64,000 nucleotides of DNA from Myxococcota bacterium (GTDB lineage Bacteria > Myxococcota_A > UBA9160 > SMWR01): assembly GCA_036336695.1 (NCBI GenBank), contig JAYZFQ010000014.1, positions 3,585 to 67,584 on the forward strand, in the 5' to 3' direction. Both the position numbers and the translations under genes were made by a program. This document shows positions 1 to 64,000 of this stretch, in pieces; position 1 is the first letter of the stretch, and the number at the start of each line of letters is the position of its first letter. The notes under the pieces are model-generated. The model saw only the letters and a list, made by a program, of their open reading frames with translations, had not been told where the DNA came from and ran no database searches.

Positions 1-1
1 T

Positions 2-532
2 CTGTCGTCGGCCGTCACCCCGACGTTCAATGGAACCCTGCCCGTTACGGGTCTGGTCCGGCTGTGTCTGGTCAGCACCGAGTGTACGCTCAGCGCGTCC
101 CTCGTCCTGACGACCCACACGGCGGGAAGCAGCACGGTCGGTATCGGCCTCGGCGGCCTGCTCACCATCAATATCCTGAACGGTTTCGCTCGGATTTCGG
201 TGCAGGCGAACCCCTGGTCGATCAAGACCAAGACCTCGATCGACGAGCAGACCACGCCGGTCAACCTCGCGAAGATCACCACGCCTGTTAGTTTCAACGG
301 CTGGGCGCATGACCCGGCATCCGGAACGACGAACACCGCCCAGGTGGGTGGCGTGGTTCAGCTGATCGCAGCGAACCAGGTCGCAACGAGCCTGACAGCG
401 GGTTCGAGCGCCAAGGTCGCTTCGGCGAACACGCTCCTGATCCGGCTCATCCCGGAACCGGGAATGCTCCTGATGCTCGGTTCGGGCATCGCGGGACTCG
501 TGCTGATCGGCCGCAAGCGCATGCGCAAGTAG
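2..532 (+). CDS. PEP-CTERM sorting-domain protein (3' part; 5' end lies outside the window)
   Basis: Frame 2 is open from the window edge. The C-terminus IPEPGMLLMLGSGIAGLVLIGRKRMRK has a PEP motif, a TM helix and a basic tail, which together form the exosortase sorting signal. Confidence 0.8.
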   Translation: MSSAVTPTFNGTLPVTGLVRLCLVSTECTLSASLVLTTHTAGSSTVGIGLGGLLTINILNGFARISVQANPWSIKTKTSIDEQTTPVNLAKITTPVSFNGWAHDPASGTTNTAQVGGVVQLIAANQVATSLTAGSSAKVASANTLLIRLIPEPGMLLMLGSGIAGLVLIGRKRMRK

Positions 533-568
533 CCACGGCACCGAGCCTGGCAACAGGCTGAGGTTCCA

Positions 569-607
569 GGGGCGGCTTTCCGCAAGGAAAGCCGCCCCTT
601 CTTTTTT
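569..607 (+). terminator. Rho-independent terminator after the PEP-CTERM gene
   Basis: Perfect 13-bp stem GGGGCGGCTTTCC / GGAAAGCCGCCCC with a GCAA loop, followed by TTCTTTTTT. It lies 37 nt after the TAG stop, between convergent genes. Confidence 0.85.
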
Positions 608-618
608 GGGGTTCCCGT

Positions 619-1590
619 TCAGGGTCCCGGGACCGGCCGTTCGAGTAATCCCCGCTCGGACAGGTACCCAGCGAAAACCCGCGAGACTTCACGGCTCGGG
701 TGCCAGACGTCGCCGCGACGCTCCTGGAAGGGCACCCCTTCTTCGAGTGCCTGCTCCAAGGGCGGCAGCAGGTCGTAGTGGCGGATCCCTTCCCGGTCCA
801 GGAACTGGAGCACGCGAAGACGCGCGAGCCGCTCCTGCGGCCGCCACTTTCCGGGGCGCTGCATCAGGGGAAGCACGAGCACCGTGAGGCGAACTCCCTC
901 CTCGCGGAGGGCATCCCGGAGCGCACGCAGGCTCTCGTGGACCTCTGCTGCCACGGCGGGGAAATCGCCGTCCGGCGAGGCCAGGCGACCGAGCCATAGG
1001 CGATACAGGCGCGAATGTTCGAAAAGCCACGGAGAGATGCGCCGCGTGGGCTGGTTGGGCGCAAAGACCACGACGCGGCCGGCCTCGTCCTCGAACGCGA
1101 TCGGGGTGGTCTCGTAGTCGTTGAGATGGAACGTGAGCACAACGTGGTCCGGATCCACTGCCGCGTTGTAGTCGAAGTAGTACGCAACCTCTTGCACGGT
1201 ATTGAACGACTCGACACCGGCGTTCCAGTATTCGAACTGGTCCTCGCCGTAAACCTCCGCAATCGCGTCCACGAGGGCTCGACGCGCCGTCACGGAGTCA
1301 CCGAGGAAGAGCACCCGCTCCTTCCCCGCAGGTTTCTCCAACGCGTACTCGTTGCGCTGGACGCCGTACTCGTCGTAGACCTCGTTGCCGAGCCTTGGGC
1401 GAAAACCGAAACGGGGATCCACGGTGAAGAGCTGGCCCCGGGCCGCACCTTCGCGAATCCAGGGCAGTTCCTCCGCCGCTCCGAACGCCTCGGAGTCCGG
1501 AGAGCGCCAACGCAGCAGCATTTCGGCCGCGGCCAGGACGACGCCCACCGAGAAGACGGCGAGCAGCAGCCGTGCCGCCAGGCGCCTCAA
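619..1590 (-). CDS. SGNH/GDSL-family hydrolase, membrane anchored
   Basis: N-terminal hydrophobic anchor LLLAVFSVGVVLAAA. Motifs FLGDSVT (block I), WNAGVESFN (block III) and GDVWHPS (DxxH block V). The TTG start forms a TTGA overlap with the stop of the upstream SDR gene. Confidence 0.75.
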   Translation of the reverse strand: MRRLAARLLLAVFSVGVVLAAAEMLLRWRSPDSEAFGAAEELPWIREGAARGQLFTVDPRFGFRPRLGNEVYDEYGVQRNEYALEKPAGKERVLFLGDSVTARRALVDAIAEVYGEDQFEYWNAGVESFNTVQEVAYYFDYNAAVDPDHVVLTFHLNDYETTPIAFEDEAGRVVVFAPNQPTRRISPWLFEHSRLYRLWLGRLASPDGDFPAVAAEVHESLRALRDALREEGVRLTVLVLPLMQRPGKWRPQERLARLRVLQFLDREGIRHYDLLPPLEQALEEGVPFQERRGDVWHPSREVSRVFAGYLSERGLLERPVPGP

Positions 1591-2354
1591 TGCGTGGTCC
1601 AGATCCCGCCGTCAACCGGGATCACGGCTCCCGTCACGTAGGCGCCCGCCCGAGAGGCGAGATAGATCGCAGCCCCGGCCATGTCATCGGGGCGCCCGAT
1701 GCGCTTCATGGGGCACCCCGCTGCAATGGAGTCGCCAAAACGATCCAACGTGGCCGCCATCATCTTGCTCTCGAACGGCCCGGGAGCGATGGCGTTCACC
1801 GTGATGCTGGGGGCCAGTCGCTTCGCCAACACCCGCGTCAGCTGGTGCACCGCCGCCTTGCTGCTCGAATAGGCGTAGGTCTCGAGCAAGGGCACCTGGA
1901 GGCCATCGATCGATCCGATGTTCAGGACCCGGGCGGGGTCCTCCTCGGTCGATGCGCTCTCGAGTTGCGGCACGAGCGCTCGGGTCAGGTGGAAAATCGA
2001 CTTGACGTTGAGCGCGAGCACCTTGTCCCAGGCCGCGTCCGGGTACTCGTCGAGCGGCGCGCCCCAGTTCGCCCCCGCGTTGTTCACCAGGACGTGAAGG
2101 GCCGGCTCGCGTTCGGCGAACTCGGACGCGAGGCGTCGACACTCGGCTTCTGTCGAGAGATCGGCCGGGAGGGAAATACAGGTACCCTCGGCCGACAGCG
2201 CCTCGGCAACCTCCTCGCAGACTTCCGCCTTGCGAGAAGAGATGTAGACCTTGGCGCCCTGCTCGACGAAGCCACGAGCGATCATCTCGCCGATCCCGCG
2301 CGACCCCCCGGTCACCAACACGACCTTTCCAGACACATCGAAAAGTCCGCCCAC
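1587..2354 (-). CDS. Short-chain dehydrogenase/reductase (FabG/RhlG-like)
   Basis: TGGSRGIG (TGxxxGxG), NNAG, YSSSK (YxxxK) and PGPF motifs; 255 aa. Confidence 0.9.
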   Translation of the reverse strand: MGGLFDVSGKVVLVTGGSRGIGEMIARGFVEQGAKVYISSRKAEVCEEVAEALSAEGTCISLPADLSTEAECRRLASEFAEREPALHVLVNNAGANWGAPLDEYPDAAWDKVLALNVKSIFHLTRALVPQLESASTEEDPARVLNIGSIDGLQVPLLETYAYSSSKAAVHQLTRVLAKRLAPSITVNAIAPGPFESKMMAATLDRFGDSIAAGCPMKRIGRPDDMAGAAIYLASRAGAYVTGAVIPVDGGIWTTH

Positions 2355-2438
2355 CGTCGCTTCTCCTCCACTTCCGAACCCGCCGGCTTCGGCCGTGCTT
2401 CGGGGTCGAGAGTCTACCGTCGGTGGGTCACCGGCGCG

Positions 2439-3713
2439 TCAGAGATCGGAGCGGAGCGGATGGGGCTTGCCGAAGAGCCAGCCTTGGCCGTAGGGGATGC
2501 CGAGGCGCCCCAGGGTCTCGAGTTCTTCGAGGGTATCGAGGCCTTCGGCAATGATCCGGGCATTGATCTGTTCGGAGACGGAGCGGAGGGCCCGCAGCAG
2601 CTCTTGCCGGGCCGGGTCCTCGTCGATTCCGGAGATGAAGGCACGATCGACCTTGATGAAGTCGGGGGAGAGTTCCATCACGGCCTCGAGGCTCGCGTAG
2701 CCCGCCCCGGTGTCGTCAAGGGCGATCCGAAACCCGAGCTTCCGGTAGTAGTCCCGCACCTCCCGGAAGATGTCGAAGTTTCCGATGGATTCCTGCTCCG
2801 AGATCTCGAACACGACGTCGGAGGGACGGAGACGGCACGCCTCCAGGGTCCGACCGAGCGCCTCCGCACGGAAGTTGGGGTCGTGGATCGTCGTCGGGCG
2901 CACATTGAGGAAAAGCATGGCACCGCCGGGCAGATCGCGGGCTCCATCCAAGCCGCTCTGCCGGCACAGGCAGTCGAGCTGGAAGAGCAGGTCCTGTTCG
3001 GATGCCGTGGCGAACAGGGCTGCGGGCGAGTGGAGATCTGTGCCCTCGGGCCCCCGCGCCAGGGCCTCGTACCCGAACACCGTCCGGGTGGTGACCTCGA
3101 CGATGGGTTCGTATACCGAGTGGACCCGACCGTCGAGAACGAGTTCGAACACTTGTTGCCGACGCCGGCGGGCGGCGATCCGTGCCGCGAGTCGTGCCTC
3201 GTCGCGTGCCTCGCTCAGCGCGGCGCTCACCTGGGAATCCACGCCAATCGTGGGGTTCCGCAGCGCGGCGCCGGAACCGATCTGGAGCGGCGGCGCGTGC
3301 TTCAGGTACGGATACCCGACGCGACCCCCTCGGCGGCCCAGGCCCTCCACCAGCGCCCGCTGGAGTTCGGGGAGCTCGCGCTTGTAGAACTCGGCTTCCG
3401 TCGACTCCCGGAAGACGATGATCAGGACCTCCTTGCGCCCGGTCTCTCCCAGCACCACGAGGTCGTTGACCGACAGGCGCGCGCCGATGAGGTCCTGGAC
3501 CAGCGCAACCAGGTCGGACATCGCACGCTGGTGGGCCTCGACCCCGTATTGCTGTTCGATCACCGAAAGCCGGGAGGCGTCTACGGCGACGACGCCGAGG
3601 GCGCCCACGAGGTCGAAATGTGTCGCGACCTGGGGAAGCACCTCGCCGAAGCTCGGAACCGTCCGCAGCGCGCCGCCGGGCGCGCCCGGGCGATCGTGTG
3701 ATCCCCTCTGCAT
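2439..3713 (-). CDS. EAL-domain c-di-GMP phosphodiesterase with a degenerate GGDEF-like N-terminal domain
   Basis: EAL motifs FGYEALARG, EISE, ALDDTGAGYASL, IKVDR, AEGLDT and GQGWLFG. The N-terminal half resembles a GGDEF fold, but the active-site position reads LGETGRKEV. Confidence 0.85.
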   Translation of the reverse strand: MQRGSHDRPGAPGGALRTVPSFGEVLPQVATHFDLVGALGVVAVDASRLSVIEQQYGVEAHQRAMSDLVALVQDLIGARLSVNDLVVLGETGRKEVLIIVFRESTEAEFYKRELPELQRALVEGLGRRGGRVGYPYLKHAPPLQIGSGAALRNPTIGVDSQVSAALSEARDEARLAARIAARRRRQQVFELVLDGRVHSVYEPIVEVTTRTVFGYEALARGPEGTDLHSPAALFATASEQDLLFQLDCLCRQSGLDGARDLPGGAMLFLNVRPTTIHDPNFRAEALGRTLEACRLRPSDVVFEISEQESIGNFDIFREVRDYYRKLGFRIALDDTGAGYASLEAVMELSPDFIKVDRAFISGIDEDPARQELLRALRSVSEQINARIIAEGLDTLEELETLGRLGIPYGQGWLFGKPHPLRSDL

Positions 3714-3764
3714 CTACGGCCCATCGGCAGGATGGCGACACGCCGTGAGCCTTCCCCTCGGGGA

Positions 3765-4013
3765 TCACTTTTCTTCCAGGATGGACAGGACGCGGTTGGG
3801 GCAATACCGGACCGCAGCCAGGACTTGCGCCCGCAGCACGTCGGGAGGCTCGGCCTGGAGGAGTTCCACACGGGCATAACCCCCCGCACGCTCCCGCACG
3901 CGAAACACCGTGGGAGCCTCCTCCTGGCACACGGCGTGGCCCTGGCAGAGTTCGAGGTCGACGACGATCCGCACGGGGGGGCTCACGAACGGCGGCGGTA
4001 CCGCAGCCGGCAC
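3765..4013 (-). CDS. Small 3Fe-4S ferredoxin (P450 redox partner)
   Basis: VDLELCQGHAVCQEEAP...VRYCPNRVLS matches the CxxHxxC...CP pattern of P450-associated ferredoxins. The ATG at 4013 overlaps cyp51 by 31 nt. A GTG at 3974, 8 nt after the cyp51 stop, would give 69 aa and is equally plausible. Confidence 0.8.
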   Translation of the reverse strand: MPAAVPPPFVSPPVRIVVDLELCQGHAVCQEEAPTVFRVRERAGGYARVELLQAEPPDVLRAQVLAAVRYCPNRVLSILEEK

Positions 4014-5329
4014 GGCTCGGTCGTCCGGAGAATGAGCGACGGCATCGCCTCGCGGTAGCTATCGGCGGGGTCGACCAGCTCGAACTCGTAGCGCTGGAGC
4101 AGCGCGCAGAAGACGGCCTTCACCTGGAGCAGGGCAAAGGCATTTCCGACGCACTTCCGACGACCGCCGCCGAACGGGATGTAGGCAAATACGTCGTCCG
4201 GGAAGGACCGGTCGGGGTCGAAGCACTCGGGCTCCGGGTAGAGATCCGGCATCCGATGGGCCACGTAGGGAGAGACAACAACGGTTTCGCCCGCCGGAAT
4301 CGTGAGACCGCGGAAGTCGAAGTCGCGCTTCACCAGCCGCATCAAGGTCACCAGCGGCGGGTGAAGGCGCAACACTTCAAAGAGAAACCGTTCCAGTCGC
4401 GGAATCTCACGCAGCGCTGCGAAGCTGAGCTCGTCTCCCCCCGCAAAGATTCCCTCGACCTCTCTCGCAATCTTCTCAGCATGATCCGGGTGGCGGGCAA
4501 GTTCCACGAGGGTCCAGGTCGAGGTGTTCGAACTCGTGTGGTGACCCGCGAACATGATCCATATCACCATCCCCACGATTTCGTCTTCGCTGAGCGGTCT
4601 GCCGTCGGTGTAGGTCGCCCGCAGGAAGGACTGGAGCATATCGGGGTGCTCCCCGGCGCCCGAACGTCGCTCCCGAACCACCTCGGTGATGATCTCGGAG
4701 AGCCGACGGCGCGCGGCATCGCGGCGAGCGAAAACCTCCTCCTGGCCGTAGGGGTCCAGGATCGACGCCGGCGACACCGCCATCTCCAGGTCGTGGAAGA
4801 GCGCCCCGAACTCCCCCGTCAACTTCGAACGGAATTCCGGTCCCATCAGGCAGTGCGTCGACGTCCGGAGAACCAGTTCCTTGAACTCGTCGTAGAAGTC
4901 CTTTTCGCCGGCATCGCCCCAGTCGGCGATCCGGCGCTCCACTTCCCCTGCGACGATTTCGGCGTACCCCCTCATGAGCCGCGGCGTCAGGGCATTGGAC
5001 TGCATCTTCACCTGCTGGCGCTCGACAGCGACGGGCGCTCCAAACTGGATGCCCTCGCCGAAGACGGGGACCATGTACGCGTAGGGCTCGGACGGGGAGA
5101 GCTGCTCGTCGGGCGCGCGGAATACCGCCTCGTGGGCGGCCGGGCCGACCAGGAGCACGTTCGTGCTGCCCCCGAGATCGAACTCGGCCACTTCGCCACA
5201 CTCTTCCCAGGCGCGCAGCATGAAACGCGCGGGGTTGGCCAGGAACTCCTCGAAGTGTCCGGTTCCGGGCTTGGCGCCGCTCACCACCCGACGAACCGGG
5301 TCCGCCATCGACGTCCTCTGCTCGGACAC
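3983..5329 (-). CDS. cyp51: Cytochrome P450, CYP51 (sterol 14-alpha-demethylase) family
   Basis: Heme loop FGGGRRKCVGNAFA, ExxR (EVLR), I-helix MFAGHHTSS and B'-C region YMVPVFGEGIQF. Also GHFEEF, RIADWGDAGE, LRLHPPL, YEFEL and a C-terminal RLRYRRR. As I recall it, M. tuberculosis CYP51 has near-identical strings at these positions. Confidence 0.85.
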   Translation of the reverse strand: MSEQRTSMADPVRRVVSGAKPGTGHFEEFLANPARFMLRAWEECGEVAEFDLGGSTNVLLVGPAAHEAVFRAPDEQLSPSEPYAYMVPVFGEGIQFGAPVAVERQQVKMQSNALTPRLMRGYAEIVAGEVERRIADWGDAGEKDFYDEFKELVLRTSTHCLMGPEFRSKLTGEFGALFHDLEMAVSPASILDPYGQEEVFARRDAARRRLSEIITEVVRERRSGAGEHPDMLQSFLRATYTDGRPLSEDEIVGMVIWIMFAGHHTSSNTSTWTLVELARHPDHAEKIAREVEGIFAGGDELSFAALREIPRLERFLFEVLRLHPPLVTLMRLVKRDFDFRGLTIPAGETVVVSPYVAHRMPDLYPEPECFDPDRSFPDDVFAYIPFGGGRRKCVGNAFALLQVKAVFCALLQRYEFELVDPADSYREAMPSLILRTTEPCRLRYRRRS

Positions 5330-5356
5330 CTTTCCCCCGCGCGGCTCGCCCGGCGC

Positions 5357-6628
5357 CTAGCCGGTGCTCGCACCCATCGCTTCGAGCACGTTCGCTCGGT
5401 GGCCCAACGTATGGGCGATCCCCGAGAGCAGGCCGAAGGCACGGCCCACGAGGACGAAGTCCGACGGAACGCGCACCACGGGGTTCTCCCGGATCGCCTC
5501 GAAGAGTTCGTCTGTCATCTCCTCGGTGAACTCGCCCTCGAAACGACCCTTATCGCTCCGAGAAACCATCCTCTCGGCAATCGTGACGAACGTGTCCGAT
5601 GAGCCGGTCTTCGTCTCGAAACCCAGCTCTTCGAACGCACGGATCATCGCGGCCCGGTTGAGCGTCATCATCGAGAACATGAGTTCGAAAAGTCCGAGGC
5701 CGAAACCTTCGGGAAGTTCCTTGCAGAGTCCGAAATCCATCAGGACGAGCTGGCCGTTCGGGCGCACGAAGATGTTTCCGGGGTGCGGGTCGGCCTGGAA
5801 GAAACCCTCTCCCATGATCATGCGGACGAAAACATGCATCAGGTCCTGAACCACACGAGCCGGATCCAAGCCGGCGGCTTCGAGCGCCGCCTTGTCGCTG
5901 ACACGGATCCCATCGACCAGTTCCATGACGAGGATCCGAGAAGTGGACCACTCGCGGTAGACCTCGGGTACGACCACCTTGCGGTCGTCCTGGAATAGTC
6001 GTCGGATGTGGTCCGCACTGTCGGCTTCCCGCCGGAAGTCGAGTTCGAAGCCGATGTGACGGGTGAGTTCACTGAGCAGCGGCAACAACTCGAGGGGCTG
6101 GGAGTCGAACCGCTCGTAGACGGAGCAGACCCGGTGCATGTTCGCAAGATCCGTGCGCACGATGTCTTCGATGTCCGGGTATTGGACCTTCACCGCCACA
6201 GCGCGTCCATCCTGCAACCGCGCGCGATGCACCTGGGCGAGGGACGCCGACGCCAGGGGCACGCGCTCGAACTCGCTGAAGACCGCATCGAGGGGCTTGC
6301 CGAGTTCGCGCTCCACCGCCGACGACACGGTCTCCCAGTCCTTGGGGGGCACTGCGTCGTGGCACTGCTTCAGTGTGTCGATGAAGGCGGGCGGAAACAC
6401 GTCGGAACGCGTTGCGACCGCCTGGCATAGCTTGATGATCACACCGCGCATCGAGAGGGCGGTGGACAACACGAGCCGCGCCGCGCGTTCGTGGGTCCGG
6501 GTGCGGTCCGCCGGCGAGGGCCGGCGGGCCAGGCGGCGCGCGTAGGCCGGAAACCGATACAGGGCCCAGACCGAGGCGGCGGTGGCTCCCACCCGCAACG
6601 AGCGGCGGATTCTCGTGACCGGGTGCAT
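5357..6628 (-). CDS. ABC1/UbiB-family atypical protein kinase
   Basis: VAVKVQYPDIE, ELDFRREA, LVMELVDG, FFQADPHPGNIFV and LMDFGL. The ATG at 6628 shares one base with the upstream TGA (TGATG). The 617-aa ORF in the track is an Arg/Gly-rich 5' over-extension. Confidence 0.85.
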   Translation of the reverse strand: MHPVTRIRRSLRVGATAASVWALYRFPAYARRLARRPSPADRTRTHERAARLVLSTALSMRGVIIKLCQAVATRSDVFPPAFIDTLKQCHDAVPPKDWETVSSAVERELGKPLDAVFSEFERVPLASASLAQVHRARLQDGRAVAVKVQYPDIEDIVRTDLANMHRVCSVYERFDSQPLELLPLLSELTRHIGFELDFRREADSADHIRRLFQDDRKVVVPEVYREWSTSRILVMELVDGIRVSDKAALEAAGLDPARVVQDLMHVFVRMIMGEGFFQADPHPGNIFVRPNGQLVLMDFGLCKELPEGFGLGLFELMFSMMTLNRAAMIRAFEELGFETKTGSSDTFVTIAERMVSRSDKGRFEGEFTEEMTDELFEAIRENPVVRVPSDFVLVGRAFGLLSGIAHTLGHRANVLEAMGASTG

Positions 6629-7710
6629 CAGGCGCTCGGCGCGATGGACTCGAAACCGGTCCGGCTCGGCGGTTGCCAGACTGACTCGAGGGCATCGAAC
6701 CGCTCGTGCACCTCGGCCGGGCGCCGTGCGTTCTCGAGGGCGCGGGCCAGCCCCTCGCGTGCATCGTTCCGCTGCTCCTGGGGACGCTCGGTAGTCAACG
6801 TGTGCAGAACCCGGTGCAGCAGTCCATCGACGACGGTCCGCCCGGAAAACTCGCCGCCATCCACGGCACGCAGTGTGCGCGATCGTACTTCGGTGAGTGC
6901 CGTGCGCAGGTACTCGACATGGGGCGACTCGTCGGCGCGCACGTGACGCACCATCGCGGCCGCTTCCTCTGGCGCCGCCGAAACTTCCGGGTCCGACAAG
7001 AGCTGCTCGCCCCAGTCGAACGTCCCGTTCGCGAAGACTTCGACGACGAAGACCTGCGCCATCGTCGAGAGCAGCCGCTCGAGTTTCTCGTCGATCTGGG
7101 GAAACGCGCGTTCGCGGCTGCGCGTCCCCCCCCGGCGCCCCATCAAGCGCAGCAAGACGTCGCCCGGCACCTTGGGGTTTTCCAGCGCGAGGTCCCGGGC
7201 GGCCTCCCACATCTGCTTGTGACCGCCCTCGTCCCGGTACCCGGACTCGTCTCGGGCGTGGGCTTCGAACAGCCCCCCGTCCAGGTGAGCGAGGGCAGTG
7301 CCATCGATCGGCTCCACGACGAGCGCACGCAGGTCCGGGACTTCTACGTCGCGAATGATCGCACCGAAACCCTCGATGATCGAAATCAACGTCAGCGCAC
7401 GCACGATCGGTTCACGCACGCCCTCCCGGAGCAGGAGCTTGGCCTGTTCCAGATTGGGATACTGGGGCGGCATCAAGGCCGGGGAGAGTTCGACCAGGTC
7501 GGCACCTTCATCGCGAAGGCGCGCCTGCCAGGCCCGGATCGCAGGGGCCCGGTGCAGGGTTCGCGGTGATCGATATCGGCCGTCTGCGTCGAAGCCGCCG
7601 TGACAGCGAACCTCTCCTGCAACCAGCGGTGCGTCATAGTCGCCGCTCTGCAGTAGCTCGGCCTCCGAGAAAACGAGCCTCTCGTCAGCGGCGGTCGGGG
7701 ATGTACTCAT
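6628..7710 (-). CDS. Hypothetical protein with a duplicated E...DExxH signature (putative diiron-carboxylate / ferritin-like fold)
   Basis: 360-aa acidic ORF with coding-like G/C third positions. It has IIEGF...(47 aa)...RDEGGH and VVEVF...(36 aa)...ADESPH, two E-x(n)-DExxH pairs. I do not recognise a family with confidence. Confidence 0.55.
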   Translation of the reverse strand: MSTSPTAADERLVFSEAELLQSGDYDAPLVAGEVRCHGGFDADGRYRSPRTLHRAPAIRAWQARLRDEGADLVELSPALMPPQYPNLEQAKLLLREGVREPIVRALTLISIIEGFGAIIRDVEVPDLRALVVEPIDGTALAHLDGGLFEAHARDESGYRDEGGHKQMWEAARDLALENPKVPGDVLLRLMGRRGGTRSRERAFPQIDEKLERLLSTMAQVFVVEVFANGTFDWGEQLLSDPEVSAAPEEAAAMVRHVRADESPHVEYLRTALTEVRSRTLRAVDGGEFSGRTVVDGLLHRVLHTLTTERPQEQRNDAREGLARALENARRPAEVHERFDALESVWQPPSRTGFESIAPSA

Positions 7711-7783
7711 TGGGCCAACTCCCTACGGGCGCACGTGAGTGATTGTAACCCGCGCCAAGGCGTCCCTGGCTCCCCTGGGAGGC

Positions 7784-8344
7784 TCAGTGAACGCCGCGGC
7801 TGGGAATCAGGGTCGAGGGGTCGATCCCCATGCTGTGCAACACGTGGTTCCACATCACCGAAGGGTTCACCTCGAACACGACATCGCGCGTCAACGGAGC
7901 GATCAGCCAGGCCCCCTCCGAGAGTTCCGCTTCGAGTTGTCCCGGGCCCCAGCCGGCGTAGCCGAGGAGCAGGTGAAGATCGGGCGGCGGGCGGCTGACC
8001 ACCTGGCGCAGGACATCGAGCGATCCGGCGAAGCGAATGCCCTCGCCCACCTGCTTGACGTCCTCGCCATCCGCCACGGGAATTTCGGAGTCGAAGACGA
8101 GCCAGCCCGTCTGCGGTTGGACCGGGCCGCCCCACCCGATCGGCTTCGCCGGGGGGCCGCCCCAGTCGAGGTCGAGGGAGGCGCAGAGACCGACGGCACT
8201 CAGTTCCGTACCGCGGTTGAGCACCACGCCGAAGGTCCCGTCCTCGTCGTGGTGCACGAGCATGACTACGGTACGCCGAAAGTTCGGGTCCCGAAGTTGG
8301 GGCATGGCGATCAACAGGGAGGATTCGAGGGAGGACGCCACCAA
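7784..8344 (-). CDS. YqgE/AlgH family protein (UPF0301)
   Basis: LLIAMPQLRDPNFRRTVVMLVHHDEDGTFGVVLNR matches the conserved N-terminus of this family. The start is TTG or GTG. Confidence 0.8.
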   Translation of the reverse strand: MVASSLESSLLIAMPQLRDPNFRRTVVMLVHHDEDGTFGVVLNRGTELSAVGLCASLDLDWGGPPAKPIGWGGPVQPQTGWLVFDSEIPVADGEDVKQVGEGIRFAGSLDVLRQVVSRPPPDLHLLLGYAGWGPGQLEAELSEGAWLIAPLTRDVVFEVNPSVMWNHVLHSMGIDPSTLIPSRGVH

Positions 8345-8385
8345 GGCAAAGGGTAGCAGGCTAGGAAGACCCGGCGACGGACCCT

Positions 8386-9210
8386 ATGCTGGCGAGCGCG
8401 ATGTCTTCCCGACGAGGATCGACCGAGTCGGAGCGGCGCGCGGTGCGGTCGATCGCGATCTGCGCGGCCGCCGCCGCCACCGGAATCGCCCTCTACGCCG
8501 CCGGCCTGGGCGGTGCGCCGAGCCTCCGCGCACTCGGGCTGGGCTCCCTCGGGATCGAGCTCTTTCTCGGCGCCCTCGCCGTCGCGGGTGCGTCGTTCTC
8601 CGGAGGCCCGGTCGCCGCACGGCTCGGCCTGGGACCTGGTCACCTGCACGGCGCGCGCACCGTCGCCCTCGTGGTCGGAACGCTCGCTCTGTCCTTTGCA
8701 CTCGACGGCCTCCTGGAAATCACCCAGTGGCGCGCGGAATCGCCCCTGCCCGACCTCGAGGCGCGCCTCGCAGGCGCTCGGGGCGCCGACCTCGTACTCG
8801 CCATCGCGGCGATCGGAATCGCCCCGGCGATCGGCGAAGAACTCCTGTGCCGCGGCCTGGTCCAGCGTGGCCTCCAGCCGCTCCTCGGCCCGGTCGCGGC
8901 CGTGTCGATCGCCGCCCTCCTGTTCGGAGCCCTGCACGGCAACCCCGTACACGGGCTCGCCGCGGGACTCCTGGGCCTGTACCTGGGCGCCGTGGCCGTG
9001 ATTGCGGACAGCACCCGTCCCGCGATCCTGTGCCACGGCGCCAACAACGTCGTCGCCGTCGGCGTCGCAGCCCTGTGGCCCGGACTCGCCGGACCGGGGT
9101 GGGTCGGGGTGGTTGCGGGCCTCGCCGTGGCCGGGTTCTGCCTCCGGTTTGGCTGGCCCCCTACCCCCCGCGGGGGCCTACAGGTGGAGCCCGGTTCGGA
9201 CGACCCGTAG
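8386..9210 (+). CDS. CPBP (CAAX-type) intramembrane metalloprotease
   Basis: Multi-TM protein with EELLCRG (EExxxR), FGALHG (FxxxH) and HGANN. Confidence 0.8.
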   Translation: MLASAMSSRRGSTESERRAVRSIAICAAAAATGIALYAAGLGGAPSLRALGLGSLGIELFLGALAVAGASFSGGPVAARLGLGPGHLHGARTVALVVGTLALSFALDGLLEITQWRAESPLPDLEARLAGARGADLVLAIAAIGIAPAIGEELLCRGLVQRGLQPLLGPVAAVSIAALLFGALHGNPVHGLAAGLLGLYLGAVAVIADSTRPAILCHGANNVVAVGVAALWPGLAGPGWVGVVAGLAVAGFCLRFGWPPTPRGGLQVEPGSDDP

Positions 9211-9241
9211 GGAGGCCCTCCGACGGGGGCAAGGAGCGTCC

Positions 9242-10489
9242 ATGGCGGGGCCGCCCGAAGTCCTCCTCCTCGATGACGGCGAACTGGACGACGTCCAGGA
9301 AATCCTCGACAGCCTGGAGACCCCTTACGGGCGCATTCGCGGCGGGGCCGTGTCCGAGCACACGTCGCCGCCGGGGCGGCTGCTGGTCACGACTCCGCGG
9401 CACGCTGCCGCAGTGGACTTGACCGGCACCGAGCGGGTGCTTCGCATCGTGGTCGTCGCGGAAGATTCCACCACGCTGCGCGCACGTCTGCGCAAGGTCG
9501 GTTTCGACTACCTCGTGCGGCGCCCCGTGCACCCCGAAGCGCTGCGCCTGCTGCTGATCCGCTGTCTGTACGCGGGAGACGAACGGCGTAACGAGGAGCG
9601 CGTTCCGGTCGGACTCCACGTCTCCTTCCGTGCCGGGCTGCTGCCGCGTCGGGTCGTGCTGGCCGATCTTTCAACCGGGGGCTGTCGCCTGCTTTCCCAG
9701 CGGTCGATTCCCATCGGGCGGCGCGTGCAGGTCAAGATCCCGCCGCGCGCCGGGGACACGAAACCGGTCGTCGTACACGGTACGGTGGTGCGGATCCTAC
9801 TCGACGAAAACCTGGGACCGGACGGGCCCTACAGCGCTGCCATTGCCTTCGAAGACGACCTCGCAGCAGACGTGCGGAGCGAGCTGGAGTGGATCGTCGG
9901 CGAACGCGCCCGCGGGCCGGCAACACTGAACGCGGGGAACGACGGGACGGACACGGGAGCCGCGACCCTCGCACCGCCGGAAACCAGCTCCGGCGTGGTC
10001 GCCCAGGGAGTGCGTGTCGATGTCGACGTGCAGCTCTCGCCCGGGGACGGGCCGGCGGCGATGCCGGACTCTCCAGCTGCTGCTGCGTCCTCCGACTCGA
10101 GACGCGCCACGCCTTCCGGGCGCCGCATCGACCCGCGCGCTGCCTACCCGGGACGAGTCGCTGCCGTCGGTGACCACGCGATGCGCGTCCTGATCGCGCG
10201 CGATCTCTCCATGGGCGGGGTGCGCATCGAACGCGCCGCCGGCCTCGAACTCGGCGACCGGCTTCACCTGGCGCTCTACGCGTCGGCCCACGAAAGCCCG
10301 GTCCGCACCTGGGCCACCGCGGCACGGGACGACGGCGACGACGGGTTGTTCTTCCGGTTCGACGCGCTCGAGGCGGCGGTCGCCGAGAAGCTCGACAAGC
10401 TGGTCGCGAGCCTGCCGGCCGTGGAGTCACTCCACCAGGGCGAAGCCGCCGCCATGGGCAGCGTCATCGCCGAGATCCTCCCAGACTGA
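9242..10489 (+). CDS. Dual PilZ-domain c-di-GMP-binding protein with an N-terminal alpha/beta domain
   Basis: Two PilZ signatures: RRNEER...DLSTGGCRL and RRIDPR...DLSMGGVRI (RxxxR plus DxSxxG). Start trimmed to ATG 9242 (MAGPPEVLLLDDG). The upstream part of the 495-aa ORF overlaps the CPBP gene. Confidence 0.75.
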   Translation: MAGPPEVLLLDDGELDDVQEILDSLETPYGRIRGGAVSEHTSPPGRLLVTTPRHAAAVDLTGTERVLRIVVVAEDSTTLRARLRKVGFDYLVRRPVHPEALRLLLIRCLYAGDERRNEERVPVGLHVSFRAGLLPRRVVLADLSTGGCRLLSQRSIPIGRRVQVKIPPRAGDTKPVVVHGTVVRILLDENLGPDGPYSAAIAFEDDLAADVRSELEWIVGERARGPATLNAGNDGTDTGAATLAPPETSSGVVAQGVRVDVDVQLSPGDGPAAMPDSPAAAASSDSRRATPSGRRIDPRAAYPGRVAAVGDHAMRVLIARDLSMGGVRIERAAGLELGDRLHLALYASAHESPVRTWATAARDDGDDGLFFRFDALEAAVAEKLDKLVASLPAVESLHQGEAAAMGSVIAEILPD

Positions 10490-10504
10490 AAAGCGGGTGC
10501 CGCC

Positions 10505-10609
10505 CTAGGAACCGGATTCCCGCTGCTGCTTCTTCCGCGCGAGACGCCGACGCCGGCGCAGCTTGTGCTGGTGCCGCTGACGCTTCTGCTTGTTCTTGCT
10601 GCGTGCCAT
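10505..10609 (-). CDS. 34-codon Arg/Lys-rich micro-protein (candidate ribosome-associated or nucleic-acid-binding peptide)
   Basis: Absent from the ORF track because of its size. ATG at 10609 is preceded by GGAAGGAACC. Translation is MARSKNKQKRQRHQHKLRRRRRLARKKQQRESGS, with TAG at 10505-10507. It fits neatly in the 147-bp gap between the PilZ and TetR genes. Confidence 0.45.
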   Translation of the reverse strand: MARSKNKQKRQRHQHKLRRRRRLARKKQQRESGS

Positions 10610-10636
10610 GGTTCCTTCCTGAACGAGCGGCGCATC

Positions 10637-11236
10637 CTAGCACGGCCCGTGGCCCGCTCGGGAACCTTGGAGGGCGCGGACCACCAGACCCACCAGGGAC
10701 CGCACCACGTCGGGGTCGGTGGCCCCACCGAACAACACCCGGGTGAGAATCGGCCCGCCCGCGAGCGATGCGGCGAGGTCGAGGTCGACGGTGGGCGGGA
10801 TCTCTCCGCGTGCGACAGCGCGCTGCATGGATTCGACCAGGGGCCGGGTTCGCTCGCGAACGAAGGGATCCAAGACCCGCGCAAGGTCCGGGTCGCGCCG
10901 CCGCTCCGCCGCGAGCGCCGCCAGCACCCCGGCGAGGGGTGTCGCATCGACGATGGCGAGGAACTGGACCAGGAGCGCCTCCAGATCGTCGGCGAGGCTG
11001 CCGGTGTCCACGGGCTGCAGGGGCGGCGTCGTCCGAAGCGCCGCGACGACGAGTTGGGTCTTGGTCGGCCAGCGCCGGTACATCGTGGCCTTGCTCACGC
11101 CCGCGCGTCGCGCGACCTGGGCCACCCGCACCCCCTCGTAGCCAGCCTCGGCCAGCAGTTCGAGGGTGGCGGCGATGATGGCCCGCTCGGCGGCCGGGTC
11201 GCGCGGTCGCCCGGGCCCCGGAGACACGGAATCCAT
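10637..11236 (-). CDS. TetR/AcrR-family transcriptional regulator
   Basis: N-terminal helix-turn-helix AATLELLAEAGYEGVRVAQVARRAGVSKATMYRRWPTK. Confidence 0.9.
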   Translation of the reverse strand: MDSVSPGPGRPRDPAAERAIIAATLELLAEAGYEGVRVAQVARRAGVSKATMYRRWPTKTQLVVAALRTTPPLQPVDTGSLADDLEALLVQFLAIVDATPLAGVLAALAAERRRDPDLARVLDPFVRERTRPLVESMQRAVARGEIPPTVDLDLAASLAGGPILTRVLFGGATDPDVVRSLVGLVVRALQGSRAGHGPC

Positions 11237-11250
11237 CGCAGGGCTCCATC

Positions 11251-11277
11251 AAATTCGATACCCTTGGTACCGTTTTT
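11251..11277. promoter_or_regulatory. Candidate TetR operator (imperfect inverted repeat)
   Basis: AAATTCGATACC-CTT-GGTACCGTTTTT, with 9 of 12 positions symmetric. It is locally AT-rich and sits in the 79-bp divergent spacer between the TetR gene and the VOC-P450 operon. Confidence 0.35.
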
Positions 11278-11315
11278 CAAGCGGGCGTCAAGCGGAAACG
11301 CCTCGGGAGGGACCG

Positions 11316-11714
11316 ATGGGAGCGCGCATGGCCAAACCGGCGATCGACGTGGGCATCGTCACCGCCGACGCCGACCCCCTGCTCCGCTACTACGGCACGG
11401 TGTTCGGCTTTACCCCACTTCCAGGTCTCGAAATCCCAGGCGTGGGGACCATCCACAAACTCGCGTGCGGCGAGAGCGTGCTCCGCATCCTGGTCCCCGA
11501 GACACCGCCGGAGCCCGATCGCGCGCCCTCCTGGTCCGGGCGTGCGGGGTTGCGATACCTCACGCTGGAAGTCGAAGACATTGCAGCCGCTGCGCGCACG
11601 ACACGGGAAGCCGGCGGCCACGTCGTCCTCGAGCCGTTCGAGCTGCGTCCCGGCCGTTTCGTCTGCCAGGTCACCGACCCGGACGGCAACATGATCGAGG
11701 TCGGCCAGGGCTGA
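11316..11714 (+). CDS. VOC (glyoxalase/bleomycin-resistance/dioxygenase) family protein
   Basis: ATG 11316 has GGGAGG 6 nt upstream. About 132 aa, with beta-alpha-beta-beta-beta-like repeats and the terminal strand VTDPDGNMIEV. Confidence 0.7.
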   Translation: MGARMAKPAIDVGIVTADADPLLRYYGTVFGFTPLPGLEIPGVGTIHKLACGESVLRILVPETPPEPDRAPSWSGRAGLRYLTLEVEDIAAAARTTREAGGHVVLEPFELRPGRFVCQVTDPDGNMIEVGQG

Positions 11715-11715
11715 A

Positions 11716-12900
11716 GTGATCGGCTACGACCCGTTTTCAGACGCGGTCATGCGGAATCCATGGCCCTTCTATGCCCGGCTCCGTGCGGAGCAGCCCGTCT
11801 TCTACAGCGAAACCTACGACACCTGGTTCCTTTCCCGCTTCGAAGACATCTGGAACAGCACGAAAAACGACGTGTTCACGGCGGAACGCGGCGTCACTCC
11901 CGAAATGGTCCTGCTCAAGGCGCCGCCGCCTCCCGAGCCCGTGTTCTCGATGCTCGACATGCCCCGGCAGCGCGACTACCGGCGACTGCTCGTGCCGCCC
12001 TACACGAAGCGACGCGTCTCGGAGATGGAGCCGCGGATTCGCGCCATCGTGAAGGAGACGCTGGAGCCATTGCTCGCGGGCGAATCGTTCGACGTGTACG
12101 CAGACCTCGCGGACCCGGTCGCCACGCGGGTGATCGGCGAACTGATTGGGCTTCCTTCCGAGGAGGCACTGCCCCTGCGCACCCTCGTGGACACGCTCTT
12201 CCGAAGACAGCCCGGACAGGTGGGGACCTCGCCGGATGGCGAGGAAGCGCGGACCCGACTGCTGACTCGGCTCATGGAAATCGTCGCGGAACGGGCGAAG
12301 CGCGGCGATACCGGGGGCGAAGACCACATCGCAGCCATGTTGCGGGCCGAGGTGGAAGGCCGCGCGCCGACCCACTCGATGATCGCGGCCATGGCGTTCA
12401 CCATGCTGGTGACGGGAGCGGAGGTGGTGCCACTCGCCGTGGCGAACACGGCCTACTACCTGTGGCAACACCCGGATCAGCGTCGGCGCGCCGTCGCGGA
12501 TCCCTCTCTGGTGACGGATGCGTTCACCGAGTCCCTGCGTTACGACCAGCCCACGAACCTGCTGGGCCGCTTCGTCGCCCGCGACGTGGAACTCGGCGGG
12601 CAACACCTGCACAGCGGCCAGGGCGTCATGTTTCTCTGGGCGTCTGGAAACCGCGACGAGCGCGAGTTCGAACGCGCCGACGAGTTCGACATCACACGCC
12701 GCCCCAGGCGCAGCCTGTCCTACGGCCACGGCATCCACAAGTGCATTGGAGAGCACCTCGGAAACCTCGAGGGGAGACTGATCCTCGAGGCGCTCCTGGC
12801 CGCTGCACCGGAGTACGCGGTCGACACGAACGGAGCATCCCGCGCCTACAGCGAGTTCCTCCACGGCTACCGCTGCGTGCCCGTGGCTCCCGCCGGGTGA
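11716..12900 (+). CDS. Cytochrome P450 monooxygenase
   Basis: GTG start 1 nt after the VOC stop. ESLRYD (ExxR), heme loop YGHGIHKCIGEHLG and I-helix VTGAEVV. Confidence 0.9.
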   Translation: MIGYDPFSDAVMRNPWPFYARLRAEQPVFYSETYDTWFLSRFEDIWNSTKNDVFTAERGVTPEMVLLKAPPPPEPVFSMLDMPRQRDYRRLLVPPYTKRRVSEMEPRIRAIVKETLEPLLAGESFDVYADLADPVATRVIGELIGLPSEEALPLRTLVDTLFRRQPGQVGTSPDGEEARTRLLTRLMEIVAERAKRGDTGGEDHIAAMLRAEVEGRAPTHSMIAAMAFTMLVTGAEVVPLAVANTAYYLWQHPDQRRRAVADPSLVTDAFTESLRYDQPTNLLGRFVARDVELGGQHLHSGQGVMFLWASGNRDEREFERADEFDITRRPRRSLSYGHGIHKCIGEHLGNLEGRLILEALLAAAPEYAVDTNGASRAYSEFLHGYRCVPVAPAG

Positions 12901-12904
12901 GCGC

Positions 12905-13801
12905 TCAGTCCTCTTCGCGTTGGATGGCGGCGCCGAGCCCCTGGTGGCCCCAGACGTCACCGCCCGTCAACTCCCTGTCCACCCAGTCCTCGCCCACCAG
13001 GCAGCCATCCCAGCCGATCTCCACGTCGAAGCCCGAGGGACCTTCCATGTAGAAGGAGACGACACCGTCGTTTCGGTGACGACCGAGCGAGGAGGTGATC
13101 GTCCGCTGGTCCGCCTGGGCACGGTCGAGAGCGCGCCCGACGTCGTCCAGGGATTTGGTTTCGAACATCAGGTGCTGCAACCCGCTGAAATCTCCGAGAC
13201 GCAGGAGTGCAACCGTGTGGTGGCGCGGCGTGCACCGGAGAAAGTGAATCCCCGTGTCTGGACCGAAATTCAGGTAGTCGCTCCGGCGGAAGCCGAGCAC
13301 GTCTCGGTAGAAGTCGAGCGCCGGCTCGAGGTCCGGCACGTAGAGGACGACGTGCCCCATCCCCAATTCGCCAGTCACGAAACGGGATCCGTGCTCCGAG
13401 CGGAACGTCTCGCCGCGCGCGGGGCCGGAGAAGATTTCGATGCGGTGGCCGGCTGGATCGCGAAGCACGGCGAGCATTTCGACGCAGCGGGCCGCGCACT
13501 CCTCCCGGGTCCCTTCGCGAACGGCGACGCCGCGTTTCGCCCACTCCGACATCGCACCGGCCAGGGCCGCGGGGTCCAGGGCTTCGAAGCCGAGATAGCG
13601 CAGGCCGGCGGCTTCCCCGGGGTGGACCGCGAGCCGCCACGCCTGGTCGTCCATCCGGAAGAACAGCGCACCCTCGCACGCAGCCGGGGTCGGCGCCAAC
13701 GCGAGCCCACACACGTCGCGGGCGAACTCACGCCAGGCCTCGGGGTCGGGCGCCGCGACGCCGACATATCCGAGACCGCCCAGGGCGAGTTCTGCCGCCA
13801 C
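12905..13801 (-). CDS. Type I extradiol ring-cleavage dioxygenase (BphC/HsaC-like)
   Basis: FVTGELGMGHVVL, FYRDVLGFR, RHHTVAL, LGRHRNDGVVSFYMEGPSGFDVEIG and WGH. GTG 13801 was chosen as the start. The upstream part of the 408-aa ORF is Arg-rich and non-coding-like. Confidence 0.85.
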   Translation of the reverse strand: MAAELALGGLGYVGVAAPDPEAWREFARDVCGLALAPTPAACEGALFFRMDDQAWRLAVHPGEAAGLRYLGFEALDPAALAGAMSEWAKRGVAVREGTREECAARCVEMLAVLRDPAGHRIEIFSGPARGETFRSEHGSRFVTGELGMGHVVLYVPDLEPALDFYRDVLGFRRSDYLNFGPDTGIHFLRCTPRHHTVALLRLGDFSGLQHLMFETKSLDDVGRALDRAQADQRTITSSLGRHRNDGVVSFYMEGPSGFDVEIGWDGCLVGEDWVDRELTGGDVWGHQGLGAAIQREED

Positions 13802-13853
13802 CCGGATACGGTACCATGAGTTTCGCTTTGACCGGGCAGCGCCCGCGAGCGGC

Positions 13854-15197
13854 TCAGCTCTCCGGCGGCTCGTCGCGCGACCGGACCGCCGTCGCCGAAG
13901 CGCTCGACCGCAACCAGCGCGCCGCGTTCTCGGGGCGGCAACGTCCTTCGGGGCAGAACGCCCGGCGCAGCATGTCGGCGGCCAGCTGCGCCCCCCCGCG
14001 CCAATACAGGTCCCCGTGCACCACCACCGTGGCGACAGCGAGCGCAGGCGCATCGGCCGGCGCCACGCCCACGAACCACTCGTACTTCCCCGCCGGGTCC
14101 CGGCCCGTGAGGCTCCCGGTCTTCCCGGCAATCTTCACGTCGCCAACCATCGGGCGACCGTTCCGACGCCGGAAAGCGCTCCGCGCCGTTCCCCGGGTGG
14201 TGGTGTCCACGAGCATCTCGCGCAGTTGCGCCGCAGTGTCCGGGTCCATGGCCTGGCGCGGCGCCTGCACCGCTGGGAGCAGGAGTTCGCGCCCCTGCCC
14301 GTCGACGACGCGCTCGATCCAGAGCGGCGCCCGGAGTTCCCCGTGGGCGAGCGCTGCGGCGAGTTGGACGGCATGCAGCGGCGTAATCTCGGCGCCCGCA
14401 AGCCCGGCGCCGAAGCGTCCCAGGGCGAAACGGTCCTCACCGACGTCCGCGCGGCCCGCCGCGTGGGCCGGCGCGGGCGCGGAGAGCCAGCCGAAGCGCT
14501 CCACCATGGCCAGCAGCGGCCCCCCGCCCACGGCGTGAACTGCCAGCTGGGCGAAGCACTGGTTGTTGGAGGACGCCATCGCTCGCCGCAACGAGACGGT
14601 GTGCCCCTGCCGCGGTGGATCGATCCGCGCCGGAGTCAAGCGATAGGCGCTGCCGCGGTAACGGCAGGGCAGCTTCGCCTTGTCGGGCGCGGACTCGAGG
14701 GCGGCGGCGGCAGTGACGATCTTGACCAGGGAAGCGGCGGGATAGGTGCGCGTCGGCGGAAACGCCTCCAGGTCGGTCGACGCGTAGGCAAGCAGGCGGC
14801 CGCTGTTGGGGTCCATCACGACGATATGACCCATCTCGACCCGGCCGTTCCGGAGCGCCCGGTGCGCCTCCCGGGTCAGGGTGGCGTCGAGGGTGTACTC
14901 GACGCGCAAGGGGCCTTCGAGTTCCGGTCCGGCCCACTCGACGCTCTCGTACACCCGGCCACGAACCCCGGTTTCTCCCACCCGCCCCGCGTCGACACCG
15001 GGGGGTTGAAAGGCCTCGAGTTCCAACACGTCGCGCGTAACGGGAAGATCCGCGAAGAGCGCTGCCGGCACACCCGGCGGCGGCGCGGCGACCGGGGGCG
15101 GCTGTTCAAGGGCCCGGCCGTGGCCTGCGTCGCCCCGGCCGAACCAAACCGCCACCACGAGGCTCGCGGCACCGCACCCGGCGAGCAACGCCGCCAC
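13854..15197 (-). CDS. Penicillin-binding protein (transpeptidase domain), membrane anchored
   Basis: N-terminal TM helix. SLVK (SxxK), SSN (SxN) and KTGS (KTG) triad. GTG start, with no upstream in-frame start before a TGA. Confidence 0.8.
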   Translation of the reverse strand: MAALLAGCGAASLVVAVWFGRGDAGHGRALEQPPPVAAPPPGVPAALFADLPVTRDVLELEAFQPPGVDAGRVGETGVRGRVYESVEWAGPELEGPLRVEYTLDATLTREAHRALRNGRVEMGHIVVMDPNSGRLLAYASTDLEAFPPTRTYPAASLVKIVTAAAALESAPDKAKLPCRYRGSAYRLTPARIDPPRQGHTVSLRRAMASSNNQCFAQLAVHAVGGGPLLAMVERFGWLSAPAPAHAAGRADVGEDRFALGRFGAGLAGAEITPLHAVQLAAALAHGELRAPLWIERVVDGQGRELLLPAVQAPRQAMDPDTAAQLREMLVDTTTRGTARSAFRRRNGRPMVGDVKIAGKTGSLTGRDPAGKYEWFVGVAPADAPALAVATVVVHGDLYWRGGAQLAADMLRRAFCPEGRCRPENAARWLRSSASATAVRSRDEPPES

Positions 15198-15392
15198 CGT
15201 GACTCGGCCGCGACCGGAAAGCCTGCCGCGCCGACGGCGCGCCTGGTCGCGGCGCCAGTGGCGCCGACCCCGACCGGGGTCTGCTTTCCGCGGAAGCGAC
15301 AGGAAGTCCCCCCTCCCTCCGACGAGCCGGAGCGCTCAGCAAACCGCAACAATATTGAGGGGTTGACGGACGCCGGGAGGGTACGGTGTCGC

Positions 15393-15947
15393 TCAGCGCG
15401 CGACAACCCCCCGGACCTCGGGAACCCGTTCTCGAATGCGCGCTTCGATCCCGTGCTCGAGTGTCGCCCCCGAACTCGGGCACCCGCTGCACGCACCGCG
15501 GAATGCAATTTCGACCACCCCGTCCCGGAACCCGAGGAACGTCACATCCCCACCGTCTCGCGCAACCGCCGGCCGCACTTCTTCGTCGATCACGCGTCGG
15601 ATGCGGCCGGCCAATGCCTCGTCGGCCTCGGGCGCGGGGGGCTCGAAGGCGGGTCCCACCGGGGACCGCGCTCCCTCGCGAATCGCCGCGGCCACGGGCT
15701 CCGCGAGCTCCGTCCACGTGACATCGGCGCGCTTGGTGACGGTCACGAAGTTCGCCGCAAGAAATACACCGGTGACGCCGTCCACGGAAAAGAGGCGCTC
15801 GGCCAGGGGCGAAACGTCCTCGCCCGGAGGTGCATCGAAGTGAACCGTGACCCCGCCTTCCATCACGGAGCGCCCCAGAACCCACTTCACGCTCTCGGGG
15901 TTCGGGGTGCGTTCCGCGTGCATCCGGAGGGCGCCTTCCATCCTCAC
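15393..15947 (-). CDS. Nfu/NifU-like Fe-S cluster scaffold or carrier
   Basis: ERTPNPESVKW (Nfu N-domain) plus a C-terminal NifU-like domain with CSGCPSS. The start may instead be ATG 15923. Confidence 0.85.
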   Translation of the reverse strand: MRMEGALRMHAERTPNPESVKWVLGRSVMEGGVTVHFDAPPGEDVSPLAERLFSVDGVTGVFLAANFVTVTKRADVTWTELAEPVAAAIREGARSPVGPAFEPPAPEADEALAGRIRRVIDEEVRPAVARDGGDVTFLGFRDGVVEIAFRGACSGCPSSGATLEHGIEARIRERVPEVRGVVAR

Positions 15948-15987
15948 AGGATAGCCGACGGCGCAACGGATCCGAGAACCGCGCGCC

Positions 15988-16788
15988 TCAGCCAGCGTCG
16001 AACAAGAGCGCGTCAGCGTCGTCGAGCGCCAGCACGAGACAGCCGAGTTCGCGAGCGCGCTCGGACTCTCGGCTGCCGTTGTATCCCCAGCCGGCCAGGG
16101 CGCAGCGCACCCCCAGGCGCTGGACTGCCTCCAGGTGGCTCACTTTGTCATCGACGAAGGTCATATCCCGCATTTCGAAGCCAAAACGCCCCTGCAAGTG
16201 CTCCAGGTGCGCGCATTTGCTCACGCCGGTGTCCTTGTCCAGCACGCGATCTTCGGGAAACAGGTCTTCGATCCCGTAGATGCGAAGCAGTCGCCCGACG
16301 GACCCGCGGTCTTTCGCTGTTGCGATCGCCAGCACCGCATCGCCGGCTCGCCGGCGAAGCCACTCGGGGACACCCGGGTAGGCGCCCATCAGGCGCTGCC
16401 AGGCCGCGGGGTCCGCGTCGGCCATCGCGGTCCGCATTGCGTAGAACCTGCGGTGGAACGTGCGCAAACCGGCGGGGTCGCGAGCGGCCTTGTACAGATC
16501 GTAGGCCCGCTGGTCTTCGAGAACTGTGCCGGACTCGATCGCCATCAGCACCACCGCGTAGTCCTCGGCGCGGTTTCCGAGGGGCATCGACTCCAGAAAG
16601 GGTGCGTAGAGGGGGTGCGCAACCACTGCGTCCGGAAACGGCGACGCGTCTCCCCGCAACAAGCGCTCGGCAGCGCCAAACAGCGCAGTCTCTGGATGCA
16701 GGGCGCAGAACGTCCGGAGCGCAACGACGAAGGCCTCCGGTGCGCTGTCGGAGATCACGCCATCGAAGTCCAGGGCCAGCAGCTTCAC
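15988..16788 (-). CDS. HAD-superfamily hydrolase
   Basis: LALDFDGVISDS (DxDx[TV] motif I) and a C-terminal FVDDK. GTG 16788 was chosen as the start. The rest of the 421-aa ORF overlaps the divergent carboxyltransferase gene. Confidence 0.75.
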   Translation of the reverse strand: MKLLALDFDGVISDSAPEAFVVALRTFCALHPETALFGAAERLLRGDASPFPDAVVAHPLYAPFLESMPLGNRAEDYAVVLMAIESGTVLEDQRAYDLYKAARDPAGLRTFHRRFYAMRTAMADADPAAWQRLMGAYPGVPEWLRRRAGDAVLAIATAKDRGSVGRLLRIYGIEDLFPEDRVLDKDTGVSKCAHLEHLQGRFGFEMRDMTFVDDKVSHLEAVQRLGVRCALAGWGYNGSRESERARELGCLVLALDDADALLFDAG

Positions 16789-16828
16789 GCGGGCGCAGCG
16801 TAGCGAAGCGGGCGTGTAAGATGGGACG

Positions 16829-18388
16829 ATGTCGTGGAAGCCCGAGCTCGAGGAGATCGAACGCCGACGCCAGCTCGCGCTGCGCATGGGCGGGGAGGAG
16901 CGTGTCGAGCGGGCGCGCCAGGCGGGACGGCTGCCCGTTCGGGAACGCATCGATCGCCTGTTGGACACAGATTCGTTCCACGAAACGGGCGCTCTCGCCG
17001 GTCGCGCCGAGTACGATGACGACGGGAATCTCGTGGAACTGACGCCCTCGAACTTCGTCTGCGGTCGGGGCCGCATCGAAGGGCGACCCGTCGTCGTCGG
17101 AGCCGACGATTTCACCGTCCGCGGCGGGGCAGCCGATGGCGCCGTGGGCAACAAGATGGGGTGGGCCGAGAAAGCGGCCCACGACCTTCGCCTGCCCATG
17201 GTGCGCCTGGTCGACGGCACGGGCGGTGGGGGCTCGGTGAAGCTGAACACCACGTTGCGCCGCTCCTACGTGCCCTTCAATCCGGATTGGGAGACCTCCG
17301 TCGCGCTGCTCTCTCGCGTTCCCGTCGCCGCGGCGGCGCTGGGCCCCGTGGCCGGACTCGGCGCCGCGCGGGTGGCGGCATCCCACTTCTCGGTGATGGT
17401 TCGCGGCACGAGTCAACTCTTCGTCGCCGGTCCCCCGGTCGTTCGCCGGGCCTTCGGACAAGAAGTGGAGAAGGAAACCCTGGGCGGCTCGCACATCCAC
17501 GCACGCGGCAGCGGAGCAGTGGACAACGAGGTCGAGAGTGAAGCCCAGGCCTTCGCCGAGCTGCGCCGTTTCCTGTCCTATCTACCGAGTTCGGTTTTCG
17601 AAACGCCGCCCCGCCTCGAGCCGGAGGACGATCCCGAGCGGCGCGAAGAAGCGCTGCTCTCGATCGTTCCCCGAGACCGGCGCAAACCCTACGACGTGCG
17701 CAAGCTCCTCTCCCTCGTCCTGGACGTCGGGTCTTTCTTCGAAATCGGCCGCTACTTCGGGCGGCCTCTTGTCACGGGTCTGGCCCGGCTCGACGGGGTG
17801 CCGATCGGCGTGATGGCCAACGACCCGCGCCAGCTCGCCGGCTCGATCGATGCGGCGGCCGCGGAAAAGATGACCCGGTTCGTCGACCTCTGCGACACCT
17901 TCCGCCTGCCCGTCGCGAATTTCGTGGATAACCCCGGGTTCCTGATCGGCGTCCAGGCGGAGCGGAATGGCACGATCCGTCGCGGCGTCCGGGCGCTCTC
18001 CGCCGTCTACCAGGCCGACGTGCCCTGGGTCTCCGTGATCATTCGCAAAGTGTTCGGCGTCGCTGGCGCGGGACACGGCGCACACCACCGGCTCAATCTC
18101 CGCTACGCCTGGCCCTCGGGAGAGTGGGGCTCGCTCCCCATCGAGGGCGGCGTGGAGGCGGCCTACCGGCGTCGGATCGAAGCTTCGAGCGATCCGGATG
18201 CCCTTCGCGCGGAATTGGAAGAGAACCTCGCGAGCCTGCGCTCCCCGTTCCTCACCGCGGAAGCCTTCGGCATTGAAGAGATGATCGACCCGAGGGAAAC
18301 GCGTCCCCTGCTCGTCGACTGGGCACGACGGGCCTTCGCCATCGTGGCTACGGAATCGGGGCCCAAGTCTCGCGGCCTGCGCCCCTAG
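16829..18388 (+). CDS. Acyl-CoA carboxylase carboxyltransferase (beta) subunit
   Basis: 519 aa. RERIDRLLDTDSFHE, GRPVVVGADDFTVRGG, VRLVDGTGGGG and NPGFLIG are typical of the PccB/MccB-type carboxyltransferase domain pair. Confidence 0.9.
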   Translation: MSWKPELEEIERRRQLALRMGGEERVERARQAGRLPVRERIDRLLDTDSFHETGALAGRAEYDDDGNLVELTPSNFVCGRGRIEGRPVVVGADDFTVRGGAADGAVGNKMGWAEKAAHDLRLPMVRLVDGTGGGGSVKLNTTLRRSYVPFNPDWETSVALLSRVPVAAAALGPVAGLGAARVAASHFSVMVRGTSQLFVAGPPVVRRAFGQEVEKETLGGSHIHARGSGAVDNEVESEAQAFAELRRFLSYLPSSVFETPPRLEPEDDPERREEALLSIVPRDRRKPYDVRKLLSLVLDVGSFFEIGRYFGRPLVTGLARLDGVPIGVMANDPRQLAGSIDAAAAEKMTRFVDLCDTFRLPVANFVDNPGFLIGVQAERNGTIRRGVRALSAVYQADVPWVSVIIRKVFGVAGAGHGAHHRLNLRYAWPSGEWGSLPIEGGVEAAYRRRIEASSDPDALRAELEENLASLRSPFLTAEAFGIEEMIDPRETRPLLVDWARRAFAIVATESGPKSRGLRP

Positions 18389-19397
18389 CCGACTCGCCGG
18401 AGACCTCGAGCACAGCGGCTCCGCGCACGTCGCCACGCTTCAGGTCTGCAAGCGCGGTGTTCGCGGCCTCGAGCGGGTAGACCGTCGTGTGCGACCGCAG
18501 GGGAATCTCGGCGGCGAGGGCGAGCAACTCCCGCCCGTCGTCGCGCGTGTTGGCCGTGACGCTGCAGAGCGAGCGCTCCTGGAACAGGTGCGCCTCGTAA
18601 TCCAGGGCCGGTACGCCCGACAGGTGAATGCCCGCAATCGCGAGGCACCCGCCCCGGTCGAGGGCAGCCAGCGCCGACGGCACCAGCTCGCCCGCCGGCG
18701 CGAAGAGTATCGCTCCGTCCAGGGGGTGCGGGGGGGATTCGAAACCGTCTCCGACCCAGGCGGCACCCAACTCCTCTGCGAGTTCACGGTGGGCACCACC
18801 TCGGGTAAACACGTAGACCTCGCAGCCGAAATGCAGCGCCACCTGCAGGGTGATGTGCGCCGACCCGCCGAAGCCCCACAGCCCGACCCGTCCACCCCGA
18901 GACACGCGGATCGCCTTCCACGCGCGGAAACCGATGATCCCGGCGCAGAGCAGGGGCGCAACCGCGCGTGGCTCGGCGCCCTCAGGCAGGGCATACGCGA
19001 AATCCTCGTCGATCACGGCGTGCTCCGCGTACCCGCCGTCCGCGTCCCAGCCCGTGAACTCGGGGGTGAGACAGAGATTTTCGTCACCGCGGAAGCAGAA
19101 CCGGCACCTCCCGCAGGAACGCCGCAGCCAGGCGATCCCCACCCGATCCCCCAACTGGAAACGCCGTGCGGCGTCGCCCCGCGCTTCGACCCGGCCGACC
19201 ACCTGGTGCCCGGGGATAATCCCCGCGCGACGCGCCGGAAGGTCTCCCTCCACCACGTGCAGGTCGGTCCGGCAGACCCCGCAGACTTCGACCTCGACGC
19301 GGATCTCGCCAGGACCCGGAACCGGAGGTGCACACTCGACGAACTGCAGCGGCTGCGCCTCCACGGGCGCCGCCCGCGAGAGTTGCATCGCGCGCAT
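18348..19397 (-). CDS. Zinc-dependent alcohol dehydrogenase family oxidoreductase
   Basis: CGVCRTDLH, GHQVVGRV, the structural-zinc motif CGRCRFCFRGDENLC and GFGGSAH. ATG 19397. The 3' end overlaps the convergent carboxyltransferase gene by 41 nt. Confidence 0.9.
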   Translation of the reverse strand: MRAMQLSRAAPVEAQPLQFVECAPPVPGPGEIRVEVEVCGVCRTDLHVVEGDLPARRAGIIPGHQVVGRVEARGDAARRFQLGDRVGIAWLRRSCGRCRFCFRGDENLCLTPEFTGWDADGGYAEHAVIDEDFAYALPEGAEPRAVAPLLCAGIIGFRAWKAIRVSRGGRVGLWGFGGSAHITLQVALHFGCEVYVFTRGGAHRELAEELGAAWVGDGFESPPHPLDGAILFAPAGELVPSALAALDRGGCLAIAGIHLSGVPALDYEAHLFQERSLCSVTANTRDDGRELLALAAEIPLRSHTTVYPLEAANTALADLKRGDVRGAAVLEVSGESARGAGRETWAPIP

Positions 19398-19399
19398 GT

Positions 19400-19873
19400 T
19401 CAGACGACGCCGGCGCGCTGGTACATGCCCCAGAGAACGAGAACCGCCGTCGAGAACCCGGCGACCGCGGCACAGACCGCGATCCAGCCGACGACACGAT
19501 GCCCGCGCGCCCGTTCCGGCGCAGCCGGCGGATCGGACGGATCTCCCGTGACATTGCGCGTCGCGGCGATGGCGAGACCCCGCCGCGTCGCAACGATTCC
19601 GGCAATCAGCATGGTCAAAACGAAGGCTTCGTGGATGCGCAGCACCCACACTGCCCCGCTGCTCCAGGAGGCCATGTCCTCTCGCCCCAGGAACAACAGC
19701 TTTCCCGCGTAGGAAAGCAGGAACAGCACGACCAGCACGCCCCCGGTCAACATCAACCGGCGGTGCAGCCCGATCTCGTTGCGGCGCCGCATGCGGACGC
19801 CCGCCACGGCAAGCGACACCACCAGGCTCATGTTCACAAGCGCTGCGGTCCAGTAGACGAGCTTGGGATCCAT
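19400..19873 (-). CDS. DUF420-type integral membrane protein
   Basis: Four predicted TM helices and GLHRRLMLTG. The stop lies 2 nt before the ADH start. The start is ATG 19873 or GTG 19891. Confidence 0.6.
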   Translation of the reverse strand: MDPKLVYWTAALVNMSLVVSLAVAGVRMRRRNEIGLHRRLMLTGGVLVVLFLLSYAGKLLFLGREDMASWSSGAVWVLRIHEAFVLTMLIAGIVATRRGLAIAATRNVTGDPSDPPAAPERARGHRVVGWIAVCAAVAGFSTAVLVLWGMYQRAGVV

Positions 19874-19957
19874 CGCGTTAGTCTTCCACACGTTCGGAAA
19901 AACGGAACCACCACCGGATCGGCCCCGCCGAGGCCGCGTCGCGGCGTTCCCCTTGCC

Positions 19958-20578
19958 TCACCGGGGCTTCCCGGCATGGGCCGCGAGGGCCGCAGCCAGT
20001 TCGTCACTGTCCGAGAGAACCGTCGCCAGCTCCCCGAGGCAGCCCGCGAGCACCGACTCGACGGTCGTCGTCCCCGGGCGCCAGAGCACGCGTTGACTCC
20101 GCTCCGAACGGCCGCGCATCTCGTCCCAGTCTGGGCCGCCGGGACGCCCCGTGACGCGAAGCGAAAGGCCCACACGCGCCGCGACGACCCAGGCGCCGCC
20201 ATCCCGGGGCGCATCCAGTCGGAACTCCAGCAGACGGGGCGCCAGGTGAGCCTGGGCGTTCTCGCGAACCACCCGGAGCCCCGCGCTCGTCAACGTCGCC
20301 TCGAGCATCCGGCGAAGTGCGCGACCCGGGGGTTCCGTCAGGTAGATGGGGCCACCCGGCTGGAACGGCGCCGCTCCCCGCTCTCCGATCGGGGCATCGG
20401 AATCGGGCACTCCCTGCATGGGTCCGATCGAAACGGCGAGGGGGGCAAGTTCCGCGAGCGGCGAAGGACGGGAAGCGGGTCCCGCTTCCGGCGCTCGCAC
20501 CACGAGTTCGGAGGCGCAGCCGACCTGCACCACCAGGAGGAAACCGAGCATGCAACGCAAGGCGGCGGGACGGTTCAC
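19958..20578 (-). CDS. Lipoprotein of unknown function
   Basis: Signal peptide with lipobox LVVQVG-C. Its start lies 6 nt after the stop of the upstream gene. Confidence 0.65.
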   Translation of the reverse strand: MNRPAALRCMLGFLLVVQVGCASELVVRAPEAGPASRPSPLAELAPLAVSIGPMQGVPDSDAPIGERGAAPFQPGGPIYLTEPPGRALRRMLEATLTSAGLRVVRENAQAHLAPRLLEFRLDAPRDGGAWVVAARVGLSLRVTGRPGGPDWDEMRGRSERSQRVLWRPGTTTVESVLAGCLGELATVLSDSDELAAALAAHAGKPR

Positions 20579-20584
20579 GACGAG

Positions 20585-21241
20585 CTAGCGCACCACCTCG
20601 ACGTCCACGACGCCGAACTCCACGCGCAAGCGTTCGAAGAACGCGTGCACGTCCCCGTGCAACTCGTTGATCCGCGTCGCACGCGCCACCCGCGGTGTCG
20701 GCACCGCCTTCCCGAGGGCGCGCGCGAGGGGACCCGTCGGGGCGAACAAGCGCTTGGCGTCGAGTTCATTCCATGCCCGGGTATCTCCCTCCTCGGGCAG
20801 GTGATCGCGCAGCGCGAGTTCCACCCGCGTATCGGAAGTGGGGAGGCGCAGCGCGCGACGGATGGCATCGGGCACGAGGAGATAGCTCTCGATGTGCCGG
20901 CGGCCCCAGGTAAAGAACTCCAGGCCCGGTTCGTCTACCTCGGCCCCGGGAAGACCTTCGCCGTCGTCCCGGTCCAGTACGCAAAGCCCGCTGCACCCGC
21001 CCGAGGCACCACCCAGGGAGCGGAAGTGTTCAACCGCCCGGGCCGGACGCTTGCCGCCGAGAATGACCGAGGAACGCGAGAGCGCGTTGGCGTGAGCCGG
21101 GAGGATGCGCCGGCACCAACCGTTCAGGATCCCCCGGTCACCAGCGCCCTCCAGATACAAGACGAATCCACCGCGCCGGCGCGCCGGTCTCGCGGACCGA
21201 ACCGCATCTCCACCGTGCATCGTTTCTCCGAACCCGGTCAA
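20585..21241 (-). CDS. Hypothetical protein with a Toprim/DUF4435-like motif order
   Basis: FVLYLEGAGDRGIL (EGxxD), VILGGKRPA, LCVLDRDDGE (DxD) and WGRRHIESYLLVP, in the order seen in OLD/DUF4435 Toprim domains. TTG start. The assignment rests on motifs only. Confidence 0.4.
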   Translation of the reverse strand: MTGFGETMHGGDAVRSARPARRRGGFVLYLEGAGDRGILNGWCRRILPAHANALSRSSVILGGKRPARAVEHFRSLGGASGGCSGLCVLDRDDGEGLPGAEVDEPGLEFFTWGRRHIESYLLVPDAIRRALRLPTSDTRVELALRDHLPEEGDTRAWNELDAKRLFAPTGPLARALGKAVPTPRVARATRINELHGDVHAFFERLRVEFGVVDVEVVR

Positions 21242-21259
21242 ATTAGCCCAGCCGCCGTT

Positions 21260-21676
21260 CTACGCTCCAGGCGCCCCGGTGGAAACCGGCACGAGTTGCA
21301 CGGGAACCGTCCGCTCGGGATCGCGGAACCAGGAATAGGCCCGCTCCAACCGCCCGTACCGCGCCTGCATCGCGCGGTTGACGGCCCTTCGCACCACCGG
21401 GTCCTCGCTCGAAACGGTGCGGACACTGACGAGACCTTCGTCACGCACCAGGTGGGCCGTGGGGTTGTCGCGAACTCGCTGGAGCCAGCTCGCGTCCGCG
21501 CCCGGGGCGCGCACCCACGCCTCTCCCCCCAGTTCCACGATCCAGAGGTCCGTTTCGATGGCTCGGCCGTTTCGATCGAATGTGACGAGTTCCGCCACCT
21601 CGCCCTCGGGGATCCGGGCCGCAGCCACAACGACCCCCACGATGGCAACGGCGACGAGCAAGACGAGCGTTCTCAA
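21260..21676 (-). CDS. Membrane-anchored hypothetical protein (possible split-barrel, DUF385/PNPOx-like)
   Basis: TTG 21676 is preceded by GGAGG. One TM helix (LVLLVAVAIVGVVVAAA) is followed by a soluble domain of about 115 aa. The upstream part of the 201-aa ORF was rejected. Confidence 0.45.
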   Translation of the reverse strand: MRTLVLLVAVAIVGVVVAAARIPEGEVAELVTFDRNGRAIETDLWIVELGGEAWVRAPGADASWLQRVRDNPTAHLVRDEGLVSVRTVSSEDPVVRRAVNRAMQARYGRLERAYSWFRDPERTVPVQLVPVSTGAPGA

Positions 21677-21796
21677 GGGACCTCCGAATCGGCATCCTAT
21701 CCTTGCATGGGCTGTGGCCCAGGGCCATGGCTTTCCGCGTCGAACGCCGGCGCCCCGCACGATTCCCGGCCCCTTCGGGGTTCGCGCCTGCCGATA

Positions 21797-22549
21797 GTGG
21801 TAGATTGCACAATCTTGCGCGCCTGGATCGCCGGAATCCTGCTCCTTTCCGCCCCCGGAGCCCACGGGGCAGAACTCGTCGCCGCGGCGGCGGTCAGCCT
21901 GCGCGAACCCCTCAGCGCGATCGCCCGAGAATTCGAAGCCGAGAATCCGGGCACCACCGTATTCCTCACCTTCGGCGCATCGAGCACGTTGGCCGCCCAG
22001 GCCCGGGCGGGAGCCCCGCTGGACGTGTTCCTCTCCGCGGACCCCTCCCTCGTGGAGCGCCTCGAGACCGAGGGGCTGGCCGCCCCGGCATCCACCCGCG
22101 ATTTCGCCCGCAACCGTCTGGTCGTCGTCGCCGCGCCGGAACTCGAGACGCCGCTCGAAGAGCCCACCGACCTGCTTTCCCCCGGTATCCGCCGCATCGC
22201 GATGCCCGCGGCGGCCGTTCCCGTCGGGCGCTACGCGCGCGAGTGGCTCGCCGAGCGCGAGCTACTCGCAGCGATCGAGGAGCGCGTCGTCCAGACCGAG
22301 CACGCCCGAGCGACACTGGCCGCCGTGTCGGCGGGCAATGCCGACGCCGCAGTGGTCTACGCAACGGACGCGCGAACCACCCGAGGAGCCAAGGTCGCCT
22401 TCCCCGTTCCGCGTTCCGAGCAACCGCCCATCGTCTACACAGCGACGCAACTGACCCAGGCCGACCCGGCGGCGAATGCTTTCCTCGACTTCCTCTCCGG
22501 AGACCGCGCACGCCGCCACCTGGAAGCCGCCGGATTCGAAGCGCCGTGA
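21797..22549 (+). CDS. modA: Molybdate (or tungstate) ABC transporter substrate-binding protein
   Basis: Signal peptide ending LLSAPGAHG-AE. FGASSTLAAQ, VFLSAD and VVYATDA. The start is GTG 21797, TTG 21815 or ATG 21707. This is only the 3' end of a 1073-aa shadow ORF. Confidence 0.85.
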   Translation: MVDCTILRAWIAGILLLSAPGAHGAELVAAAAVSLREPLSAIAREFEAENPGTTVFLTFGASSTLAAQARAGAPLDVFLSADPSLVERLETEGLAAPASTRDFARNRLVVVAAPELETPLEEPTDLLSPGIRRIAMPAAAVPVGRYAREWLAERELLAAIEERVVQTEHARATLAAVSAGNADAAVVYATDARTTRGAKVAFPVPRSEQPPIVYTATQLTQADPAANAFLDFLSGDRARRHLEAAGFEAP

Positions 22550-23214
22550 ACGACGCAGACGTCTTCGGAATCGCCGGACTTACCTTGTGGATCGGCGCAA
22601 TCGCGACGGTTGCGGTGGTCCCGATCGCTGTCGCGGTCGCCTGGTCTCTCGTGCGACACGACTTTCCGGGCAAGTCGCTCGTGCGGGCGCTCGTCACCTT
22701 GCCCATGGTGCTCCCGCCGGTGGCCGTCGGTCTCGGGCTGCTTTGGCTGCTCGGTCGACGCGGCCCCTTCTCCGCCCTCTGGGAGGCAACCGGAATCGAC
22801 CTCGTCTTCACCGCCGGCGCGGCGGCCGTGGCAGCGGCGGTGGTGGGATTCCCGCTTGCCACGCGCGCCTGCGAACAAGCCTTTGCTTCGGTCGACGTGC
22901 GTTATGAACAGGTCGCCCGGTCTCTGGGACTCTCTCCTTCGGCAACCTTCTTCCGGGTGACCTTGCCCCTGGCCAAACGGGGGGTTCTCTACGGCGCCCT
23001 GCTCTGTTTCACGCGCGCGATCGGCGAGTTCGGTGCAACCGCCGTCGTCGCTGGCATCATTCCGGGACGGACGGAAACCCTGGCCCTCGGAATCTGGTCC
23101 CGTGTACAGCTCGGCGAGAACTCGGCGGCGGCCGTGCTCGGGGCCGTATCCTTCGCGCTCGGTCTCGCCGCCATGTGGGCCGGAGAGCGCTGGCTGCGGA
23201 GCGATCCCCCGTGA
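22546..23214 (+). CDS. modB: Molybdate ABC transporter permease
   Basis: GTGA start/stop overlap with modA. Five or six TM helices and the EAA-type loop ARSLGLSPSATFFRVTLPLA. Confidence 0.85.
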   Translation: MNDADVFGIAGLTLWIGAIATVAVVPIAVAVAWSLVRHDFPGKSLVRALVTLPMVLPPVAVGLGLLWLLGRRGPFSALWEATGIDLVFTAGAAAVAAAVVGFPLATRACEQAFASVDVRYEQVARSLGLSPSATFFRVTLPLAKRGVLYGALLCFTRAIGEFGATAVVAGIIPGRTETLALGIWSRVQLGENSAAAVLGAVSFALGLAAMWAGERWLRSDPP

Positions 23215-24272
23215 GCGACGCTCCCCACCTCGTTTCCGTGAACCTCCAGCGGGGACGCTTCGAACTCGACGCCACCCTTGCGTGGCCGGAGCGCGTTTCG
23301 GTGTTCTTCGGACCGAGCGGCGCCGGCAAGAGCACGCTCTTCGAAGTCATCCTGGGCCTGCACACCGCCCGGCGTGCCCGGGTGAAGATTGGCGGCACGT
23401 GGCTCGAAGACTCCGACACCGACCGGCGTCTCCCGACCTGGCGGCGCAGCCTCGGGTGGGTTCCCCAGGAGCCGACGCTGTTTCCCCATCTCGATGTCGA
23501 AGCGAACCTGCGCTTCGCGCGTCCCGACGCCCCGGCCATCGACCAAGCGATCGAAGTGCTCGAACTCGGAGCATTCCTGCGACGCGACGTGCGCGACCTG
23601 TCCGGCGGCGAGCGCCAGCGGGTCGCCATCGGCCGGGCGCTCGGTGCGCGTCCCCGGGCGCTGTTGCTCGACGAACCCCTCGCCTCGCTGGACGTCACCC
23701 GCCGCGCCAACGTGCTTCGCGACCTGATCCGGGTGCGGGATGCCCTCGAAATCCCCATGCTCGTCATCACCCACGATCCGGACGAGGCGATGGTCCTCGG
23801 CGAACGCGTTGCGGTGCTCGAAGCCGGCCGCATCGTGGCAAGCGGGCCGCCGGCCGAGGTGTTGTGGAGCCAGGCGGTGCTTCCGCTCTCCGAGACCCTC
23901 GGACTCGAGAACGTGCTGCGTGGGCGCGCCGCGCCAGGTGCGGCGCACTGCCTCGTCACCACCGGCGGGGTGCGGCTCGCACTTCCCTTTCCCAGCAGTG
24001 CCGGCGAGGCGATGAGCCTGGGAATCCGCGCCGAAGACATCCTCCTGTCGGTCGACCCGCCGGGCCGGGTCTCGGCGCGCAACGTGCTCCCCGCCCGGGT
24101 GATCCGGTGCGAGCCCGACGGGGACGACGCATTCGTCCATCTCGCGCTCGAGCCGGGGGACGAGCGGCTCGTCGCCAAGATCACGACCGCCGCGGTCCAC
24201 AAGCTCGAGCTCCAGTCAGGACTCCGGGTCTACGCGCTCATCAAGGCCCAGGCCGTGCGGCGCCTGGCCTAG
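23211..24272 (+). CDS. modC: Molybdate ABC transporter ATP-binding protein with a C-terminal TOBE/Mop domain
   Basis: GPSGAGKST (Walker A), LSGGERQRV, LLLDEP and ITHD. GTGA overlap with modB. Confidence 0.9.
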   Translation: MSDAPHLVSVNLQRGRFELDATLAWPERVSVFFGPSGAGKSTLFEVILGLHTARRARVKIGGTWLEDSDTDRRLPTWRRSLGWVPQEPTLFPHLDVEANLRFARPDAPAIDQAIEVLELGAFLRRDVRDLSGGERQRVAIGRALGARPRALLLDEPLASLDVTRRANVLRDLIRVRDALEIPMLVITHDPDEAMVLGERVAVLEAGRIVASGPPAEVLWSQAVLPLSETLGLENVLRGRAAPGAAHCLVTTGGVRLALPFPSSAGEAMSLGIRAEDILLSVDPPGRVSARNVLPARVIRCEPDGDDAFVHLALEPGDERLVAKITTAAVHKLELQSGLRVYALIKAQAVRRLA

Positions 24273-24285
24273 CCCATCAGGTCTC

Positions 24286-25614
24286 TCAGCGGAAGCGTCC
24301 GGCGCGCGCTTCGCGCCGCGCGCACCAGGGGCAGAAGCGGAAGTAGCCGTGGTGTGTACCCCAGCGGCACTTCGGGCACCGGTCGGGGAGACCCGGACGC
24401 GTCCAGGGACGGCGCGGCTTCCACTTGCAGAGGGGGCAGTAGCTCATGAAGGGGCGCAGCTGCCCTTCGCAGCCCCGGCGGCCACAGCGACGCTCTGCAT
24501 GGCGGTCTCGGGGCGGGCGCCGGCCGTTGGCCTGAAAACGTCCCGCATAACACCAGGGGCAGTAACTCCACTCGGGCCGGACCCCTTTTTCACACTCCGG
24601 ACACACGAGCGGCGCGCGAGAGATCTCGCGAAAGGAATTGTCCTTCGATCCGCACCAGGGGCAGCAGCGCATCGCCTCGCTGATGGGTCCATCGCACCGG
24701 CGACAAGAGAACCGGAGCGCCAGGTCCTTGCCGTGAATCCGGCGAAATGCGGCGGCTTGCACCGCCAGGGACGAGGGCACCGCGGTCCGACTGAGCGACC
24801 GGCGCCGCGCGCGCGGTCTGGCCGGCGGGCGCTTCGCCCGCTCGAGGGCGCGCTCGAACGCCCTGTAGAAGGCGGGCGCGTCGGGATAGCGCCGGCGAGG
24901 ATCGAACTGGGCCGCCTTTCTCAATACCGGACGAACGGGGGCAGGCACCTTCTCTTCGAAGCGTTCGTGGCCGGGGAACGGCCATTCGAAGGGCCACGTC
25001 GGAAGCTTCCCGGTCAACAGCTCGTAGGCAATGAGCCCGAGAGAGAAGACATCCGACGCGAGTCGCGCCCGACCGTAGGCCTGCTCCGGCGCCATGTAGC
25101 CCAGCGTCCCGGCGTCCGTGTAGGTTTTCGTCATCTTCGCCGCAACGCGTGACGCGCCGAAGTCGGAGAGTGCAGCGCGCCCATCTTCGAAGATCAGGAT
25201 GTTGTCGGGCTTGACGTCGCGGTGGATCACCCGACGTTCGTGGGCGTGAGCCAACCCGGCTGCAACCTGTCGCACGACTTCGAGTGCGACCTTTCCCGAG
25301 CGCTTCGCGCCCGCGTAGCGGGTCAGCTGGGTCCGCGCGAGCTCGATCGCCATCACGAAGCGGCCGTCGATCCAATCTGCGTTGCGCACCGAGACGATTC
25401 CGGGGTGGTCGAGACGGCTCGCGATCCGGGCCTCTCGTTCGACGACCTTGCGGCCCCATTCCTCGACGGCGTCGGGGAAGGTGACCTTCAACGCGACTCC
25501 GGCATCCTCGACGGTGTCTCGGGCCTTCCAGACTTCGGCGTAGCCCCCCCGGCCGATTCGCCGGTCGAGCCGGTACTTTCCGAGCCGAGAGCCTCTCCGC
25601 AGAACCACCGCCAT
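24286..25614 (-). CDS. Hanks-type Ser/Thr protein kinase with four C-terminal zinc-ribbon repeats
   Basis: IGRGGYAEV, VALKV, HRDVKPDNIL, DFG and MAPE. These are followed by four CxxC-x(8-14)-CP(W/L)C units: CRRC..CCPWC, CPEC..YCPWC, CGRRGC..YCPLC and CPKC..FCPWC. Confidence 0.9.
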   Translation of the reverse strand: MAVVLRRGSRLGKYRLDRRIGRGGYAEVWKARDTVEDAGVALKVTFPDAVEEWGRKVVEREARIASRLDHPGIVSVRNADWIDGRFVMAIELARTQLTRYAGAKRSGKVALEVVRQVAAGLAHAHERRVIHRDVKPDNILIFEDGRAALSDFGASRVAAKMTKTYTDAGTLGYMAPEQAYGRARLASDVFSLGLIAYELLTGKLPTWPFEWPFPGHERFEEKVPAPVRPVLRKAAQFDPRRRYPDAPAFYRAFERALERAKRPPARPRARRRSLSRTAVPSSLAVQAAAFRRIHGKDLALRFSCRRCDGPISEAMRCCPWCGSKDNSFREISRAPLVCPECEKGVRPEWSYCPWCYAGRFQANGRRPPRDRHAERRCGRRGCEGQLRPFMSYCPLCKWKPRRPWTRPGLPDRCPKCRWGTHHGYFRFCPWCARREARAGRFR

Positions 25615-25658
25615 TGCGCCCCACCATACCCCGAATCGGGGCGGCGGAAGCGAGCCTC

Positions 25659-27551
25659 TCAGCCGTCCGACGAAAAACCGCGCGCCTCGAGGTGATGCCG
25701 GACCGCCGTCCCGTTCGCGAGTACCCGCCGCAGGGCGAGAACCCCGGGAGTGTCCCAGCGGCCGACGGGGACGGCAAAGTCGTAACGCTCGGCGCGCAGG
25801 GGACGGAAGTGGAGCCCCTTTTCCTTCGCGACCGTCTCGATCGTCACGCCCCAGTCCGCCCGACCCTGGGCCACCGCGGCCGCCACGGCGAAGTGGGAAC
25901 GCGGCTCGTAGGCATAGCCGGGCGGACGGCGGTCCCCGAGGAGCTGGTCGACCAGGATCCTCGTGCCGCTGCCCCGGTTGCGGTTCACCATGCGGAGCGC
26001 CGGGTCGTCGAGCAGGGCGGGGGTTTCCCGCATCTCGTCGGGGCGGGTCGCGACGCCCTGGACCCGCGCATAACCGGGCAGGAGCCTCAGGGAGTCATCG
26101 AGAAAGGTCTCGTTGTAGCGGTCTGTGGCGGGGTCCAACAGGTGCAATGGGGCGGCGTCGCATTCGCCCCGACGGGCAGCCGCCAGTCCGCCCTGGCTCC
26201 CGACCGACAGGATCTTGACCCGCAAGCCTTCGGCGGCGAGCGCTCCGGCGATGACGTCGAGGCCCACGCAATGACTGCCCACGACCACCAGGTCCGCGGG
26301 CTCGAGGTTCCGACCCACCAGGGTCACTTCGACCGGGGTGTCGGGATCCACGAGTTCCGTGTTTCGGTCGACCCGGACGAAGCCGTCGGCCCGGCTGAAG
26401 GCCGTGACGCTGCCGCTGCCCTTGCCCATCGGCCACGCAGAAAGTGCGCCCGAGGTGTCTCGGACGAGACCCACCAGGAGATACTCGAGCCGGCCACGTT
26501 CCGAAACGATCTTCTGCGCCAGCCTGGCGTCGACACGCTGGCGCGCATGGCGCGGAGCGCCCCCCATTTCGCGGAGCACGGGCGCCACGAACTCGTGGAA
26601 AGTAAACACCGCCGAAGTCGGAAACCCCGGCAGAATCACCACGGGCTGGCGCCCGCGGGCCGCCAGGCAGATCGGCTTGCCCGGCTTGAGTGCGACACCG
26701 TGGACGACGATTCCGGGTTCGAGCGCCGCAACCACGCGGGCATTCAGATCGCCCTCGCCCTTCGACGTGCCCCCCGACAACAGCACCAGGTCTGCCGTCG
26801 CCAGGGCCGCTTCCAACGCCGCGCGCAGCTCGGTCTCGTCGTCGCGGAAGGCCCCCATGAACCGCGGCTCGCCGCCCAGTTCGACGACCGCATCGGCCAG
26901 GATGCGGCCGTTGCTGTCGAACACCAGACCCGGGCGCATCGTTTCGCCCGGCTGGGCGATTTCGTCTCCGGTCGAGAGAATGGCGACCACCGGCCGCCGA
27001 AACACATCCACGCGCTCTCGCCCGATCGCAGCAAGCACACCCGTCTCGCGGGACGTGAGCCGGGTCCCGGCAAAAAGCACGGTCTCGCCACTGCCGATAT
27101 CCGTGCCGGCGAACGAAAGCGCGGCGCCCGGCACTCGGGCGCGGCGAACGATCACCTCCCCCGCATCGAGTTCGGTGAACTCCACTGGAACCACGCAATC
27201 AGCGCCGCGCGGCAGCATCCCGCCCGTGGCGATCGGCGTCGCGGTGCCCGCGAGCACCTCGATCGCCGGCGCCACACCCGTGGGAATCGACTCGGCGTTG
27301 AGCTTGAGCCGAACGGGCGTCTCCTCTTCGGCGCCGAAGGTGTCCACCGCACGAACCGCGAAGCCGTCCATATTCGAGCGATCGAAACCGGGCACATCGA
27401 CGTCCGCACGCACATCGGCCGCGAGCACACGCCCGAGCGCGGCATCGACGGTCACGGTCTCTGTGCGACAGGGACCTGCATCGATGACGGCGCGCCAGCG
27501 TTCCTCGGCTTCGTCCCGATCGAGAATCTCCAGGAACTGCTGCTGTTTCAC
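25659..27551 (-). CDS. moeA: MoeA (molybdopterin molybdenum/tungsten transferase) fused to a periplasmic-binding-protein-like domain
   Basis: MDGFAV, PIATGG, LLSGGTSKGEGD, KPGKP and LPGFPTS in the first 400 aa or so. The C-terminal 220 aa or so look like a PBP-like domain (VGSHCVGLD, NRNRGSGTR). GTGA overlap with the upstream moeA. Confidence 0.8.
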   Translation of the reverse strand: MKQQQFLEILDRDEAEERWRAVIDAGPCRTETVTVDAALGRVLAADVRADVDVPGFDRSNMDGFAVRAVDTFGAEEETPVRLKLNAESIPTGVAPAIEVLAGTATPIATGGMLPRGADCVVPVEFTELDAGEVIVRRARVPGAALSFAGTDIGSGETVLFAGTRLTSRETGVLAAIGRERVDVFRRPVVAILSTGDEIAQPGETMRPGLVFDSNGRILADAVVELGGEPRFMGAFRDDETELRAALEAALATADLVLLSGGTSKGEGDLNARVVAALEPGIVVHGVALKPGKPICLAARGRQPVVILPGFPTSAVFTFHEFVAPVLREMGGAPRHARQRVDARLAQKIVSERGRLEYLLVGLVRDTSGALSAWPMGKGSGSVTAFSRADGFVRVDRNTELVDPDTPVEVTLVGRNLEPADLVVVGSHCVGLDVIAGALAAEGLRVKILSVGSQGGLAAARRGECDAAPLHLLDPATDRYNETFLDDSLRLLPGYARVQGVATRPDEMRETPALLDDPALRMVNRNRGSGTRILVDQLLGDRRPPGYAYEPRSHFAVAAAVAQGRADWGVTIETVAKEKGLHFRPLRAERYDFAVPVGRWDTPGVLALRRVLANGTAVRHHLEARGFSSDG

Positions 27552-28789
27552 GCCGGCGCCTCCGCGTCGTAAAGCAGCACCTCTACCTCCGCGCCCTCGG
27601 CCATGCCCTCGAGCCCCCGGGGCACGATCACGCACCCGGCGGCCCGCACGGTCGAAGAGAGGATCGAAGCCCCCGAGGTGGCAATGGGAGTGACGCTTCC
27701 GGCCTCGACAGCCACGCGCACGTAGTCCGTGCGCCCGACTTCGGAGGCAATCTTTCTGGCGAGCGGGAGGCGCACGGTGCGATGCGGCCACGCGCGAGAA
27801 CGCCCGCCGAGCGCGCGAAGCGTCGGACCCGCGAAGAACTCGTAGGCGCACAGACAACTGACCGGGTTTCCGGGCAACAGGAAGACAAACGCGTCGGAAC
27901 GCTGCTCGCCGCGCGGCAGGGTCCCGACCCCCGCCGGGCTCGAGGGCCGCATCGACACGCCGTGGAAGTGCAGTTCGCCCAGTTCGGCAACGAGCCGCGG
28001 CGCGTGGTCCTCGGTCCCGACCGAACTTCCCCCGGAGACCAGCACGACGTCTGCATCTCCCGCAGACAACGCTTCACGGACCCGATCGGGCTCGTCGGGC
28101 AGGATTTCGAAAGGCAACACCTCGGCGCCGTCGCGCTCCAGGAGGCCGCGCAGCACCACCGAATTGCTGTCTACGATCTTGACCCCTTCCGGAAGGCTGC
28201 CCGCCGGCAACAGTTCGTCGCCCGTCACGACGAGGCGAACCCGGGGGCGGCGAACACATTGCGGCTGCGCGACTCCGATCGATGCCAGCAACCCCACGTC
28301 CTGGGGCCGAAGCCGGCGGCCGGCCTCGAGAACGCGATCCCCGCGGCGGATGTCCTCCCCCACGTCCCCCACGTTGCGACCCGGGGCCACCGGCTCCGAG
28401 ATCGCGACACGCGCACCGCTCTCCTCGCATACCTCGGCCTTGACCACGGCATCGGCGCCCGCGGGAAGCGGCGCACCCGTCATCACGCGCACGGCGCGGC
28501 CCTCGGAAACACGCCCTTCGAAAGCGCGGCCCGGAAGCGTTTCCCCGAAGAGTTCGAGTTCGATCGGCTCATAGGCCGAGGCGCCGAAGGTTTCCTCTCC
28601 CCGCACGGCGTAGCCATCCATGGCCACGCGGCGGAACCCCGGCACCGAACAAGCCGCATCGACCGGCTCGGCGAGCACCCGCCCCGCGCTTTCCAGCAGC
28701 GGGACCCGCTCCGGGGCCAAGCGGCGGGCATGCGCGACGAGGAACCCTTCGACCTCTTCCACGTCCGCCCGTCGGGCGAAGCCTTTCAT
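27548..28789 (-). CDS. moeA: MoeA molybdopterin molybdenum/tungsten transferase
   Basis: ATG 28789. MDGYAV, VMTGAPLP, LVSGGSSVGTEDH and LPGNPVS. Confidence 0.85.
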   Translation of the reverse strand: MKGFARRADVEEVEGFLVAHARRLAPERVPLLESAGRVLAEPVDAACSVPGFRRVAMDGYAVRGEETFGASAYEPIELELFGETLPGRAFEGRVSEGRAVRVMTGAPLPAGADAVVKAEVCEESGARVAISEPVAPGRNVGDVGEDIRRGDRVLEAGRRLRPQDVGLLASIGVAQPQCVRRPRVRLVVTGDELLPAGSLPEGVKIVDSNSVVLRGLLERDGAEVLPFEILPDEPDRVREALSAGDADVVLVSGGSSVGTEDHAPRLVAELGELHFHGVSMRPSSPAGVGTLPRGEQRSDAFVFLLPGNPVSCLCAYEFFAGPTLRALGGRSRAWPHRTVRLPLARKIASEVGRTDYVRVAVEAGSVTPIATSGASILSSTVRAAGCVIVPRGLEGMAEGAEVEVLLYDAEAPA

Positions 28790-28853
28790 TCGGACATCGC
28801 GCAAACGGCTTTCTCCAGAACGCGAAGACCGGCGGCGCGATGGCGTCAGAAAC

Positions 28854-30560
28854 TCAGCCGGCCGCCTTGGTCGTGAAGAGTTCCTCCCGCGCTTCGAAGC
28901 GCTGGTAGGCGGAACGAGCCACGTCGTCCGGAACGTCCCAGACGAGTTTCGCCGGCCCGATTGCATCCTCTTTCATGCAGTCGGGCATCACGTCGTCCTT
29001 GGCTTCGAAACCGGCGCGGCGATTGAATTCCCACTCGTCCTGCATGCACTGCCAGCCCAGATCGGCGATCTGCTCCCGGCTCACCTCTTCCCCGTAGAGC
29101 AGGCCGTAGAACTTGCGGATGTCGTCCAGCGTCGGCTGCAAGAATTGGCAGAAGCCGGAAGAATCGGTCACCGCGTTCACCAGCTGGACTTCCTGGGAGG
29201 CCTGCGCCCACTCTTCGGGCGGCAACCCGGGGTTTACGATCAGTCCGGCCGTGTGGTCGGCTCCCATCGCACTCGTGAGGTACGTAATGCCGGTCGCCTT
29301 CAGCGGCCGGGGATCCCAGGCCGGGAGCGCCTGCCCCTTCACCGCCGGCACGCGGTGGTGTTTCTGTCGCTTTCCGATCGCCACGGCGCCTTCGCCGATC
29401 GCCTTGCCCAGGTCGGTCCCCTCGGCGATCTCCCGGAGGATCCGTTTGGCGCCCTCGGCGTCGCCCCACTCGAGCCCTCCAGAATCCATGTAGACGGCAA
29501 GGGCCGCACCGGCCTCGATGGTGTCGACCCCCACTTCGTCACAGAGCCGGTCGAGATCGGCAACGTCGTCCCAGCTCGCAATTGCACAGTTCGAACCCAA
29601 CAGGGTCAACGTCTCGAACTCCAGGGCGGACGTCTTGTAGTTCCCGTCGGTATCGTGCACGACGTTGCTGCACTGAACGATGCAGCCCGTCATGCAATTG
29701 TGCATACCGCCGCCGCGCTCCTCGAAGCTCTCGACGATCCGCGCCCCGTCGAGGGTCTCGGCATCGGGCGACTGCCCCTCCACGCGGTTCTTGTGCGGAA
29801 AGGTATTCAGCATGTTCGCCACGGGAACGACCGAACTGGTCCCCGTCGCGAACATTTGCGGGCCTTCGCGGTACTCCTTCGTCCACTGCTTGCAGGCCGC
29901 CATGAATTCCTTGCGCTCTGCAGGCTGTCGCGTGGGTGTCTTGCCCGCATCGACGGAGACGTACTTGAGGCCCTTGCTGCCCATGACCGCACCCAGGCCA
30001 CCGCGCGCCGCGTGCCGTGCCGGGTGACGGTCCTTCTCCTGGTCGGTGCAGGCGATCGAGGCCCCGGCAAGGCGCAGTTCTCCGGCGGGACCGATGGAGA
30101 TGAAAGAGGCTGTAGCCGAGTAGACCTTCGCCAGCTCCTCGATCAACGCGTAGTTCCACATTCCCTTGTACGCGTCGGCCTCGACCACTTCGGCGCCGTC
30201 GGCAGTGACGTTCACCGCGTAGCGCTTTTCGGGGTCGGACGGCTGGCCGGTGACGATCACGCAGCGATACCCCAGCTTCATCAGGTCCTGGCCGGGATTC
30301 CCGCCGGCATTCGCCTCCTTGATTCCATTCGTCAGCGGGCTCTTGCCACCCATCGAGATGCGACCCGACGTCGGCGCCGCCGTACCGGAAACCACGCCCG
30401 GCGCCATCACGAGTACGTTGTCGGGACCGAGCGGGTCGCAGGTCGGATCGCACTCGTCGAGCAGGATCTTCGCCGACAGCGCGCGCCCGCCGAGGAGCTT
30501 CCAATCTTCGGGAAACGGGACGATCTCCGTGGTCTGTTGGGTCATGTCCACCCGGATCAT
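28854..30560 (-). CDS. Aldehyde:ferredoxin oxidoreductase family (tungsto-/molybdopterin) enzyme
   Basis: AFOR N-domain (GGRALSAKIL, GKSPLTNG), ARGGLGAVMGSKGLK, Cys cluster NCMTGCIVQC and MGADHTAG. Start set at ATG 30560 (MIRVDM); ATG 30584 is also possible. Confidence 0.85.
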   Translation of the reverse strand: MIRVDMTQQTTEIVPFPEDWKLLGGRALSAKILLDECDPTCDPLGPDNVLVMAPGVVSGTAAPTSGRISMGGKSPLTNGIKEANAGGNPGQDLMKLGYRCVIVTGQPSDPEKRYAVNVTADGAEVVEADAYKGMWNYALIEELAKVYSATASFISIGPAGELRLAGASIACTDQEKDRHPARHAARGGLGAVMGSKGLKYVSVDAGKTPTRQPAERKEFMAACKQWTKEYREGPQMFATGTSSVVPVANMLNTFPHKNRVEGQSPDAETLDGARIVESFEERGGGMHNCMTGCIVQCSNVVHDTDGNYKTSALEFETLTLLGSNCAIASWDDVADLDRLCDEVGVDTIEAGAALAVYMDSGGLEWGDAEGAKRILREIAEGTDLGKAIGEGAVAIGKRQKHHRVPAVKGQALPAWDPRPLKATGITYLTSAMGADHTAGLIVNPGLPPEEWAQASQEVQLVNAVTDSSGFCQFLQPTLDDIRKFYGLLYGEEVSREQIADLGWQCMQDEWEFNRRAGFEAKDDVMPDCMKEDAIGPAKLVWDVPDDVARSAYQRFEAREELFTTKAAG

Positions 30561-30614
30561 TCGGTCACCAGTCGGTCCGCTCACAGGAATCTCCTTCTCG
30601 AATTTCTCGGGCGT

Positions 30615-30884
30615 TCAGCCGCCTGCCACGGCAGCCAGGATTTCGATGCGATCTTCATTGCCGACGACGCTGTCGACTTCCTCGCGGTCGAGTTCATCTC
30701 CATTGACAAAGACGTCGACGAACTTGTGGACCTTGCCACCCCCGTCGAAGATCTGCTCGATGAACCCGGGGTACCGGCGGCCCACGTCCTCGAGGCACTC
30801 ACGCACCGTCGATCCCGCTGCAGAAATCTCCGCTTCACCCAGGGTCGGTCCCCGGTAGGGCGGCGGAACCACGACTTGCGGCAT
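30615..30884 (-). CDS. MoaD/ThiS-family ubiquitin-like sulfur-carrier protein
   Basis: 89 aa ending ILAAVAGG (C-terminal Gly-Gly). This is only the terminal 270 nt of a 625-aa shadow ORF. Confidence 0.75.
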   Translation of the reverse strand: MPQVVVPPPYRGPTLGEAEISAAGSTVRECLEDVGRRYPGFIEQIFDGGGKVHKFVDVFVNGDELDREEVDSVVGNEDRIEILAAVAGG

Positions 30885-30925
30885 CTGGACTCCCGGCTCC
30901 CATGCTTCGGGACCCCGCATTGTAG

Positions 30926-32443
30926 CTACTGAACGCCCGGACGGTACGGCTGCGAAATCGCGACCTTGAGCAGCTCTCCCTCGCGGAGGACGGCATCCTC
31001 GGGGAGCCCGTTGGCCGCAGCGAGTTCCCGCGGCGCCCAGGCGCTGGCGGTGCGGCGGCCAAACGCCGCGAGGCTCTCCCCGGCGTGCGCGGTACGGAGG
31101 CGGAGGCGGGTCTCCCGGATCCCTGCCCGCTGGTTCGCATCCAGCGACGCAAAACTTTCCGCGACCGCGGCGAACAAAGCGCGGTGGGAATCGGTGTAGC
31201 GTTTCTCGACGGCGCCCGTCAGCAGATAGACCGCACCCCCGTGAACGATCCAGGTCAGGTCCAGGGTGGCAACCCCCGTCGGCGCGCGGAGGACGACGAT
31301 CGCGTGCACTGCGGCCCGCCCGTTCAGATCGATGGCATCGAGCCGCGCCACCTCCAGACGGGCATGCTTCGCCGTCTCCGCGAGGAAGCCATTGGCTGCT
31401 TCCCGCGCGTCGGTTCCCTGCCCCTGGTACCGCAACACCACTTCGGCCTTTCCGTCCGGCGCAGCAGCGCCGACCGCGAGGCGCGTGTTGGAGGTTTCCC
31501 AGCCTTCGGGAAACACGAGCGTGAAGTCCAGGTCGGGATGAAGAAAGCTCGGCCCTTCGAACAAGCCCGCGGCCGGATCCTCCCCGACCACGAGCCCGTC
31601 GAGTCGCCGCAGGAACACAGCTCGGTCCCGAGGAGCCAACGGCGCGTCGGGAGTCAACGATCCGGCCCGCTTCTCGGCCGCAGCGACCCGTCGCGGGATC
31701 GAGGGATGCGTATCGAGCCAACCGGGTTCGTCTGCCGCGTCGGCCGCGAGTTGCTCTTCTCGCTCGAGCGTCCGCAGGAAGGTCGCGAGCGCCCCGGGAT
31801 CGTAGCCGGCATCTGCCGCGAGTCGCTGCCCGTAGTCGTCTGCCTCGAGTTCCTGGCCGCGGCTGTAGGACGCCAGCGCACCTACGCCTACCGCGGTGAA
31901 GGGCGCGCTCACCAGGCGGCCCACGGGTCCGCCGATGAGGCCCCCCACGAGGCGCCCCGGCAGAATCAGGAGCCCGACACCCGCGGCACGGGTGTGGCGC
32001 TGGGCATGGTGCCGGCCCGCGACGTGGACCACTTCGTGGGAGAGCACGTTCGCGAGTTCGTCCTCGCTGTTGACGAGGACCAGGAGTCCCCGGGAAACGT
32101 AGATGTGCCCCCCCGGCAAGGCGAAGGCGTTGGGCTCGGGGAGATCCACGACTTCGAACGCGTAGCCGTGGGCCCGCTCGGGGGCCTTCGACACCACACG
32201 ACGACCCACTTCCGTCGCCAGGGCGGAGAACCGCGGGTCGGAGACGAGTCCCATCTCCTCGGCAACCACCACCGCCCCGTCGTCCCCGCGACGGATCTCC
32301 TCGGCTTCGCTGACCAGGACGACATCGGGCCTGCGCGTGACGGGATTCGAAGCACAGGCGAGCACCGCGCCGGCGACCAGCAAAGCGAGGCCGGAAAAGT
32401 GGACTCCCCGGAACGCCGTGCGCCGGATCACTCCGGGAATCAA
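30926..32443 (-). CDS. M48-family zinc metalloprotease lipoprotein with a LysM-like C-terminus
   Basis: Signal/lipobox LLVAGAVLAC, then SHEVVH (HExxH) and ELEADDYG. TTG 32443 gives a TTGA overlap with the apaH stop. GTG 32431 is an alternative start. Confidence 0.8.
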   Translation of the reverse strand: MIPGVIRRTAFRGVHFSGLALLVAGAVLACASNPVTRRPDVVLVSEAEEIRRGDDGAVVVAEEMGLVSDPRFSALATEVGRRVVSKAPERAHGYAFEVVDLPEPNAFALPGGHIYVSRGLLVLVNSEDELANVLSHEVVHVAGRHHAQRHTRAAGVGLLILPGRLVGGLIGGPVGRLVSAPFTAVGVGALASYSRGQELEADDYGQRLAADAGYDPGALATFLRTLEREEQLAADAADEPGWLDTHPSIPRRVAAAEKRAGSLTPDAPLAPRDRAVFLRRLDGLVVGEDPAAGLFEGPSFLHPDLDFTLVFPEGWETSNTRLAVGAAAPDGKAEVVLRYQGQGTDAREAANGFLAETAKHARLEVARLDAIDLNGRAAVHAIVVLRAPTGVATLDLTWIVHGGAVYLLTGAVEKRYTDSHRALFAAVAESFASLDANQRAGIRETRLRLRTAHAGESLAAFGRRTASAWAPRELAAANGLPEDAVLREGELLKVAISQPYRPGVQ

Positions 32444-33324
32444 CCGGGTTCCTCGGTCGGGTCCGGCGAGTCGCGGTGGACGTAGTAGGCACGCCGCGCG
32501 GGAACGCGCCAGAAGGCTGCGTCCCGCTCCGCGAAGGACACCGCTTCCGACGGATCGGGCACCCAAGCCGTCAAGAAGCCGTCTCGGCCCCGGCCATGGT
32601 GTACGCAGCCGGTATCGAGGCCGCGCAGGCCCCGGGCCACGTGCAGTCCCTGGAGCGCCCAGTGCCCGTAGACGACGCCGTAGTCGTGCCGACGTTCAGA
32701 CCAGAGTTCGTGCCACGGGCGGTAACCGGGGGGCGCCGCCTCGGGAACCTGCGAAGTCCACGCACCACCGGCCGCCGCGCTCCGGCAGCACGTGAAGCGA
32801 AGCAGGGCGTCGAGCGACGCGTCCTCGGCAGGATTCCCCGACAGGAACGCCTGGGCATCGCGCCACGAGCCTCCCCCCAGCCGCCGTCCGGCCCGGGCGG
32901 CATGGTCCAGGATCTCGTCGATCCCCCACTCGGGGTGCACGCTCGCATGGACGAGCACGAAAGAACGGGAACCGAGTTCGCCGACGATCGCGAGGGGCCG
33001 CCGGCGCAGCCACTCGATCCATTCGTCGGCGTCGGGCGCCTCCAGGACGTCGGAGATCGTGTCCAGGGGTCCGAGTTCCGCGGCGCCGGCGGCGACGCGG
33101 AGCAGGTTCAACTCGTGGTTCCCGAGCACGTAGTGGCCCCGCCCGGCCGCGACGAGCTCGCGGACCCGCTGCAGGGCACGCAAGTTGGCCGGACCCCGGT
33201 TGACCACGTCGCCCACCACCCAGAGTTCGAAGGCGTCCCCGAACGTCGCTTCAGCTCGGCCGACGAGCGTTTCCAGTTCGTCGGCACAACCCTGGACGTC
33301 TCCAACGAAAATCGGCTGGGACAC
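32440..33324 (-). CDS. apaH: Symmetrical bis(5'-nucleosyl)-tetraphosphatase (Ap4A hydrolase)
   Basis: FVGDVQGC, GDVVNRGP, LGNHELNLL, LEAPDADEWIEWLRRRPL and GHWA. GTG 33324 was chosen as the start. Confidence 0.9.
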   Translation of the reverse strand: MSQPIFVGDVQGCADELETLVGRAEATFGDAFELWVVGDVVNRGPANLRALQRVRELVAAGRGHYVLGNHELNLLRVAAGAAELGPLDTISDVLEAPDADEWIEWLRRRPLAIVGELGSRSFVLVHASVHPEWGIDEILDHAARAGRRLGGGSWRDAQAFLSGNPAEDASLDALLRFTCCRSAAAGGAWTSQVPEAAPPGYRPWHELWSERRHDYGVVYGHWALQGLHVARGLRGLDTGCVHHGRGRDGFLTAWVPDPSEAVSFAERDAAFWRVPARRAYYVHRDSPDPTEEPG

Positions 33325-33457
33325 GCCTCGTGGATAGCACCGGAGGCCATGCCCCCCGGGGAATTCCCGGCCGTTGGCCGGGAAACGCAGGCGGCTCCAC
33401 TGCCGCCGTCGCACTGGGGCCTCTGCTCGACTGGGCCCAGCCACCACCGGGGGGCGC

Positions 33458-34852
33458 TTGGCACGCCGCATCATCCTCTGCGACGGCGCGGATGCTGCCC
33501 GTATGTGGGCCCGCATCGGCGCCGGTGACGACGAGGAACTCACCTGGGTTCCGCGCGAGAAGGACGGGCGCGCCCGGCCGCCGGGCTTCCACTCGCTCCC
33601 GGGCGGCCTGAGTGCCGAGGGAATCGGCAAACTCGGCGCCGGGCCCCTGGACGAGTTCGCAGTGGTGAGCGAGGACGGACCGTTCATTCGCAGCGCCGTG
33701 AGCCTCATCGAGGCCGAGGCCACCGAAGTCCCCATCCTCGTGCTGTCGGATCGGGTGGATGCCGAAGAGCTGCCCGACCATCCGTGCCTGCTCCGCGCCG
33801 GCCTGCGGACCCTGATCCGGGACGACGTGGACGAGGAATTCTCCCACCTCGCGAACCTGCGCCGCGTGGTGGAGTTGCGCGAACTGATCGCCCCGCGAGA
33901 GAAGCTCGGCATCCTGCTCCAGCCGGACCCGGATCCGGACGGCATCGCCTGCGGCTACGCCCTCCGCGCGCTCCTCGGGCGCAAGAGCCCGACCGCGCCG
34001 CTGATCTCCTTCGGCGAGGTCAAGCGCCCGGAAAACCTGGCGATGATGGAAGTCCTGGGCCTCGAGGTCCGCACCGTGTCTCCCGAAACACTCGACGAGT
34101 TCGACGGTCTCGCGCTCGTCGACGTGCAACCGTCGGTGTTTGGCGACCCGCCCCCGGAACGGGTGCAGAGCGTGGATGTGGTGATCGATCACCATCCGGA
34201 GCGCGGGGGCTACGACGCGGTCATTCGAGATATCCGGCCCAGCTACGGCGCAACCGCAACGATCCTGACGGAGTACATCCGCGCCTGCGACCTCGAGCTC
34301 CGTCCCAAGCTCGCGACGGCGCTCGTGTACGGAATCAAGAGCGACACCCAGTTGCTCGGGCGCGAGACGAGTCCCGGCGACATGGCCGCCTTCGCCCATC
34401 TGCACGCCCTCCACAGCCCCGCGCTGCTGCGCCGCATCGAGCGGCCCGCGCTTCCCGCGGACGGGTTGAAGGCCCTCGGCCGGGCCCTCGCCAGCGGGAG
34501 CGTCGTGGACGGCATCCACCTGCTGGTACTCGGGCGCGTGCGCGAAGACGTGATCCCGCAAGTGGCCGACATGGGCCTCCAGGCCGAGGGCGCGGAGTGG
34601 GCCATCGCCGCCGGGCTCGTCGGACCCAACCTGGTGTTCTCCGTGCGCAATGTCGGCTATGTGCGGGCCGCGGGCGAAGTCGTGCGCGCGGTCGTCGAAG
34701 GCCTGGGCGTCGGAGGCGGCCACCGGTCCATGGCCAAGGGCATCATTCCCGTCAAGGCGTTCCGAGAAGTCTACGGGAGTGCAACGCGCGACACGATTCG
34801 CGAAGCCCTGCACAGCGCGTTCGTGCAGGCGATTCGCGGCGACGAAGAATAA
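33458..34852 (+). CDS. DHH/DHHA1-family phosphoesterase with an N-terminal Rossmann-like domain
   Basis: DPDPDGIA, VIDHHPE (DHH) and GVGGGHRSMAKG (GGGH). The start is uncertain: TTG 33458 was chosen and TTG 33374 is possible. Confidence 0.75.
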   Translation: MARRIILCDGADAARMWARIGAGDDEELTWVPREKDGRARPPGFHSLPGGLSAEGIGKLGAGPLDEFAVVSEDGPFIRSAVSLIEAEATEVPILVLSDRVDAEELPDHPCLLRAGLRTLIRDDVDEEFSHLANLRRVVELRELIAPREKLGILLQPDPDPDGIACGYALRALLGRKSPTAPLISFGEVKRPENLAMMEVLGLEVRTVSPETLDEFDGLALVDVQPSVFGDPPPERVQSVDVVIDHHPERGGYDAVIRDIRPSYGATATILTEYIRACDLELRPKLATALVYGIKSDTQLLGRETSPGDMAAFAHLHALHSPALLRRIERPALPADGLKALGRALASGSVVDGIHLLVLGRVREDVIPQVADMGLQAEGAEWAIAAGLVGPNLVFSVRNVGYVRAAGEVVRAVVEGLGVGGGHRSMAKGIIPVKAFREVYGSATRDTIREALHSAFVQAIRGDEE

Positions 34853-34859
34853 GCGGAGC

Positions 34860-36611
34860 TTGGGCCGCAACCTTCTCCTCTGCTCTCTGCTCGCCGTGGG
34901 CGTCTGGGCCGTGTACGGCCAGACGACGGGCTTCGACTACATCGGTTACGACGACCGGCTCTACGTCGTAGAGAACTCCCAGGTCCGCAAAGGACTGAGC
35001 CGCGAGAGCATCGCCTGGGCATGGACCAGCCGGCAGGAGTCGAACTGGTTCCCCCTCACCCGCCTCTCGCACTTGCTCGACGTCGAGATGTTCGGCCTTC
35101 ATCCCGGTGGGCATCATGCGACCAACGCGCTGCTGCACGTCTTCAATGTGCTCCTCCTGTTTGCGGTGCTCCAGTCGATGACCGGTGCGACCGCACGCAG
35201 CGCGTTCGTCGCCGCTCTATTCGCCATCCACCCGTTGCAGGTCGAATCCGTTGCGTGGATTTCGGAACGCAAGACGCTCTTGTGCACGGCGTTCGGGCTC
35301 CTGGCCTTCGGGGCCTATGCCGCCTGGACCCGCAACGGAGGTATCACACGCTACCTGTCCAGTCTCGCATTGTTCGCGTTCTCGCTGATGTCGAAGCCGA
35401 TGTTCGTCACGCTCCCGTTCGTCCTGTTGCTGCTCGACTACTGGCCCCTCGACAGGCGCGGCCGATCGCGTACCCGGCTCGTGCTGGAAAAACTCCCGTT
35501 CTTTGCCCTGACCGCCGTCTCGAGCACCTTTACCTGGGCGATCCAGGGCGCCGGCGGCGCGACGCTCCCCGACACAGTACTGCCGTTCCCGCTTCGCCTG
35601 GCCAACGCCGTCTACGCCTACGCAAGCTACTTGCGCAAAACGTTCTGGCCCGAAGACCTCGGACTCTTCTACCCCCACCCATTCCTTGCCGAACTCGGCG
35701 GGGCGCCCCTCACCCCCCTGCAAGTCGCCGCCGCAGCGGCGCTGCTCCTCGCGATCTCCGCCGTCGCCTTGGCCTCGCGGCGACGCTACGCCGTGGTGGG
35801 CTGGTTCTGGTTCGTCGGGATGCTCGTCCCGGTGATCGGGATCGTCCAGGTCGGGGGCCAGGGCATGGCGGACCGCTACGCCTACCAGCCGCTGATCGGA
35901 ATCTTCCTTGCCGTGACCTGGGGGGGCGCCGAAGCGTACGCGGCCCTTCGCGTTCGGGCGCCGCGCGTTGCGGCCCTCAGCCTCTTCCTGCCCGTGCTGG
36001 TGGTGGCCACGTGGCTCGGGGCGGCGCGTGTCCAGACGGCACACTGGCGCGACTCCGTTGCGCTCTTCGAACACGGGCTTTCCTTTCAACAGCGAAACCC
36101 GACGATCCGCTACAACCTTGCCAATGAATTACGCAAGCGTGGCGAACACGCCGCGGCAAGCGCGCATTACCGAATCGTGCTCGAAACCACACCCACCGAC
36201 GCGCGGGTGCTCAACAATCTCGGCAACGCGTTGCGAGACATGGGCCGGAACGGAGAGGCGGTCGAGCAGTACCGGTCCGCACTCACGCATCGACCCACCT
36301 ACGCCCGGGCGCACAACAACCTGGGCGCCGCCCTGCGCGCAATGGAGCGGGACGAAGAGGCACTCGTGCACTACCGCGAAGCGGTTCGCCTTGCGCCGGG
36401 TTACGGGCTTGCCCACGCCAACATCGCAAACACGCTGCGCGATCGGGGAGACCTAGACGGTGCGATTGCGCACTACCGCCGCGCGCTCGCGGCGCAACCG
36501 GAGAACGAGTCGATCCGGAGTCGACTGGCGGAAACCCTCGCCGAACAGGCGAGGAATACTTCGAGCGAACAACGCGAAGAATCGCCTAGCGCCGCTTCGT
36601 CAGGTTCGTAA
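34860..36611 (+). CDS. GT-C-fold (PMT/ArnT-like) membrane glycosyltransferase fused to TPR repeats
   Basis: More than 10 TM helices with YIGYDDRLY in the first loop, followed by 5-6 TPR units (NLANELRKRGEH, NNLGNALRDMGR, NNLGAALRAMER, ANIANTLRDRGD). TTG 34860 is the only nearby in-frame start. Confidence 0.7.
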   Translation: MGRNLLLCSLLAVGVWAVYGQTTGFDYIGYDDRLYVVENSQVRKGLSRESIAWAWTSRQESNWFPLTRLSHLLDVEMFGLHPGGHHATNALLHVFNVLLLFAVLQSMTGATARSAFVAALFAIHPLQVESVAWISERKTLLCTAFGLLAFGAYAAWTRNGGITRYLSSLALFAFSLMSKPMFVTLPFVLLLLDYWPLDRRGRSRTRLVLEKLPFFALTAVSSTFTWAIQGAGGATLPDTVLPFPLRLANAVYAYASYLRKTFWPEDLGLFYPHPFLAELGGAPLTPLQVAAAAALLLAISAVALASRRRYAVVGWFWFVGMLVPVIGIVQVGGQGMADRYAYQPLIGIFLAVTWGGAEAYAALRVRAPRVAALSLFLPVLVVATWLGAARVQTAHWRDSVALFEHGLSFQQRNPTIRYNLANELRKRGEHAAASAHYRIVLETTPTDARVLNNLGNALRDMGRNGEAVEQYRSALTHRPTYARAHNNLGAALRAMERDEEALVHYREAVRLAPGYGLAHANIANTLRDRGDLDGAIAHYRRALAAQPENESIRSRLAETLAEQARNTSSEQREESPSAASSGS

Positions 36612-38085
36612 CCGAGAGTGAGCGCTTGAAGGCGCTGTCCTTGGGCGGGGTGCACACCATCTCCCAGGATTCTCGGCGCCAACCGCCGTCGACCGAGATG
36701 TTCGCAAACGAGGCACCGACCGTGTCGATTCCGCGGACTTCCCGCTCGTCGTCGTCCGGCCACCGCGGGTAATTCTCGCGGTCTTCGCTCCACCGCCCGA
36801 CGAACATGCCCACATCGATCGGCTCGTCCCGAAAATCCCACGAGGCGTAGTAGAGCGGCGCAAGGTTCTGGGCATCGACGTGCTGGATGAACCGCACCAC
36901 CTGCTCCCCACTCCGGGCCTCCTTCGAGCGCCCCTCCAGCACGACCGCCCGCCGGAGATCCCACCGATCCGAAGCGAAGGAAAGGCCCCAGGGGCCGAAC
37001 TCCCGGTTCTCTTCCTCGGGATAGCCAGCGGTGCGCGCATTGATGGGCGTGAGCACGTCCTGCACACCGAGCACCCGGATCTCGTAAAGCAGGGGCCGCA
37101 TTTCGAGCCCCTCGAACCCGCTCCGCTTGGTGGTGATCGTGCCGACTGCCGCACCGACGCCAGCGCCACCACCACCGCCACCGCCGCCGCCCAGCCCGGA
37201 GATGGTCGTGGGCTTGATCACGCCGACGCTGAACGAAGGCATGTAGACGCCCTCTATCCCGGACGCGGGAACCCGGCGGACCCGGCGGTAGTCGGGCAGG
37301 TAGGCGTGGAGATCGTCGCTACGGTCGGGCTCGACGAGGTGATCGACGTGACGAAACTGGCGCCAGGCGTAGTGCCGTGCGTCGAACGGTTCGTCGAGCT
37401 TCCCGCCGACCACCCAGTGCTTCCCACGTGCGCCCGGCGCCTTGTAGTCCTTTGCGCTGCGATCCGCGCGGAAGTCGACCTGGGCGCGAAAAATCTCCCC
37501 GACGAAGGGTTCCGCACGACCGCCCCGCCCCACCATATCGGAGGTACGGAAGTCCCCCCAGAACCCGGCGCACTGGTACCGCATCTCGAAATTCCAAGCC
37601 CACTTCCCGCCGGCCTCGGGGTCGTCGGGCCCGAAGCGGTCGGGAGGAAACGGCAGGCCCGCCGTGTAATCGACCAGGCCGCCGTTGGGCGCGAACTTCG
37701 CCTGGCCGACGTGAGCGGCCGTCGCGGCGTCGTAGAACGCCGGCGGCGAATAGTCGGCAAAGCACCTACCGATCTCGAGCTGCATGCCCTCGTAGAAGAA
37801 ACGGTCTCGGTACTCCCAGATGTAGGGCGGCAGGAAGTCCTTGAGCGCTTCGAGCTGCTCCATGGAAAAGGTGTCGCCCGTTTGAAAGGGAAAAGCGGGC
37901 GCATCGGTGCCGGGCGGCCAACCGCGCAGAGCCTCGCCGGGTTGGCAGGAATCGATGGCGGGAAGGGTCCAGGGCACCGGGCGCACCGCGGCATCTTCGT
38001 AGCGCGGCTCCTCTTCCGCGCGCACGGCGCCTGCCCCCAGCACGAGTCCGGCCAGAACGAGCGACGGGAGCCGCAACCTACCCAA
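36586..38085 (-). CDS. Secreted protein, possibly DUF1329 / LolA-like, with an internal poly-glycine tract
   Basis: Signal peptide LPSLVLAGLVLGAGAVRA-EEE. About 470 aa, rich in W/Y/F. Contains GLGGGGGGGGGAGVGAAVG. The start is TTG 38085 or TTG 38076, adjacent to the upstream stop. Confidence 0.5.
   Translation of the reverse strand: MGRLRLPSLVLAGLVLGAGAVRAEEEPRYEDAAVRPVPWTLPAIDSCQPGEALRGWPPGTDAPAFPFQTGDTFSMEQLEALKDFLPPYIWEYRDRFFYEGMQLEIGRCFADYSPPAFYDAATAAHVGQAKFAPNGGLVDYTAGLPFPPDRFGPDDPEAGGKWAWNFEMRYQCAGFWGDFRTSDMVGRGGRAEPFVGEIFRAQVDFRADRSAKDYKAPGARGKHWVVGGKLDEPFDARHYAWRQFRHVDHLVEPDRSDDLHAYLPDYRRVRRVPASGIEGVYMPSFSVGVIKPTTISGLGGGGGGGGGAGVGAAVGTITTKRSGFEGLEMRPLLYEIRVLGVQDVLTPINARTAGYPEEENREFGPWGLSFASDRWDLRRAVVLEGRSKEARSGEQVVRFIQHVDAQNLAPLYYASWDFRDEPIDVGMFVGRWSEDRENYPRWPDDDEREVRGIDTVGASFANISVDGGWRRESWEMVCTPPKDSAFKRSLSVTNLTKRR
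37141..37200 (-). repeat. (GGN)n triplet run encoding poly-Gly
   Basis: The plus strand reads GCCACCACCACCGCCACCGCCGCCGCC. This is nine consecutive Gly codons flanked by further G/A/V codons. Confidence 0.9.
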
Positions 38086-39643
38086 GGGTGAGCAAGTCGT
38101 GGGCACGAACCATCCGCTCCTGGATCTGAATACCGAACGGACAGGAACCCGTGCAGGGCGCCGAACACTCCGCACACACCGACGCATTCCTGGAAAGCTT
38201 GGCGTACTGGGAAATGCCTTCCTTCTCCCAGCCGTAGTCCTCGAAATACATGCGGTGGCGCAGGACGTCGTGGATCGGCAATTCCTCGGGACAGGAGCCC
38301 AGACAGCGACCGCAATGGGGGCCGCAATAGCTCCCCGCTATGCGGGCGTCGTAGGCGTCGAGGGCTGCCTGGTCCTTCGGCGTAAACGGCAGCCCGGACG
38401 CCGCGATGTACTCGTCCACGTGCTGCTCTTCGAAGAACGAGATCACGGCGCAGGAGACGTCGGGGTTGGACAGGCTCCACTTGAGAGCCGCCTGGACGTA
38501 GCTGTCCGCGTAGGGCTCGAAATCCGTCAAGCCTCGGTGCTTGGCGCCCTTCAACGTCTTCATCGCCACCACACCCATGTCCTGTTCCTCGCGCGCGCGT
38601 TTCATGACGGCGTCGATCGGCGACCAGATGCCCTGGTGATAGGCGAGCATCATCACATCGAAACGGCCGTCGTCGATCGCCGCGTTCGCGACGTTGACGA
38701 GGTTCGGCGTATGGGTGGAGAAGCCGAGGAATCGGACCTTGCCCTCCTCCTTGAGCTGCGCGAAGGCCTCGTGGACATTGGGATCGAGGAGTCGATCGAT
38801 CTCATCGCAGGAGTGGATGTGCACGAGGTCCACGTAATCGGTTCCGAGCCGTCCCAAGCTCGCCTCGACCGCCTCCTTGTACTTCTCCACCGGAGTGCCC
38901 GGCGGCAGGTGCCCGATCGGCGTGCAGAACTTGGTGGCGATGAAAAGCTTGTCCCGCACGCCGCGGATCGCGCGGCCCATCGCCTCTTCGCTGCCGGCGC
39001 CGGAATAATCGGGCGAGGTGTCGAAGTAGTTGATGCCGCGGTCGATGGCTTCCCGCGCAATCCGCTCGCCGTTCTCGTCACGAATGCGGCCCGTTCCCAG
39101 CACGATGTCCGAAACCTGCCAGTCCGTGCGCCCGAAGCGGCGGTAGTCGCGAATCCGACTCCCTTCCCAGGCCGGTTCCGGGTTCGGATGGGTGAAGGCC
39201 ATGTCCCGGTCCTGGATCAGGGTCATCCCCGCCCAGCCCTCGTTGTCGTGGCCCACGCCGAGGAATCCCCGGCTGGCGGCCACGCCACCCCCGACGACGA
39301 GCGACGAGAGCGCGGCCCCGGCCCCGGCACCGGCCCCGGTGAGGAACCGCCGGCGCTCCGGGTCGGTCTCGGCAACACGCGACCGCACCGCGCCGCGCAC
39401 GGCGAAGAATCCGAAGGCGGCGATCCCCAATAACGTCACCACCAGCCAGACGGCCCCGGCCACGGCATGCCGCGGCTCCGAGGCGACAGAGCCGACCCAA
39501 CGCTGGATCGACTCTCCGGCCCACCAAGCCGAGGCATCGAGACCGACGAAGGCGTGGTAGAGCAGGGAGCCGGCGACGAACCAACCACCCAGGAGGGCGA
39601 CCAGCAAAGCCGCGAGCCAGGCATTGCGAGGACTGCGGAACAT
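38078..39643 (-). CDS. Aldo/keto reductase with C-terminal 2x[4Fe-4S]-type Cys motifs and an unusual N-terminal membrane extension
   Basis: AKR core (GINYFDTSPDY, YVDLVHIHS, KVRFLGFSTH). C-terminal CGPHCGRCLGSCP and CAECSAPCTGSCP. A twin-arginine-like ERRRFLTGAGAGAGAA follows two predicted TM helices. ATG 39643 has GGGAGGG 8 nt upstream. Confidence 0.8.
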   Translation of the reverse strand: MFRSPRNAWLAALLVALLGGWFVAGSLLYHAFVGLDASAWWAGESIQRWVGSVASEPRHAVAGAVWLVVTLLGIAAFGFFAVRGAVRSRVAETDPERRRFLTGAGAGAGAALSSLVVGGGVAASRGFLGVGHDNEGWAGMTLIQDRDMAFTHPNPEPAWEGSRIRDYRRFGRTDWQVSDIVLGTGRIRDENGERIAREAIDRGINYFDTSPDYSGAGSEEAMGRAIRGVRDKLFIATKFCTPIGHLPPGTPVEKYKEAVEASLGRLGTDYVDLVHIHSCDEIDRLLDPNVHEAFAQLKEEGKVRFLGFSTHTPNLVNVANAAIDDGRFDVMMLAYHQGIWSPIDAVMKRAREEQDMGVVAMKTLKGAKHRGLTDFEPYADSYVQAALKWSLSNPDVSCAVISFFEEQHVDEYIAASGLPFTPKDQAALDAYDARIAGSYCGPHCGRCLGSCPEELPIHDVLRHRMYFEDYGWEKEGISQYAKLSRNASVCAECSAPCTGSCPFGIQIQERMVRAHDLLTLG

Positions 39644-39693
39644 GATCGGACCCTCCCGGGCGCATTGCGCTCCAGCATTATACGATCCCCGGA

Positions 39694-40164
39694 GTGGATA
39701 CCCCCAAGCTCTCGATTCCGACCCTGGACGCCGTCAAGGAGTACGTGGGAAAGCCGATCGGTCCCACCGAGTGGATCAGGGTCGACCAGGCACGCATCGA
39801 CGGCTTCGCCGAGGTAACGGGCGACCACCAGTGGATCCACGTCGACGTGGCACGGGCCGACCGCGAGTCGCCCTGGAAGACGACTATCGCCCATGGCTAC
39901 CTCACCCTCGCGATGACCCCGGACCTGTTGTCGCAGATCCTGAGCATCAAAGGGTGGACCACGGCGGTGAATACCGGACTCGACAAGCTCCGCTTCTCGG
40001 CACCGGTGCCCGCCGGATCGCGCGTCCGTCTGAAAGCGTCGATCAAGGACACGCGCAACATTCCCAAAGGCGGCGTGCGGGTGACATTCGCCCTGCGTTT
40101 CGAGGTCGAAGGCGCCTCGAAGCCTGCCCTCCTCGCCAACGTGAACTACGTCTACTTCCCGTAG
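39694..40164 (+). CDS. MaoC-like (R)-specific enoyl-CoA hydratase / hotdog-fold dehydratase
   Basis: FAEVTGDHQWIHVD and TIAHGYLTL; 156 aa. Confidence 0.85.
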   Translation: MDTPKLSIPTLDAVKEYVGKPIGPTEWIRVDQARIDGFAEVTGDHQWIHVDVARADRESPWKTTIAHGYLTLAMTPDLLSQILSIKGWTTAVNTGLDKLRFSAPVPAGSRVRLKASIKDTRNIPKGGVRVTFALRFEVEGASKPALLANVNYVYFP

Positions 40165-40174
40165 GTCGTTCGTC

Positions 40175-41815
40175 GTGCGTATTGCCATCGCCCAGGTCAA
40201 CCCCGGCGTCGGTGACCTCCAGGGGAATCGAAGGTTGGTGGAGGAGGCCGTCGAACGGGCGGTGACCCACCGGGCCGACCTGGTCGCCCTCCCGGAAATG
40301 GTGCTGACCGGTTACCCGCCGATGGACCTGCTCGAGCGCGACGGCTTCGTCCGCGACCAGTTGCGGGAACTCGAAGCGCTGCTGCCCCTTTCCCGGAAGC
40401 TCCCGATCGTGCTCGGCGCCGTGATCCCGGCCCAAGACAAACGGGGTCCGGGTCTGACGAACGCGGCGGTCCTCCTCACCGGCGGCCAACGCGCTGGGGT
40501 GCAACCCAAGACCCACCTTCCGAGCTACGACGTCTTCGACGAACGACGCTTCTTCCGCGAAGCCGAAACGCGCCAGCCGGTCTTCCTGGAAGGCCGTCGG
40601 CTCGGACTCACGGTGTGCGAGGACGCCTGGGTCGAGCCGCTCGGCTACCGCGTCGATCCGACGGGCGAACTGGCCCGCGGCGGTGCGGAACTCGTCTTGA
40701 ACCTCTCGGCGTCTCCCTGGCACGTCGACAAAGGGGCGGACCGCCGCAACATGATGGCCGACCTCGCAAAACGTCATGGCGTGCCGCTGGTCTTCGTGAA
40801 CCAGGTCGGAGGAAACGACGAACTCGTCTTCGACGGCGCGTCCCTGGCCTGCAACGCCGAGGGACAGGTCCTCGCCCAGCTCGCCCACTTCGACAGCGAC
40901 TTCCGGGTCGTCGACCTCGACACCGATCCGGTGCTGCCTTCCGGGGACATCGCGGGCCCGGACCGCGTCGCCCAACTCGAAGCGGGCCTCGTGCTCGGAA
41001 TTCGCGACTACTTCCGGAAGCAGGGCCTGCCGCCGGGAGCCGTGATCGGCTTGTCGGGCGGGATCGACTCGGCCGTCACAGCCCACCTGGCCGCCCGGGC
41101 CCTGGGCGCCGAGCGCGTGCTGGGGGTCCTCATGCCCGGCCCCTTCTCCTCCGAGCACAGCGTCAGCGACGCCGAGGAACTGGGTCGGCTGCTTGGCATC
41201 GAAGTCCGACTCGCGCCGATCGAACCGATCTACGCCGCCTACCGCTCACTCTTCGGCGCCCTCCTGGGCGAGCGCGACGACTACGGGCTCGCTCAGCAGA
41301 ACGTCCAAGCGCGCATCCGGGGCGCCATCCTGATGGCGGTGTCGAACGCGGAAAATCGCCTGGTCCTCGCCACGGGGAACAAGAGCGAACTGTCGGTCGG
41401 CTACTGCACGCTGTACGGCGACATGGTCGGAGGCCTCGCCGTGCTGGGAGACGTGTACAAGCGCGACGTGTACGCCCTCGCCCACCACGCCAACTCCGAA
41501 GCGCTCCGGATCCCGACGGGCAGCATCGAAAAACCGCCCTCGGCGGAACTCGCACCCGGGCAGGTCGACTCCGACGACCTGCCCGCCTACGACGTACTCG
41601 ACGCGATCCTCGAACAAGCCGTCGAGGGCGGACTCTCTGCCGCCGGCATCACGCCGCCCCCGGGAACCTCGGCCAAGGTCGTGCGGGACGTCGTCGCTCG
41701 GGTCGATCGCAACGAGTACAAGCGACGCCAGGCCCCGCTCGTACTCCGCACCTCACCGAAGGCATTCGGGACGGGCAGACGCCTGCCCATCGTCCATCGC
41801 TATCAGCCGGCCTGA
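40175..41815 (+). CDS. nadE: Glutamine-dependent NAD+ synthetase
   Basis: N-terminal nitrilase-type domain (RIAIAQ, LPEM) plus a synthetase domain with GLSGGIDSAV (SGGxDS). Confidence 0.95.
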   Translation: MRIAIAQVNPGVGDLQGNRRLVEEAVERAVTHRADLVALPEMVLTGYPPMDLLERDGFVRDQLRELEALLPLSRKLPIVLGAVIPAQDKRGPGLTNAAVLLTGGQRAGVQPKTHLPSYDVFDERRFFREAETRQPVFLEGRRLGLTVCEDAWVEPLGYRVDPTGELARGGAELVLNLSASPWHVDKGADRRNMMADLAKRHGVPLVFVNQVGGNDELVFDGASLACNAEGQVLAQLAHFDSDFRVVDLDTDPVLPSGDIAGPDRVAQLEAGLVLGIRDYFRKQGLPPGAVIGLSGGIDSAVTAHLAARALGAERVLGVLMPGPFSSEHSVSDAEELGRLLGIEVRLAPIEPIYAAYRSLFGALLGERDDYGLAQQNVQARIRGAILMAVSNAENRLVLATGNKSELSVGYCTLYGDMVGGLAVLGDVYKRDVYALAHHANSEALRIPTGSIEKPPSAELAPGQVDSDDLPAYDVLDAILEQAVEGGLSAAGITPPPGTSAKVVRDVVARVDRNEYKRRQAPLVLRTSPKAFGTGRRLPIVHRYQPA

Positions 41816-42312
41816 GGCGGCGCGACGGCGGCTTCGGGCACTTCGTCAGCGCTCACCGAACGCACGTTCTCGGCGCGGGCGCCCCGGGGGCCTTCCTGGA
41901 CCACGTACTCGACGACGTCCCCTTCGGAGAGACTGTCGTAGTCCGTCGCACCCAGTCCCGAGCGATGGAAGAACACCTCTTTGCCATCATCGCCGCGCAC
42001 GAAACCGAATCCGCGCTCGCGGACCATCTTCTTGATCCGGCCCTTGACCCGCGGCCCGCTGGGCGAGGGCGCCGCGTTCCGCGCACCGCGCCCGCGACGG
42101 CGACCGCGGCCCCTGGCGCGTTTCGCGCTGAACCGGTCGGTCAGCACGAACTCCTCGCGAAAGAGCTTCAGCGCCACCTCGAGATCCTGGAGCCCATCGG
42201 TCTCGGGAGACAGCAGGACTTCGTCCTCACCCGCCTCCACGATCGCGTAGCGCAGCCCCGTGTTCTTGTGGGTAACGCGTGCGCCGGACTCCACGTCTTC
42301 CAGATGCAACAT
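41803..42312 (-). CDS. Cold-shock-domain protein with an N-terminal extension and an Arg/Gly-rich linker
   Basis: C-terminal GRIKKMVRERGFGFVRGDDGKEVFFH (RNP1/RNP2-like). Before it come KRARGRGRRRGRGAR and an unassigned N-terminal domain of about 60 aa. Confidence 0.8.
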   Translation of the reverse strand: MLHLEDVESGARVTHKNTGLRYAIVEAGEDEVLLSPETDGLQDLEVALKLFREEFVLTDRFSAKRARGRGRRRGRGARNAAPSPSGPRVKGRIKKMVRERGFGFVRGDDGKEVFFHRSGLGATDYDSLSEGDVVEYVVQEGPRGARAENVRSVSADEVPEAAVAPPQAG

Positions 42313-42447
42313 GGCTGGAACCTCTCGATGGCAACCGGAAACGGTCGAGTGCTCGGGTTACGCGCCGCGAATGCGAGAAGCGCAACGAACCTCGCAGGTT
42401 AGGCAATCGGCGGCCGGTGGTCAAACCGCGCTATCTTCCCGCATCCC

Positions 42448-43734
42448 ATGGGATCGATGCGTGTGCTGGCGGCGGTGCTCTGGGCCGCCACGGCTCACGC
42501 AGCGGGAGACTCCGACCCGCTCCGGGTCGGAACCAGCGGCGATTATCCGCCTTTCAGCGCGGCAGATGCCGGTGAACTGCGGGGTTTCGACGTCGATGTC
42601 GCCCGGGCCTACGCCGAAGAGCGGGGGCGGCCCCTCGAATTCGTGCCCTTCGCGTGGCCCGAGCTCGTCCAGGCTCTCCGGGAAGGTCGGTTCGACGTGG
42701 CGATGTCCGGAATCACGGTCCGGCCGGAACGCAGCGCCGCCGGGCGCTTCACCGTTCCGGTCACCGAGAGCGGCGCGGTCGTGCTGGTACGCAAGCCGAC
42801 GCTCGTGTCCTCGATCGACGAGGTTGACCGGCGCGGCCTGCGCCTGGGTGTCAACGCGGGGGGGCACCTCGAGCAGGTCGCGCGCACTCACTTCCCGAAG
42901 ACGACCCTCGTAGCGATTCCCAGCAACACCGAAGTGCTCCGGGCGCTCCGGTCGGGAACGGTCGACGCGGCGGTGACCGACACCCGGGAAGCCCCGCACT
43001 GGGAACGCGCGGTGGCGGACGTGCGGCGCCTGGGCCCATTCACCCGGGACCGGAAAGCCCTCCTGGTCGGCGCCGACGAGGCCACCCTCGCGTCCGACCT
43101 CGACACGTGGCTCCTGGAGCGCGAGGCCGACGGGAGCCTCGCGGCTCTCCGGCAGCGGCACTTCGGGCGCACACCGGGATCGGCGACCGCCCTCCCGCTC
43201 GAAGCACTGGTCGCGGCCCTGGACGAGCGCCTCGCGCTCATGCCGGCGGTGACGGCCGCCAAGCGGGCGGCCGTACGCCCCATCGCGGCGCCCCGGCGGG
43301 AGCGGGTGGTGGTCGCGGCGGGCATTGCCGCCGTCCACGCTGCGGCCGAGCGCTCCGGTCGGCCTGTCCCCAACGACGCGGCGGTCAAGGAGTTCTACGC
43401 GGCCCAGATCGCCGCGGCCCGCGAGATACAGATGGCGGCCGGTCGCGACCCGGATTTCACCGGCCCCGAACCGGCCCTCGATCTCGACGCCGCCCTGCGG
43501 CCCGCCCTGCTGCGTATCGGCGAGCGCATCGCCGCCCTCGTGGTTGCGCTTCCCACGGATCTCGAGCCCGGGCAGGTGACGCGCGTCTGCAACGCGGGCT
43601 TGCGCGCCGCCTGGCTGTCGGTTCCGGAACGCAACGCCCTGTGCGTGGCACTGCGCGCCCTGGCGGCTGCCCCGCGAACCGTTTTAGCGGATCAGGAACC
43701 GGGCGAGCGCACCGGCCAGCAAGGGAAGCACTAG
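42448..43734 (+). CDS. Exported cyclohexadienyl dehydratase (PheC-like SBP fold) fused to an AroQ-type chorismate mutase
   Basis: Signal peptide VLAAVLWAATAHA-AG. LRVGTSGDYPPFS, RFDVAMSGIT and DTWLLEREADGSLAALRQRHFG match PheC strings as I recall them. From about residue 245, LDERLALMPAVTAAKRAAVRPIAAPRRER...FYAAQIAAAREIQ matches the secreted AroQ pattern. Confidence 0.75.
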   Translation: MGSMRVLAAVLWAATAHAAGDSDPLRVGTSGDYPPFSAADAGELRGFDVDVARAYAEERGRPLEFVPFAWPELVQALREGRFDVAMSGITVRPERSAAGRFTVPVTESGAVVLVRKPTLVSSIDEVDRRGLRLGVNAGGHLEQVARTHFPKTTLVAIPSNTEVLRALRSGTVDAAVTDTREAPHWERAVADVRRLGPFTRDRKALLVGADEATLASDLDTWLLEREADGSLAALRQRHFGRTPGSATALPLEALVAALDERLALMPAVTAAKRAAVRPIAAPRRERVVVAAGIAAVHAAAERSGRPVPNDAAVKEFYAAQIAAAREIQMAAGRDPDFTGPEPALDLDAALRPALLRIGERIAALVVALPTDLEPGQVTRVCNAGLRAAWLSVPERNALCVALRALAAAPRTVLADQEPGERTGQQGKH

Positions 43735-44196
43735 GCAGACGGCGTACCGCGCCGCGGCGAAGGAAAAGCCGAGGATCGGTACCTCCCACGCAATCAAGCG
43801 GTGCACCGACAGCAGAGACCACGCGGTCAAGAACGCCACCACGGGTCCCGGACCCGCTCCCGCCCGGAGCATGACGGCCGCGATGGGCATCGACACAAAG
43901 GGCCCGGCGGGTGTCAGCAATCCCACCACCGAGGCAATCGCGAGTCCGGCGATCCCGCTCTCCTCGCCCAGGTACTTGCGCAGCAGGTCGTGGGGAAGCA
44001 GCACGTCCACGAAGCCTGCGACCAGGAAGGAAATGGCGATCACGAGCGCGTAGCGCAGCAACAGGGCGCTACCGCCGGACAAGCCGCGGTTCACGAGATC
44101 GCCGCCTCCCTGGAGCCAGGCGAGTGACACGAGGACGGCCAATCCGCCCGCGAGCAGGAAGAACGTGGCGTCGAACACGGTCGAACTCCGTCGCAT
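43684..44196 (-). CDS. Small (about 170 aa) permease-like membrane protein
   Basis: ATG 44196 shares a base with the upstream TGA. Four or five TM helices. The LTPAGPFVSMPIAAVMLRAGAG loop resembles predicted-permease (YraQ/DUF318-type) half-units. Confidence 0.6.
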   Translation of the reverse strand: MRRSSTVFDATFFLLAGGLAVLVSLAWLQGGGDLVNRGLSGGSALLLRYALVIAISFLVAGFVDVLLPHDLLRKYLGEESGIAGLAIASVVGLLTPAGPFVSMPIAAVMLRAGAGPGPVVAFLTAWSLLSVHRLIAWEVPILGFSFAAARYAVCLVLPLLAGALARFLIR

Positions 44197-45173
44197 CAGT
44201 AGTAGGGACTCCGGGCACGGTGACGGGGGCGGGCTTTCATTTCGGGATGCTGCCCCCGGTTCCAGAGCAACGTATCGAGCCTGCGCGCGGTCGTCTCGAC
44301 GCCGCGGCTTCGACACGCAGCGACGCAGCGCTCGACCGCGTGCAGGGCGACCGCGCGAATCTCGACCTCTTCGGGAGAACCCGGCGCGAGCCGTTCCCCC
44401 CGGTCGACACGATCCGCGAGAGCTGCCTCATAGTTCAGTACGCCTTCGCAGCGCAGCACGTGGGGAACGAGGTTGTCGGCGAACATCGTGAGCTCGTCCA
44501 GGTCGTCGAAGCGCCCGTACCCGCGACCGTCGAAGGCCGCCGCAAGGTCCGACACCGTGATCTGGGCGCGCTTGAAAAACGGAACCTCGAGGTCGCCATA
44601 GCGGGCAACGTCCCGGTAGAGCGGCATCTCGGCGAGCGCGTCCACGAGCCGCGCCGCCGACCCGGCCGCCGCCTCGACCGCGGCCTCGAAGCTGCCCCCG
44701 TACCCGGCGAGCAGCCAGGTGCCGAGGTCGCGCAGGGACCGGGCGAAGAGCGCCATCAATTCCTCGGCGTCGGCTCCCGCGTCCTGCTGCCCGAAAAGAC
44801 GCGTGCATGCCGTGGGCGTCATGTCCGCCAGCGCCTTTGCAGAGTACGGCCCAGAAGCCTCGAAGCGCTTGCGCAGCGCGGTCGCGATGGTGAAGTACCC
44901 GGAACGACCACCGGGCTTGTGAAGGGAGGGAAACCATCCCGAGCCGAAGTTCACGGCGTCCAGGGTGACCACGAAGGCGAGCGTCTCCGCGTCGTCCGGA
45001 AGGGGCGCGTGGACCGGGTCGGTGATCGGCGCGTCGGCCGTGACCAGATCGGCGGCCAGCTCCCCCAGGGCCACGGAATCGATCGAAACCTGACGGGCAC
45101 GCGCCGTGACTTCTGCGCAGCCCCGGCGCAACCGGGCAAAGACAGCTTCGGCGGCCACCGCTTCCGCGGTCAC
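44196..45173 (-). CDS. Queuosine salvage protein, DUF2419 / Qng1 family
   Basis: FFKRAQITVSDL, LTMFADNLVPHVLR, EVEIRAVA, LDTLLW and a C-terminal PRHRARSPYY parallel my recollection of human QNG1/C9orf64 (FYKRAQILVAD, ITMFADYRLPQVL, EVEIR, LDYYLW, PFHRIRCIYY). GTGA overlap with the upstream kinase. Confidence 0.85.
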   Translation of the reverse strand: MTAEAVAAEAVFARLRRGCAEVTARARQVSIDSVALGELAADLVTADAPITDPVHAPLPDDAETLAFVVTLDAVNFGSGWFPSLHKPGGRSGYFTIATALRKRFEASGPYSAKALADMTPTACTRLFGQQDAGADAEELMALFARSLRDLGTWLLAGYGGSFEAAVEAAAGSAARLVDALAEMPLYRDVARYGDLEVPFFKRAQITVSDLAAAFDGRGYGRFDDLDELTMFADNLVPHVLRCEGVLNYEAALADRVDRGERLAPGSPEEVEIRAVALHAVERCVAACRSRGVETTARRLDTLLWNRGQHPEMKARPRHRARSPYY

Positions 45174-46117
45174 GGCGCCGGGAAGAGGAGCGTGAGTGCT
45201 CCCGGCAGGACATCCACCCGAGCCGGCAGAGAGCCCAGCGGCTCCCCGTCGGCTTCTACGGGAAGCGTCGCCTCCGCCGCGTCCAGTTCGAAACTGCGGC
45301 CGCGACAGAGACGCACGATCGGGTCCTCGAGATGGACACCCCGGTAGAGCTTGTGGAGCTTGCCCGCGAGGCGCAGGCGCGAGCAGCCGCGCACGATGAC
45401 CGCGTCGAAGACCCCATCGTCGGGACGGGCGCCCGGCGCCACGGGAATTCCGCCACCGAAACTTCCGGCATTCGCCAGGACCGCGAGCACCAACGGTCCC
45501 TCGTGCACGGTTTCTCCGTCCACGCGGACCGTCGCCGGCGCCGGTCGCAGCCCCACGACCGTGCGAAGGATGGCAAGGAGAAACGCCAACGAGCCGCCGG
45601 CGCGGCCGAGCCACCCGAGCCGCCGCCCATAGGCGTCGGCCAAGGCGACCACTCGCCCACTGGCGCCAAAACTCACCTCGTTCGCGAACCAGGACGTCCG
45701 CTCGCGCCCTTCCGCGTCGCGGCAACGCACGCGCCCGGCGTCGATCGGTCGCGGTTTCGCGGTCTCGAGGGCTTCCCCCGCCAACCCGGCATCCAGAGGC
45801 AGCCCGAGGCCCCGCACCAGGTCGCCGCCCGTCCCGAAGGGCAGGAGACCGATCTGTACGGTATTGCCGAGGCCGGCGGAAAGCAGGCCCGTCGCCACTT
45901 CGGAGACGGTGCCGTCGCCCCCGGCCACGATGATCCGCTCCACCCCGGCGCGCGCGGCTTCACGCGCCACCCGCACCGCATCCCGTGGAGCCCCCGTGGG
46001 TTGCACCTCGAGGGGGCCGAGGCCCCGGCGGAGCCGCTGTTCGAGCTGCGCCCACCGACGCGCGTGGCGACCGCCACGGCTCCGGGGGTTCAGAACGACC
46101 AGGGTCTTCGCCGGCAC
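45170..46117 (-). CDS. Diacylglycerol-kinase catalytic-domain (YegS/BmrU-type) kinase
   Basis: LVVLNPRSRGG, IIVAGGDGTVSEV and LLPFGTGGDL. Confidence 0.85.
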   Translation of the reverse strand: MPAKTLVVLNPRSRGGRHARRWAQLEQRLRRGLGPLEVQPTGAPRDAVRVAREAARAGVERIIVAGGDGTVSEVATGLLSAGLGNTVQIGLLPFGTGGDLVRGLGLPLDAGLAGEALETAKPRPIDAGRVRCRDAEGRERTSWFANEVSFGASGRVVALADAYGRRLGWLGRAGGSLAFLLAILRTVVGLRPAPATVRVDGETVHEGPLVLAVLANAGSFGGGIPVAPGARPDDGVFDAVIVRGCSRLRLAGKLHKLYRGVHLEDPIVRLCRGRSFELDAAEATLPVEADGEPLGSLPARVDVLPGALTLLFPAP

Positions 46118-46181
46118 GGGCGAAAGGTTACACGAGCGGCATGGCGCGTTTCCGGGGAAACGCCGGCTCGACCGCCCGGTA

Positions 46182-48461
46182 TCAGTTTCGCGCGCGGAGC
46201 AGGTTCAGCGCCGAACCCGCCCGGAACCAATCGATCTGCTCTTCCGACATCGAGTGGCTGACGTCCACCTCGTCGCGGCTCCCGTCTTCGTGGTGGAACA
46301 CCGCCTTCAGGGTTCGACCCTGGGCCAGATCGGCGAGTCCCGTCACGCTCACCCGGTCCGTCTCACGGACCTTTTCGTAGTCGGCCGGGTCCACGAAGGC
46401 AAGCGGCAATACGCCCTGCTTCTTCAGGTTCGACTCGTGAATCCGCGCAAAGCTGCGCACGATGACCGCTGCTGCGCCGAGCAGACGCGGCGACATCGCC
46501 GCGTGCTCTCGGCTCGAACCCTCGCCGTAGTTCTCATCCCCCACCACCACCCAGCGCTTTCCCGCAGCCTTGTAGCGCTTGGCGGTCTCGGAAAACGCGA
46601 CACTCGTATCGCCCGAGAGCTGGTCGAGGCCGTGTCCGGTCTCTTCCGTGAAGGCGTTCACGGCTCCTGTGAACATGTTGTCGCTGATGTTCGTCAGGTG
46701 CCCCCGGAAACGGAGCCACTTTCCCGCCGGTGAAATGTGGTCCGTCGTGCACTTGCCCGCCGCCTTGAGGAGCAGCGGAACCTCGACGAAATCCTCGCCG
46801 TCCCAGGCGGCGAACGGCTCGAGGACTTCCAGGCGCTCGCTCCCCGGCGCGACGACCACGCTCGCGCCCTTTCGCTCCTCCGGAGGCGGCGGGGCCAGGT
46901 AGCCCTCGAAGCTCTCCACGAAGCCGCGCCCCGGAACCTCGGGCGCCGTCGCCGGCGGCTCGAGGCGGTAGCGCTCGCCGCTCTCCGCAACCAGTTCGTC
47001 GGCCAGCGGATTCACACCGAGATCACCCGCGAGCGCGAAGGCCACCACCACTTCGGGGCTCGCGATGAACGAAAGCGTTCCCGAATTGCCGTCGTTGCGG
47101 CGGCGGAAATTCCGGTTGTACGAATTGATGATCGAGTTCGACTCGCCCTCGGCAACGTCGTCCCGCTTCCACTGGCCGATGCACGGGCCGCAGGCGTTCG
47201 CCAGCACGACAGCGCCGATGGACTCGAAGTCCTGCATCTGCCCGTCTCTCTGGATCGTGCGGTGGATCTGTTCCGAACCCGGCGTCACCCAGAGTTTCGT
47301 CTTCGCCCGGGCGCCGTGACGCGCAGCCTGACGCGCCACATCCGCCGCGCGCTCCAGATCTTCGTAGGAGGAGTTCGTGCAGCTACCGATCAGTGCGGAG
47401 GAAAGGGCTTCCGGGTACCCGTTTTCCCGCGCGTCGGATGCCATGCGCGATACCGGCCGCGCCAGGTCCGGCGTGTGAGGACCCACCACATGGGGCTCCA
47501 GCGCGGACAGGTCGATCTCCACCACCTCGTCGTAGAAGCGTTCGGGATCCTCGTGGACCTCGGGGTCCGCGCGAAGCAATTCCGCGCGCTTTTCCGCGAG
47601 TTCGGCGATCTCGCCGCGCGAGGTGGCGCGCAGGTAGGTCGCCATGCGCTCGTCGAAGGGAAAGATGGACGTCGTGGCGCCGAGCTCCGCGCCCATGTTC
47701 GTGATCGTGCCCTTCCCCGTGCAGCTGATAGACGCTGTGCCTGGACCGAAGTACTCGATCACGCGGTTGGTCCCGCCCTTCACGGTGAGCACCTCGCAGA
47801 CCTTCAAGATCACGTCCTTCGGCGCCGTCCAGCCCGACAGGGATCCCGTGAGGTGAACACCGACCAGGTTCGGCTGCAACACTTCCCAGGGAAAACCCGC
47901 CATCACGTCGACGGCGTCGGCTCCACCGACGCCGCAGGCAAACATGCCGAGTCCACCGGCGTTGGGCGTGTGAGAGTCGGTTCCGATCATCATGCCGCCC
48001 GGGAAGGCGTACTTCTCGAGCACCACCTGGTGGATGATGCCCGCGCCGGGACCCCAGAAACCGATGCCGTAACGTGCAGCCCCACTGCGAAGGAATTCGT
48101 AGACCTCGCCATTGACGTCCTGGGCGACGCGAAGATCGTCACCCGCACCGACACGGGCCTGGATCAGGTGATCGCAGTGCACCGTCGTCGGGACTGCCGT
48201 TTCCTCGCGACCCGCGAGCATGAACTGGAGCAACGCCATCTGCGCGGTGGCGTCCTGCATCGCGATCCGATCGGGACACGTCTGCACGTAACTGCGGCCG
48301 GGGGCGATTTCCGTCGCTGCGGGATCGGCGAGGTGGCCGAGAAAGATCTTTTCGGCGTAGGTCAGCGGCCGCGCGAGGCGTTCCCGCACGACGGCGACGT
48401 TGCGTTCCAAGCTTTCGTAGACGGAGCCCACCAGCTCCGGAGTGGTCTCGATTGCGCCCAT
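46182..48461 (-). CDS. Aconitate hydratase (about 760 aa, mitochondrial-type)
   Basis: DRIAMQDATAQMA, VHCDHLI, IGTDSHTPNAGG, NACGPCIGQW and SSREHAA. AGGAGG lies upstream of ATG 48461. Confidence 0.95.
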   Translation of the reverse strand: MGAIETTPELVGSVYESLERNVAVVRERLARPLTYAEKIFLGHLADPAATEIAPGRSYVQTCPDRIAMQDATAQMALLQFMLAGREETAVPTTVHCDHLIQARVGAGDDLRVAQDVNGEVYEFLRSGAARYGIGFWGPGAGIIHQVVLEKYAFPGGMMIGTDSHTPNAGGLGMFACGVGGADAVDVMAGFPWEVLQPNLVGVHLTGSLSGWTAPKDVILKVCEVLTVKGGTNRVIEYFGPGTASISCTGKGTITNMGAELGATTSIFPFDERMATYLRATSRGEIAELAEKRAELLRADPEVHEDPERFYDEVVEIDLSALEPHVVGPHTPDLARPVSRMASDARENGYPEALSSALIGSCTNSSYEDLERAADVARQAARHGARAKTKLWVTPGSEQIHRTIQRDGQMQDFESIGAVVLANACGPCIGQWKRDDVAEGESNSIINSYNRNFRRRNDGNSGTLSFIASPEVVVAFALAGDLGVNPLADELVAESGERYRLEPPATAPEVPGRGFVESFEGYLAPPPPEERKGASVVVAPGSERLEVLEPFAAWDGEDFVEVPLLLKAAGKCTTDHISPAGKWLRFRGHLTNISDNMFTGAVNAFTEETGHGLDQLSGDTSVAFSETAKRYKAAGKRWVVVGDENYGEGSSREHAAMSPRLLGAAAVIVRSFARIHESNLKKQGVLPLAFVDPADYEKVRETDRVSVTGLADLAQGRTLKAVFHHEDGSRDEVDVSHSMSEEQIDWFRAGSALNLLRARN

Positions 48462-48483
48462 GTGGCCTCCTGGGCTTCACACA

Positions 48484-49884
48484 CTAGCGCAACGCGACCC
48501 CCAGTTCGGAAAGCAGGTGGGCGGCGGCGTGGGTGGCCTTCCGGAAATCCTCGAGGTCGAGGCTTTCGTTTTCCCCGTGCGCGTTGCACGGCGGATCTTC
48601 GAGTCCGAGCAACAGCTGGGGAACCCCGCCCATCACCTCGCCGAAGGGCCCGACGAACGGAATCGTCCCGCCACAGCCTATCGTCACGGCCTCGCGCCCG
48701 AAGCCGGCGGAAAGCGCGCGGCGCGCCGCCTCGAATGCGGGCCCCTCGGGTGCGGTGCGCCAACCCGGAACCTGGGCGACGACGGACGCCTCGACCCGGG
48801 CACCCATGGGGGGAGACTCCGTCAGGAACCGGATCACGCAGGCCGCCACACGTTCCGGGTCCTGTCCCGGCGCGAGCCGGACGCCGACACGGGCACGTGC
48901 CTCGTCGACCAGCTGGTTGGCCGCCGTGGCGAAGGGCATCGCCTCGAGCGCCGTCACCGCGATCGCGGGGCGATGCCACAGGCGCTCGTACACCGAGCAG
49001 TCGGCGTAGCCAGACAAGGGAACGCCGGGAACGACTCCCGCTGCTTCCCGAAAGGCGTCGGCATCGAAGGGCAGCGCAGCGATGCGCGCTCGTTCTTCGG
49101 CGTCGAGCTCGGGAACGTCGTCATCGAGTCCGGGGACCGCCGGAACTCCAGCGTCATCGACCAGCCGGCCCAACAGGCGGGCCAGTGCAGTCGCAGCATC
49201 GGGAACCGGGCCGCCCCACATACCGCTGTGCACGTTGTGATCGAGGACACGCAACGAGACATCGACCTGGAGAATTCCCCGCAGGCTGGTGGTGAGCGAG
49301 GGAATGCCGGTTTCGAGATTCTGGGTGTCGGAAAGCACGAGAACATCCGCATCGAGCCGCTCGCGATGCACGCGGAGGAATTCCGCCAGGTGTCCCGAGC
49401 CGATCTCTTCTTCTCCCTCCACGATGAGCTTCACGTGGAGCGGCGGGCCCCCTTCCGCCTCGATCCACGCGCGCAACGCCGCCGCGTGGAGACAAAACCC
49501 CGCCTTGTCATCGACCACGCCACGACCGTAGAGCCGTCCATCGTCACGGAGCGTCGGCTCAAACGCCGGGGTCTCCCACCGGTCGAGGCGGCCGGGCGGC
49601 TGGACGTCGTGGTGCGCGTAGATCAGTGCAGTCGCTGCACCGGGGTTGGACGCACGCTTTTCCGCCACCACATAGGGGTGCGCGCCGGGAAGCCGGAGCA
49701 CCTCGACCCCGTCGAGTCCGGCGTCGCGCATCACGTCCGCCACGGCATCCGCAGAGCGTTCGAGTTCGGCGGGGTCGAACCCCGTCGCGCTGACCCCGGG
49801 AATCCGAGACAGCGTCACGAGTTCTTCGAGACTCGCATCGAAGCCGTTGTCGATCGCTTCGCAAACCTTCTGCGTCGCGGGCAT
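48484..49884 (-). CDS. M20-family dipeptidase / peptidase
   Basis: YAHHDVQP, GRGVVDDKAG, EGEEEIGS and NAHGENE. ATG 49884 was chosen as the start. The upstream 244 codons of the ORF were rejected. Confidence 0.85.
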   Translation of the reverse strand: MPATQKVCEAIDNGFDASLEELVTLSRIPGVSATGFDPAELERSADAVADVMRDAGLDGVEVLRLPGAHPYVVAEKRASNPGAATALIYAHHDVQPPGRLDRWETPAFEPTLRDDGRLYGRGVVDDKAGFCLHAAALRAWIEAEGGPPLHVKLIVEGEEEIGSGHLAEFLRVHRERLDADVLVLSDTQNLETGIPSLTTSLRGILQVDVSLRVLDHNVHSGMWGGPVPDAATALARLLGRLVDDAGVPAVPGLDDDVPELDAEERARIAALPFDADAFREAAGVVPGVPLSGYADCSVYERLWHRPAIAVTALEAMPFATAANQLVDEARARVGVRLAPGQDPERVAACVIRFLTESPPMGARVEASVVAQVPGWRTAPEGPAFEAARRALSAGFGREAVTIGCGGTIPFVGPFGEVMGGVPQLLLGLEDPPCNAHGENESLDLEDFRKATHAAAHLLSELGVALR

Positions 49885-49910
49885 TGGACCAGTGGTAGCA
49901 TGCGCGTGGC

Positions 49911-50771
49911 ATGGAGCCGACACCGCGCAACGTTCCCGGGTCCACGGGGTTCGACCTGAACCTGCTCGAATGGAGCACCGAAGGCGTCCCCCTCCTCCTG
50001 CTCCACGGCTTCGGCAACGAGGCGCACATCTGGGACGACTTCGCGCCCGCCGTCGCTCCGTATTACCGGACCCTCGCCTTGGACCACCGCGGGCACGGGG
50101 ACTCCGGATGGGACCCGGAAGCCCGCTATGACCTGGATTTTTTCGTCGACGATGTCGAGTCCGTAACGGAAGCGCTCGGCATCGAACGCCTCGTTCTGGT
50201 CGGTCACTCCCTCGGCGGTCGTGTCTCGACCCTCTTCGCGGGCCGCCACCCGGAACGCGTCGCCGGCCTCGTTCTGGTGGATATCGGCCCCGAGTTGGAT
50301 GCCCGCGGCGTCCTGCGCATTCGCGAGGAAACCCAGTCCAGCCTGAGTCCGATCTTCGACTCCACCGAAGGCTACGCGCGCCTCCTCTCCCTGCACTACC
50401 CCGCGGCCACGGCAGACGCCATCCAGCGCATGACACGCCACGGGCTGCGCAAGCGCCCCGACAGCCGCTACGAGTTGAAGCAGGATCCAGCGCTGCGCGG
50501 CTCCATTTCACGAGACGCCAGCGAGGCCGCCTTGCGGGAGGAACGCCTCGTCCAGGAGCAGTGGGACGCGCTGGCGAAGATCCCGGCACCGACGCTCGTC
50601 GTGCGTGGCGCGGCATCCGATGTCTTTGCTCCGGACGTCGCAGACCGGATGGCCGACGAGGTTCTCCAGAACGGCCAGCTCGCCGTCGTCGGCCAGGCAG
50701 GCCACTCGGTGATGACGGACAACCCGGAAGGATTTCGCGATGCCGTGACGGAGTTCGTCCTCGCCGAGTAG
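49911..50771 (+). CDS. Alpha/beta-fold hydrolase
   Basis: LLLLHGFG, GHSLGG (nucleophile elbow) and a C-terminal GHSVMTDNP. Confidence 0.85.
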   Translation: MEPTPRNVPGSTGFDLNLLEWSTEGVPLLLLHGFGNEAHIWDDFAPAVAPYYRTLALDHRGHGDSGWDPEARYDLDFFVDDVESVTEALGIERLVLVGHSLGGRVSTLFAGRHPERVAGLVLVDIGPELDARGVLRIREETQSSLSPIFDSTEGYARLLSLHYPAATADAIQRMTRHGLRKRPDSRYELKQDPALRGSISRDASEAALREERLVQEQWDALAKIPAPTLVVRGAASDVFAPDVADRMADEVLQNGQLAVVGQAGHSVMTDNPEGFRDAVTEFVLAE

Positions 50772-50820
50772 CCCGACCGGCAGGGCGTTCCCCGAGGCCC
50801 TGCTAGACTGCGCACCAGCG

Positions 50821-51483
50821 ATGCTTGGATTCGAGAGTCCTGCGAATCACGTGCGGGCAGTCGCCGCTGCCCTGTTCGCGCTGGGGATCACCGCATCCTC
50901 TTCCCCGGCAGAGCAGTCTCCAGAAACGGCGGCACAACCCGCCGAGATCGTCGACGAGCTCGACGCAGCGCTCACCGAGGTGATGAAGAACGGCGAAGAA
51001 CTCGGCTACTCCGGGCGCTTCGAACAGCTGGAACCCATCATTCGGCGACTCTTCGACCTGGACTTCATGGCGGAGAAAATCGCGGGGCGGCACTGGAAGA
51101 CCATGACCCCGGAAGAACAGGCGCGTCTCGTCGATACCTTCAGCCGCTACACGATCGCGAACTATGCGGGGCGCTTCTCGAGCTGGTCGGGCCAGGAATT
51201 CCGGCGGCTGGGAGAGGAGCCGGCGGCACGCGGCACCGTCGTGGTTCGGACCGAGCTCCTCGACCCCGATGGTGAGAACGTGAAGCTCGACTACCGCTTG
51301 CGACGAACGCCAGCGCGCGGCTGGCAGATCGTCGACATCTACTTCAACGGGACCGTGAGCGAACTCGCCCTCCGCCGATCAGAGTACTCGTCCCTGATCA
51401 AACGCGAAGGGGTGCCCGCCCTCCTCACCGCGCTCGACGAGCGCATTGCGAAGCTCGCCGCGGGAACGTCGGACGGAAGCTGA
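50821..51483 (+). CDS. mlaC: MlaC/Ttg2D-family lipid-binding periplasmic protein
   Basis: Signal peptide, then FDLDFMAEKIAGRHWKTMTPEEQARLVDTFSRYTIANYA and WQIVDIYFNGTVSEL, which are typical of MlaC/HpnM. Confidence 0.8.
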   Translation: MLGFESPANHVRAVAAALFALGITASSSPAEQSPETAAQPAEIVDELDAALTEVMKNGEELGYSGRFEQLEPIIRRLFDLDFMAEKIAGRHWKTMTPEEQARLVDTFSRYTIANYAGRFSSWSGQEFRRLGEEPAARGTVVVRTELLDPDGENVKLDYRLRRTPARGWQIVDIYFNGTVSELALRRSEYSSLIKREGVPALLTALDERIAKLAAGTSDGS

Positions 51484-51504
51484 CCGGAGCGCGCCCGAAA
51501 AGCG

Positions 51505-52347
51505 CTAGAGGGAGGAGGCAGCCGTTTCGGGTCGCCCGGCTGCCTCGATCTGCTTCGCCCGCGCCTGGGTATAGGCGCTGCGAAGCACGGCGTACGGATC
51601 GATCGACGAACTCTCCAGCGCCTGCATCTGGTCGCGAACCTCGTCCCGGCGCGCGACACCGATCCCGCCGTACCCGATGAGCTGCACCGGAACGGCCAGG
51701 ACGTAGGTGAGCGGATGAAATGCCCGGTCGACCACGAAACCGAGCCCGTCGCGCAGCGTGGTGGGACCGAGCAGCGGCATGATGATGTAGGGACCCGGGC
51801 CGACACCGACCTTGGCGAGCGTCTGGCCGAAATCCGCAGGCACCAGGGCGAGCCCGGCGCCGCTGGCCGTCTCGACCAGACCCCCCAGTCCAAAGGTCAG
51901 GTTCATCGCAAAGGCACCCAGCGTCTCCAGGGCGTCCAGGGGGCGAAGTTGGAGCAGGTTGTTCACGATGAAGATCGGCGCATTCAGGTTGTGAAACGCC
52001 CGCAGGATCGCGCGACGCACCACCCCGGGCACCACGAAGCGATAGCCGCGGGTGAGCGGGTCGAAGAAGACCTTCGAGGCCCCGCGGTTGAAGCTGTAGA
52101 TCGCCCGGTTGCTGGTCTCGAAGGGATCGTAGATCTCCTCCGGTTCGGCCTCGTCGTCGAACAGGGGGTCCGGCTCGAGTTCGTCGTTCGGCAAACCCCC
52201 CGAGGAATGGGGGTTTTCTACTACGGTCGAGACTACGGGCGGGTCCGGCGGATGCGCCGACCCCTCGGCTGCTGCACCGGCAGGCACCAGCAAGAGCGCC
52301 GCTGCGACGGCGTAAACGACAGCCCACCGCCTGTAGGTCGCAGCCAT
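51505..52347 (-). CDS. mlaA: MlaA/VacJ-family outer-membrane lipoprotein
   Basis: DPFETSNRAIYSFN, NLNAPIFIVNNLLQ, DFGQTLA and YIIMPLLGPTTLRD. ATG 52347. Confidence 0.9.
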   Translation of the reverse strand: MAATYRRWAVVYAVAAALLLVPAGAAAEGSAHPPDPPVVSTVVENPHSSGGLPNDELEPDPLFDDEAEPEEIYDPFETSNRAIYSFNRGASKVFFDPLTRGYRFVVPGVVRRAILRAFHNLNAPIFIVNNLLQLRPLDALETLGAFAMNLTFGLGGLVETASGAGLALVPADFGQTLAKVGVGPGPYIIMPLLGPTTLRDGLGFVVDRAFHPLTYVLAVPVQLIGYGGIGVARRDEVRDQMQALESSSIDPYAVLRSAYTQARAKQIEAAGRPETAASSL

Positions 52348-52572
52348 GCCCGTCTCCTGGGCCGGAATCACCGCCGAATCGGTTTGGGGGAGCGGGCGTT
52401 CCCCGAGGGTAAGGACTGCCCCCGAACCCGCGCGGGAAATGTACTCCTGCCCGCCGCTGCGGGCCAACCGATTCCCGGGTAGGCTACCGTCCCGCGTCAC
52501 CGGAGATCCCCGGCCTCGGGCCCAAGTTTCCCCCTGAATGTCCCGACAAGGTTGCTCCTGGAGGGCGATAGC

Positions 52573-53760
52573 GTGGACGTGTTCAGGAAGTGCTTCGAAA
52601 CCGTGAAGCGGGCCGACCCGCTCCACAGCGCCGGCGTCTACCCCTACTACCGGGTCCTCTCCTCCCCCCAAGAGCCGGTGGTCGTCCACCAGGGCCAGGA
52701 CCTGATCATGCTCGGGTCCAACAACTACCTCGGGCTCACCAGCCACCCGGCGGTGAAGGCAGCCGCAGCGAAGGCCCTGGACCACTACGGGACCGGGTGC
52801 GCCGGCTCGCGCCTGCTGAACGGGACCCTGGAGATCCACGTCGAGCTCGAGGAGCGCCTCGCCGAGTTCATGGGCCGGGAAGCGGCACTCACGTTCTCGA
52901 CGGGGTACCAGGTGAACCTGGGTGTCCTCTCCTGCCTCCTGGACCGCTCCGACATCGCCTTCCTGGACGCCCTCGACCACGCCTGCATCATCGACGGCGC
53001 TCGCCTGGGCTTCGGACGGAGCCACAAGTTCCGACACAACGACGTCGCGGACCTCGAAAAGAAGCTCGCCGCGGCTCCGGAGGACAAGGGGCGACTCATC
53101 GTGGTCGACGGCGTGTTCTCCATGGAAGGCGACCTGGCACCGCTGCCCGAAATCGCGGAACTCAAGAAACGCTACGGGGCTCGGCTCATGGTCGACGACG
53201 CCCATGGGCTGGGTGTCTTCGGCGCCCACGGGCGAGGCACCCCCGAGCACTTCGACGTCGAGTCGGACGTGGACCTGGTCATGGGGACCTTCTCGAAGTC
53301 CCTGGCCGCCGTGGGTGGCTTCATCGCCGGCGATCGCGGCGTCATCGAACACGTGAAGCACCACGCGCGCTCCGAGATCTTCTCCGCCGCCCCGCCCCCC
53401 GCTTCCATGGCGGCAGCGCTCAAAGCCCTCGAAATCGTCCAGCTCGAGCCGGAGCGGCGCAAGCAACTGTGGGAAAACACGGAATACATGCAGCGGGGTC
53501 TCGACGCCCTGGGCTTCGACACCGGGGACTCCGCATCACCGGTGATCCCGATCGTGATCGGAGAAGACACCGATGCCTACGCTGCGGCCATGGAACTCCA
53601 GGAGGAAGGCCTCTTCGTGAATCCCGTGGTGACGCCCGCCGTTCCCCCGGGCCGTTCCATGATCCGGACGTCCTACATGGCGACCCACACCCGCGAGCAC
53701 CTCGACCGGGCCCTGGATGCGCTGGCAAAGGTCGGCCGGCGGCGGGGCCTGATTCCCTAG
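52573..53760 (+). CDS. Alpha-oxoamine synthase, serine palmitoyltransferase-like
   Basis: SNNYLGL, GSRLLNGT, FSTGYQVN, FRHNDVADLEKKL, DDAHGLG and GTFSKS (PLP lysine). ERRKQLWEN and GLFVNPVVTPAVPPG parallel Sphingomonas SPT as I recall it. GTG 52573 has GGAGGG 8 nt upstream. TTG 52552 is an alternative start. Confidence 0.75.
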   Translation: MDVFRKCFETVKRADPLHSAGVYPYYRVLSSPQEPVVVHQGQDLIMLGSNNYLGLTSHPAVKAAAAKALDHYGTGCAGSRLLNGTLEIHVELEERLAEFMGREAALTFSTGYQVNLGVLSCLLDRSDIAFLDALDHACIIDGARLGFGRSHKFRHNDVADLEKKLAAAPEDKGRLIVVDGVFSMEGDLAPLPEIAELKKRYGARLMVDDAHGLGVFGAHGRGTPEHFDVESDVDLVMGTFSKSLAAVGGFIAGDRGVIEHVKHHARSEIFSAAPPPASMAAALKALEIVQLEPERRKQLWENTEYMQRGLDALGFDTGDSASPVIPIVIGEDTDAYAAAMELQEEGLFVNPVVTPAVPPGRSMIRTSYMATHTREHLDRALDALAKVGRRRGLIP

Positions 53761-55226
53761 GGACCGGGGGTCTCGGCGGTCGTTCCCGAGACGACCCTTG
53801 CAGCGCCTTCTCGACGGGGGTCCGCAGCCGCCTCGACGCCGGGCACCACGGCGTGCACGCCGCCGAAGTACAGGTTGCGCTCGTTCCACGGGTTCACGCG
53901 CCAGCGCTCGCCGAGCGCTGCGACCACCTCCGGCGCAATCCCGGGCTCCAGCTGCAGCTGCTCCCCGTCCCAGTGCTGGCGCGGGGCCTCCACGGCTGCA
54001 CCCAGGGAGAGGCCGGCATCGAGCACGCCGGTCATCACCTGGAGGATTGCGCCCCGGATCCGCTTGCTTCCCCCGCTCCCGATCACGAGCCGGACCGAAT
54101 CCCCCTCGAGGACCAGCGTCGGCGCCATCATCGACCCGACCCGTGTCCCCGGAGGCTGCACGTGGAAGCCGCCCGGGTGGAGATCGTCTTCGCCGAGCAT
54201 GTTGTTCAGCATGATGCCGGTACCCGGAACCACGTAGCCGGAGCCTTCGCCGTTGGAAAGGGACAGGCTCGCGACGTTTCCGGCGCCGTCCGCGACACTC
54301 ACATGGGTGGTGCCGCCGGTCGCCGGCGGCACCCGCTCTCGCTCGACCTGCGCCATCACCTCCGCGAGCCCGAGGCGACGCTCCACCGAATCCCAGCCTG
54401 AATCGGGCCGCCCTGCCCAGGCCTCGAAGGCCCGCGCGAGCAGGGCGCCCCCCACGGCCGGCGGCGGGTTCGTCAACACCCGGCAGCCGCGGTACGGGAA
54501 CGAGAACGGTGCCCTTCGCACAACCCGGTACGCCGCGAGGTCTTCCGGTCCGAGCAGGCCCTGGCCACTGCGCATGTCGTCGGCCATCAACGCGGCGAGG
54601 GCGCCCGTGTAGAAATCCTCCGCAGCGCCCGGCAGGCTTTCGAGAAAGGACGCCAGGTCGGCGTTCACCACCCGCTCGCCCTCGTTGCGCGTCTCGCCGC
54701 CCGGCGCGTAGATCGCGCGGCCCGCCGCCGACTGGGTGACGATTGGCGTCAGCAATTCCTGGACGTAGGCCTGGTGGGCGTTCAGGACCACCCCCGCGCG
54801 CGCCAACACCACCGCCGGCGCGACGACGACCGACAGCGGCAAGCGCCCCAGCTCCCCGTGGCTCTCGAGAAGCCCGCGCAACGCTCCCGGAACCGCAACC
54901 GAACCGCGACCGACGTTGAAGACCTGCTCGGAGGCGGGGAAACGGACTGCAATCGGCTCGAAGTGGGGCTCGAGTTCCGCCGCGGCGAGTCCGCGACCCG
55001 GTGCATCGACGAAGAAGTCGAAGAGGACCGCCTCGCCCTGCGCCTCCCGCGCCAGGAGGAACCCGCCGCCGCCCAGGCTGGCGAACATCGGCTCGGCAAC
55101 ACACGCGGCGAAGCCGGCGGCGATCACCGCGTCGAAGGCGTTCCCCCCGTCTCGGAGGGCGAGCGCCGCCGCCTCGGAGACTTCGCGGTGACCCGATGCG
55201 ACGGCACCGAGGGCCCGCGAAGCCAC
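53757..55226 (-). CDS. ggt: Gamma-glutamyltranspeptidase family protein (no obvious signal peptide)
   Basis: GGNAFDA, SLGGGGF, the autoprocessing site GGTTHVSV and GIMLNN. GTG start. Confidence 0.85.
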   Translation of the reverse strand: MASRALGAVASGHREVSEAAALALRDGGNAFDAVIAAGFAACVAEPMFASLGGGGFLLAREAQGEAVLFDFFVDAPGRGLAAAELEPHFEPIAVRFPASEQVFNVGRGSVAVPGALRGLLESHGELGRLPLSVVVAPAVVLARAGVVLNAHQAYVQELLTPIVTQSAAGRAIYAPGGETRNEGERVVNADLASFLESLPGAAEDFYTGALAALMADDMRSGQGLLGPEDLAAYRVVRRAPFSFPYRGCRVLTNPPPAVGGALLARAFEAWAGRPDSGWDSVERRLGLAEVMAQVERERVPPATGGTTHVSVADGAGNVASLSLSNGEGSGYVVPGTGIMLNNMLGEDDLHPGGFHVQPPGTRVGSMMAPTLVLEGDSVRLVIGSGGSKRIRGAILQVMTGVLDAGLSLGAAVEAPRQHWDGEQLQLEPGIAPEVVAALGERWRVNPWNERNLYFGGVHAVVPGVEAAADPRREGAARVVSGTTAETPGP

Positions 55227-56305
55227 TAGTCGCCGCCAGCCGGCGTCGGCGTGTCGTATTCGTCCTCGATCTCGCCGACGATCTCCTCCAGGACATCCTC
55301 CAGCGTGCAGACGCCGAGCATGGGTCCTGCGTGATCCCGGACGATCGCCAGGTGCTTTCGCCCGCTTCGGAAGCGGCGCAGGGCGTCGACGACGGGGAGG
55401 TCCGGACGCAGCTCGACGACGGGCCGCAGGGCGTCCTCCAGCACCACGATGCCGTCCTCGGCGTGGACGTGGAGCAGGTCCTTCGCATGCAAGATCCCGA
55501 TGATGTCGTCCGGATCGTCCCCGTAAACCGGCAGACGCGTGAAGCCCTCGGCGCGCAACACGTCGAGGAGTTCCGCCCGCGTCACCTCCCGGTGCACCGA
55601 CAACACCTTCTCTCGCGGCACCATCACGTCCCGGACCCGGGTCTGGGAGAGCCGAAAGACGTTGCCGAGAATCCGCCCGGCGTAGGGGCGAATCCTTCCC
55701 GCCTGGCGGGCCTCGTCCACCAGCAGGGAAAGCTCCTCGGGGGAGTGGACGGGTTCGCTCCGATGGGCCGCGTCGACCCCGAGCGTCCGCACCAGCGCGT
55801 TGCCCGCGCCGTTCATCAACGAGATGATCGGCCGGAACACGCGCCCGAACATCAGCAACGGTCGCGCGCAGACCAGGGCGACCCGCCCGGGTCGATCCAG
55901 CGCCACCGCCTTCGGGGCGAGTTCACCGACCACGACGTGCAGGAACGTGACGATCGAAAAGGCGACGATCAGGGAGACGGTGTGCAGGGCGACGGCCGAT
56001 TCGATACCCGCCGCGGCGAAGAGCGGCTGCATCAGCCTCGCGATGGCCGGCTCTCCGACGAAGCCGAGACCGATGCTGGCGAGCGTGATTCCCAGCTGTG
56101 TCGCGGCAATGGCATCGTCCAGGTCTCGGATCGCCAGGGCCGCCGCAGCCGCGCCCCGACGCCCCTCTTCGACCCAGAGCTTGATCTGGGTGCGGCGCAC
56201 CGCAACCAACGAGAACTCGGTGGCAACGAAAAAAGCGTTCGTCAGGATGAGGATCGCGACGGCCAGCAGGCCGATGAGGGGAACGCCTATTCCTGGACTC
56301 TCCAA
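55226..56305 (-). CDS. CNNM/DUF21 plus CBS-pair membrane protein (TlyC/CorC-like)
   Basis: DUF21 TM region (FFVATEFSLV, VVGELAPK) followed by two CBS motifs. No CorC_HlyC C-terminal domain is evident. TTG start. Confidence 0.8.
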   Translation of the reverse strand: MESPGIGVPLIGLLAVAILILTNAFFVATEFSLVAVRRTQIKLWVEEGRRGAAAAALAIRDLDDAIAATQLGITLASIGLGFVGEPAIARLMQPLFAAAGIESAVALHTVSLIVAFSIVTFLHVVVGELAPKAVALDRPGRVALVCARPLLMFGRVFRPIISLMNGAGNALVRTLGVDAAHRSEPVHSPEELSLLVDEARQAGRIRPYAGRILGNVFRLSQTRVRDVMVPREKVLSVHREVTRAELLDVLRAEGFTRLPVYGDDPDDIIGILHAKDLLHVHAEDGIVVLEDALRPVVELRPDLPVVDALRRFRSGRKHLAIVRDHAGPMLGVCTLEDVLEEIVGEIEDEYDTPTPAGGD

Positions 56306-56348
56306 CTTTTCCTCCGCGCCGAAGCTCCCCTGGAGTATGGGGGATGGC

Positions 56349-57233
56349 TTACCCCGGTGCGAGGCCCTCCCGGCCCGCCACGTCGTCGACGAACTGCCGG
56401 GCCGTGCGGCCGGAGCGGCTCGAGCGCTCCAGCGCCCAGCGGAGCGCGGCCGCTCTCAGGTCCTCGCGCGCCGCGCGCACCCCGAGCTTGGCCGCGTACT
56501 TTTCGACGATTGCCAGGAAGGTTGCCTGGTCGAAGCCGTAGAAGCCGATCGCCAGGCCGAAGCGATCCGAAAGCGCCAGCTTCTCCTCCACGGCCTCTCC
56601 CATGTGAAGCTCGCCTGCGTGGTCGAGACGGGCAGCGCGGTTTTCCGCCATGGCTTCGGGCAAGAGGTGCCGGCGATTGCTCGTGACGTAGATGCGCACG
56701 TTCTCCGGCGGAGCGACCAGGCTCCCCTCCAGTGCCGCTTTCAACTCGCGCAGGTTCGCTTCGTGAGAGTCGAAGGAAAGGTCGTCGCAGAAGAGAACGA
56801 ACCGGTAGGGAGCCCCGCGCAGGGCCTCCAGGACTCGAGGCAGGTGCAACAGGTCCGCCTTGTGCACCTCGACCATCCGGAGGCCCTGGTCGCCGAAACG
56901 CGGCAGCAGGCCTCGGATCGCCGAAGACTTCCCCGTCCCGCGTTCTCCGTAGAGAAGAACGTGGTTGGAAGGCAACCCGCGCACGAACTGTTGCGTGTTG
57001 GACACGAGCGCGCCGACGGCCCGGTCGACTCCCACGAGGTCATCCAGGTCGAAGAGCGCGGGCGCCTCGACGGCGGCGAGCCGGCCGGGCCCCTGTGTCG
57101 CATCCCAGCGGAAGGCGCGGGTTTCCGCGAAAGCGGTGGGCGGCGGCGGTTCTGCTGCGAGACCCTCCAGCACGCGTTCGGCAAGCCGGAGCACACGGGC
57201 GAGGCGACGGCGCAGCGAGTTCCCGGCCTCCAT
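56349..57233 (-). CDS. DUF815-type AAA+ ATPase
   Basis: ATG 57233. LLYGERGTGKSS (Walker A) and FVLFCDDLSF (Walker B). Confidence 0.75.
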   Translation of the reverse strand: MEAGNSLRRRLARVLRLAERVLEGLAAEPPPPTAFAETRAFRWDATQGPGRLAAVEAPALFDLDDLVGVDRAVGALVSNTQQFVRGLPSNHVLLYGERGTGKSSAIRGLLPRFGDQGLRMVEVHKADLLHLPRVLEALRGAPYRFVLFCDDLSFDSHEANLRELKAALEGSLVAPPENVRIYVTSNRRHLLPEAMAENRAARLDHAGELHMGEAVEEKLALSDRFGLAIGFYGFDQATFLAIVEKYAAKLGVRAAREDLRAAALRWALERSSRSGRTARQFVDDVAGREGLAPG

Positions 57234-57256
57234 CACAACCCCGGTAGACTGACACC

Positions 57257-57454
57257 ATGCCCCGGGATCGCCAATCCGTCGGCCTGTGCGTCCAGTGCAC
57301 CCACGCGACCCGCAAACCGGGCAAGGCCGGCGCCGCCTTCTGGCGCTGCGGCCGGGCAGACACCTCGGACCGGTTCCCGCGCTATCCCCCCCTACCCGTG
57401 ACCGCCTGTCCGGGGTATGAAGAGGGCGTTCCCACCACGAAAGGCCGGCGATGA
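57257..57454 (+). CDS. Small 4-Cys (zinc-ribbon-like) protein
   Basis: 65 aa with CVQC...WRC...ACPGY and G/C-rich third positions. Its TGA overlaps the ATG of the next gene (ATGA). Confidence 0.5.
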   Translation: MPRDRQSVGLCVQCTHATRKPGKAGAAFWRCGRADTSDRFPRYPPLPVTACPGYEEGVPTTKGRR

Positions 57455-57993
57455 AGCGTTGGTTCATTCTCTCCGCTATCGGCAGCGACCGCCCGGGGCT
57501 CGTTGCAGAACTCGCCCAGCTGATCTTCGACTGCGGCGCGAACCTGGAAGACTCGCGCATGACAATCCTGGGGACGGACTTCGCCGTCATCCTCTTGTGC
57601 TCCTCCTCCGATGCCGCGGTGGGCGACAAGATCGACACGGGGATCCAGCGGCTGGAGCGCGAGCACGGCCTCACCATCCTCCAGCGGTCCCTGGATGCAG
57701 AGAGGCGACCTCCTGTGCCCGCGCCCGGCACGCGTCTCTACCGGGTCGAGGCCGTGGGAGAAGACCGCGCCGGCATCGTGGCCGGGCTGTGTCGGGTGCT
57801 GGCAGATCGCGGCGTGAACATCGCAGAACTCACCACGCGCAGCCGATCGGGTCCCGGCGGTGCCCAGAGCTACGAACTCCGGGTCCTCGCGGAGGTCCCG
57901 GACAGCGTCGACGTGCCCACACTGCGCGCGGCCCTCGAAGCGGACGCAGATCGCCTCGCGGTCGACGTGGCGCTGCTACCGAGTTCGGCCTGA
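57451..57993 (+). CDS. Tandem ACT-domain protein (GcvR-like)
   Basis: Two ACT units: ILSAIGSDRPGLVAELAQLIFDCGANLEDSRM and VEAVGEDRAGIVAGLCRVLADRGVNIAEL. Confidence 0.8.
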   Translation: MKRWFILSAIGSDRPGLVAELAQLIFDCGANLEDSRMTILGTDFAVILLCSSSDAAVGDKIDTGIQRLEREHGLTILQRSLDAERRPPVPAPGTRLYRVEAVGEDRAGIVAGLCRVLADRGVNIAELTTRSRSGPGGAQSYELRVLAEVPDSVDVPTLRAALEADADRLAVDVALLPSSA

Positions 57994-58027
57994 TCCCGGG
58001 CGCACACGCGTTCCCGGTGCGCGGGTC

Positions 58028-58651
58028 CTAGGGGGCGAACTCGCGGAGCGCGCCCCAGCGGTCCGGGAGCGGGCGGCCGACGGCGTCGAAGAACACCTCG
58101 AGGAAGCGGTACGTGAGTCCCCAGACAACGTGGGGTGCCGGTTCTCCGACCCGGATGCCCGGAAACGCCAGTTCGCCTGCGGCCGGCGGCGAGAAGGACA
58201 CGTGGCGCGAAGGCTCTTGCAGCGCCTCCAAGGGAAACCAGAACGCCTCCTGGACCTCGTGGTTAGGGCGCAATTCCGGCACCCTCGCCACGTGATAGAC
58301 GAAGGCCGAGATCACCAGCGCCGGAACCCCTGCGGCCCGCCGGCCGTGGAGATCGTCCAGCTGTCCGAGAACCTCCGCAGCCTCGAGGTCGAGGCCCACC
58401 TCCTCCCGCGTCTCCCGCTCTGCGGCAAGCCGCGGAGAACTCTCGTCGGATTCGAGCCTCCCGCCCGGAAACGCCATGTGCCCCGACCATGGGTCGCGCG
58501 GGTGATGCGCCCGCTCGATGAACAGGACCTCGAGGCCCCCCGTCCCCGTTCGCAGGACCATCGCAACCGCAGCGCGCCCGGAACTTCCCGGCGCCACCGT
58601 CTGTGCGACCCGCGTTGCGAGCGCCTGCCGGATCTCCTCGGGTGACGACAC
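58028..58651 (-). CDS. NUDIX hydrolase (CoA pyrophosphatase-like)
   Basis: Nudix box GGRLESDESSPRLAAERETREEVGL. GTG 58651 was chosen as the start. ATG 58708 is possible but would leave only 7 bp to the divergent gene. Confidence 0.75.
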   Translation of the reverse strand: MSSPEEIRQALATRVAQTVAPGSSGRAAVAMVLRTGTGGLEVLFIERAHHPRDPWSGHMAFPGGRLESDESSPRLAAERETREEVGLDLEAAEVLGQLDDLHGRRAAGVPALVISAFVYHVARVPELRPNHEVQEAFWFPLEALQEPSRHVSFSPPAAGELAFPGIRVGEPAPHVVWGLTYRFLEVFFDAVGRPLPDRWGALREFAP

Positions 58652-58715
58652 GGCGCGAGACCATACCACCGCAAACCCGAGAAGCGTCGCGGAGAAACGC
58701 GATACCATCGAAGCG

Positions 58716-59924
58716 ATGGCAGACTTCCCCGAGCCGGGGGTGAGCGCAGCCGAGCTGTTGCGGCTGATCCAACGGGATCGCCCCGCCGCGGAGCAGCGTG
58801 TGGCATCCCTCGCACCGGAGGAACAGGTCGCGCTCATTTGCGCAACGCCGGTCCGCCGCAGGCGAGAGCTTCTCGACCTGGTGCCGGCACCGGAGCGCGT
58901 CATCGCACTGCTTCCCGAAGCCGAACTCTGCTTTACCGTGAAGGCCGTCGGCCTCGAGAGCGCGACCTGGATCCTCGAGTACGCCACCCCCGAACAGGTC
59001 GCCACTGCCATCGACCTCGACGCCTGGACGGAGCACGCACTCGTGGCGCCCAAGCTGGACGCCTGGCTGGACGCGCTGGCCGAAGGCGACGACGAGTCTC
59101 TCTTGAGATCGCTCGGAAAGGTCGACAGCGAGCTGCTGGTTCTCTGGCTTCGTGGCCGCATCGCCGTCTTCCAGAAGCCGAACGACGACGAGGGGTGGTC
59201 TCCGCCCGACGGCAGCCGCACCCTGGAGGGCCAGTTCCACTTCGTGCCGCTGGGCGAGGACGACGACGCCGCGACGATCCTGCGCTTTCTCCAGGTGCTC
59301 TTCCACACGGACTACTGGACCTACTTCCGCCTCATGCAGGGCGTCATCCACGAACTCCCGACGGAAGCGGAAGAGTGGGCCCTGCGCTGGCGCAACGCGC
59401 GACTCCAGGATCTGGGCTTCCCGACGTGGGAGCACGCGATGCGGCTCTACCGGCACCTCCGCCCCGAAGAACGGGCCGCGCTGCCCCAGGAGGGCGACCC
59501 GCTCGATATCGCCGCCTGGACTCTGCCGGTCTGGATTCCCGGGCTTCCCGATACCAGCGCGGAAGACCGCGCGGTGTTCCGCGCGATGGCGCGTCTCGGA
59601 GAAGACGAACGCCGCAGCGCCTTCTTCTCTTTCGTAGCGGTCGCCAATGAAGTCGCCGTGGCGGACCACATGGAACTGTCGGATTCCGAGACCACGCCGC
59701 GCGCCATCGAAAAGGCGGCACGATGGATCGATCGCGGACTCGTCTACGTCGCCGAAGAAAACCGCCTTTCACACGAGGAGGTGTTGCGCCGCGTTTCGTT
59801 GCAGCACCTCTTTCGTGTCGGCGCGAACCTGGACCCCGCGGCGGCGCGCCCGCCCCGAACTTCTCCGGACGACGGAACCCAGAACGACGAAGGGCCCGCC
59901 GGGGAAGCCGGCGGGCCCTCGTAG
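58716..59924 (+). CDS. Conserved-looking acidic hypothetical protein
   Basis: ATG 58716 (MADFPEPGV); 402 aa with coding-like third positions. I recognise no catalytic motif. Confidence 0.6.
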   Translation: MADFPEPGVSAAELLRLIQRDRPAAEQRVASLAPEEQVALICATPVRRRRELLDLVPAPERVIALLPEAELCFTVKAVGLESATWILEYATPEQVATAIDLDAWTEHALVAPKLDAWLDALAEGDDESLLRSLGKVDSELLVLWLRGRIAVFQKPNDDEGWSPPDGSRTLEGQFHFVPLGEDDDAATILRFLQVLFHTDYWTYFRLMQGVIHELPTEAEEWALRWRNARLQDLGFPTWEHAMRLYRHLRPEERAALPQEGDPLDIAAWTLPVWIPGLPDTSAEDRAVFRAMARLGEDERRSAFFSFVAVANEVAVADHMELSDSETTPRAIEKAARWIDRGLVYVAEENRLSHEEVLRRVSLQHLFRVGANLDPAAARPPRTSPDDGTQNDEGPAGEAGGPS

Positions 59925-59940
59925 TTGCAACCGGACCTCT

Positions 59941-60144
59941 CTAGAGGTCGACAGCCTTGAGCGTCTTGCGCTTGTTGCCGACGGCTCGCGCCTCGGCTTC
60001 CTTGATCAGCTCACGCACCGCCTTGTCGAGGGCGCCGTAGAACTCTCCACCGACGTTGCACTTCTTGACCGCCGCCTTCGTGCGGGCCTTCGAAATGATC
60101 AGGTCACCGCCGCCCTTTGCGGCCTTCTTGCGTCGCGCTGCCAT
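59941..60144 (-). CDS. Bacterial histone-fold protein (DUF1931 / singlet histone-like)
   Basis: ATG 60144 is preceded by GGGAGGAAAC. The 67-aa product is MAARRKKAAKGGGDLIISKARTKAAVKKCNVGGEFYGALDKAVRELIKEAEARAVGNKRKTLKAVDL. The segment AEARAVGNKRKTLKAVDL mirrors the archaeal histone alpha2-L2-alpha3 string LARHAGRKTIKAEDI. Confidence 0.7.
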   Translation of the reverse strand: MAARRKKAAKGGGDLIISKARTKAAVKKCNVGGEFYGALDKAVRELIKEAEARAVGNKRKTLKAVDL

Positions 60145-60253
60145 GTTTCCTCCCATCTACACCGCGTCATCGAACTCGCTCGTCACCGGAACGCACCGGC
60201 TAGAACCCAACTCGCTCGAATCGGACGCCACCGTCCGTCATCGCGAGGGCCGG

Positions 60254-60282
60254 ATCATAGGCACTTTGAAGAGAGGATCCAA
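60254..60282 (-). promoter_or_regulatory. Candidate sigma70-type promoter for the histone-fold gene
   Basis: The minus strand reads TTGGAT-17 nt-TATGAT in the most AT-rich stretch of the window, about 100 nt upstream of ATG 60144. Confidence 0.3.
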
Positions 60283-60332
60283 CGAAAAACTGCGCGAATC
60301 CGGCCCGAGGGGCCGTTTCCGAGGGGCCGGGG

Positions 60333-61118
60333 TCAGAGGCCCCCGGCCGAACGAAGCAGGCTGGGCAGCACCTCCTCGACGGGTCCGTCGAAGCGGAAGT
60401 CGGCCGCGCCGTCGAAAGGCGTCTCCGAGGCGGTGAGAATCGCAGTCCGGGCTCCGTGGGCCCTGGCGACGTCGAACATCCCGTTGATCGGCCCGACCAC
60501 GAGGGAAGTGCCCGCAGCGACGAAAAGATCGCAAGCGGCGGCGGCAACCATCGCCCGCTCGAGATCCTCGGCGACCAGTCCCTGGCCGAAGGAGATGGTC
60601 GCCGGCTTCCAAGGACCGCCGCAGGCGCACCGGGGCACCGCGACACCCGACTCCCAGAGTTCCTGAGCGACACCACGTGGTTCGCGCGCTCCGCAGTCCA
60701 GGCAGACCACCGCGGCATCGGTACCGTGGATGTTGACGAGCCGGTCGACGGGAAAGCCGCTGCGCTCGTGGAGGCCGTCCACGTTCTGACTGACGAGCAG
60801 ATCGAGTCGACCTGTCGCCGCAAACCCGACGAGTGCGTGGTGTGCCGGATTCGGCTCGGCACTTCGGATCAAGGGCCAGGTTTCGCCCTTGTAGCGCCAG
60901 TACTCCTCGCGGGCGGTTTCCCGCGCCAGGAAGTCCTGGATCGGAACGGGCTGGTAGGTTTCCCAGCGGCCGCCGGGAGAGCGGAAGTCGGGAATGCCCG
61001 AGGCCGTCGAGAGCCCGGCCCCGGTCAACGCCACCACCGAGCGGGCCTGCGACCAGGATCGGGCGAGCTGCTCCAGGTCCGACACGGCGCCAGGGTACAA
61101 TGCCCCCGTGGCACCCAT
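60333..61118 (-). CDS. Sir2-family NAD-dependent protein deacylase
   Basis: [24 protein letters not shown] and the zinc ribbon CLDCG...CACGG. The start is ATG 61118 or GTG 61085. Confidence 0.9.
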
Positions 61119-62145
61119 CGACCTGCGCAGCGACACCGTGACGCGCCCCACTGCGGCGATGCGCCAGGCGATGGCAGAAGCCGACGTCGGCGACGACGTG
61201 TACGGCGAAGACCCGACGGTCAACCGCCTCCAGGAAACCGCCGCCCGCCTCCTGGGCAAGGAGGCGGGCCTGTTCGTCCCTTCGGGAACCATGGGCAACC
61301 AGGCCTCGATCCATCCCTTCGTTCAACCGGGCGACGAGGTCCTCGCCGGGCAGGGCGCCCACCTCCTCCGCTACGAGTCCGGCGCTGCCGCGGCCCTGTC
61401 CAGCGTCCAGGTGGTCTCGATCGGCGCGGACGGAACCTTTGACGGCCAGGACGTGCGCGCCGCAATCCATCCCGACGAGGCCCACTACGCCCCGACACGG
61501 GTCGTCGCCGTCGAGAACACCCACAACGCCGCCGGCGGGCTGGTGTTTCCCTTCGACCAGCTTCGGGACGTCGTCGCGGCCGCCCAGGAACGGGGCTTGC
61601 ACCTCCACATGGACGGGGCGCGACTCTGGAACGCCGTGGTCGCAACCGGGACCCCCGCCGAACACTGGGCCGCCCCGTTCGATACCACCACGTTCTGCCT
61701 CTCCAAGGGCCTGGGCGCCCCGGTCGGCTCGGTGATCTGCGGCACTGCGGCGACCATCCGGCGCGTCCACCGCGCGCGAAAAATGCTAGGCGGCGGCATG
61801 CGCCAGGCCGGCATCCTCGCCGCAGCGGGGCTCCACGCCCTCGAGCACCATGTCGAGCGCCTCGCCGAGGACCACGCGAACGCGCGTCGCCTCGCCGCAG
61901 GGCTGAGCAAGCTGGGCTACCGCGTCGAGCGTGCGCCGGAAACCAACATCGTGCTGTTCGAAGTCGCCGACCCGGAGTCCTTCCTCGCGGCCACCCGGAC
62001 ACGGGATGTCTGGATCAACCCGATGGGGCGCAATCGCTTCCGGGCCGTGACCCATCTGGACGTTTCGGCGGAGGAAATCGACGACGCGTTGGAACGAATC
62101 GGCGAGGGCGTACCGGAGAGCCGGCGCGCCGCTACTCGTCGGTAA
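61108..62145 (+). CDS. ltaE: Low-specificity L-threonine aldolase
   Basis: [31 protein letters not shown] and [12 protein letters not shown] (PLP lysine). GTG 61108. Confidence 0.9.
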
Positions 62146-63814
62146 CGCAGCCCTCGGAAGCCGATTTCACCGTCCGGATGTACCGATAGAGCGTGCCGCG
62201 TGTCGCCTTGAGCGGCGGCGGCCGGTGCGCCGCCCGGCGACGCGCCATCTCGGCCTCGTCCACCTGGAGTTCGAGCAGGCGGTTCTTCGCATCGATCAGG
62301 ATCCGGTCTCCATCCTCCACCAGCGCGATGGCTCCGCCTTCCTGCGCCTCGGGCGTGACGTGCCCCACGATGAATCCGTGCGAACCGCCGGAAAAACGGC
62401 CGTCGGTGATGAGAGCAACGTGTTCGGCGAGGCCCGCACCCGCGATGGCCGACGTCGGCGTCAACATCTCGGGCATGCCGGGTCCTCCCTTGGGACCTTC
62501 GTAGCGAATGACGACGACGTGGCCCCGCTCGATCCGGCCCTGCTCGAGGGCGTGCAGCATTTCCTCTTCGCTGTCGAAGACGGCGGCCGGACCGGTGAAC
62601 TCGAGCCCTTCCTTGCCGGTGATCTTCGCGACAGATCCCTCGGGCGCCAGAGAGCCGCGGAGGATCTGGATGTGTCCCGTGTCCTTGATCGGGTCTTCCC
62701 AGGGGCGAATCACGCGCTGGTCCGACGCGAGCGGCGGGTGTTCGGCAGCGTTCTCCGCGAGCGTACGGCCGGTGACGGTGAGGCAGTCGCCGTCGAGCAC
62801 ACCGCGCTCGAGCAACATGCGTTGCAGGCCGGGGATGCCCCCGGCCTCGAAGAGATCCTCCATCACGTACTGCCCGCTCGGCTTGAGATCCGCGAGGAAC
62901 GGCACCCGGTCGCTCACGGCCTGGAAAGCGTCGAGCGTGAGTTCGAGGCCGACGGACCGGGCCATGGCGATCAGGTGGAGCACGGCGTTCGTCGACCCCC
63001 CCAGGACCGTGACGACCACCATCGCGTTCTCGAAAGCGGCGCGCGTCATGATCTGGCTCGGCCGGATGTCGTTTTCGAGGAGGTGGCGAATCGCGGCGCC
63101 GACGCGCCGACACTCTTCGAGCTTCGCGGGGTGCTCGGCCGGTGTCGAACTGCTCCCAGGCAACGACATGCCGAGGGTCTCGATCGCGGAAGCCATCGTG
63201 TTGGCCGTGTACATGCCACCGCAGGCACCCGCGCCAGGGCAAGCGTTCCGGACGATGTCGCTGCGACCCGCTTCGTCGAGGGTTCCCGCGATGAACTCCC
63301 CGTAGGACTGGAAGGCCGACACGACGTCCAGCTTGTCGCCGCTCCGGCTCGTCCCGGGTCGAATCGTTCCGCCGTAGACCATGAGCGCCGGGCGGTCGAG
63401 CCGACCCATCGCCATCACGGTCCCCGGCATGTTCTTGTCACAACCGGGCAACGCAACCAACGCGTCGTACCATTGCCCGCCCATCACGGTTTCGATCGAG
63501 TCGGCAATGAGGTCCCGAGACTGGAGCGAGAAGCTCATGCCCTCGGTGCCCATCGAGATGCCGTCGGACACGCCGATGGTGTTGAAACGAAAACCGACAA
63601 GCCCGGTGTCGACCACGCCGCGCTTCACCTCGGCCGCCAGGTCGAGCAGGTGCATGTTGCAGGGGTTGCCCTCGAACCAACAAGAGGCGATCCCCACCTG
63701 TGCCTTGTCCATGTCTTCTGCCGTGAGGCCCGTGGCGTGCAACATGGCCTGAGAAGCACCCTGGCTCTTCGGCTGGGTGATCTTGGCACTGGTCCGGTTG
63801 AGTTTGTCCGCCAT
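62132..63814 (-). CDS. ilvD: Dihydroxy-acid dehydratase
   Basis: 560 aa with [22 protein letters not shown] and TDGRFSGG. Confidence 0.95.
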
Positions 63815-63874
63815 GGCACCCGACGATAGCCCAGAGGCGTGTACGGATCCGAACGAGTCGGGCGTCGCGCCGGG

Positions 63875-64000
63875 TCAGCCCCGCGGCTCGAGCCCGGCCG
63901 CCCGGTAGACGGCATCGATCACGCGCATGTTGGCCACACCGTGGGCAGCGTCGGTCGGCATCGGAACGCCTTCGCGCACCCAGCGCACGAAAGCGCGGAG
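63875..64000 (-). CDS. C-terminal 41 codons of a probable Gfo/Idh/MocA-family oxidoreductase (5' part outside the window)
   Basis: The minus-strand frame is open from the window edge to TGA at 63875-63877. Translation is LRAFVRWVREGVPMPTDAAHGVANMRVIDAVYRAAGLEPRG, which resembles the C-terminus of that family. Confidence 0.4.
   Translation of the reverse strand, partial: LRAFVRWVREGVPMPTDAAHGVANMRVIDAVYRAAGLEPRG

Follow-up and report, generated by a model that had tools for sequence, protein, structure and literature searches.

Queuosine-5'-monophosphate (Q-5'-MP) is the preferred substrate of characterised Qng1 (PMC9881137), and the literature refers to the kinase responsible for its formation as 'unidentified' (PMC9881137, PMC12207525), an acknowledged gap in queuosine (Q) biology since 2023 for both humans and microbes. 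Pseudouridine catabolism in E. coli offers a precedent for the logic of such a step, as the kinase PsuK (yeiC) acts first and the glycosidase PsuG (yeiN) then acts on the 5'-monophosphate, taking the nucleoside through its 5'-phosphate to the base and ribose-5-phosphate (PMC9247573). ArsP_1-type permease genes (PF03773) situated beside Qng1 have already been catalogued, and the genomes with this clustering were scored as de novo Q producers in five of five cases (PMC11130926 Table S2). A transporter encoded beside one Acidobacteriota qng1 carried preQ0/preQ1 and not Q (PMC11130926), and the legend to Fig. S5 of that paper indicates that one such Acidobacteriota enzyme on its own gave no Q salvage in E. 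coli.

The locus described here lies within a 64-kb window (the whole stretch of DNA that was analysed) and consists of genes for a kinase, a Qng1-like protein and a permease (Table 1). The preliminary description had the three minus-strand genes chained by GTGA and TGATG overlaps, and this is confirmed by the gene calls and by the junctions as read in the sequence. The length of the Qng1-like protein is backed by a 325 aa homologue (P0001; 99% identical, 100% coverage), that of the kinase by a 315 aa homologue (P0121; 89% identical) and that of the permease by homologues of 164–175 aa. Isolated 4-nt overlaps are commonplace in GC-rich genomes.

Table 1. Genes and gene junctions of the kinase–Qng1 locus, in window coordinates.
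Feature	Position	Strand	Description
Kinase gene, YegS/Rv2252/BmrU family	45170-46117	-	315 aa, GTG start; DAGK_cat + YegS_C
Qng1/DUF2419-family N-glycosylase homologue	44196-45173	-	325 aa, GTG start; PF10343 match
Half-size ArsP_1 (PF03773) permease, optional third gene	43684-44196	-	170 aa, ATG start
GTGA junction	45170-45173	-	Qng1 GTG over kinase TGA, 4-nt overlap, read directly
TGATG junction	44194-44198	-	A at 44196 common to Qng1 TGA and permease ATG

The kinase and Qng1 genes are adjacent at all 81 related loci anchored on the kinase and at 83 of the 86 anchored on Qng1, whereas control pairs of neighbouring genes in the same syntenic block are adjacent in 17/52, 43/70, 33/49 and 25/48 cases (33–67%). 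An NTGA start/stop overlap joins the two at approximately 40 of 54 related loci (about three quarters), and the retention of this junction over approximately 85 related loci is beyond chance. Qng1 is the next gene in 39 of 39 kinase homologues that are at least 41% identical and have downstream DNA available, but follows none of the approximately 28 that are no more than 38% identical. There are three loci with Qng1 and no kinase (L013, L033 and L036), while the kinase orthologous group is without Qng1 in none of 81 loci, an asymmetry of losses that would follow from a kinase whose sole role is to supply Qng1. A survey of gene neighbourhoods for the whole trio, as the preliminary description proposed, thus upholds the kinase–Qng1 pair but not the permease, which follows Qng1 in 32 of 72 pairs (approximately 44%).

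Only a single syntenic clade, which is Myxococcota-like, has the pair. Macro-synteny in this clade spans unrelated genes (aconitase, M20 peptidase, SBP/chorismate mutase, CSD and NadE), with the CSD gene present in 42 of 44 loci, and the block includes the lipid-transport genes MlaC and MlaA at a distance of a few kb upstream. At 29 Qng1 loci from at least eight other phyla there is no recurrent kinase neighbour, whatever the family, and none is present at four Sphaerobacter-type Qng1 loci. The gene trio was noted earlier as one not known to have been described, and no report of a DAGK-fold kinase beside Qng1 was found in the searchable literature.

The earlier assignment of the upstream gene to the DAG-kinase fold (YegS/BmrU type) is correct, with profile searches, the TIGR00147 model and a predicted structure in agreement. 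The protein matches DAGK_cat (PF00781; 2.7e-26) and YegS_C (PF19279; 4.9e-36), scores above the cut-off of the TIGR00147 lipid-kinase subfamily model (135.8 bits against 118.65), and has the motifs GGDGT (residues 66–70) and DGE (290–292), both invariant in the kinase alignment. It falls below all of the equivalog models for YegS, DgkB-type DAG kinase and MamU (50–131 bits against cut-offs of 274–505), and on these scores appears equivalent to none of these characterised members. In an AlphaFold (AF2) model (pLDDT 88.8) the best structural matches are SphK1 (TMq 0.79–0.81) and DgkB, YegS and BmrU (TM 0.72–0.77), with NAD kinase matching at TM ~0.5 only; as modelled, the protein has its closest likeness in sphingosine, DAG and YegS kinases and includes a hydrophobic helical hairpin at residues 152–189. 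The Qng1-linked kinases share signature residues (L79, S149, S153, F220, A227, L250, Y258 and E292) that are lacking in unlinked YegS-like homologues and are still carried by a linked kinase that is only 30% identical (L077). The linked kinases constitute their own orthologous group, a fast-evolving subfamily marked by these residues. The substrate literature on the family turned up lipid kinases only, with no nucleoside substrate found.

Taking the clade-wide coupling together with the observations described below, we tentatively prefer the explanation that the kinase and the Qng1-like protein are a dedicated, co-translated two-enzyme unit for a queuosine-type (7-deazaguanine) nucleoside, comparable to PsuK/PsuG. 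In this model, the kinase would phosphorylate the free nucleoside at the 5'-OH of its ribose, and the Qng1-like glycosylase would then split the nucleotide into free base and ribose-5-phosphate. The more specific proposal, that this YegS/BmrU-fold enzyme is a genuine queuosine (7-deazaguanosine) 5'-kinase and thus the first enzyme for the kinase step of Q salvage, is one that we regard as possible but somewhat doubtful.

Nearly as likely as the PsuK/PsuG-like explanation is that the linkage is incidental, and that an ordinary YegS/BmrU lipid or amphiphile kinase (acting on DAG, ceramide, a sphingoid base or PG) shares the Qng1 transcription unit, with gene overlap and vertical inheritance holding the two together notwithstanding the lack of a common pathway. 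Overlapping genes are hard to part and their adjacency may be self-perpetuating, which counts against the preferred explanation. Lipid-kinase family and fold membership and the helical hairpin of the model are consistent with incidental linkage, as are the restriction of the pair to a single clade in which unrelated genes likewise share synteny, the proximity of MlaC/MlaA, and the existence of Qng1 in other phyla with no kinase partner; with approximately 30 independent Qng1 contexts sampled, we infer that a single chance kinase neighbour would be unsurprising. However, an incidental partner is not expected to show adjacency far tighter than that of the control pairs in the same block, nor to belong to an orthologous group that is confined to Qng1 loci and in which retention of the kinase with loss of Qng1 is seen in 0 of 81 cases. 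Nor does the kinase look like the clade's version of a widespread housekeeping orthologue, being of a fast-evolving subfamily that has a signature of its own.

The middle gene was previously described as a eukaryote-type Qng1 matching along its whole length. The match stands, as the protein covers positions 5–285 of 285 of the PF10343 Q_salvage profile (2.6e-58; 198.3 bits, cut-off 25) and aligns with the structure chains of Sphaerobacter thermophilus Qng1 (StQng1) with an E value of 1e-47 and 39% identity. The 'eukaryote-type' label does not, as the protein belongs to a widespread bacterial subfamily (at least 592 species genomes have a member) with the substitutions Y232N/K233L and the motifs NFGSGWFP and FADNL (FADNLVPH). 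In an alignment of 119 subfamily sequences, with StQng1 numbering as the reference, the catalytic HhH aspartate D233 (St D231) and K201 (St K199) are invariant throughout. Residues for 7-deazaguanine recognition are kept in the protein (D300, St D298; W304, St W302; and I205 at the aliphatic St position 203), and it ends in SPYY, retaining the free C-terminal tyrosine (St Y323).

Other parts of the active site are remodelled. F75, R80, Y232, K233 and Q306 of StQng1 contact the 5'-phosphate and ribose and are highly or strictly conserved, and alanine mutants of Y232 and K233 impair function (PMC9881137). Only Q306 is kept here: Y232 and K233 are replaced by N234 and L235, substitutions that are invariant across the subfamily, F75 is invariably S or G, and R80 is variable. 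Of the aromatic pocket for the cyclopentenediol (W48, Y93, W94 and W299) the subfamily retains only Y93, position 48 being L/W/Y, position 94 F/L/R, and position 299 variable. The surroundings of the phosphate site keep basic residues (those of an RKR-type hairpin, with Q306, H316 and R317).

Neither tgt nor queD/E/C/F is present within the window. Two clade relatives have tgt within 5 kb, and these encode a preQ1-type Tgt (DEC and GGVSVGE) without the GG[LS][AS]G pocket that distinguishes the queuine-type enzyme (PMC11570991). The lineage seems to be a de novo producer of Q with a Tgt of preQ1 type, and because of this Tgt type and the published de novo Q profile of genomes with clustered Qng1 and PF03773 (five of five) it is doubtful that the locus serves salvage into tRNA. 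The earlier proposal of queuine salvage is weakened to this extent, the situation approaching that of a genome with de novo preQ1 synthesis and no queuine-type Tgt, with which it is at odds. Members of the Qng1 subfamily are linked to tgt in other phyla: at L083 tgt is situated 15 nt upstream and lacks the Val gatekeeper, which would fit queuine, and at L080 the neighbouring gene is tgt-like. Neither a preQ1 riboswitch nor any other regulatory element related to Q was found.

The downstream permease is unusually short, as first described (about 170 aa), and corresponds to half of the ArsP_1 profile (PF03773; 2.2e-11; 43.9 bits, above the cut-off of 32.3; positions 12–130 of 294), with approximately 4–5 hydrophobic segments. 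It does not have the full-length architecture (~300–350 aa), and no second ArsP_1 half is encoded elsewhere in the 64-kb window. The named NCBIfam models that it matches, far below their cut-offs, are the efflux transporters SaoE and SO_0444, and import is therefore an assumption; its suggested role as an importer of queuosine loses ground, since characterised relatives and named models are exporters.

A further explanation, which we consider unlikely, is that the coupling is real but serves other chemistry, the remodelled Qng1 acting on a different guanine-like nucleoside or nucleotide (for example a preQ1 or preQ0 ribonucleotide, epoxy-Q, or a purine nucleotide that is damaged or in the deoxy form), or the kinase modifying the released base or another intermediate, with the ArsP-type permease exporting the product. 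Replacement of W48, W94 and W299 (the 7-substituent pocket) and of F75, Y232 and K233 (ribose and phosphate) while D298, D231 and K199 stay invariant points in this direction, as do the preQ1-type Tgt and de novo profile of the relatives, the efflux models matched by the permease below cut-off, and the transport of preQ0/preQ1 and not Q by the Acidobacteriota transporter (PMC11130926). However, the subfamily member at L083, directly after a tgt without the Val gatekeeper, fits queuine, and basic residues remain by the phosphate site.

We return to the PsuK/PsuG-like unit, for which turnover, disposal or recycling of Q-type nucleosides would be a likelier end purpose than re-insertion of queuine into tRNA, because the lineage appears to be a de novo Q producer with a preQ1-type Tgt. 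The half-size permease, where present, may take the nucleoside in or the base out. In favour of this explanation we count the adjacency relative to control pairs, the NTGA overlap, the division between close and distant kinase homologues, the signature residues, the asymmetric losses, the Q-5'-MP gap, the failure of a lone Acidobacteriota Qng1 to salvage Q in E. coli, the tgt links and the PsuK/PsuG precedent; against it, the single clade with its macro-synteny, the lack of a kinase in the other phyla and at the Sphaerobacter-type loci, the TIGR00147 match, the lipid-kinase-like model, the purely lipid substrates found for the family, Y232N/K233L and the lack of Q-related regulation.

A kinase that is coupled to Qng1 and found only with Qng1 is a concrete candidate for the missing queuosine kinase, and a requirement for it could explain the failure of a lone bacterial Qng1 to give Q salvage in E. 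coli. If so, the DAGK_cat lipid-kinase family would gain its first nucleoside substrate in the literature searched, the lipid-kinase fold would extend to nucleosides, and there would be a second PsuK/PsuG-like disposal route for a modified RNA nucleoside. The search for the human enzyme would also narrow, as the DAGK_cat relatives, which include sphingosine, ceramide and acylglycerol kinases, might be a place to look for the eukaryotic Q kinase, an enzyme suspected of membrane association. If the kinase does not act on the nucleoside, what is left is an ordinary operon particular to this lineage, with a Qng1 of a divergent subfamily that occurs in apparent de novo Q producers.

Among described systems, bacterial queuine salvage is either direct, as in Chlamydia (QPTR and a queuine-type Tgt), or indirect, as in C. 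difficile (QueK and QueL). Here too the gene for a hydrolase of a kind able to free the Q base adjoins a membrane transporter gene, but QPTR, QueT, QueK and QueL are absent from the locus, the relatives have a Tgt of preQ1 type and the transporter is an ArsP_1 half-permease. In comparison with the Qng1/QNG1 structures (S. thermophilus 7UK3 and 7U91; human 7UGK), the protein shares the catalytic HhH Asp/Lys, the 7-deazaguanine-binding Asp/Trp, the aliphatic stacking residue and the free C-terminal Tyr, but represents a distinct bacterial subfamily whose phosphate/ribose contacts and pocket tryptophans are not conserved and whose hosts are apparently de novo Q producers; a kinase gene precedes it in the Myxococcota-like clade but does not precede the characterised St-type genes. 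The kinase resembles YegS, DgkB, BmrU and sphingosine kinase in its two-domain architecture, GGDGT and DGE motifs, TM scores (0.72–0.81) and TIGR00147 match, but is encoded solely before Qng1 and has no lipid-metabolism partner in the operon. PsuK/PsuG is not homologous, being a PfkB kinase with a C-glycosidase rather than a DAGK-fold kinase with an HhH-fold N-glycosylase. Nevertheless, the analogy would hold in the logic proposed here for a modified RNA nucleoside, in the adjacent, co-directional kinase and glycosidase genes, and in the co-located transporter gene, the counterpart of which would be psuT (yeiM), encoding the transporter of the E. coli pseudouridine catabolic genes.

The kinase, Qng1 and permease genes are arranged as the preliminary description had them, and both start/stop overlaps are confirmed from the sequence. 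At the kinase/Qng1 junction the GTG start of Qng1 overlaps the TGA stop of the kinase (GTGA, 45173–45170), and at the Qng1/permease junction (TGATG, 44198–44194) one base is common to the TGA of Qng1 and the ATG of the permease. The chosen starts are supported by the agreement in length with homologues; ORFs of 509 aa and 210 aa in the Qng1 and permease frames are extensions upstream of the true starts. Long ORFs of 260–480 aa, antisense or out of frame to the three genes (43911–45347, plus strand; 44428–45213, minus; 45332–46261, plus; and others), are the usual shadow ORFs at the 68% G+C of the window and not genes.

Coordinates of the kinase, Qng1 and permease genes and of their neighbours in the window
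Feature	Position	Strand	Product and remarks
Kinase	45170–46117	−	315 aa; DAGK_cat and YegS_C (Pfam); TIGR00147 (YegS/Rv2252/BmrU) above cut-off (NCBIfam)
Qng1 homologue	44196–45173	−	325 aa; PF10343 Q_salvage, full-length, 2.6e-58
Permease	43684–44196	−	170 aa membrane protein; PF03773 ArsP_1, first profile half only (12–130 of 294)
SBP_bac_3 gene with chorismate-mutase-like tail	42448–43734	+	428 aa; convergent on permease
Cold-shock-domain protein	41803–42312	−	169 aa, unusually long; CSD at residues 90–152
Aconitase	46182–48461	−	759-aa type
Alpha/beta hydrolase and MlaC	49899–51483	+	4–6 kb upstream of kinase, same syntenic block

The three genes are flanked by functionally unrelated housekeeping genes. 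An aconitase gene, separated from the kinase by 64 nt, and an M20 peptidase gene lie upstream on the same strand, and the downstream side carries cold-shock-domain (CSD), NAD synthetase, MaoC and aldo-keto reductase genes. The 3′ ends of the SBP_bac_3 and permease genes overlap by 51 nt (43684–43734); in relatives without the permease the SBP_bac_3 gene overlaps the 3′ end of Qng1 instead, by about 7 nt. Judged by its domains the SBP_bac_3 protein resembles a periplasmic fusion of the cyclohexadienyl dehydratase/chorismate mutase type, CM_2 being a weak call for its C-terminal part in relatives. In the cold-shock-domain protein an N-terminal extension and an Arg/Gly-rich linker (RGRGRRRGRGARN) precede the CSD, and the gene is kept in 42 of 44 related loci. 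In relatives the stretch with the alpha/beta hydrolase and MlaC (649–3155 in the comparison locus L001) additionally contains MlaA; the lipid theme that these phospholipid-trafficking genes bring is faint, with the M20 peptidase and aconitase genes intervening before the kinase.

Homologues of the window type of Qng1 number thousands in metagenomes and are found in at least 592 GTDB species genomes. The window proteins were used as queries on the ORFs of 84 Qng1-bearing loci with flanks of 8–10 kb, the survey covering the best 80 of at least 592 loci. In 52 of the 84 the kinase immediately precedes Qng1. Almost every one of the 52 has the block aconitase – kinase – Qng1 – (permease) – SBP/CM – CSD – NadE, and on this ground they are treated as a single lineage, whose members mostly carry the label Myxococcota or 'Deltaproteobacteria'. 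Complete MAG chromosomes that carry the kinase–Qng1 pair include OZ245002.1 (locus L050) and OZ245817.1 (locus L062). Some MAGs with the full block are titled Spirochaetales, Spirochaetaceae or Opitutales (L011, L022, L034, L036, L039, L047, L054), and one isolate name contains 'MYXO'; because the entire block is shared, these titles are probably mislabels of Myxococcota-like bins arising from binning or naming errors. Loci L013, L033 and L036 retain the block without the kinase, of which no remnant is detectable there.

As the lineage is broadly syntenic, we compared adjacency across pairs of the same block. Kinase and Qng1 are directly adjacent in 81/81 cases when the kinase is the anchor (counting three pairs first scored as separated through coordinate-parsing artefacts) and in 83/86 when Qng1 is the anchor and the kinase is sought upstream, compared with 17/52 for aconitase to kinase, 43/70 for Qng1 to SBP (allowing an intervening permease), 33/49 for SBP to CSD and 25/48 for CSD to NadE. 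About 40 of 54 loci show an NTGA overlap at the kinase/Qng1 junction, and the permease directly follows Qng1 in 32 of 72 pairs. By these counts no other unit of the block is as tight as the kinase–Qng1 pair, and the permease is optional, so that, of the three-gene operon first proposed, the pair is upheld as a conserved unit and its third member is not. Part of the contrast in adjacency may be mechanical rather than selective, since overlapping genes are intrinsically hard to separate.

A metagenome scan using an alignment of the kinase gives the converse view. Where the contig continues, Qng1 follows in 39/39 homologues that share 41% identity or more with the window kinase and in none of about 28 that are at most 38% identical. 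The unlinked homologues come from genomes of 33–77% G+C and have unrelated genes around them; the context of the nearest, considered as a guide to ancestral function, consists of unrelated housekeeping genes and gives no hint. The deepest linked instance, locus L077 from a lower-GC 'UBA6930' MAG, has a kinase 30% identical, an ATGA overlap, a Qng1 of 47% identity and a 175-aa permease. The linked kinases, this one included, share L79, S149, S153, F220, A227, L250, Y258 and E292 (window numbering), which the unlinked homologues lack, and on these signature residues they form a dedicated orthologous group. We define the group by residues because the neighbour-joining trees, one for Qng1 and one for the kinase, are too poorly rooted to prove its monophyly. 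The aconitase slot beside the kinase is filled by two classes, the 759-aa type in the window and most relatives and, at 6048–8981 of L077, an AcnA/IRP-like type of about 900 aa or longer (977-aa ORF listed; E 9e-57 to the window protein).

Across the bacterial DUF2419 homologues surveyed, the association with DAGK_cat and permease genes is found in one lineage. Neither gene lies within 10 kb of Qng1 at 29 loci from other phyla (Actinomycetota, Acidimicrobiales, Planctomycetota, Anaerolineales, Latescibacterota, Thermoanaerobaculia, Thermomicrobiales, 'Trueperaceae', Gemmatimonadota and others), where the neighbours are diverse. A Pfam scan of 107 neighbours found TGT, PNP_UDP_1, PGM_PMM and EamA twice each, and no other kinase family recurs beside Qng1. 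A gene set recurs downstream of Qng1 at L068, L070 and L076, from other lineages, and is complete in the first two; at the level of the Pfam summary, not per gene, the scan suggests that it includes PGM_PMM (phosphomutase) and PNP_UDP_1 (nucleoside phosphorylase), which would be of a nucleoside-catabolism flavour without a kinase. At four loci of Sphaerobacter/Thermomicrobia type (L167–L170) there is no DAGK_cat gene near Qng1. The Qng1 genes there appear monocistronic, with a nucleoside-diphosphate kinase gene (NDK) 1.5–3.5 kb away in two of the four, an adenosine-deaminase-family gene divergently adjoining Qng1 in two of the four, and MFS transporters alongside.

The window Qng1 is 39% identical to the Sphaerobacter thermophilus enzyme, StQng1 (E 1e-47). 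Taking residue roles from PMC9881137 and St numbering, we find the catalytic D231 and K199, the deazaguanine-binding D298 and W302 and the C-terminal Tyr invariant in all 119 subfamily sequences, and Y93 and Q306 nearly so. Of the ribose and phosphate contacts, F75 is replaced by S or G (NFGSGWFP, against NF[CS]FW), Y232 by N and K233 by L (FADNL, against FADY[KR]), R80 is variable, and the aromatic cyclopentenediol pocket (W48, W94, W299) is not conserved, whereas human QNG1 retains the St-type motifs. Kinase-linked and unlinked members show no difference at the contact and pocket sites. By these residues the window Qng1 is assigned to a distinct bacterial subfamily, whose queuosine-type substrate is putative. 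Its tie to queuosine (Q) metabolism is supported by tgt linkage at two loci. In L083 (a Thermoanaerobaculia MAG, 7958–10963) tgt ends 15 nt before Qng1 and encodes a pocket, GGSLGAE, that has no Val gatekeeper, is one residue shorter than in E. coli, and resembles the published queuine-type GG[LS][AS]G (PMC11570991) closely without matching it exactly. In L080 (an Actinomycetota MAG, 8860–10936) a very divergent tgt-like gene, with DYC for DEC and no equivalent of Glu235, divergently adjoins Qng1.

Searches with E. coli QueA, QueC, QueD, QueE, QueF and Tgt gave four tgt matches in all across the window and the 84 loci; the window itself has no tgt or que gene in its 64 kb, a span too small to speak for genome-wide absence. 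In two carriers of the kinase–Qng1 pair (L042, L046) a tgt with DEC and GGVSVGE, a preQ1-type pocket, lies at a distance of 4.4 kb. A survey from the de Crécy-Lagard laboratory lists PF03773 as 'physical clustering with Qng1', with five sequences, all from de novo Q producers, and likewise PF00497, with eight sequences, 87.5% de novo (PMC11130926 Table S2); since in our survey the permease is seen only in the kinase-linked clade, we infer that the five PF03773 genomes belong there. That paper mentions no kinase in its main text, and its supplements do not list PF00781. At the level of the lineage, de novo synthesis with a preQ1-type rather than a queuine-type Tgt, a combination that the preliminary description itself named as refuting, is thus probable, which undermines the earlier proposal of salvage into tRNA. 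The proposed chemistry of kinase and then Qng1 is not undermined by it: PsuK and PsuG of E. coli show that a modified nucleoside can be phosphorylated and the nucleotide then split for mere disposal or recycling (PMC9247573).

Searches for a preQ1 riboswitch or any other Rfam family gave no match, whether across the window, over the 6-kb region with a permissive threshold or at 15 related loci, and a promoter/terminator scan of the sequence gave no signal exceeding shuffled expectation. A kinase–Qng1 fusion is absent from the 120 top-ranking homologues of each protein. The half-size permease has about 4–5 hydrophobic segments, no second half is present in the window, and its only named NCBIfam matches, far below cut-offs, are the efflux transporters SaoE and SO_0444. 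Import of queuosine by this protein is an assumption, and it could just as well export the released base.

The kinase is a bona fide DAGK_cat/YegS member, with GGDGT and DGE motifs, and fails all equivalog models (NCBIfam). Its AlphaFold model (pLDDT 88.8, pTM 0.87) matches human sphingosine kinase 1 with TM 0.79–0.81, DgkB, YegS and BmrU with 0.72–0.77, and NAD kinase with about 0.5, and residues 152–189 form a hydrophobic helical hairpin. From the modelled matches and the hairpin the protein would appear to be a lipid kinase, and searches for substrates of the family gave lipid kinases only.

We lean, tentatively, towards a relay in which the kinase phosphorylates a nucleoside and Qng1 then splits the nucleotide. 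In its favour we count the exceptional tightness and translational coupling of the pair, the dedicated kinase group found only with Qng1, the asymmetric losses (Qng1 is at times alone, the kinase never), the biochemical need of Qng1 for a 5′-phosphate, the finding that a bacterial Qng1, expressed by itself in E. coli, did not salvage Q (PMC11130926), and the PsuK/PsuG precedent. Against it we count the single lineage with its pervasive synteny, about 33 independent Qng1 contexts without a kinase partner, the lipid-kinase-like fold, the two phosphate contacts lost in the Qng1 subfamily, and the lack of a regulatory link to Q. Incidental linkage of a lipid kinase to Qng1 is only slightly less probable; the fold and the synteny would suit it, and the tightness of the pair and the dedicated kinase group would not. 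That the coupling is real and the chemistry different is less likely than either.

The Qng1 family, bacterial Qng1 and the catalogued Qng1–PF03773 clustering are known already; the coupling of kinase and Qng1 is not described in the searchable literature. The evidence for the relay is comparative and confined to one lineage, and the fold partly contradicts it. The lead addresses an open question, as the Q kinase has been reported as unidentified and suspected to be membrane-associated (PMC9881137, PMC12207525), with no later identification found in the literature. If functional, the kinase–Qng1 pair would fill this named gap as a variant of the known scheme of a kinase plus a nucleotide glycosidase.

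Follow-up and report, generated by a model that had tools for sequence, protein, structure and literature searches.

To our knowledge, bacterial histones have been recognised only recently, and only two of them, HBb and HLp, are characterised. HLp from Leptospira perolatii forms tetramers that wrap ~60 bp of DNA, and the residues contacting DNA have been described (PMC12701072). HBb (Bd0055) from Bdellovibrio bacteriovorus is highly expressed in its own host (PMC11390915). Histones of the alpha3-truncated kind have an alpha3 helix of 3–4 residues and an alpha2 helix 4–5 residues shorter than that of nucleosomal histones (Schwab et al. 2024, PMC11390915). Among these, the face-to-face (FtF) class is defined by its quaternary structure, a torus-shaped homotetramer, and its profile conserves R48, N52, R54, T56 and D61; FtF histones, often with basic tails, were already recorded in Myxococcota (PMC11390915). 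Control of prokaryotic chromatin proteins by acetylation also has precedents. In Streptomyces venezuelae, the sirtuin CobB1 controls acetylation of the lysine-rich chromatin protein HupS (PMC11229371). As cited in PMC6456759, HupB of Mycobacterium is acetylated by the acetyltransferase Eis, and an archaeal Alba-Sir2 pair occurs in Sulfolobus (Bell et al. 2002, cited there).

We analysed a 64-kb stretch of DNA, hereafter the window, from an uncultured marine Myxococcota bacterium. The original prediction had placed there a small histone-fold gene directly downstream of a Sir2 deacylase gene and had proposed that the two form a functional pair. The features of the locus are as follows.

59941..60144, minus strand: alpha3-truncated histone gene, putatively of FtF type, 67 aa (ORF, conserved start, homology, AF2, Foldseek, signature residues)
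60149..60154, minus strand: Shine-Dalgarno sequence GGGAGG, 4 nt 5′ of the histone ATG at 60144 (read from the sequence)
60145..60253, minus strand: 5′ leader of ~100 nt with small hairpins (GGACG-GTGG-CGTCC and GCCGG-TGCGTT-CCGG) and a degenerate G-run, TTGGGTT
60254..60282, minus strand: sigma-70-like promoter TTGGAT-17 nt-TATGAT (8/12 consensus matches and a conserved counterpart in relatives)
60333..61118, minus strand: gene for a Sir2-family NAD-dependent deacylase of CobB type, the upstream neighbour (Pfam SIR2 and motifs)
58716..59924, plus strand: DUF6178 gene, convergent with the histone gene (Pfam DUF6178, E 1.6e-68; start coordinate approximate)

The histone reading frame ends on the minus strand at a stop codon at 59943-59941, as seen in both the ORF listing and the sequence. 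The longest ORF called mechanically starts at an ATG at 60156 and would encode 71 aa. The methionine at 60144, giving a 67-aa protein that begins MAARRKK, is kept in 30/30 aligned homologues and was likewise chosen when genes were called independently on metagenome contigs. The predicted 67-aa gene with a basic N-terminal tail is thus confirmed, and so is its strong ribosome-binding site: most of 79 related histone loci have GGGAGG or GGAGG there too. No further histone copy was found within the window.

The AF2 model of the protein, built from a diverse alignment, reached a pLDDT of 83.9 for the whole chain and of more than 90 for its core, with a disordered N-terminal tail; a shallow alignment, whose sequences shared over 80% identity, had given only 61.5. 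The protein is divided into a basic tail (residues 1–13), alpha1 (19–25), L1 (26–32), alpha2 (33–56), L2 (57–63) and alpha3 (64–66). The predicted helix-loop-long helix-loop layout and its GNKRKTLKAVDL end are therefore real. Alpha3 comprises 3 residues, the chain ending at 67, and alpha2 comprises 24; with these helix lengths the protein falls among the alpha3-truncated histones.

Comparison with solved structures led to the same fold. In a Foldseek search of the PDB with the AF2 model, the best nine matches were all chains of HLp, HTkC or HBb (Bd0055), the closest at about 1.1–1.2 Å; target TM ranged from 0.77 to 0.87, with an rmsd of 1.1–1.4 Å in eight and 2.2 Å in one. The other matches among the top 50 were histone-fold proteins or complexes containing such proteins. 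E-values were modest (4e-3) because the protein is short. Sequence profiles gave more significant values: the family profile A2 matched HTkC (9F2C; E 2.3e-17, 66.3 bits), HLp (9QT0; E 2.2e-13, 53.5 bits) and HBb (8FVX, 8CMP; E 1.9e-11, 47.3 bits), followed by weaker matches to a Methanococcales histone (8BDK, 8e-6), HMfA (0.007), NF-YB (0.01) and also H4. The narrower profile A1 found only HTkC (2.3e-5) and HLp, and a PDB search with the single sequence gave only a weak match to HTkC (E 0.005). The Pfam check suggested with the original prediction came out negative: no family matched the protein at E up to 1, CBFD_NFYB_HMF and DUF1931 included. NCBIfam gave no meaningful match, and none of 120 homologues listed carries a precomputed Pfam domain. 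The Pfam models are insensitive to this histone subfamily, and a missing Pfam match is no argument against the fold. We conclude that the product of 59941-60144 is a true singlet histone-fold protein of a bacterium.

Residues of its C-terminal half bear on the class to which it belongs. All five residues of the FtF signature are present (R53, N57, R59, T61 and D66), and their spacing exactly equals that of R48, N52, R54, T56 and D61 in the FtF profile. R59, T61 and D66 form the RxTxxxxD motif, i.e. the RD clamp and the L2 threonine, while the dimer-dimer residues R53 and N57 precede the clamp arginine by 6 and 2 residues, as the profile requires. The five positions are invariant in alignment A1; in alignment A2, T61 and D66 are invariant and R53, N57 and R59 at least 90% conserved. 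The chain stops one residue past D66. Judged from these signature residues and from the sequence ranking, in which the FtF members HTkC and HLp stand above the dimer histone HBb, the protein probably belongs to the FtF, alpha3-truncated histones, a class itself defined by the tetramer.

The same comparisons bear on an alternative, that the protein behaves like HBb, as a stable dimer bending DNA or coating it end-on, with no wrapping tetramer. HBb is a significant match in sequence and a nearly equal one in structure (target TM 0.77–0.81, rmsd 1.2–1.4 Å), FtF and dimer classes look alike in monomer models, and ‘bacterial dimer’ histones are listed in Myxococcota_A by Schwab et al. (PMC11390915). 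These dimers are recognised by having no equivalents of R48 and N52, whereas the window protein has both, and R53 and N57 are nearly invariant in its family where HBb has S and D. The profile also ranks HTkC and HLp over HBb, and the chain ends straight after the conserved D-L, the layout that lets the FtF arginine bind the carboxylate of the C-terminus. We therefore consider an HBb-like dimer unlikely and retain the FtF assignment.

The family is large, with 1863 homologous protein clusters, some of them labelled ‘histone H3/H4’ by JGI. The gene was found in 247 GTDB species genomes, mostly Myxococcota MAGs, and TARA and further metagenome assemblies contain the identical 67-aa protein. Across 80 loci the median identity of the histone is 85%, compared to 49% for DUF6178, 56% for NUDIX, 62% for threonine aldolase, 69% for Sir2 and 76% for IlvD; purifying selection on the histone is very strong. 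The K/R-rich tail has a conserved beginning, MAA[RK][RK]KK. The window histone is thus of a type already catalogued in Myxococcota, and the novelty first claimed for it was, on this point, too broad (PMC11390915).

The gene lies in a syntenic block with the order threonine aldolase, Sir2, (amidase), alpha/beta hydrolase, histone, DUF6178, NUDIX. The best-conserved neighbour of the histone gene is DUF6178, downstream and convergent in 72/80 loci; in the window the two stop codons are 16 bp apart. This association could indicate a histone-fold protein outside chromatin, a specific regulator or a complex subunit acting with DUF6178, and many eukaryotic histone-fold proteins (NF-Y, TAFs) are indeed not chromatin packers. 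Such a role is nevertheless very improbable: DUF6178, being convergent, is not co-transcribed with the histone gene, and the entire downstream block is syntenic. Furthermore, the positions equivalent to the DNA contacts of HLp carry basic residues that do not vary, and the extreme conservation, the strong promoter and the strong ribosome-binding site suit an abundant structural protein.

The original prediction had also given the histone gene an AT-rich promoter-like region of its own. The promoter part of this claim held, with a -35 element at 60277-60282 and a -10 element at 60254-60259, the latter ending 109 nt 5′ of the ATG. The nearest relative (L028) carries TTGGAA-17-TATGAT at the matching position. 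A strict promoter/terminator scan returned 0 sites, TTGGAT-17-TATGAT scoring under its threshold; the promoter was found by a looser scan combined with comparison across loci and a control with random segments. At least 9/12 promoter matches were present in 48% of the histone-upstream regions, compared to 2.5% of random segments. The AT-richness, by contrast, is only modest (62.8% GC between the Sir2 and histone genes vs 68.4% across the window).

Downstream of this promoter, runs of at least five G were observed in 40/79 leaders of relatives and in 8% of random segments, and the hairpins of those leaders covary. The window leader itself folds no more stably than shuffled sequences (z-score 0.30), and Rfam gave no score near gathering thresholds for the intergenic region. 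The conserved G-run and covarying hairpins could constitute a new cis-regulatory RNA setting histone dosage. Between the Sir2 and histone genes no convincing terminator was detected (fold z-score 0.31), and read-through from Sir2 could therefore occur.

The Sir2 gene ends at a stop codon at 60333-60335, on the same strand as the histone gene and separated from it by 188 nt (60145-60332), just as predicted. Its product matches Pfam SIR2 (PF02146) with E 1.1e-31 over model positions 1–180 of 180; NCBIfam deacylase models gave 192 and 189 bits, under their equivalog cut-offs. The translation shows the Rossmann GAG motif, the catalytic histidine of NIHG and the four zinc-binding cysteines in a CxxC...CxC arrangement (CLDC...CAC), as in a full-length, active sirtuin. 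Its start may be the GTG at 61085, used in the gene call on contig L082 and giving 250 aa, instead of the ATG at 61118; gene calls on metagenome contigs gave 250 and 234 aa.

A dedicated module, in which the adjacent Sir2 would strip acetyl groups from the tail or body of the histone and so tune its DNA binding, is what this arrangement first suggests: two genes on one strand 188 bp apart, a K/R-rich tail with a conserved start, a sirtuin with the motifs of an active enzyme, and the precedents of CobB1-HupS and Alba-Sir2. Gene order was compared by tblastn with defined queries in 67 related loci whose upstream flank spans 3 kb or more. Sir2 directly adjoins the histone gene in only 4/67 loci and lies 1.1–3 kb away in 12 more, i.e. 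16/67 within 3 kb; it is missing from the upstream flank of at least 3 kb in the other 51/67. At 11 of the 12 loci where Sir2 lies further off, it is separated from the histone gene by an opposite-strand alpha/beta hydrolase and/or amidase gene, which makes co-transcription impossible there. The tie of Sir2 to the histone gene is looser than its tie to the divergent threonine aldolase gene. Even where Sir2 adjoins, a separate promoter for the histone persists between both genes. In addition, the locus has no linked acetyltransferase, the reported neighbours of Leptospira hlp are SMC, MAP and DUF350, without Sir2, and sirtuins of CobB type have many substrates. Neither adjacency nor co-transcription is thus conserved across relatives, and the proposed functional pair did not survive this comparison. 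Sir2 and the histone gene are neighbours here by a local chance of gene order and not as a pair kept in evolution, and we judge a dedicated module quite unlikely.

Some trace of an association is nonetheless seen. Direct adjacency appears at three separate places on the DUF6178 tree, and the 16 loci with Sir2 within 3 kb span several deep branches, so that a loose functional link between the two genes may exist. One could go further and regard the conserved tail as a regulated, reversibly acetylated module, the patchy, old Sir2 synteny being the remnant of an enzyme-substrate relationship. We give this version little credence; if true, histone-fold chromatin tuned by acetylation would be seen in a bacterium for the first time.

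The explanation we favour, and hold to be probable, is that of a nucleoid-structuring FtF histone with a promoter of its own, and an ordinary CobB-type Sir2 that became its neighbour through gene loss. Judging by the homologues HLp and HTkC, monomers of the histone would pair through antiparallel alpha2 helices, and two such dimers would close into a torus-shaped tetramer through contacts between N57 and R59 and between R53 and the C-terminal carboxylate. Around this tetramer, about 60 bp of DNA would wrap without sequence preference. The expected DNA contacts are R21 and K23 (alpha1), G33 (L1) and K58, T61 and K63 (L2), counterparts of K15, K17, G29, K54, T57 and R59 of HLp, and the K/R-rich tail may add electrostatic affinity for DNA. 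The protein is probably abundant. Loss of the intervening genes in this lineage made Sir2 and the histone gene neighbours. The histone may be one of many substrates that Sir2 deacetylates; no sign of a dedicated pair was seen.

The finding therefore adds a catalogue member and regulatory detail, and no new principle, the pairing with a deacetylase having failed in the comparison with relatives. Its interest lies elsewhere. Myxococcota figure in discussions of eukaryogenesis, and a tailed, very conserved FtF histone across uncultured members of this group would make a good third model of bacterial histones. It could serve to test FtF DNA wrapping outside Leptospira as well as the contribution of the conserved basic tail.

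Compared to the systems described above, the locus resembles HupS-CobB1 and Alba-Sir2 by the analogy proposed, in which a lysine-rich prokaryotic chromatin protein gains DNA affinity through the action of a Sir2-family deacetylase. HupS has the HU fold and Alba the Alba fold, whereas the candidate substrate here has the histone fold, and the sirtuin link shown biochemically in those systems corresponds here to gene proximity alone, which is not conserved. Since HupS-CobB1 already provides a case of sirtuin-controlled bacterial chromatin, the original claim of novelty in this respect also was too broad (PMC11229371).

Among histones, HBb (8CMP, 8FVX, 9EZZ) is, like the window protein, a bacterial alpha3-truncated singlet with the RKTxxxD motif. 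It differs by S and D at the tetramerisation positions occupied here by R53 and N57, by acting as a DNA-bending dimer, and by a short C-terminal extension in the absence of a basic tail. HTkC of Thermococcus kodakarensis (9F2C; PMC11390915) is the closest in sequence among solved structures (32–36% identity) and shares both the fold and the C-terminal signature, ending just past the conserved aspartate. It is archaeal and tail-less, coexists with nucleosomal histones, and carries E at the position equivalent to N52, where the window protein has N.

HLp (9QT0-9QT2; PMC12701072) is likewise a bacterial singlet with the alpha3-truncated fold, and it is the top Foldseek match (target TM 0.87, rmsd 1.1 Å); it belongs to a different phylum and shares only ~28% identity with the window protein. 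Its tetramer and DNA wrapping are characterised, and their equivalents in the window protein are those expected by homology. Where the Leptospira gene has the neighbours given above, the present family has Sir2 or a hydrolase, together with DUF6178. Both proteins carry the R...N-K-R-x-T....D signature and basic or polar residues at the DNA-contact positions. HLp has a short N-terminal extension, whereas the window tail is longer and more basic (MAARRKKAAKGGG) and has a conserved start; and T56 of HLp is replaced by K60, which gives the window protein an RKT motif as in nucleosomal histones.

The histone ORF lies on the minus strand and ends at 59941. Starting from the ATG at 60144, which is preceded by GGGAGG at 60149-60154, it encodes 67 aa and begins MAARRKKAAKGGG. 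From an alternative in-frame ATG at 60156 the product would be 71 aa long, but that codon overlaps this ribosome-binding site. The start at 60144, chosen in the original prediction, is supported by the N-terminal MAA[RK] shared by 30/30 aligned homologues and by independent gene calls, also of 67 aa, on metagenome contigs carrying the identical protein.

Neither Pfam nor NCBIfam gave a match to the 67-aa protein, so that the proposed Pfam check returned nothing. A single-sequence search of the PDB yielded a weak match to 9F2C (E 0.005), and a profile of close homologues matched the same entry at E 2.3e-5. With a wider profile built from 56 diverse family members, matches were obtained to HTkC of Thermococcus kodakarensis (9F2C, E 2.3e-17), HLp of Leptospira perolatii (9QT0, E 2.2e-13), HBb (Bd0055) of Bdellovibrio bacteriovorus (8FVX and 8CMP, E about 2e-11) and a Methanococcales histone (8BDK, E 8e-6), followed by HMfA (0.007), NF-YB (0.01) and, lower, H4. 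AF2 modelling was poor with a shallow alignment (pLDDT 61.5) and reached pLDDT 83.9 (core >90) with a diverse one. The model comprises a disordered tail (1-13), alpha1 (19-25), alpha2 (33-56) and a three-residue alpha3 (64-66). Foldseek against the PDB placed HLp, HTkC and HBb chains on top (target TM 0.77-0.87; rmsd 1.1-1.4 Å in eight of the top nine, 2.2 Å in the other), then NF-Y and H4. The histone-fold assignment is secure, and the singlet bacterial histone that had been proposed is borne out by profile matches, model and structural comparison alike.

Schwab et al. (2024) define alpha3-truncated histones and, within them, a face-to-face (FtF) class forming torus tetramers (PMC11390915). 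The FtF profile conserves R48, N52, R54, T56 and D61, of which R48 and N52 mediate the dimer-dimer contacts and R54, T56 and D61 constitute the L2 clamp (PMC11390915). R53, N57, R59, T61 and D66 of our histone reproduce this signature at exactly the same spacing. None of the five varies among close homologues, and each is at least 90% conserved in the wider family. Only one residue follows D66 in the chain, and in FtF histones the arginine contacts the C-terminal carboxylate just past the conserved aspartate (PMC11390915). R48 and N52 are missing from ‘bacterial dimer’ histones, HBb among them (PMC11390915): HBb carries S and D where our histone has R53 and N57, and profile searches score FtF members above HBb. 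Bacteria with FtF histones belong mainly to Spirochaetota, Planctomycetota, Bdellovibrionota and Myxococcota, and these histones commonly have basic N-terminal tails (PMC11390915). Judged on these sequence features, the gene fits best among the tailed FtF-type alpha3-truncated histones of Myxococcota, a class already known. Throughout 80 related loci (L001-L080) the tail always starts MAA[RK][RK]KK, in contrast to a published description of bacterial FtF tails as lacking any conserved sequence; beyond this start it varies in length (about 9-22 residues of K/R/A/G) and ends GG[DE]LIISK or KPAELIISK.

The family comprises 1863 protein clusters, some labelled ‘histone H3/H4’ by JGI, and, at 50% identity, 292 representatives, some of them natural tandem doublets 118-122 aa long. 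Doublets P0177, P0181, P0201, P0202, P0206 and P0211 contain two complete alpha3-truncated folds, each ending RKTxxxKD[LV], and are single-chain pseudodimers related to the FtF-like singlets. Carriers of the gene span 247 GTDB species, almost all of them uncultured Myxococcota MAGs, and metagenome contigs from TARA and other sources encode the exact protein. A few carriers bear the label Latescibacteria, Planctomycetota or Spirochaetales; most Spirochaetales-labelled contigs show Myxococcota synteny, which suggests mislabelled bins. One MAG, JAPUJU01, has two copies on separate contigs (L019, L026). Median identity of the histone over the 80 loci is 85%, compared in the same genomes with 76% for IlvD, 69% for Sir2, 62% for threonine aldolase, 56% for NUDIX and 49% for DUF6178. 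This is a real, well-conserved bacterial histone.

The elements flanking the gene are as follows.

60254-60282, minus strand: promoter TTGGAT-17-TATGAT, by consensus matching and conservation in histone-upstream regions
60145-60253, minus strand: histone mRNA leader, compared with the upstream regions of L001-L080
58716-59924, plus strand: DUF6178 gene, convergent with the histone gene and present in 72/80 loci

The gene has its own promoter as well as its GGGAGG ribosome-binding site, as had been proposed. The promoter is sigma-70-like (consensus TTGACT-16-TATGAT) and sits 75-125 nt 5′ of the histone ATG; at least 9/12 consensus matches were found in 48% of 79 histone-upstream regions versus 2.5% of 800 random segments. 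Read from sequence, conservation and expression signals would mark a core protein that is strongly expressed from a transcription unit of its own.

The mRNA leader appears to be both conserved and structured. A run of five or more G is present 42-100 nt 5′ of the ATG in 40/79 loci versus 8% of random segments. It usually has a small hairpin on its 5′ side, whose sequence varies by subclade (CGTG/CACG, CGTAC/GTACG, GGCGT/ACGCC, CCATG/CATGG), and is followed by a second hairpin that ends immediately 5′ of the SD. For one subclade, RNAalifold predicts pairing between the G-run and GCGCC at the transcript 5′ end, with double-sided changes in 7 of the 17 predicted pairs. The window's own copy is degenerate and gave no thermodynamic signal, and the leader has no Rfam match. 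In one subclade (L014, L016-L018, L031, L042, L051, L052, L058, L073, L076) an invariant GCGCCAATCA(G/C)CGTG directly follows the -10 hexamer; this CCAAT-box look-alike at the transcript start is probably part of the 5′-terminal stem.

Downstream, DUF6178 is the most conserved neighbour and always convergent. The two stop codons are 16 bp apart in the window, and the transcripts therefore probably overlap at their 3′ ends. Next come NUDIX (65/80 loci) and a DUF815 AAA ATPase (51/80); the DUF6178 block is absent from L054 and L077, two loci with more distant homologues.

Upstream, the reported Sir2 neighbour is indeed on the same strand, its stop at 60333 exactly 188 nt from the histone ATG. 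It matches Pfam SIR2 over its full length (E 1.1e-31) and scores 192 and 189 bits with NCBIfam deacylase models, below their cut-offs. It may instead start at GTG 61085, the call made elsewhere (250 aa), and not at 61118, the start assumed in the original prediction. Sir2 and an L-threonine aldolase gene (Beta_elim_lyase, plus strand) diverge within 61085-61130, their starts being about 22 bp apart with GTG 61085 and overlapping with ATG 61118; almost every Sir2-holding locus retains this back-to-back arrangement. Neighbours were located by tblastn in the 80 loci, all from species-representative genomes.

Position of the Sir2 orthologue relative to the histone gene
Directly adjacent: 4 loci (L003, L004, L028, L030)
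1.1-3 kb 5′ of the histone: 12 loci
None within the upstream flank (at least 3 kb): 51 loci
Upstream flank too short to judge: 13 loci

Adjacency is accordingly not conserved. The orthologues share 64-76% identity with the window's copy, and in 11 of the 12 distant loci an opposite-strand alpha/beta hydrolase and/or amidase gene intervenes; a divergent alpha/beta hydrolase is the commonest immediate 5′ neighbour of the histone. On a DUF6178 tree, Sir2-holding loci are scattered over the upper half, one large clade has none, and direct adjacency occurs at three separate positions. The arrangement is most simply read as an ancestral block of aldolase, Sir2, (amidase), hydrolase, histone, DUF6178, NUDIX, (ACT) and DUF815 with repeated local losses, hydrolase loss in the window's lineage having placed Sir2 beside the histone. 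No terminator is evident 3′ of Sir2, so some read-through into the histone is possible; the histone's own promoter sits between the two genes. The histone-Sir2 pairing is an accident of gene order specific to this lineage.

Acetylation-controlled chromatin had been proposed as something not yet described. For chromatin proteins generally this does not stand: the sirtuin CobB1 has been shown to control HupS, a lysine-rich bacterial chromatin protein (PMC11229371), and PMC6456759 cites the archaeal Alba-Sir2 pair as well as mycobacterial HupB, which the acetyltransferase Eis acetylates. For histone-fold proteins, the literature searched contains no report of an acetylated bacterial member or of a Sir2 link to one. 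Such a link is unsupported here; a sirtuin-regulated histone tail would be of high interest if shown, and we consider it improbable.

Among characterized bacterial histones, HLp, whose reported gene neighbours are SMC, MAP and DUF350 and do not include Sir2, forms stable tetramers wrapping about 60 bp of DNA through alpha1 K15, K17 and K21, L1 T27 and G29, and L2 K54, T56, T57 and R59 (PMC12701072). In HMMER alignments these contact positions map to R21, K23, G33, K58, T61 and K63 of our histone, all invariant in the family except G33. A DNA-wrapping tetramer is therefore expected; by analogy with HLp it would wrap DNA without sequence preference, and the K/R tail would add affinity.
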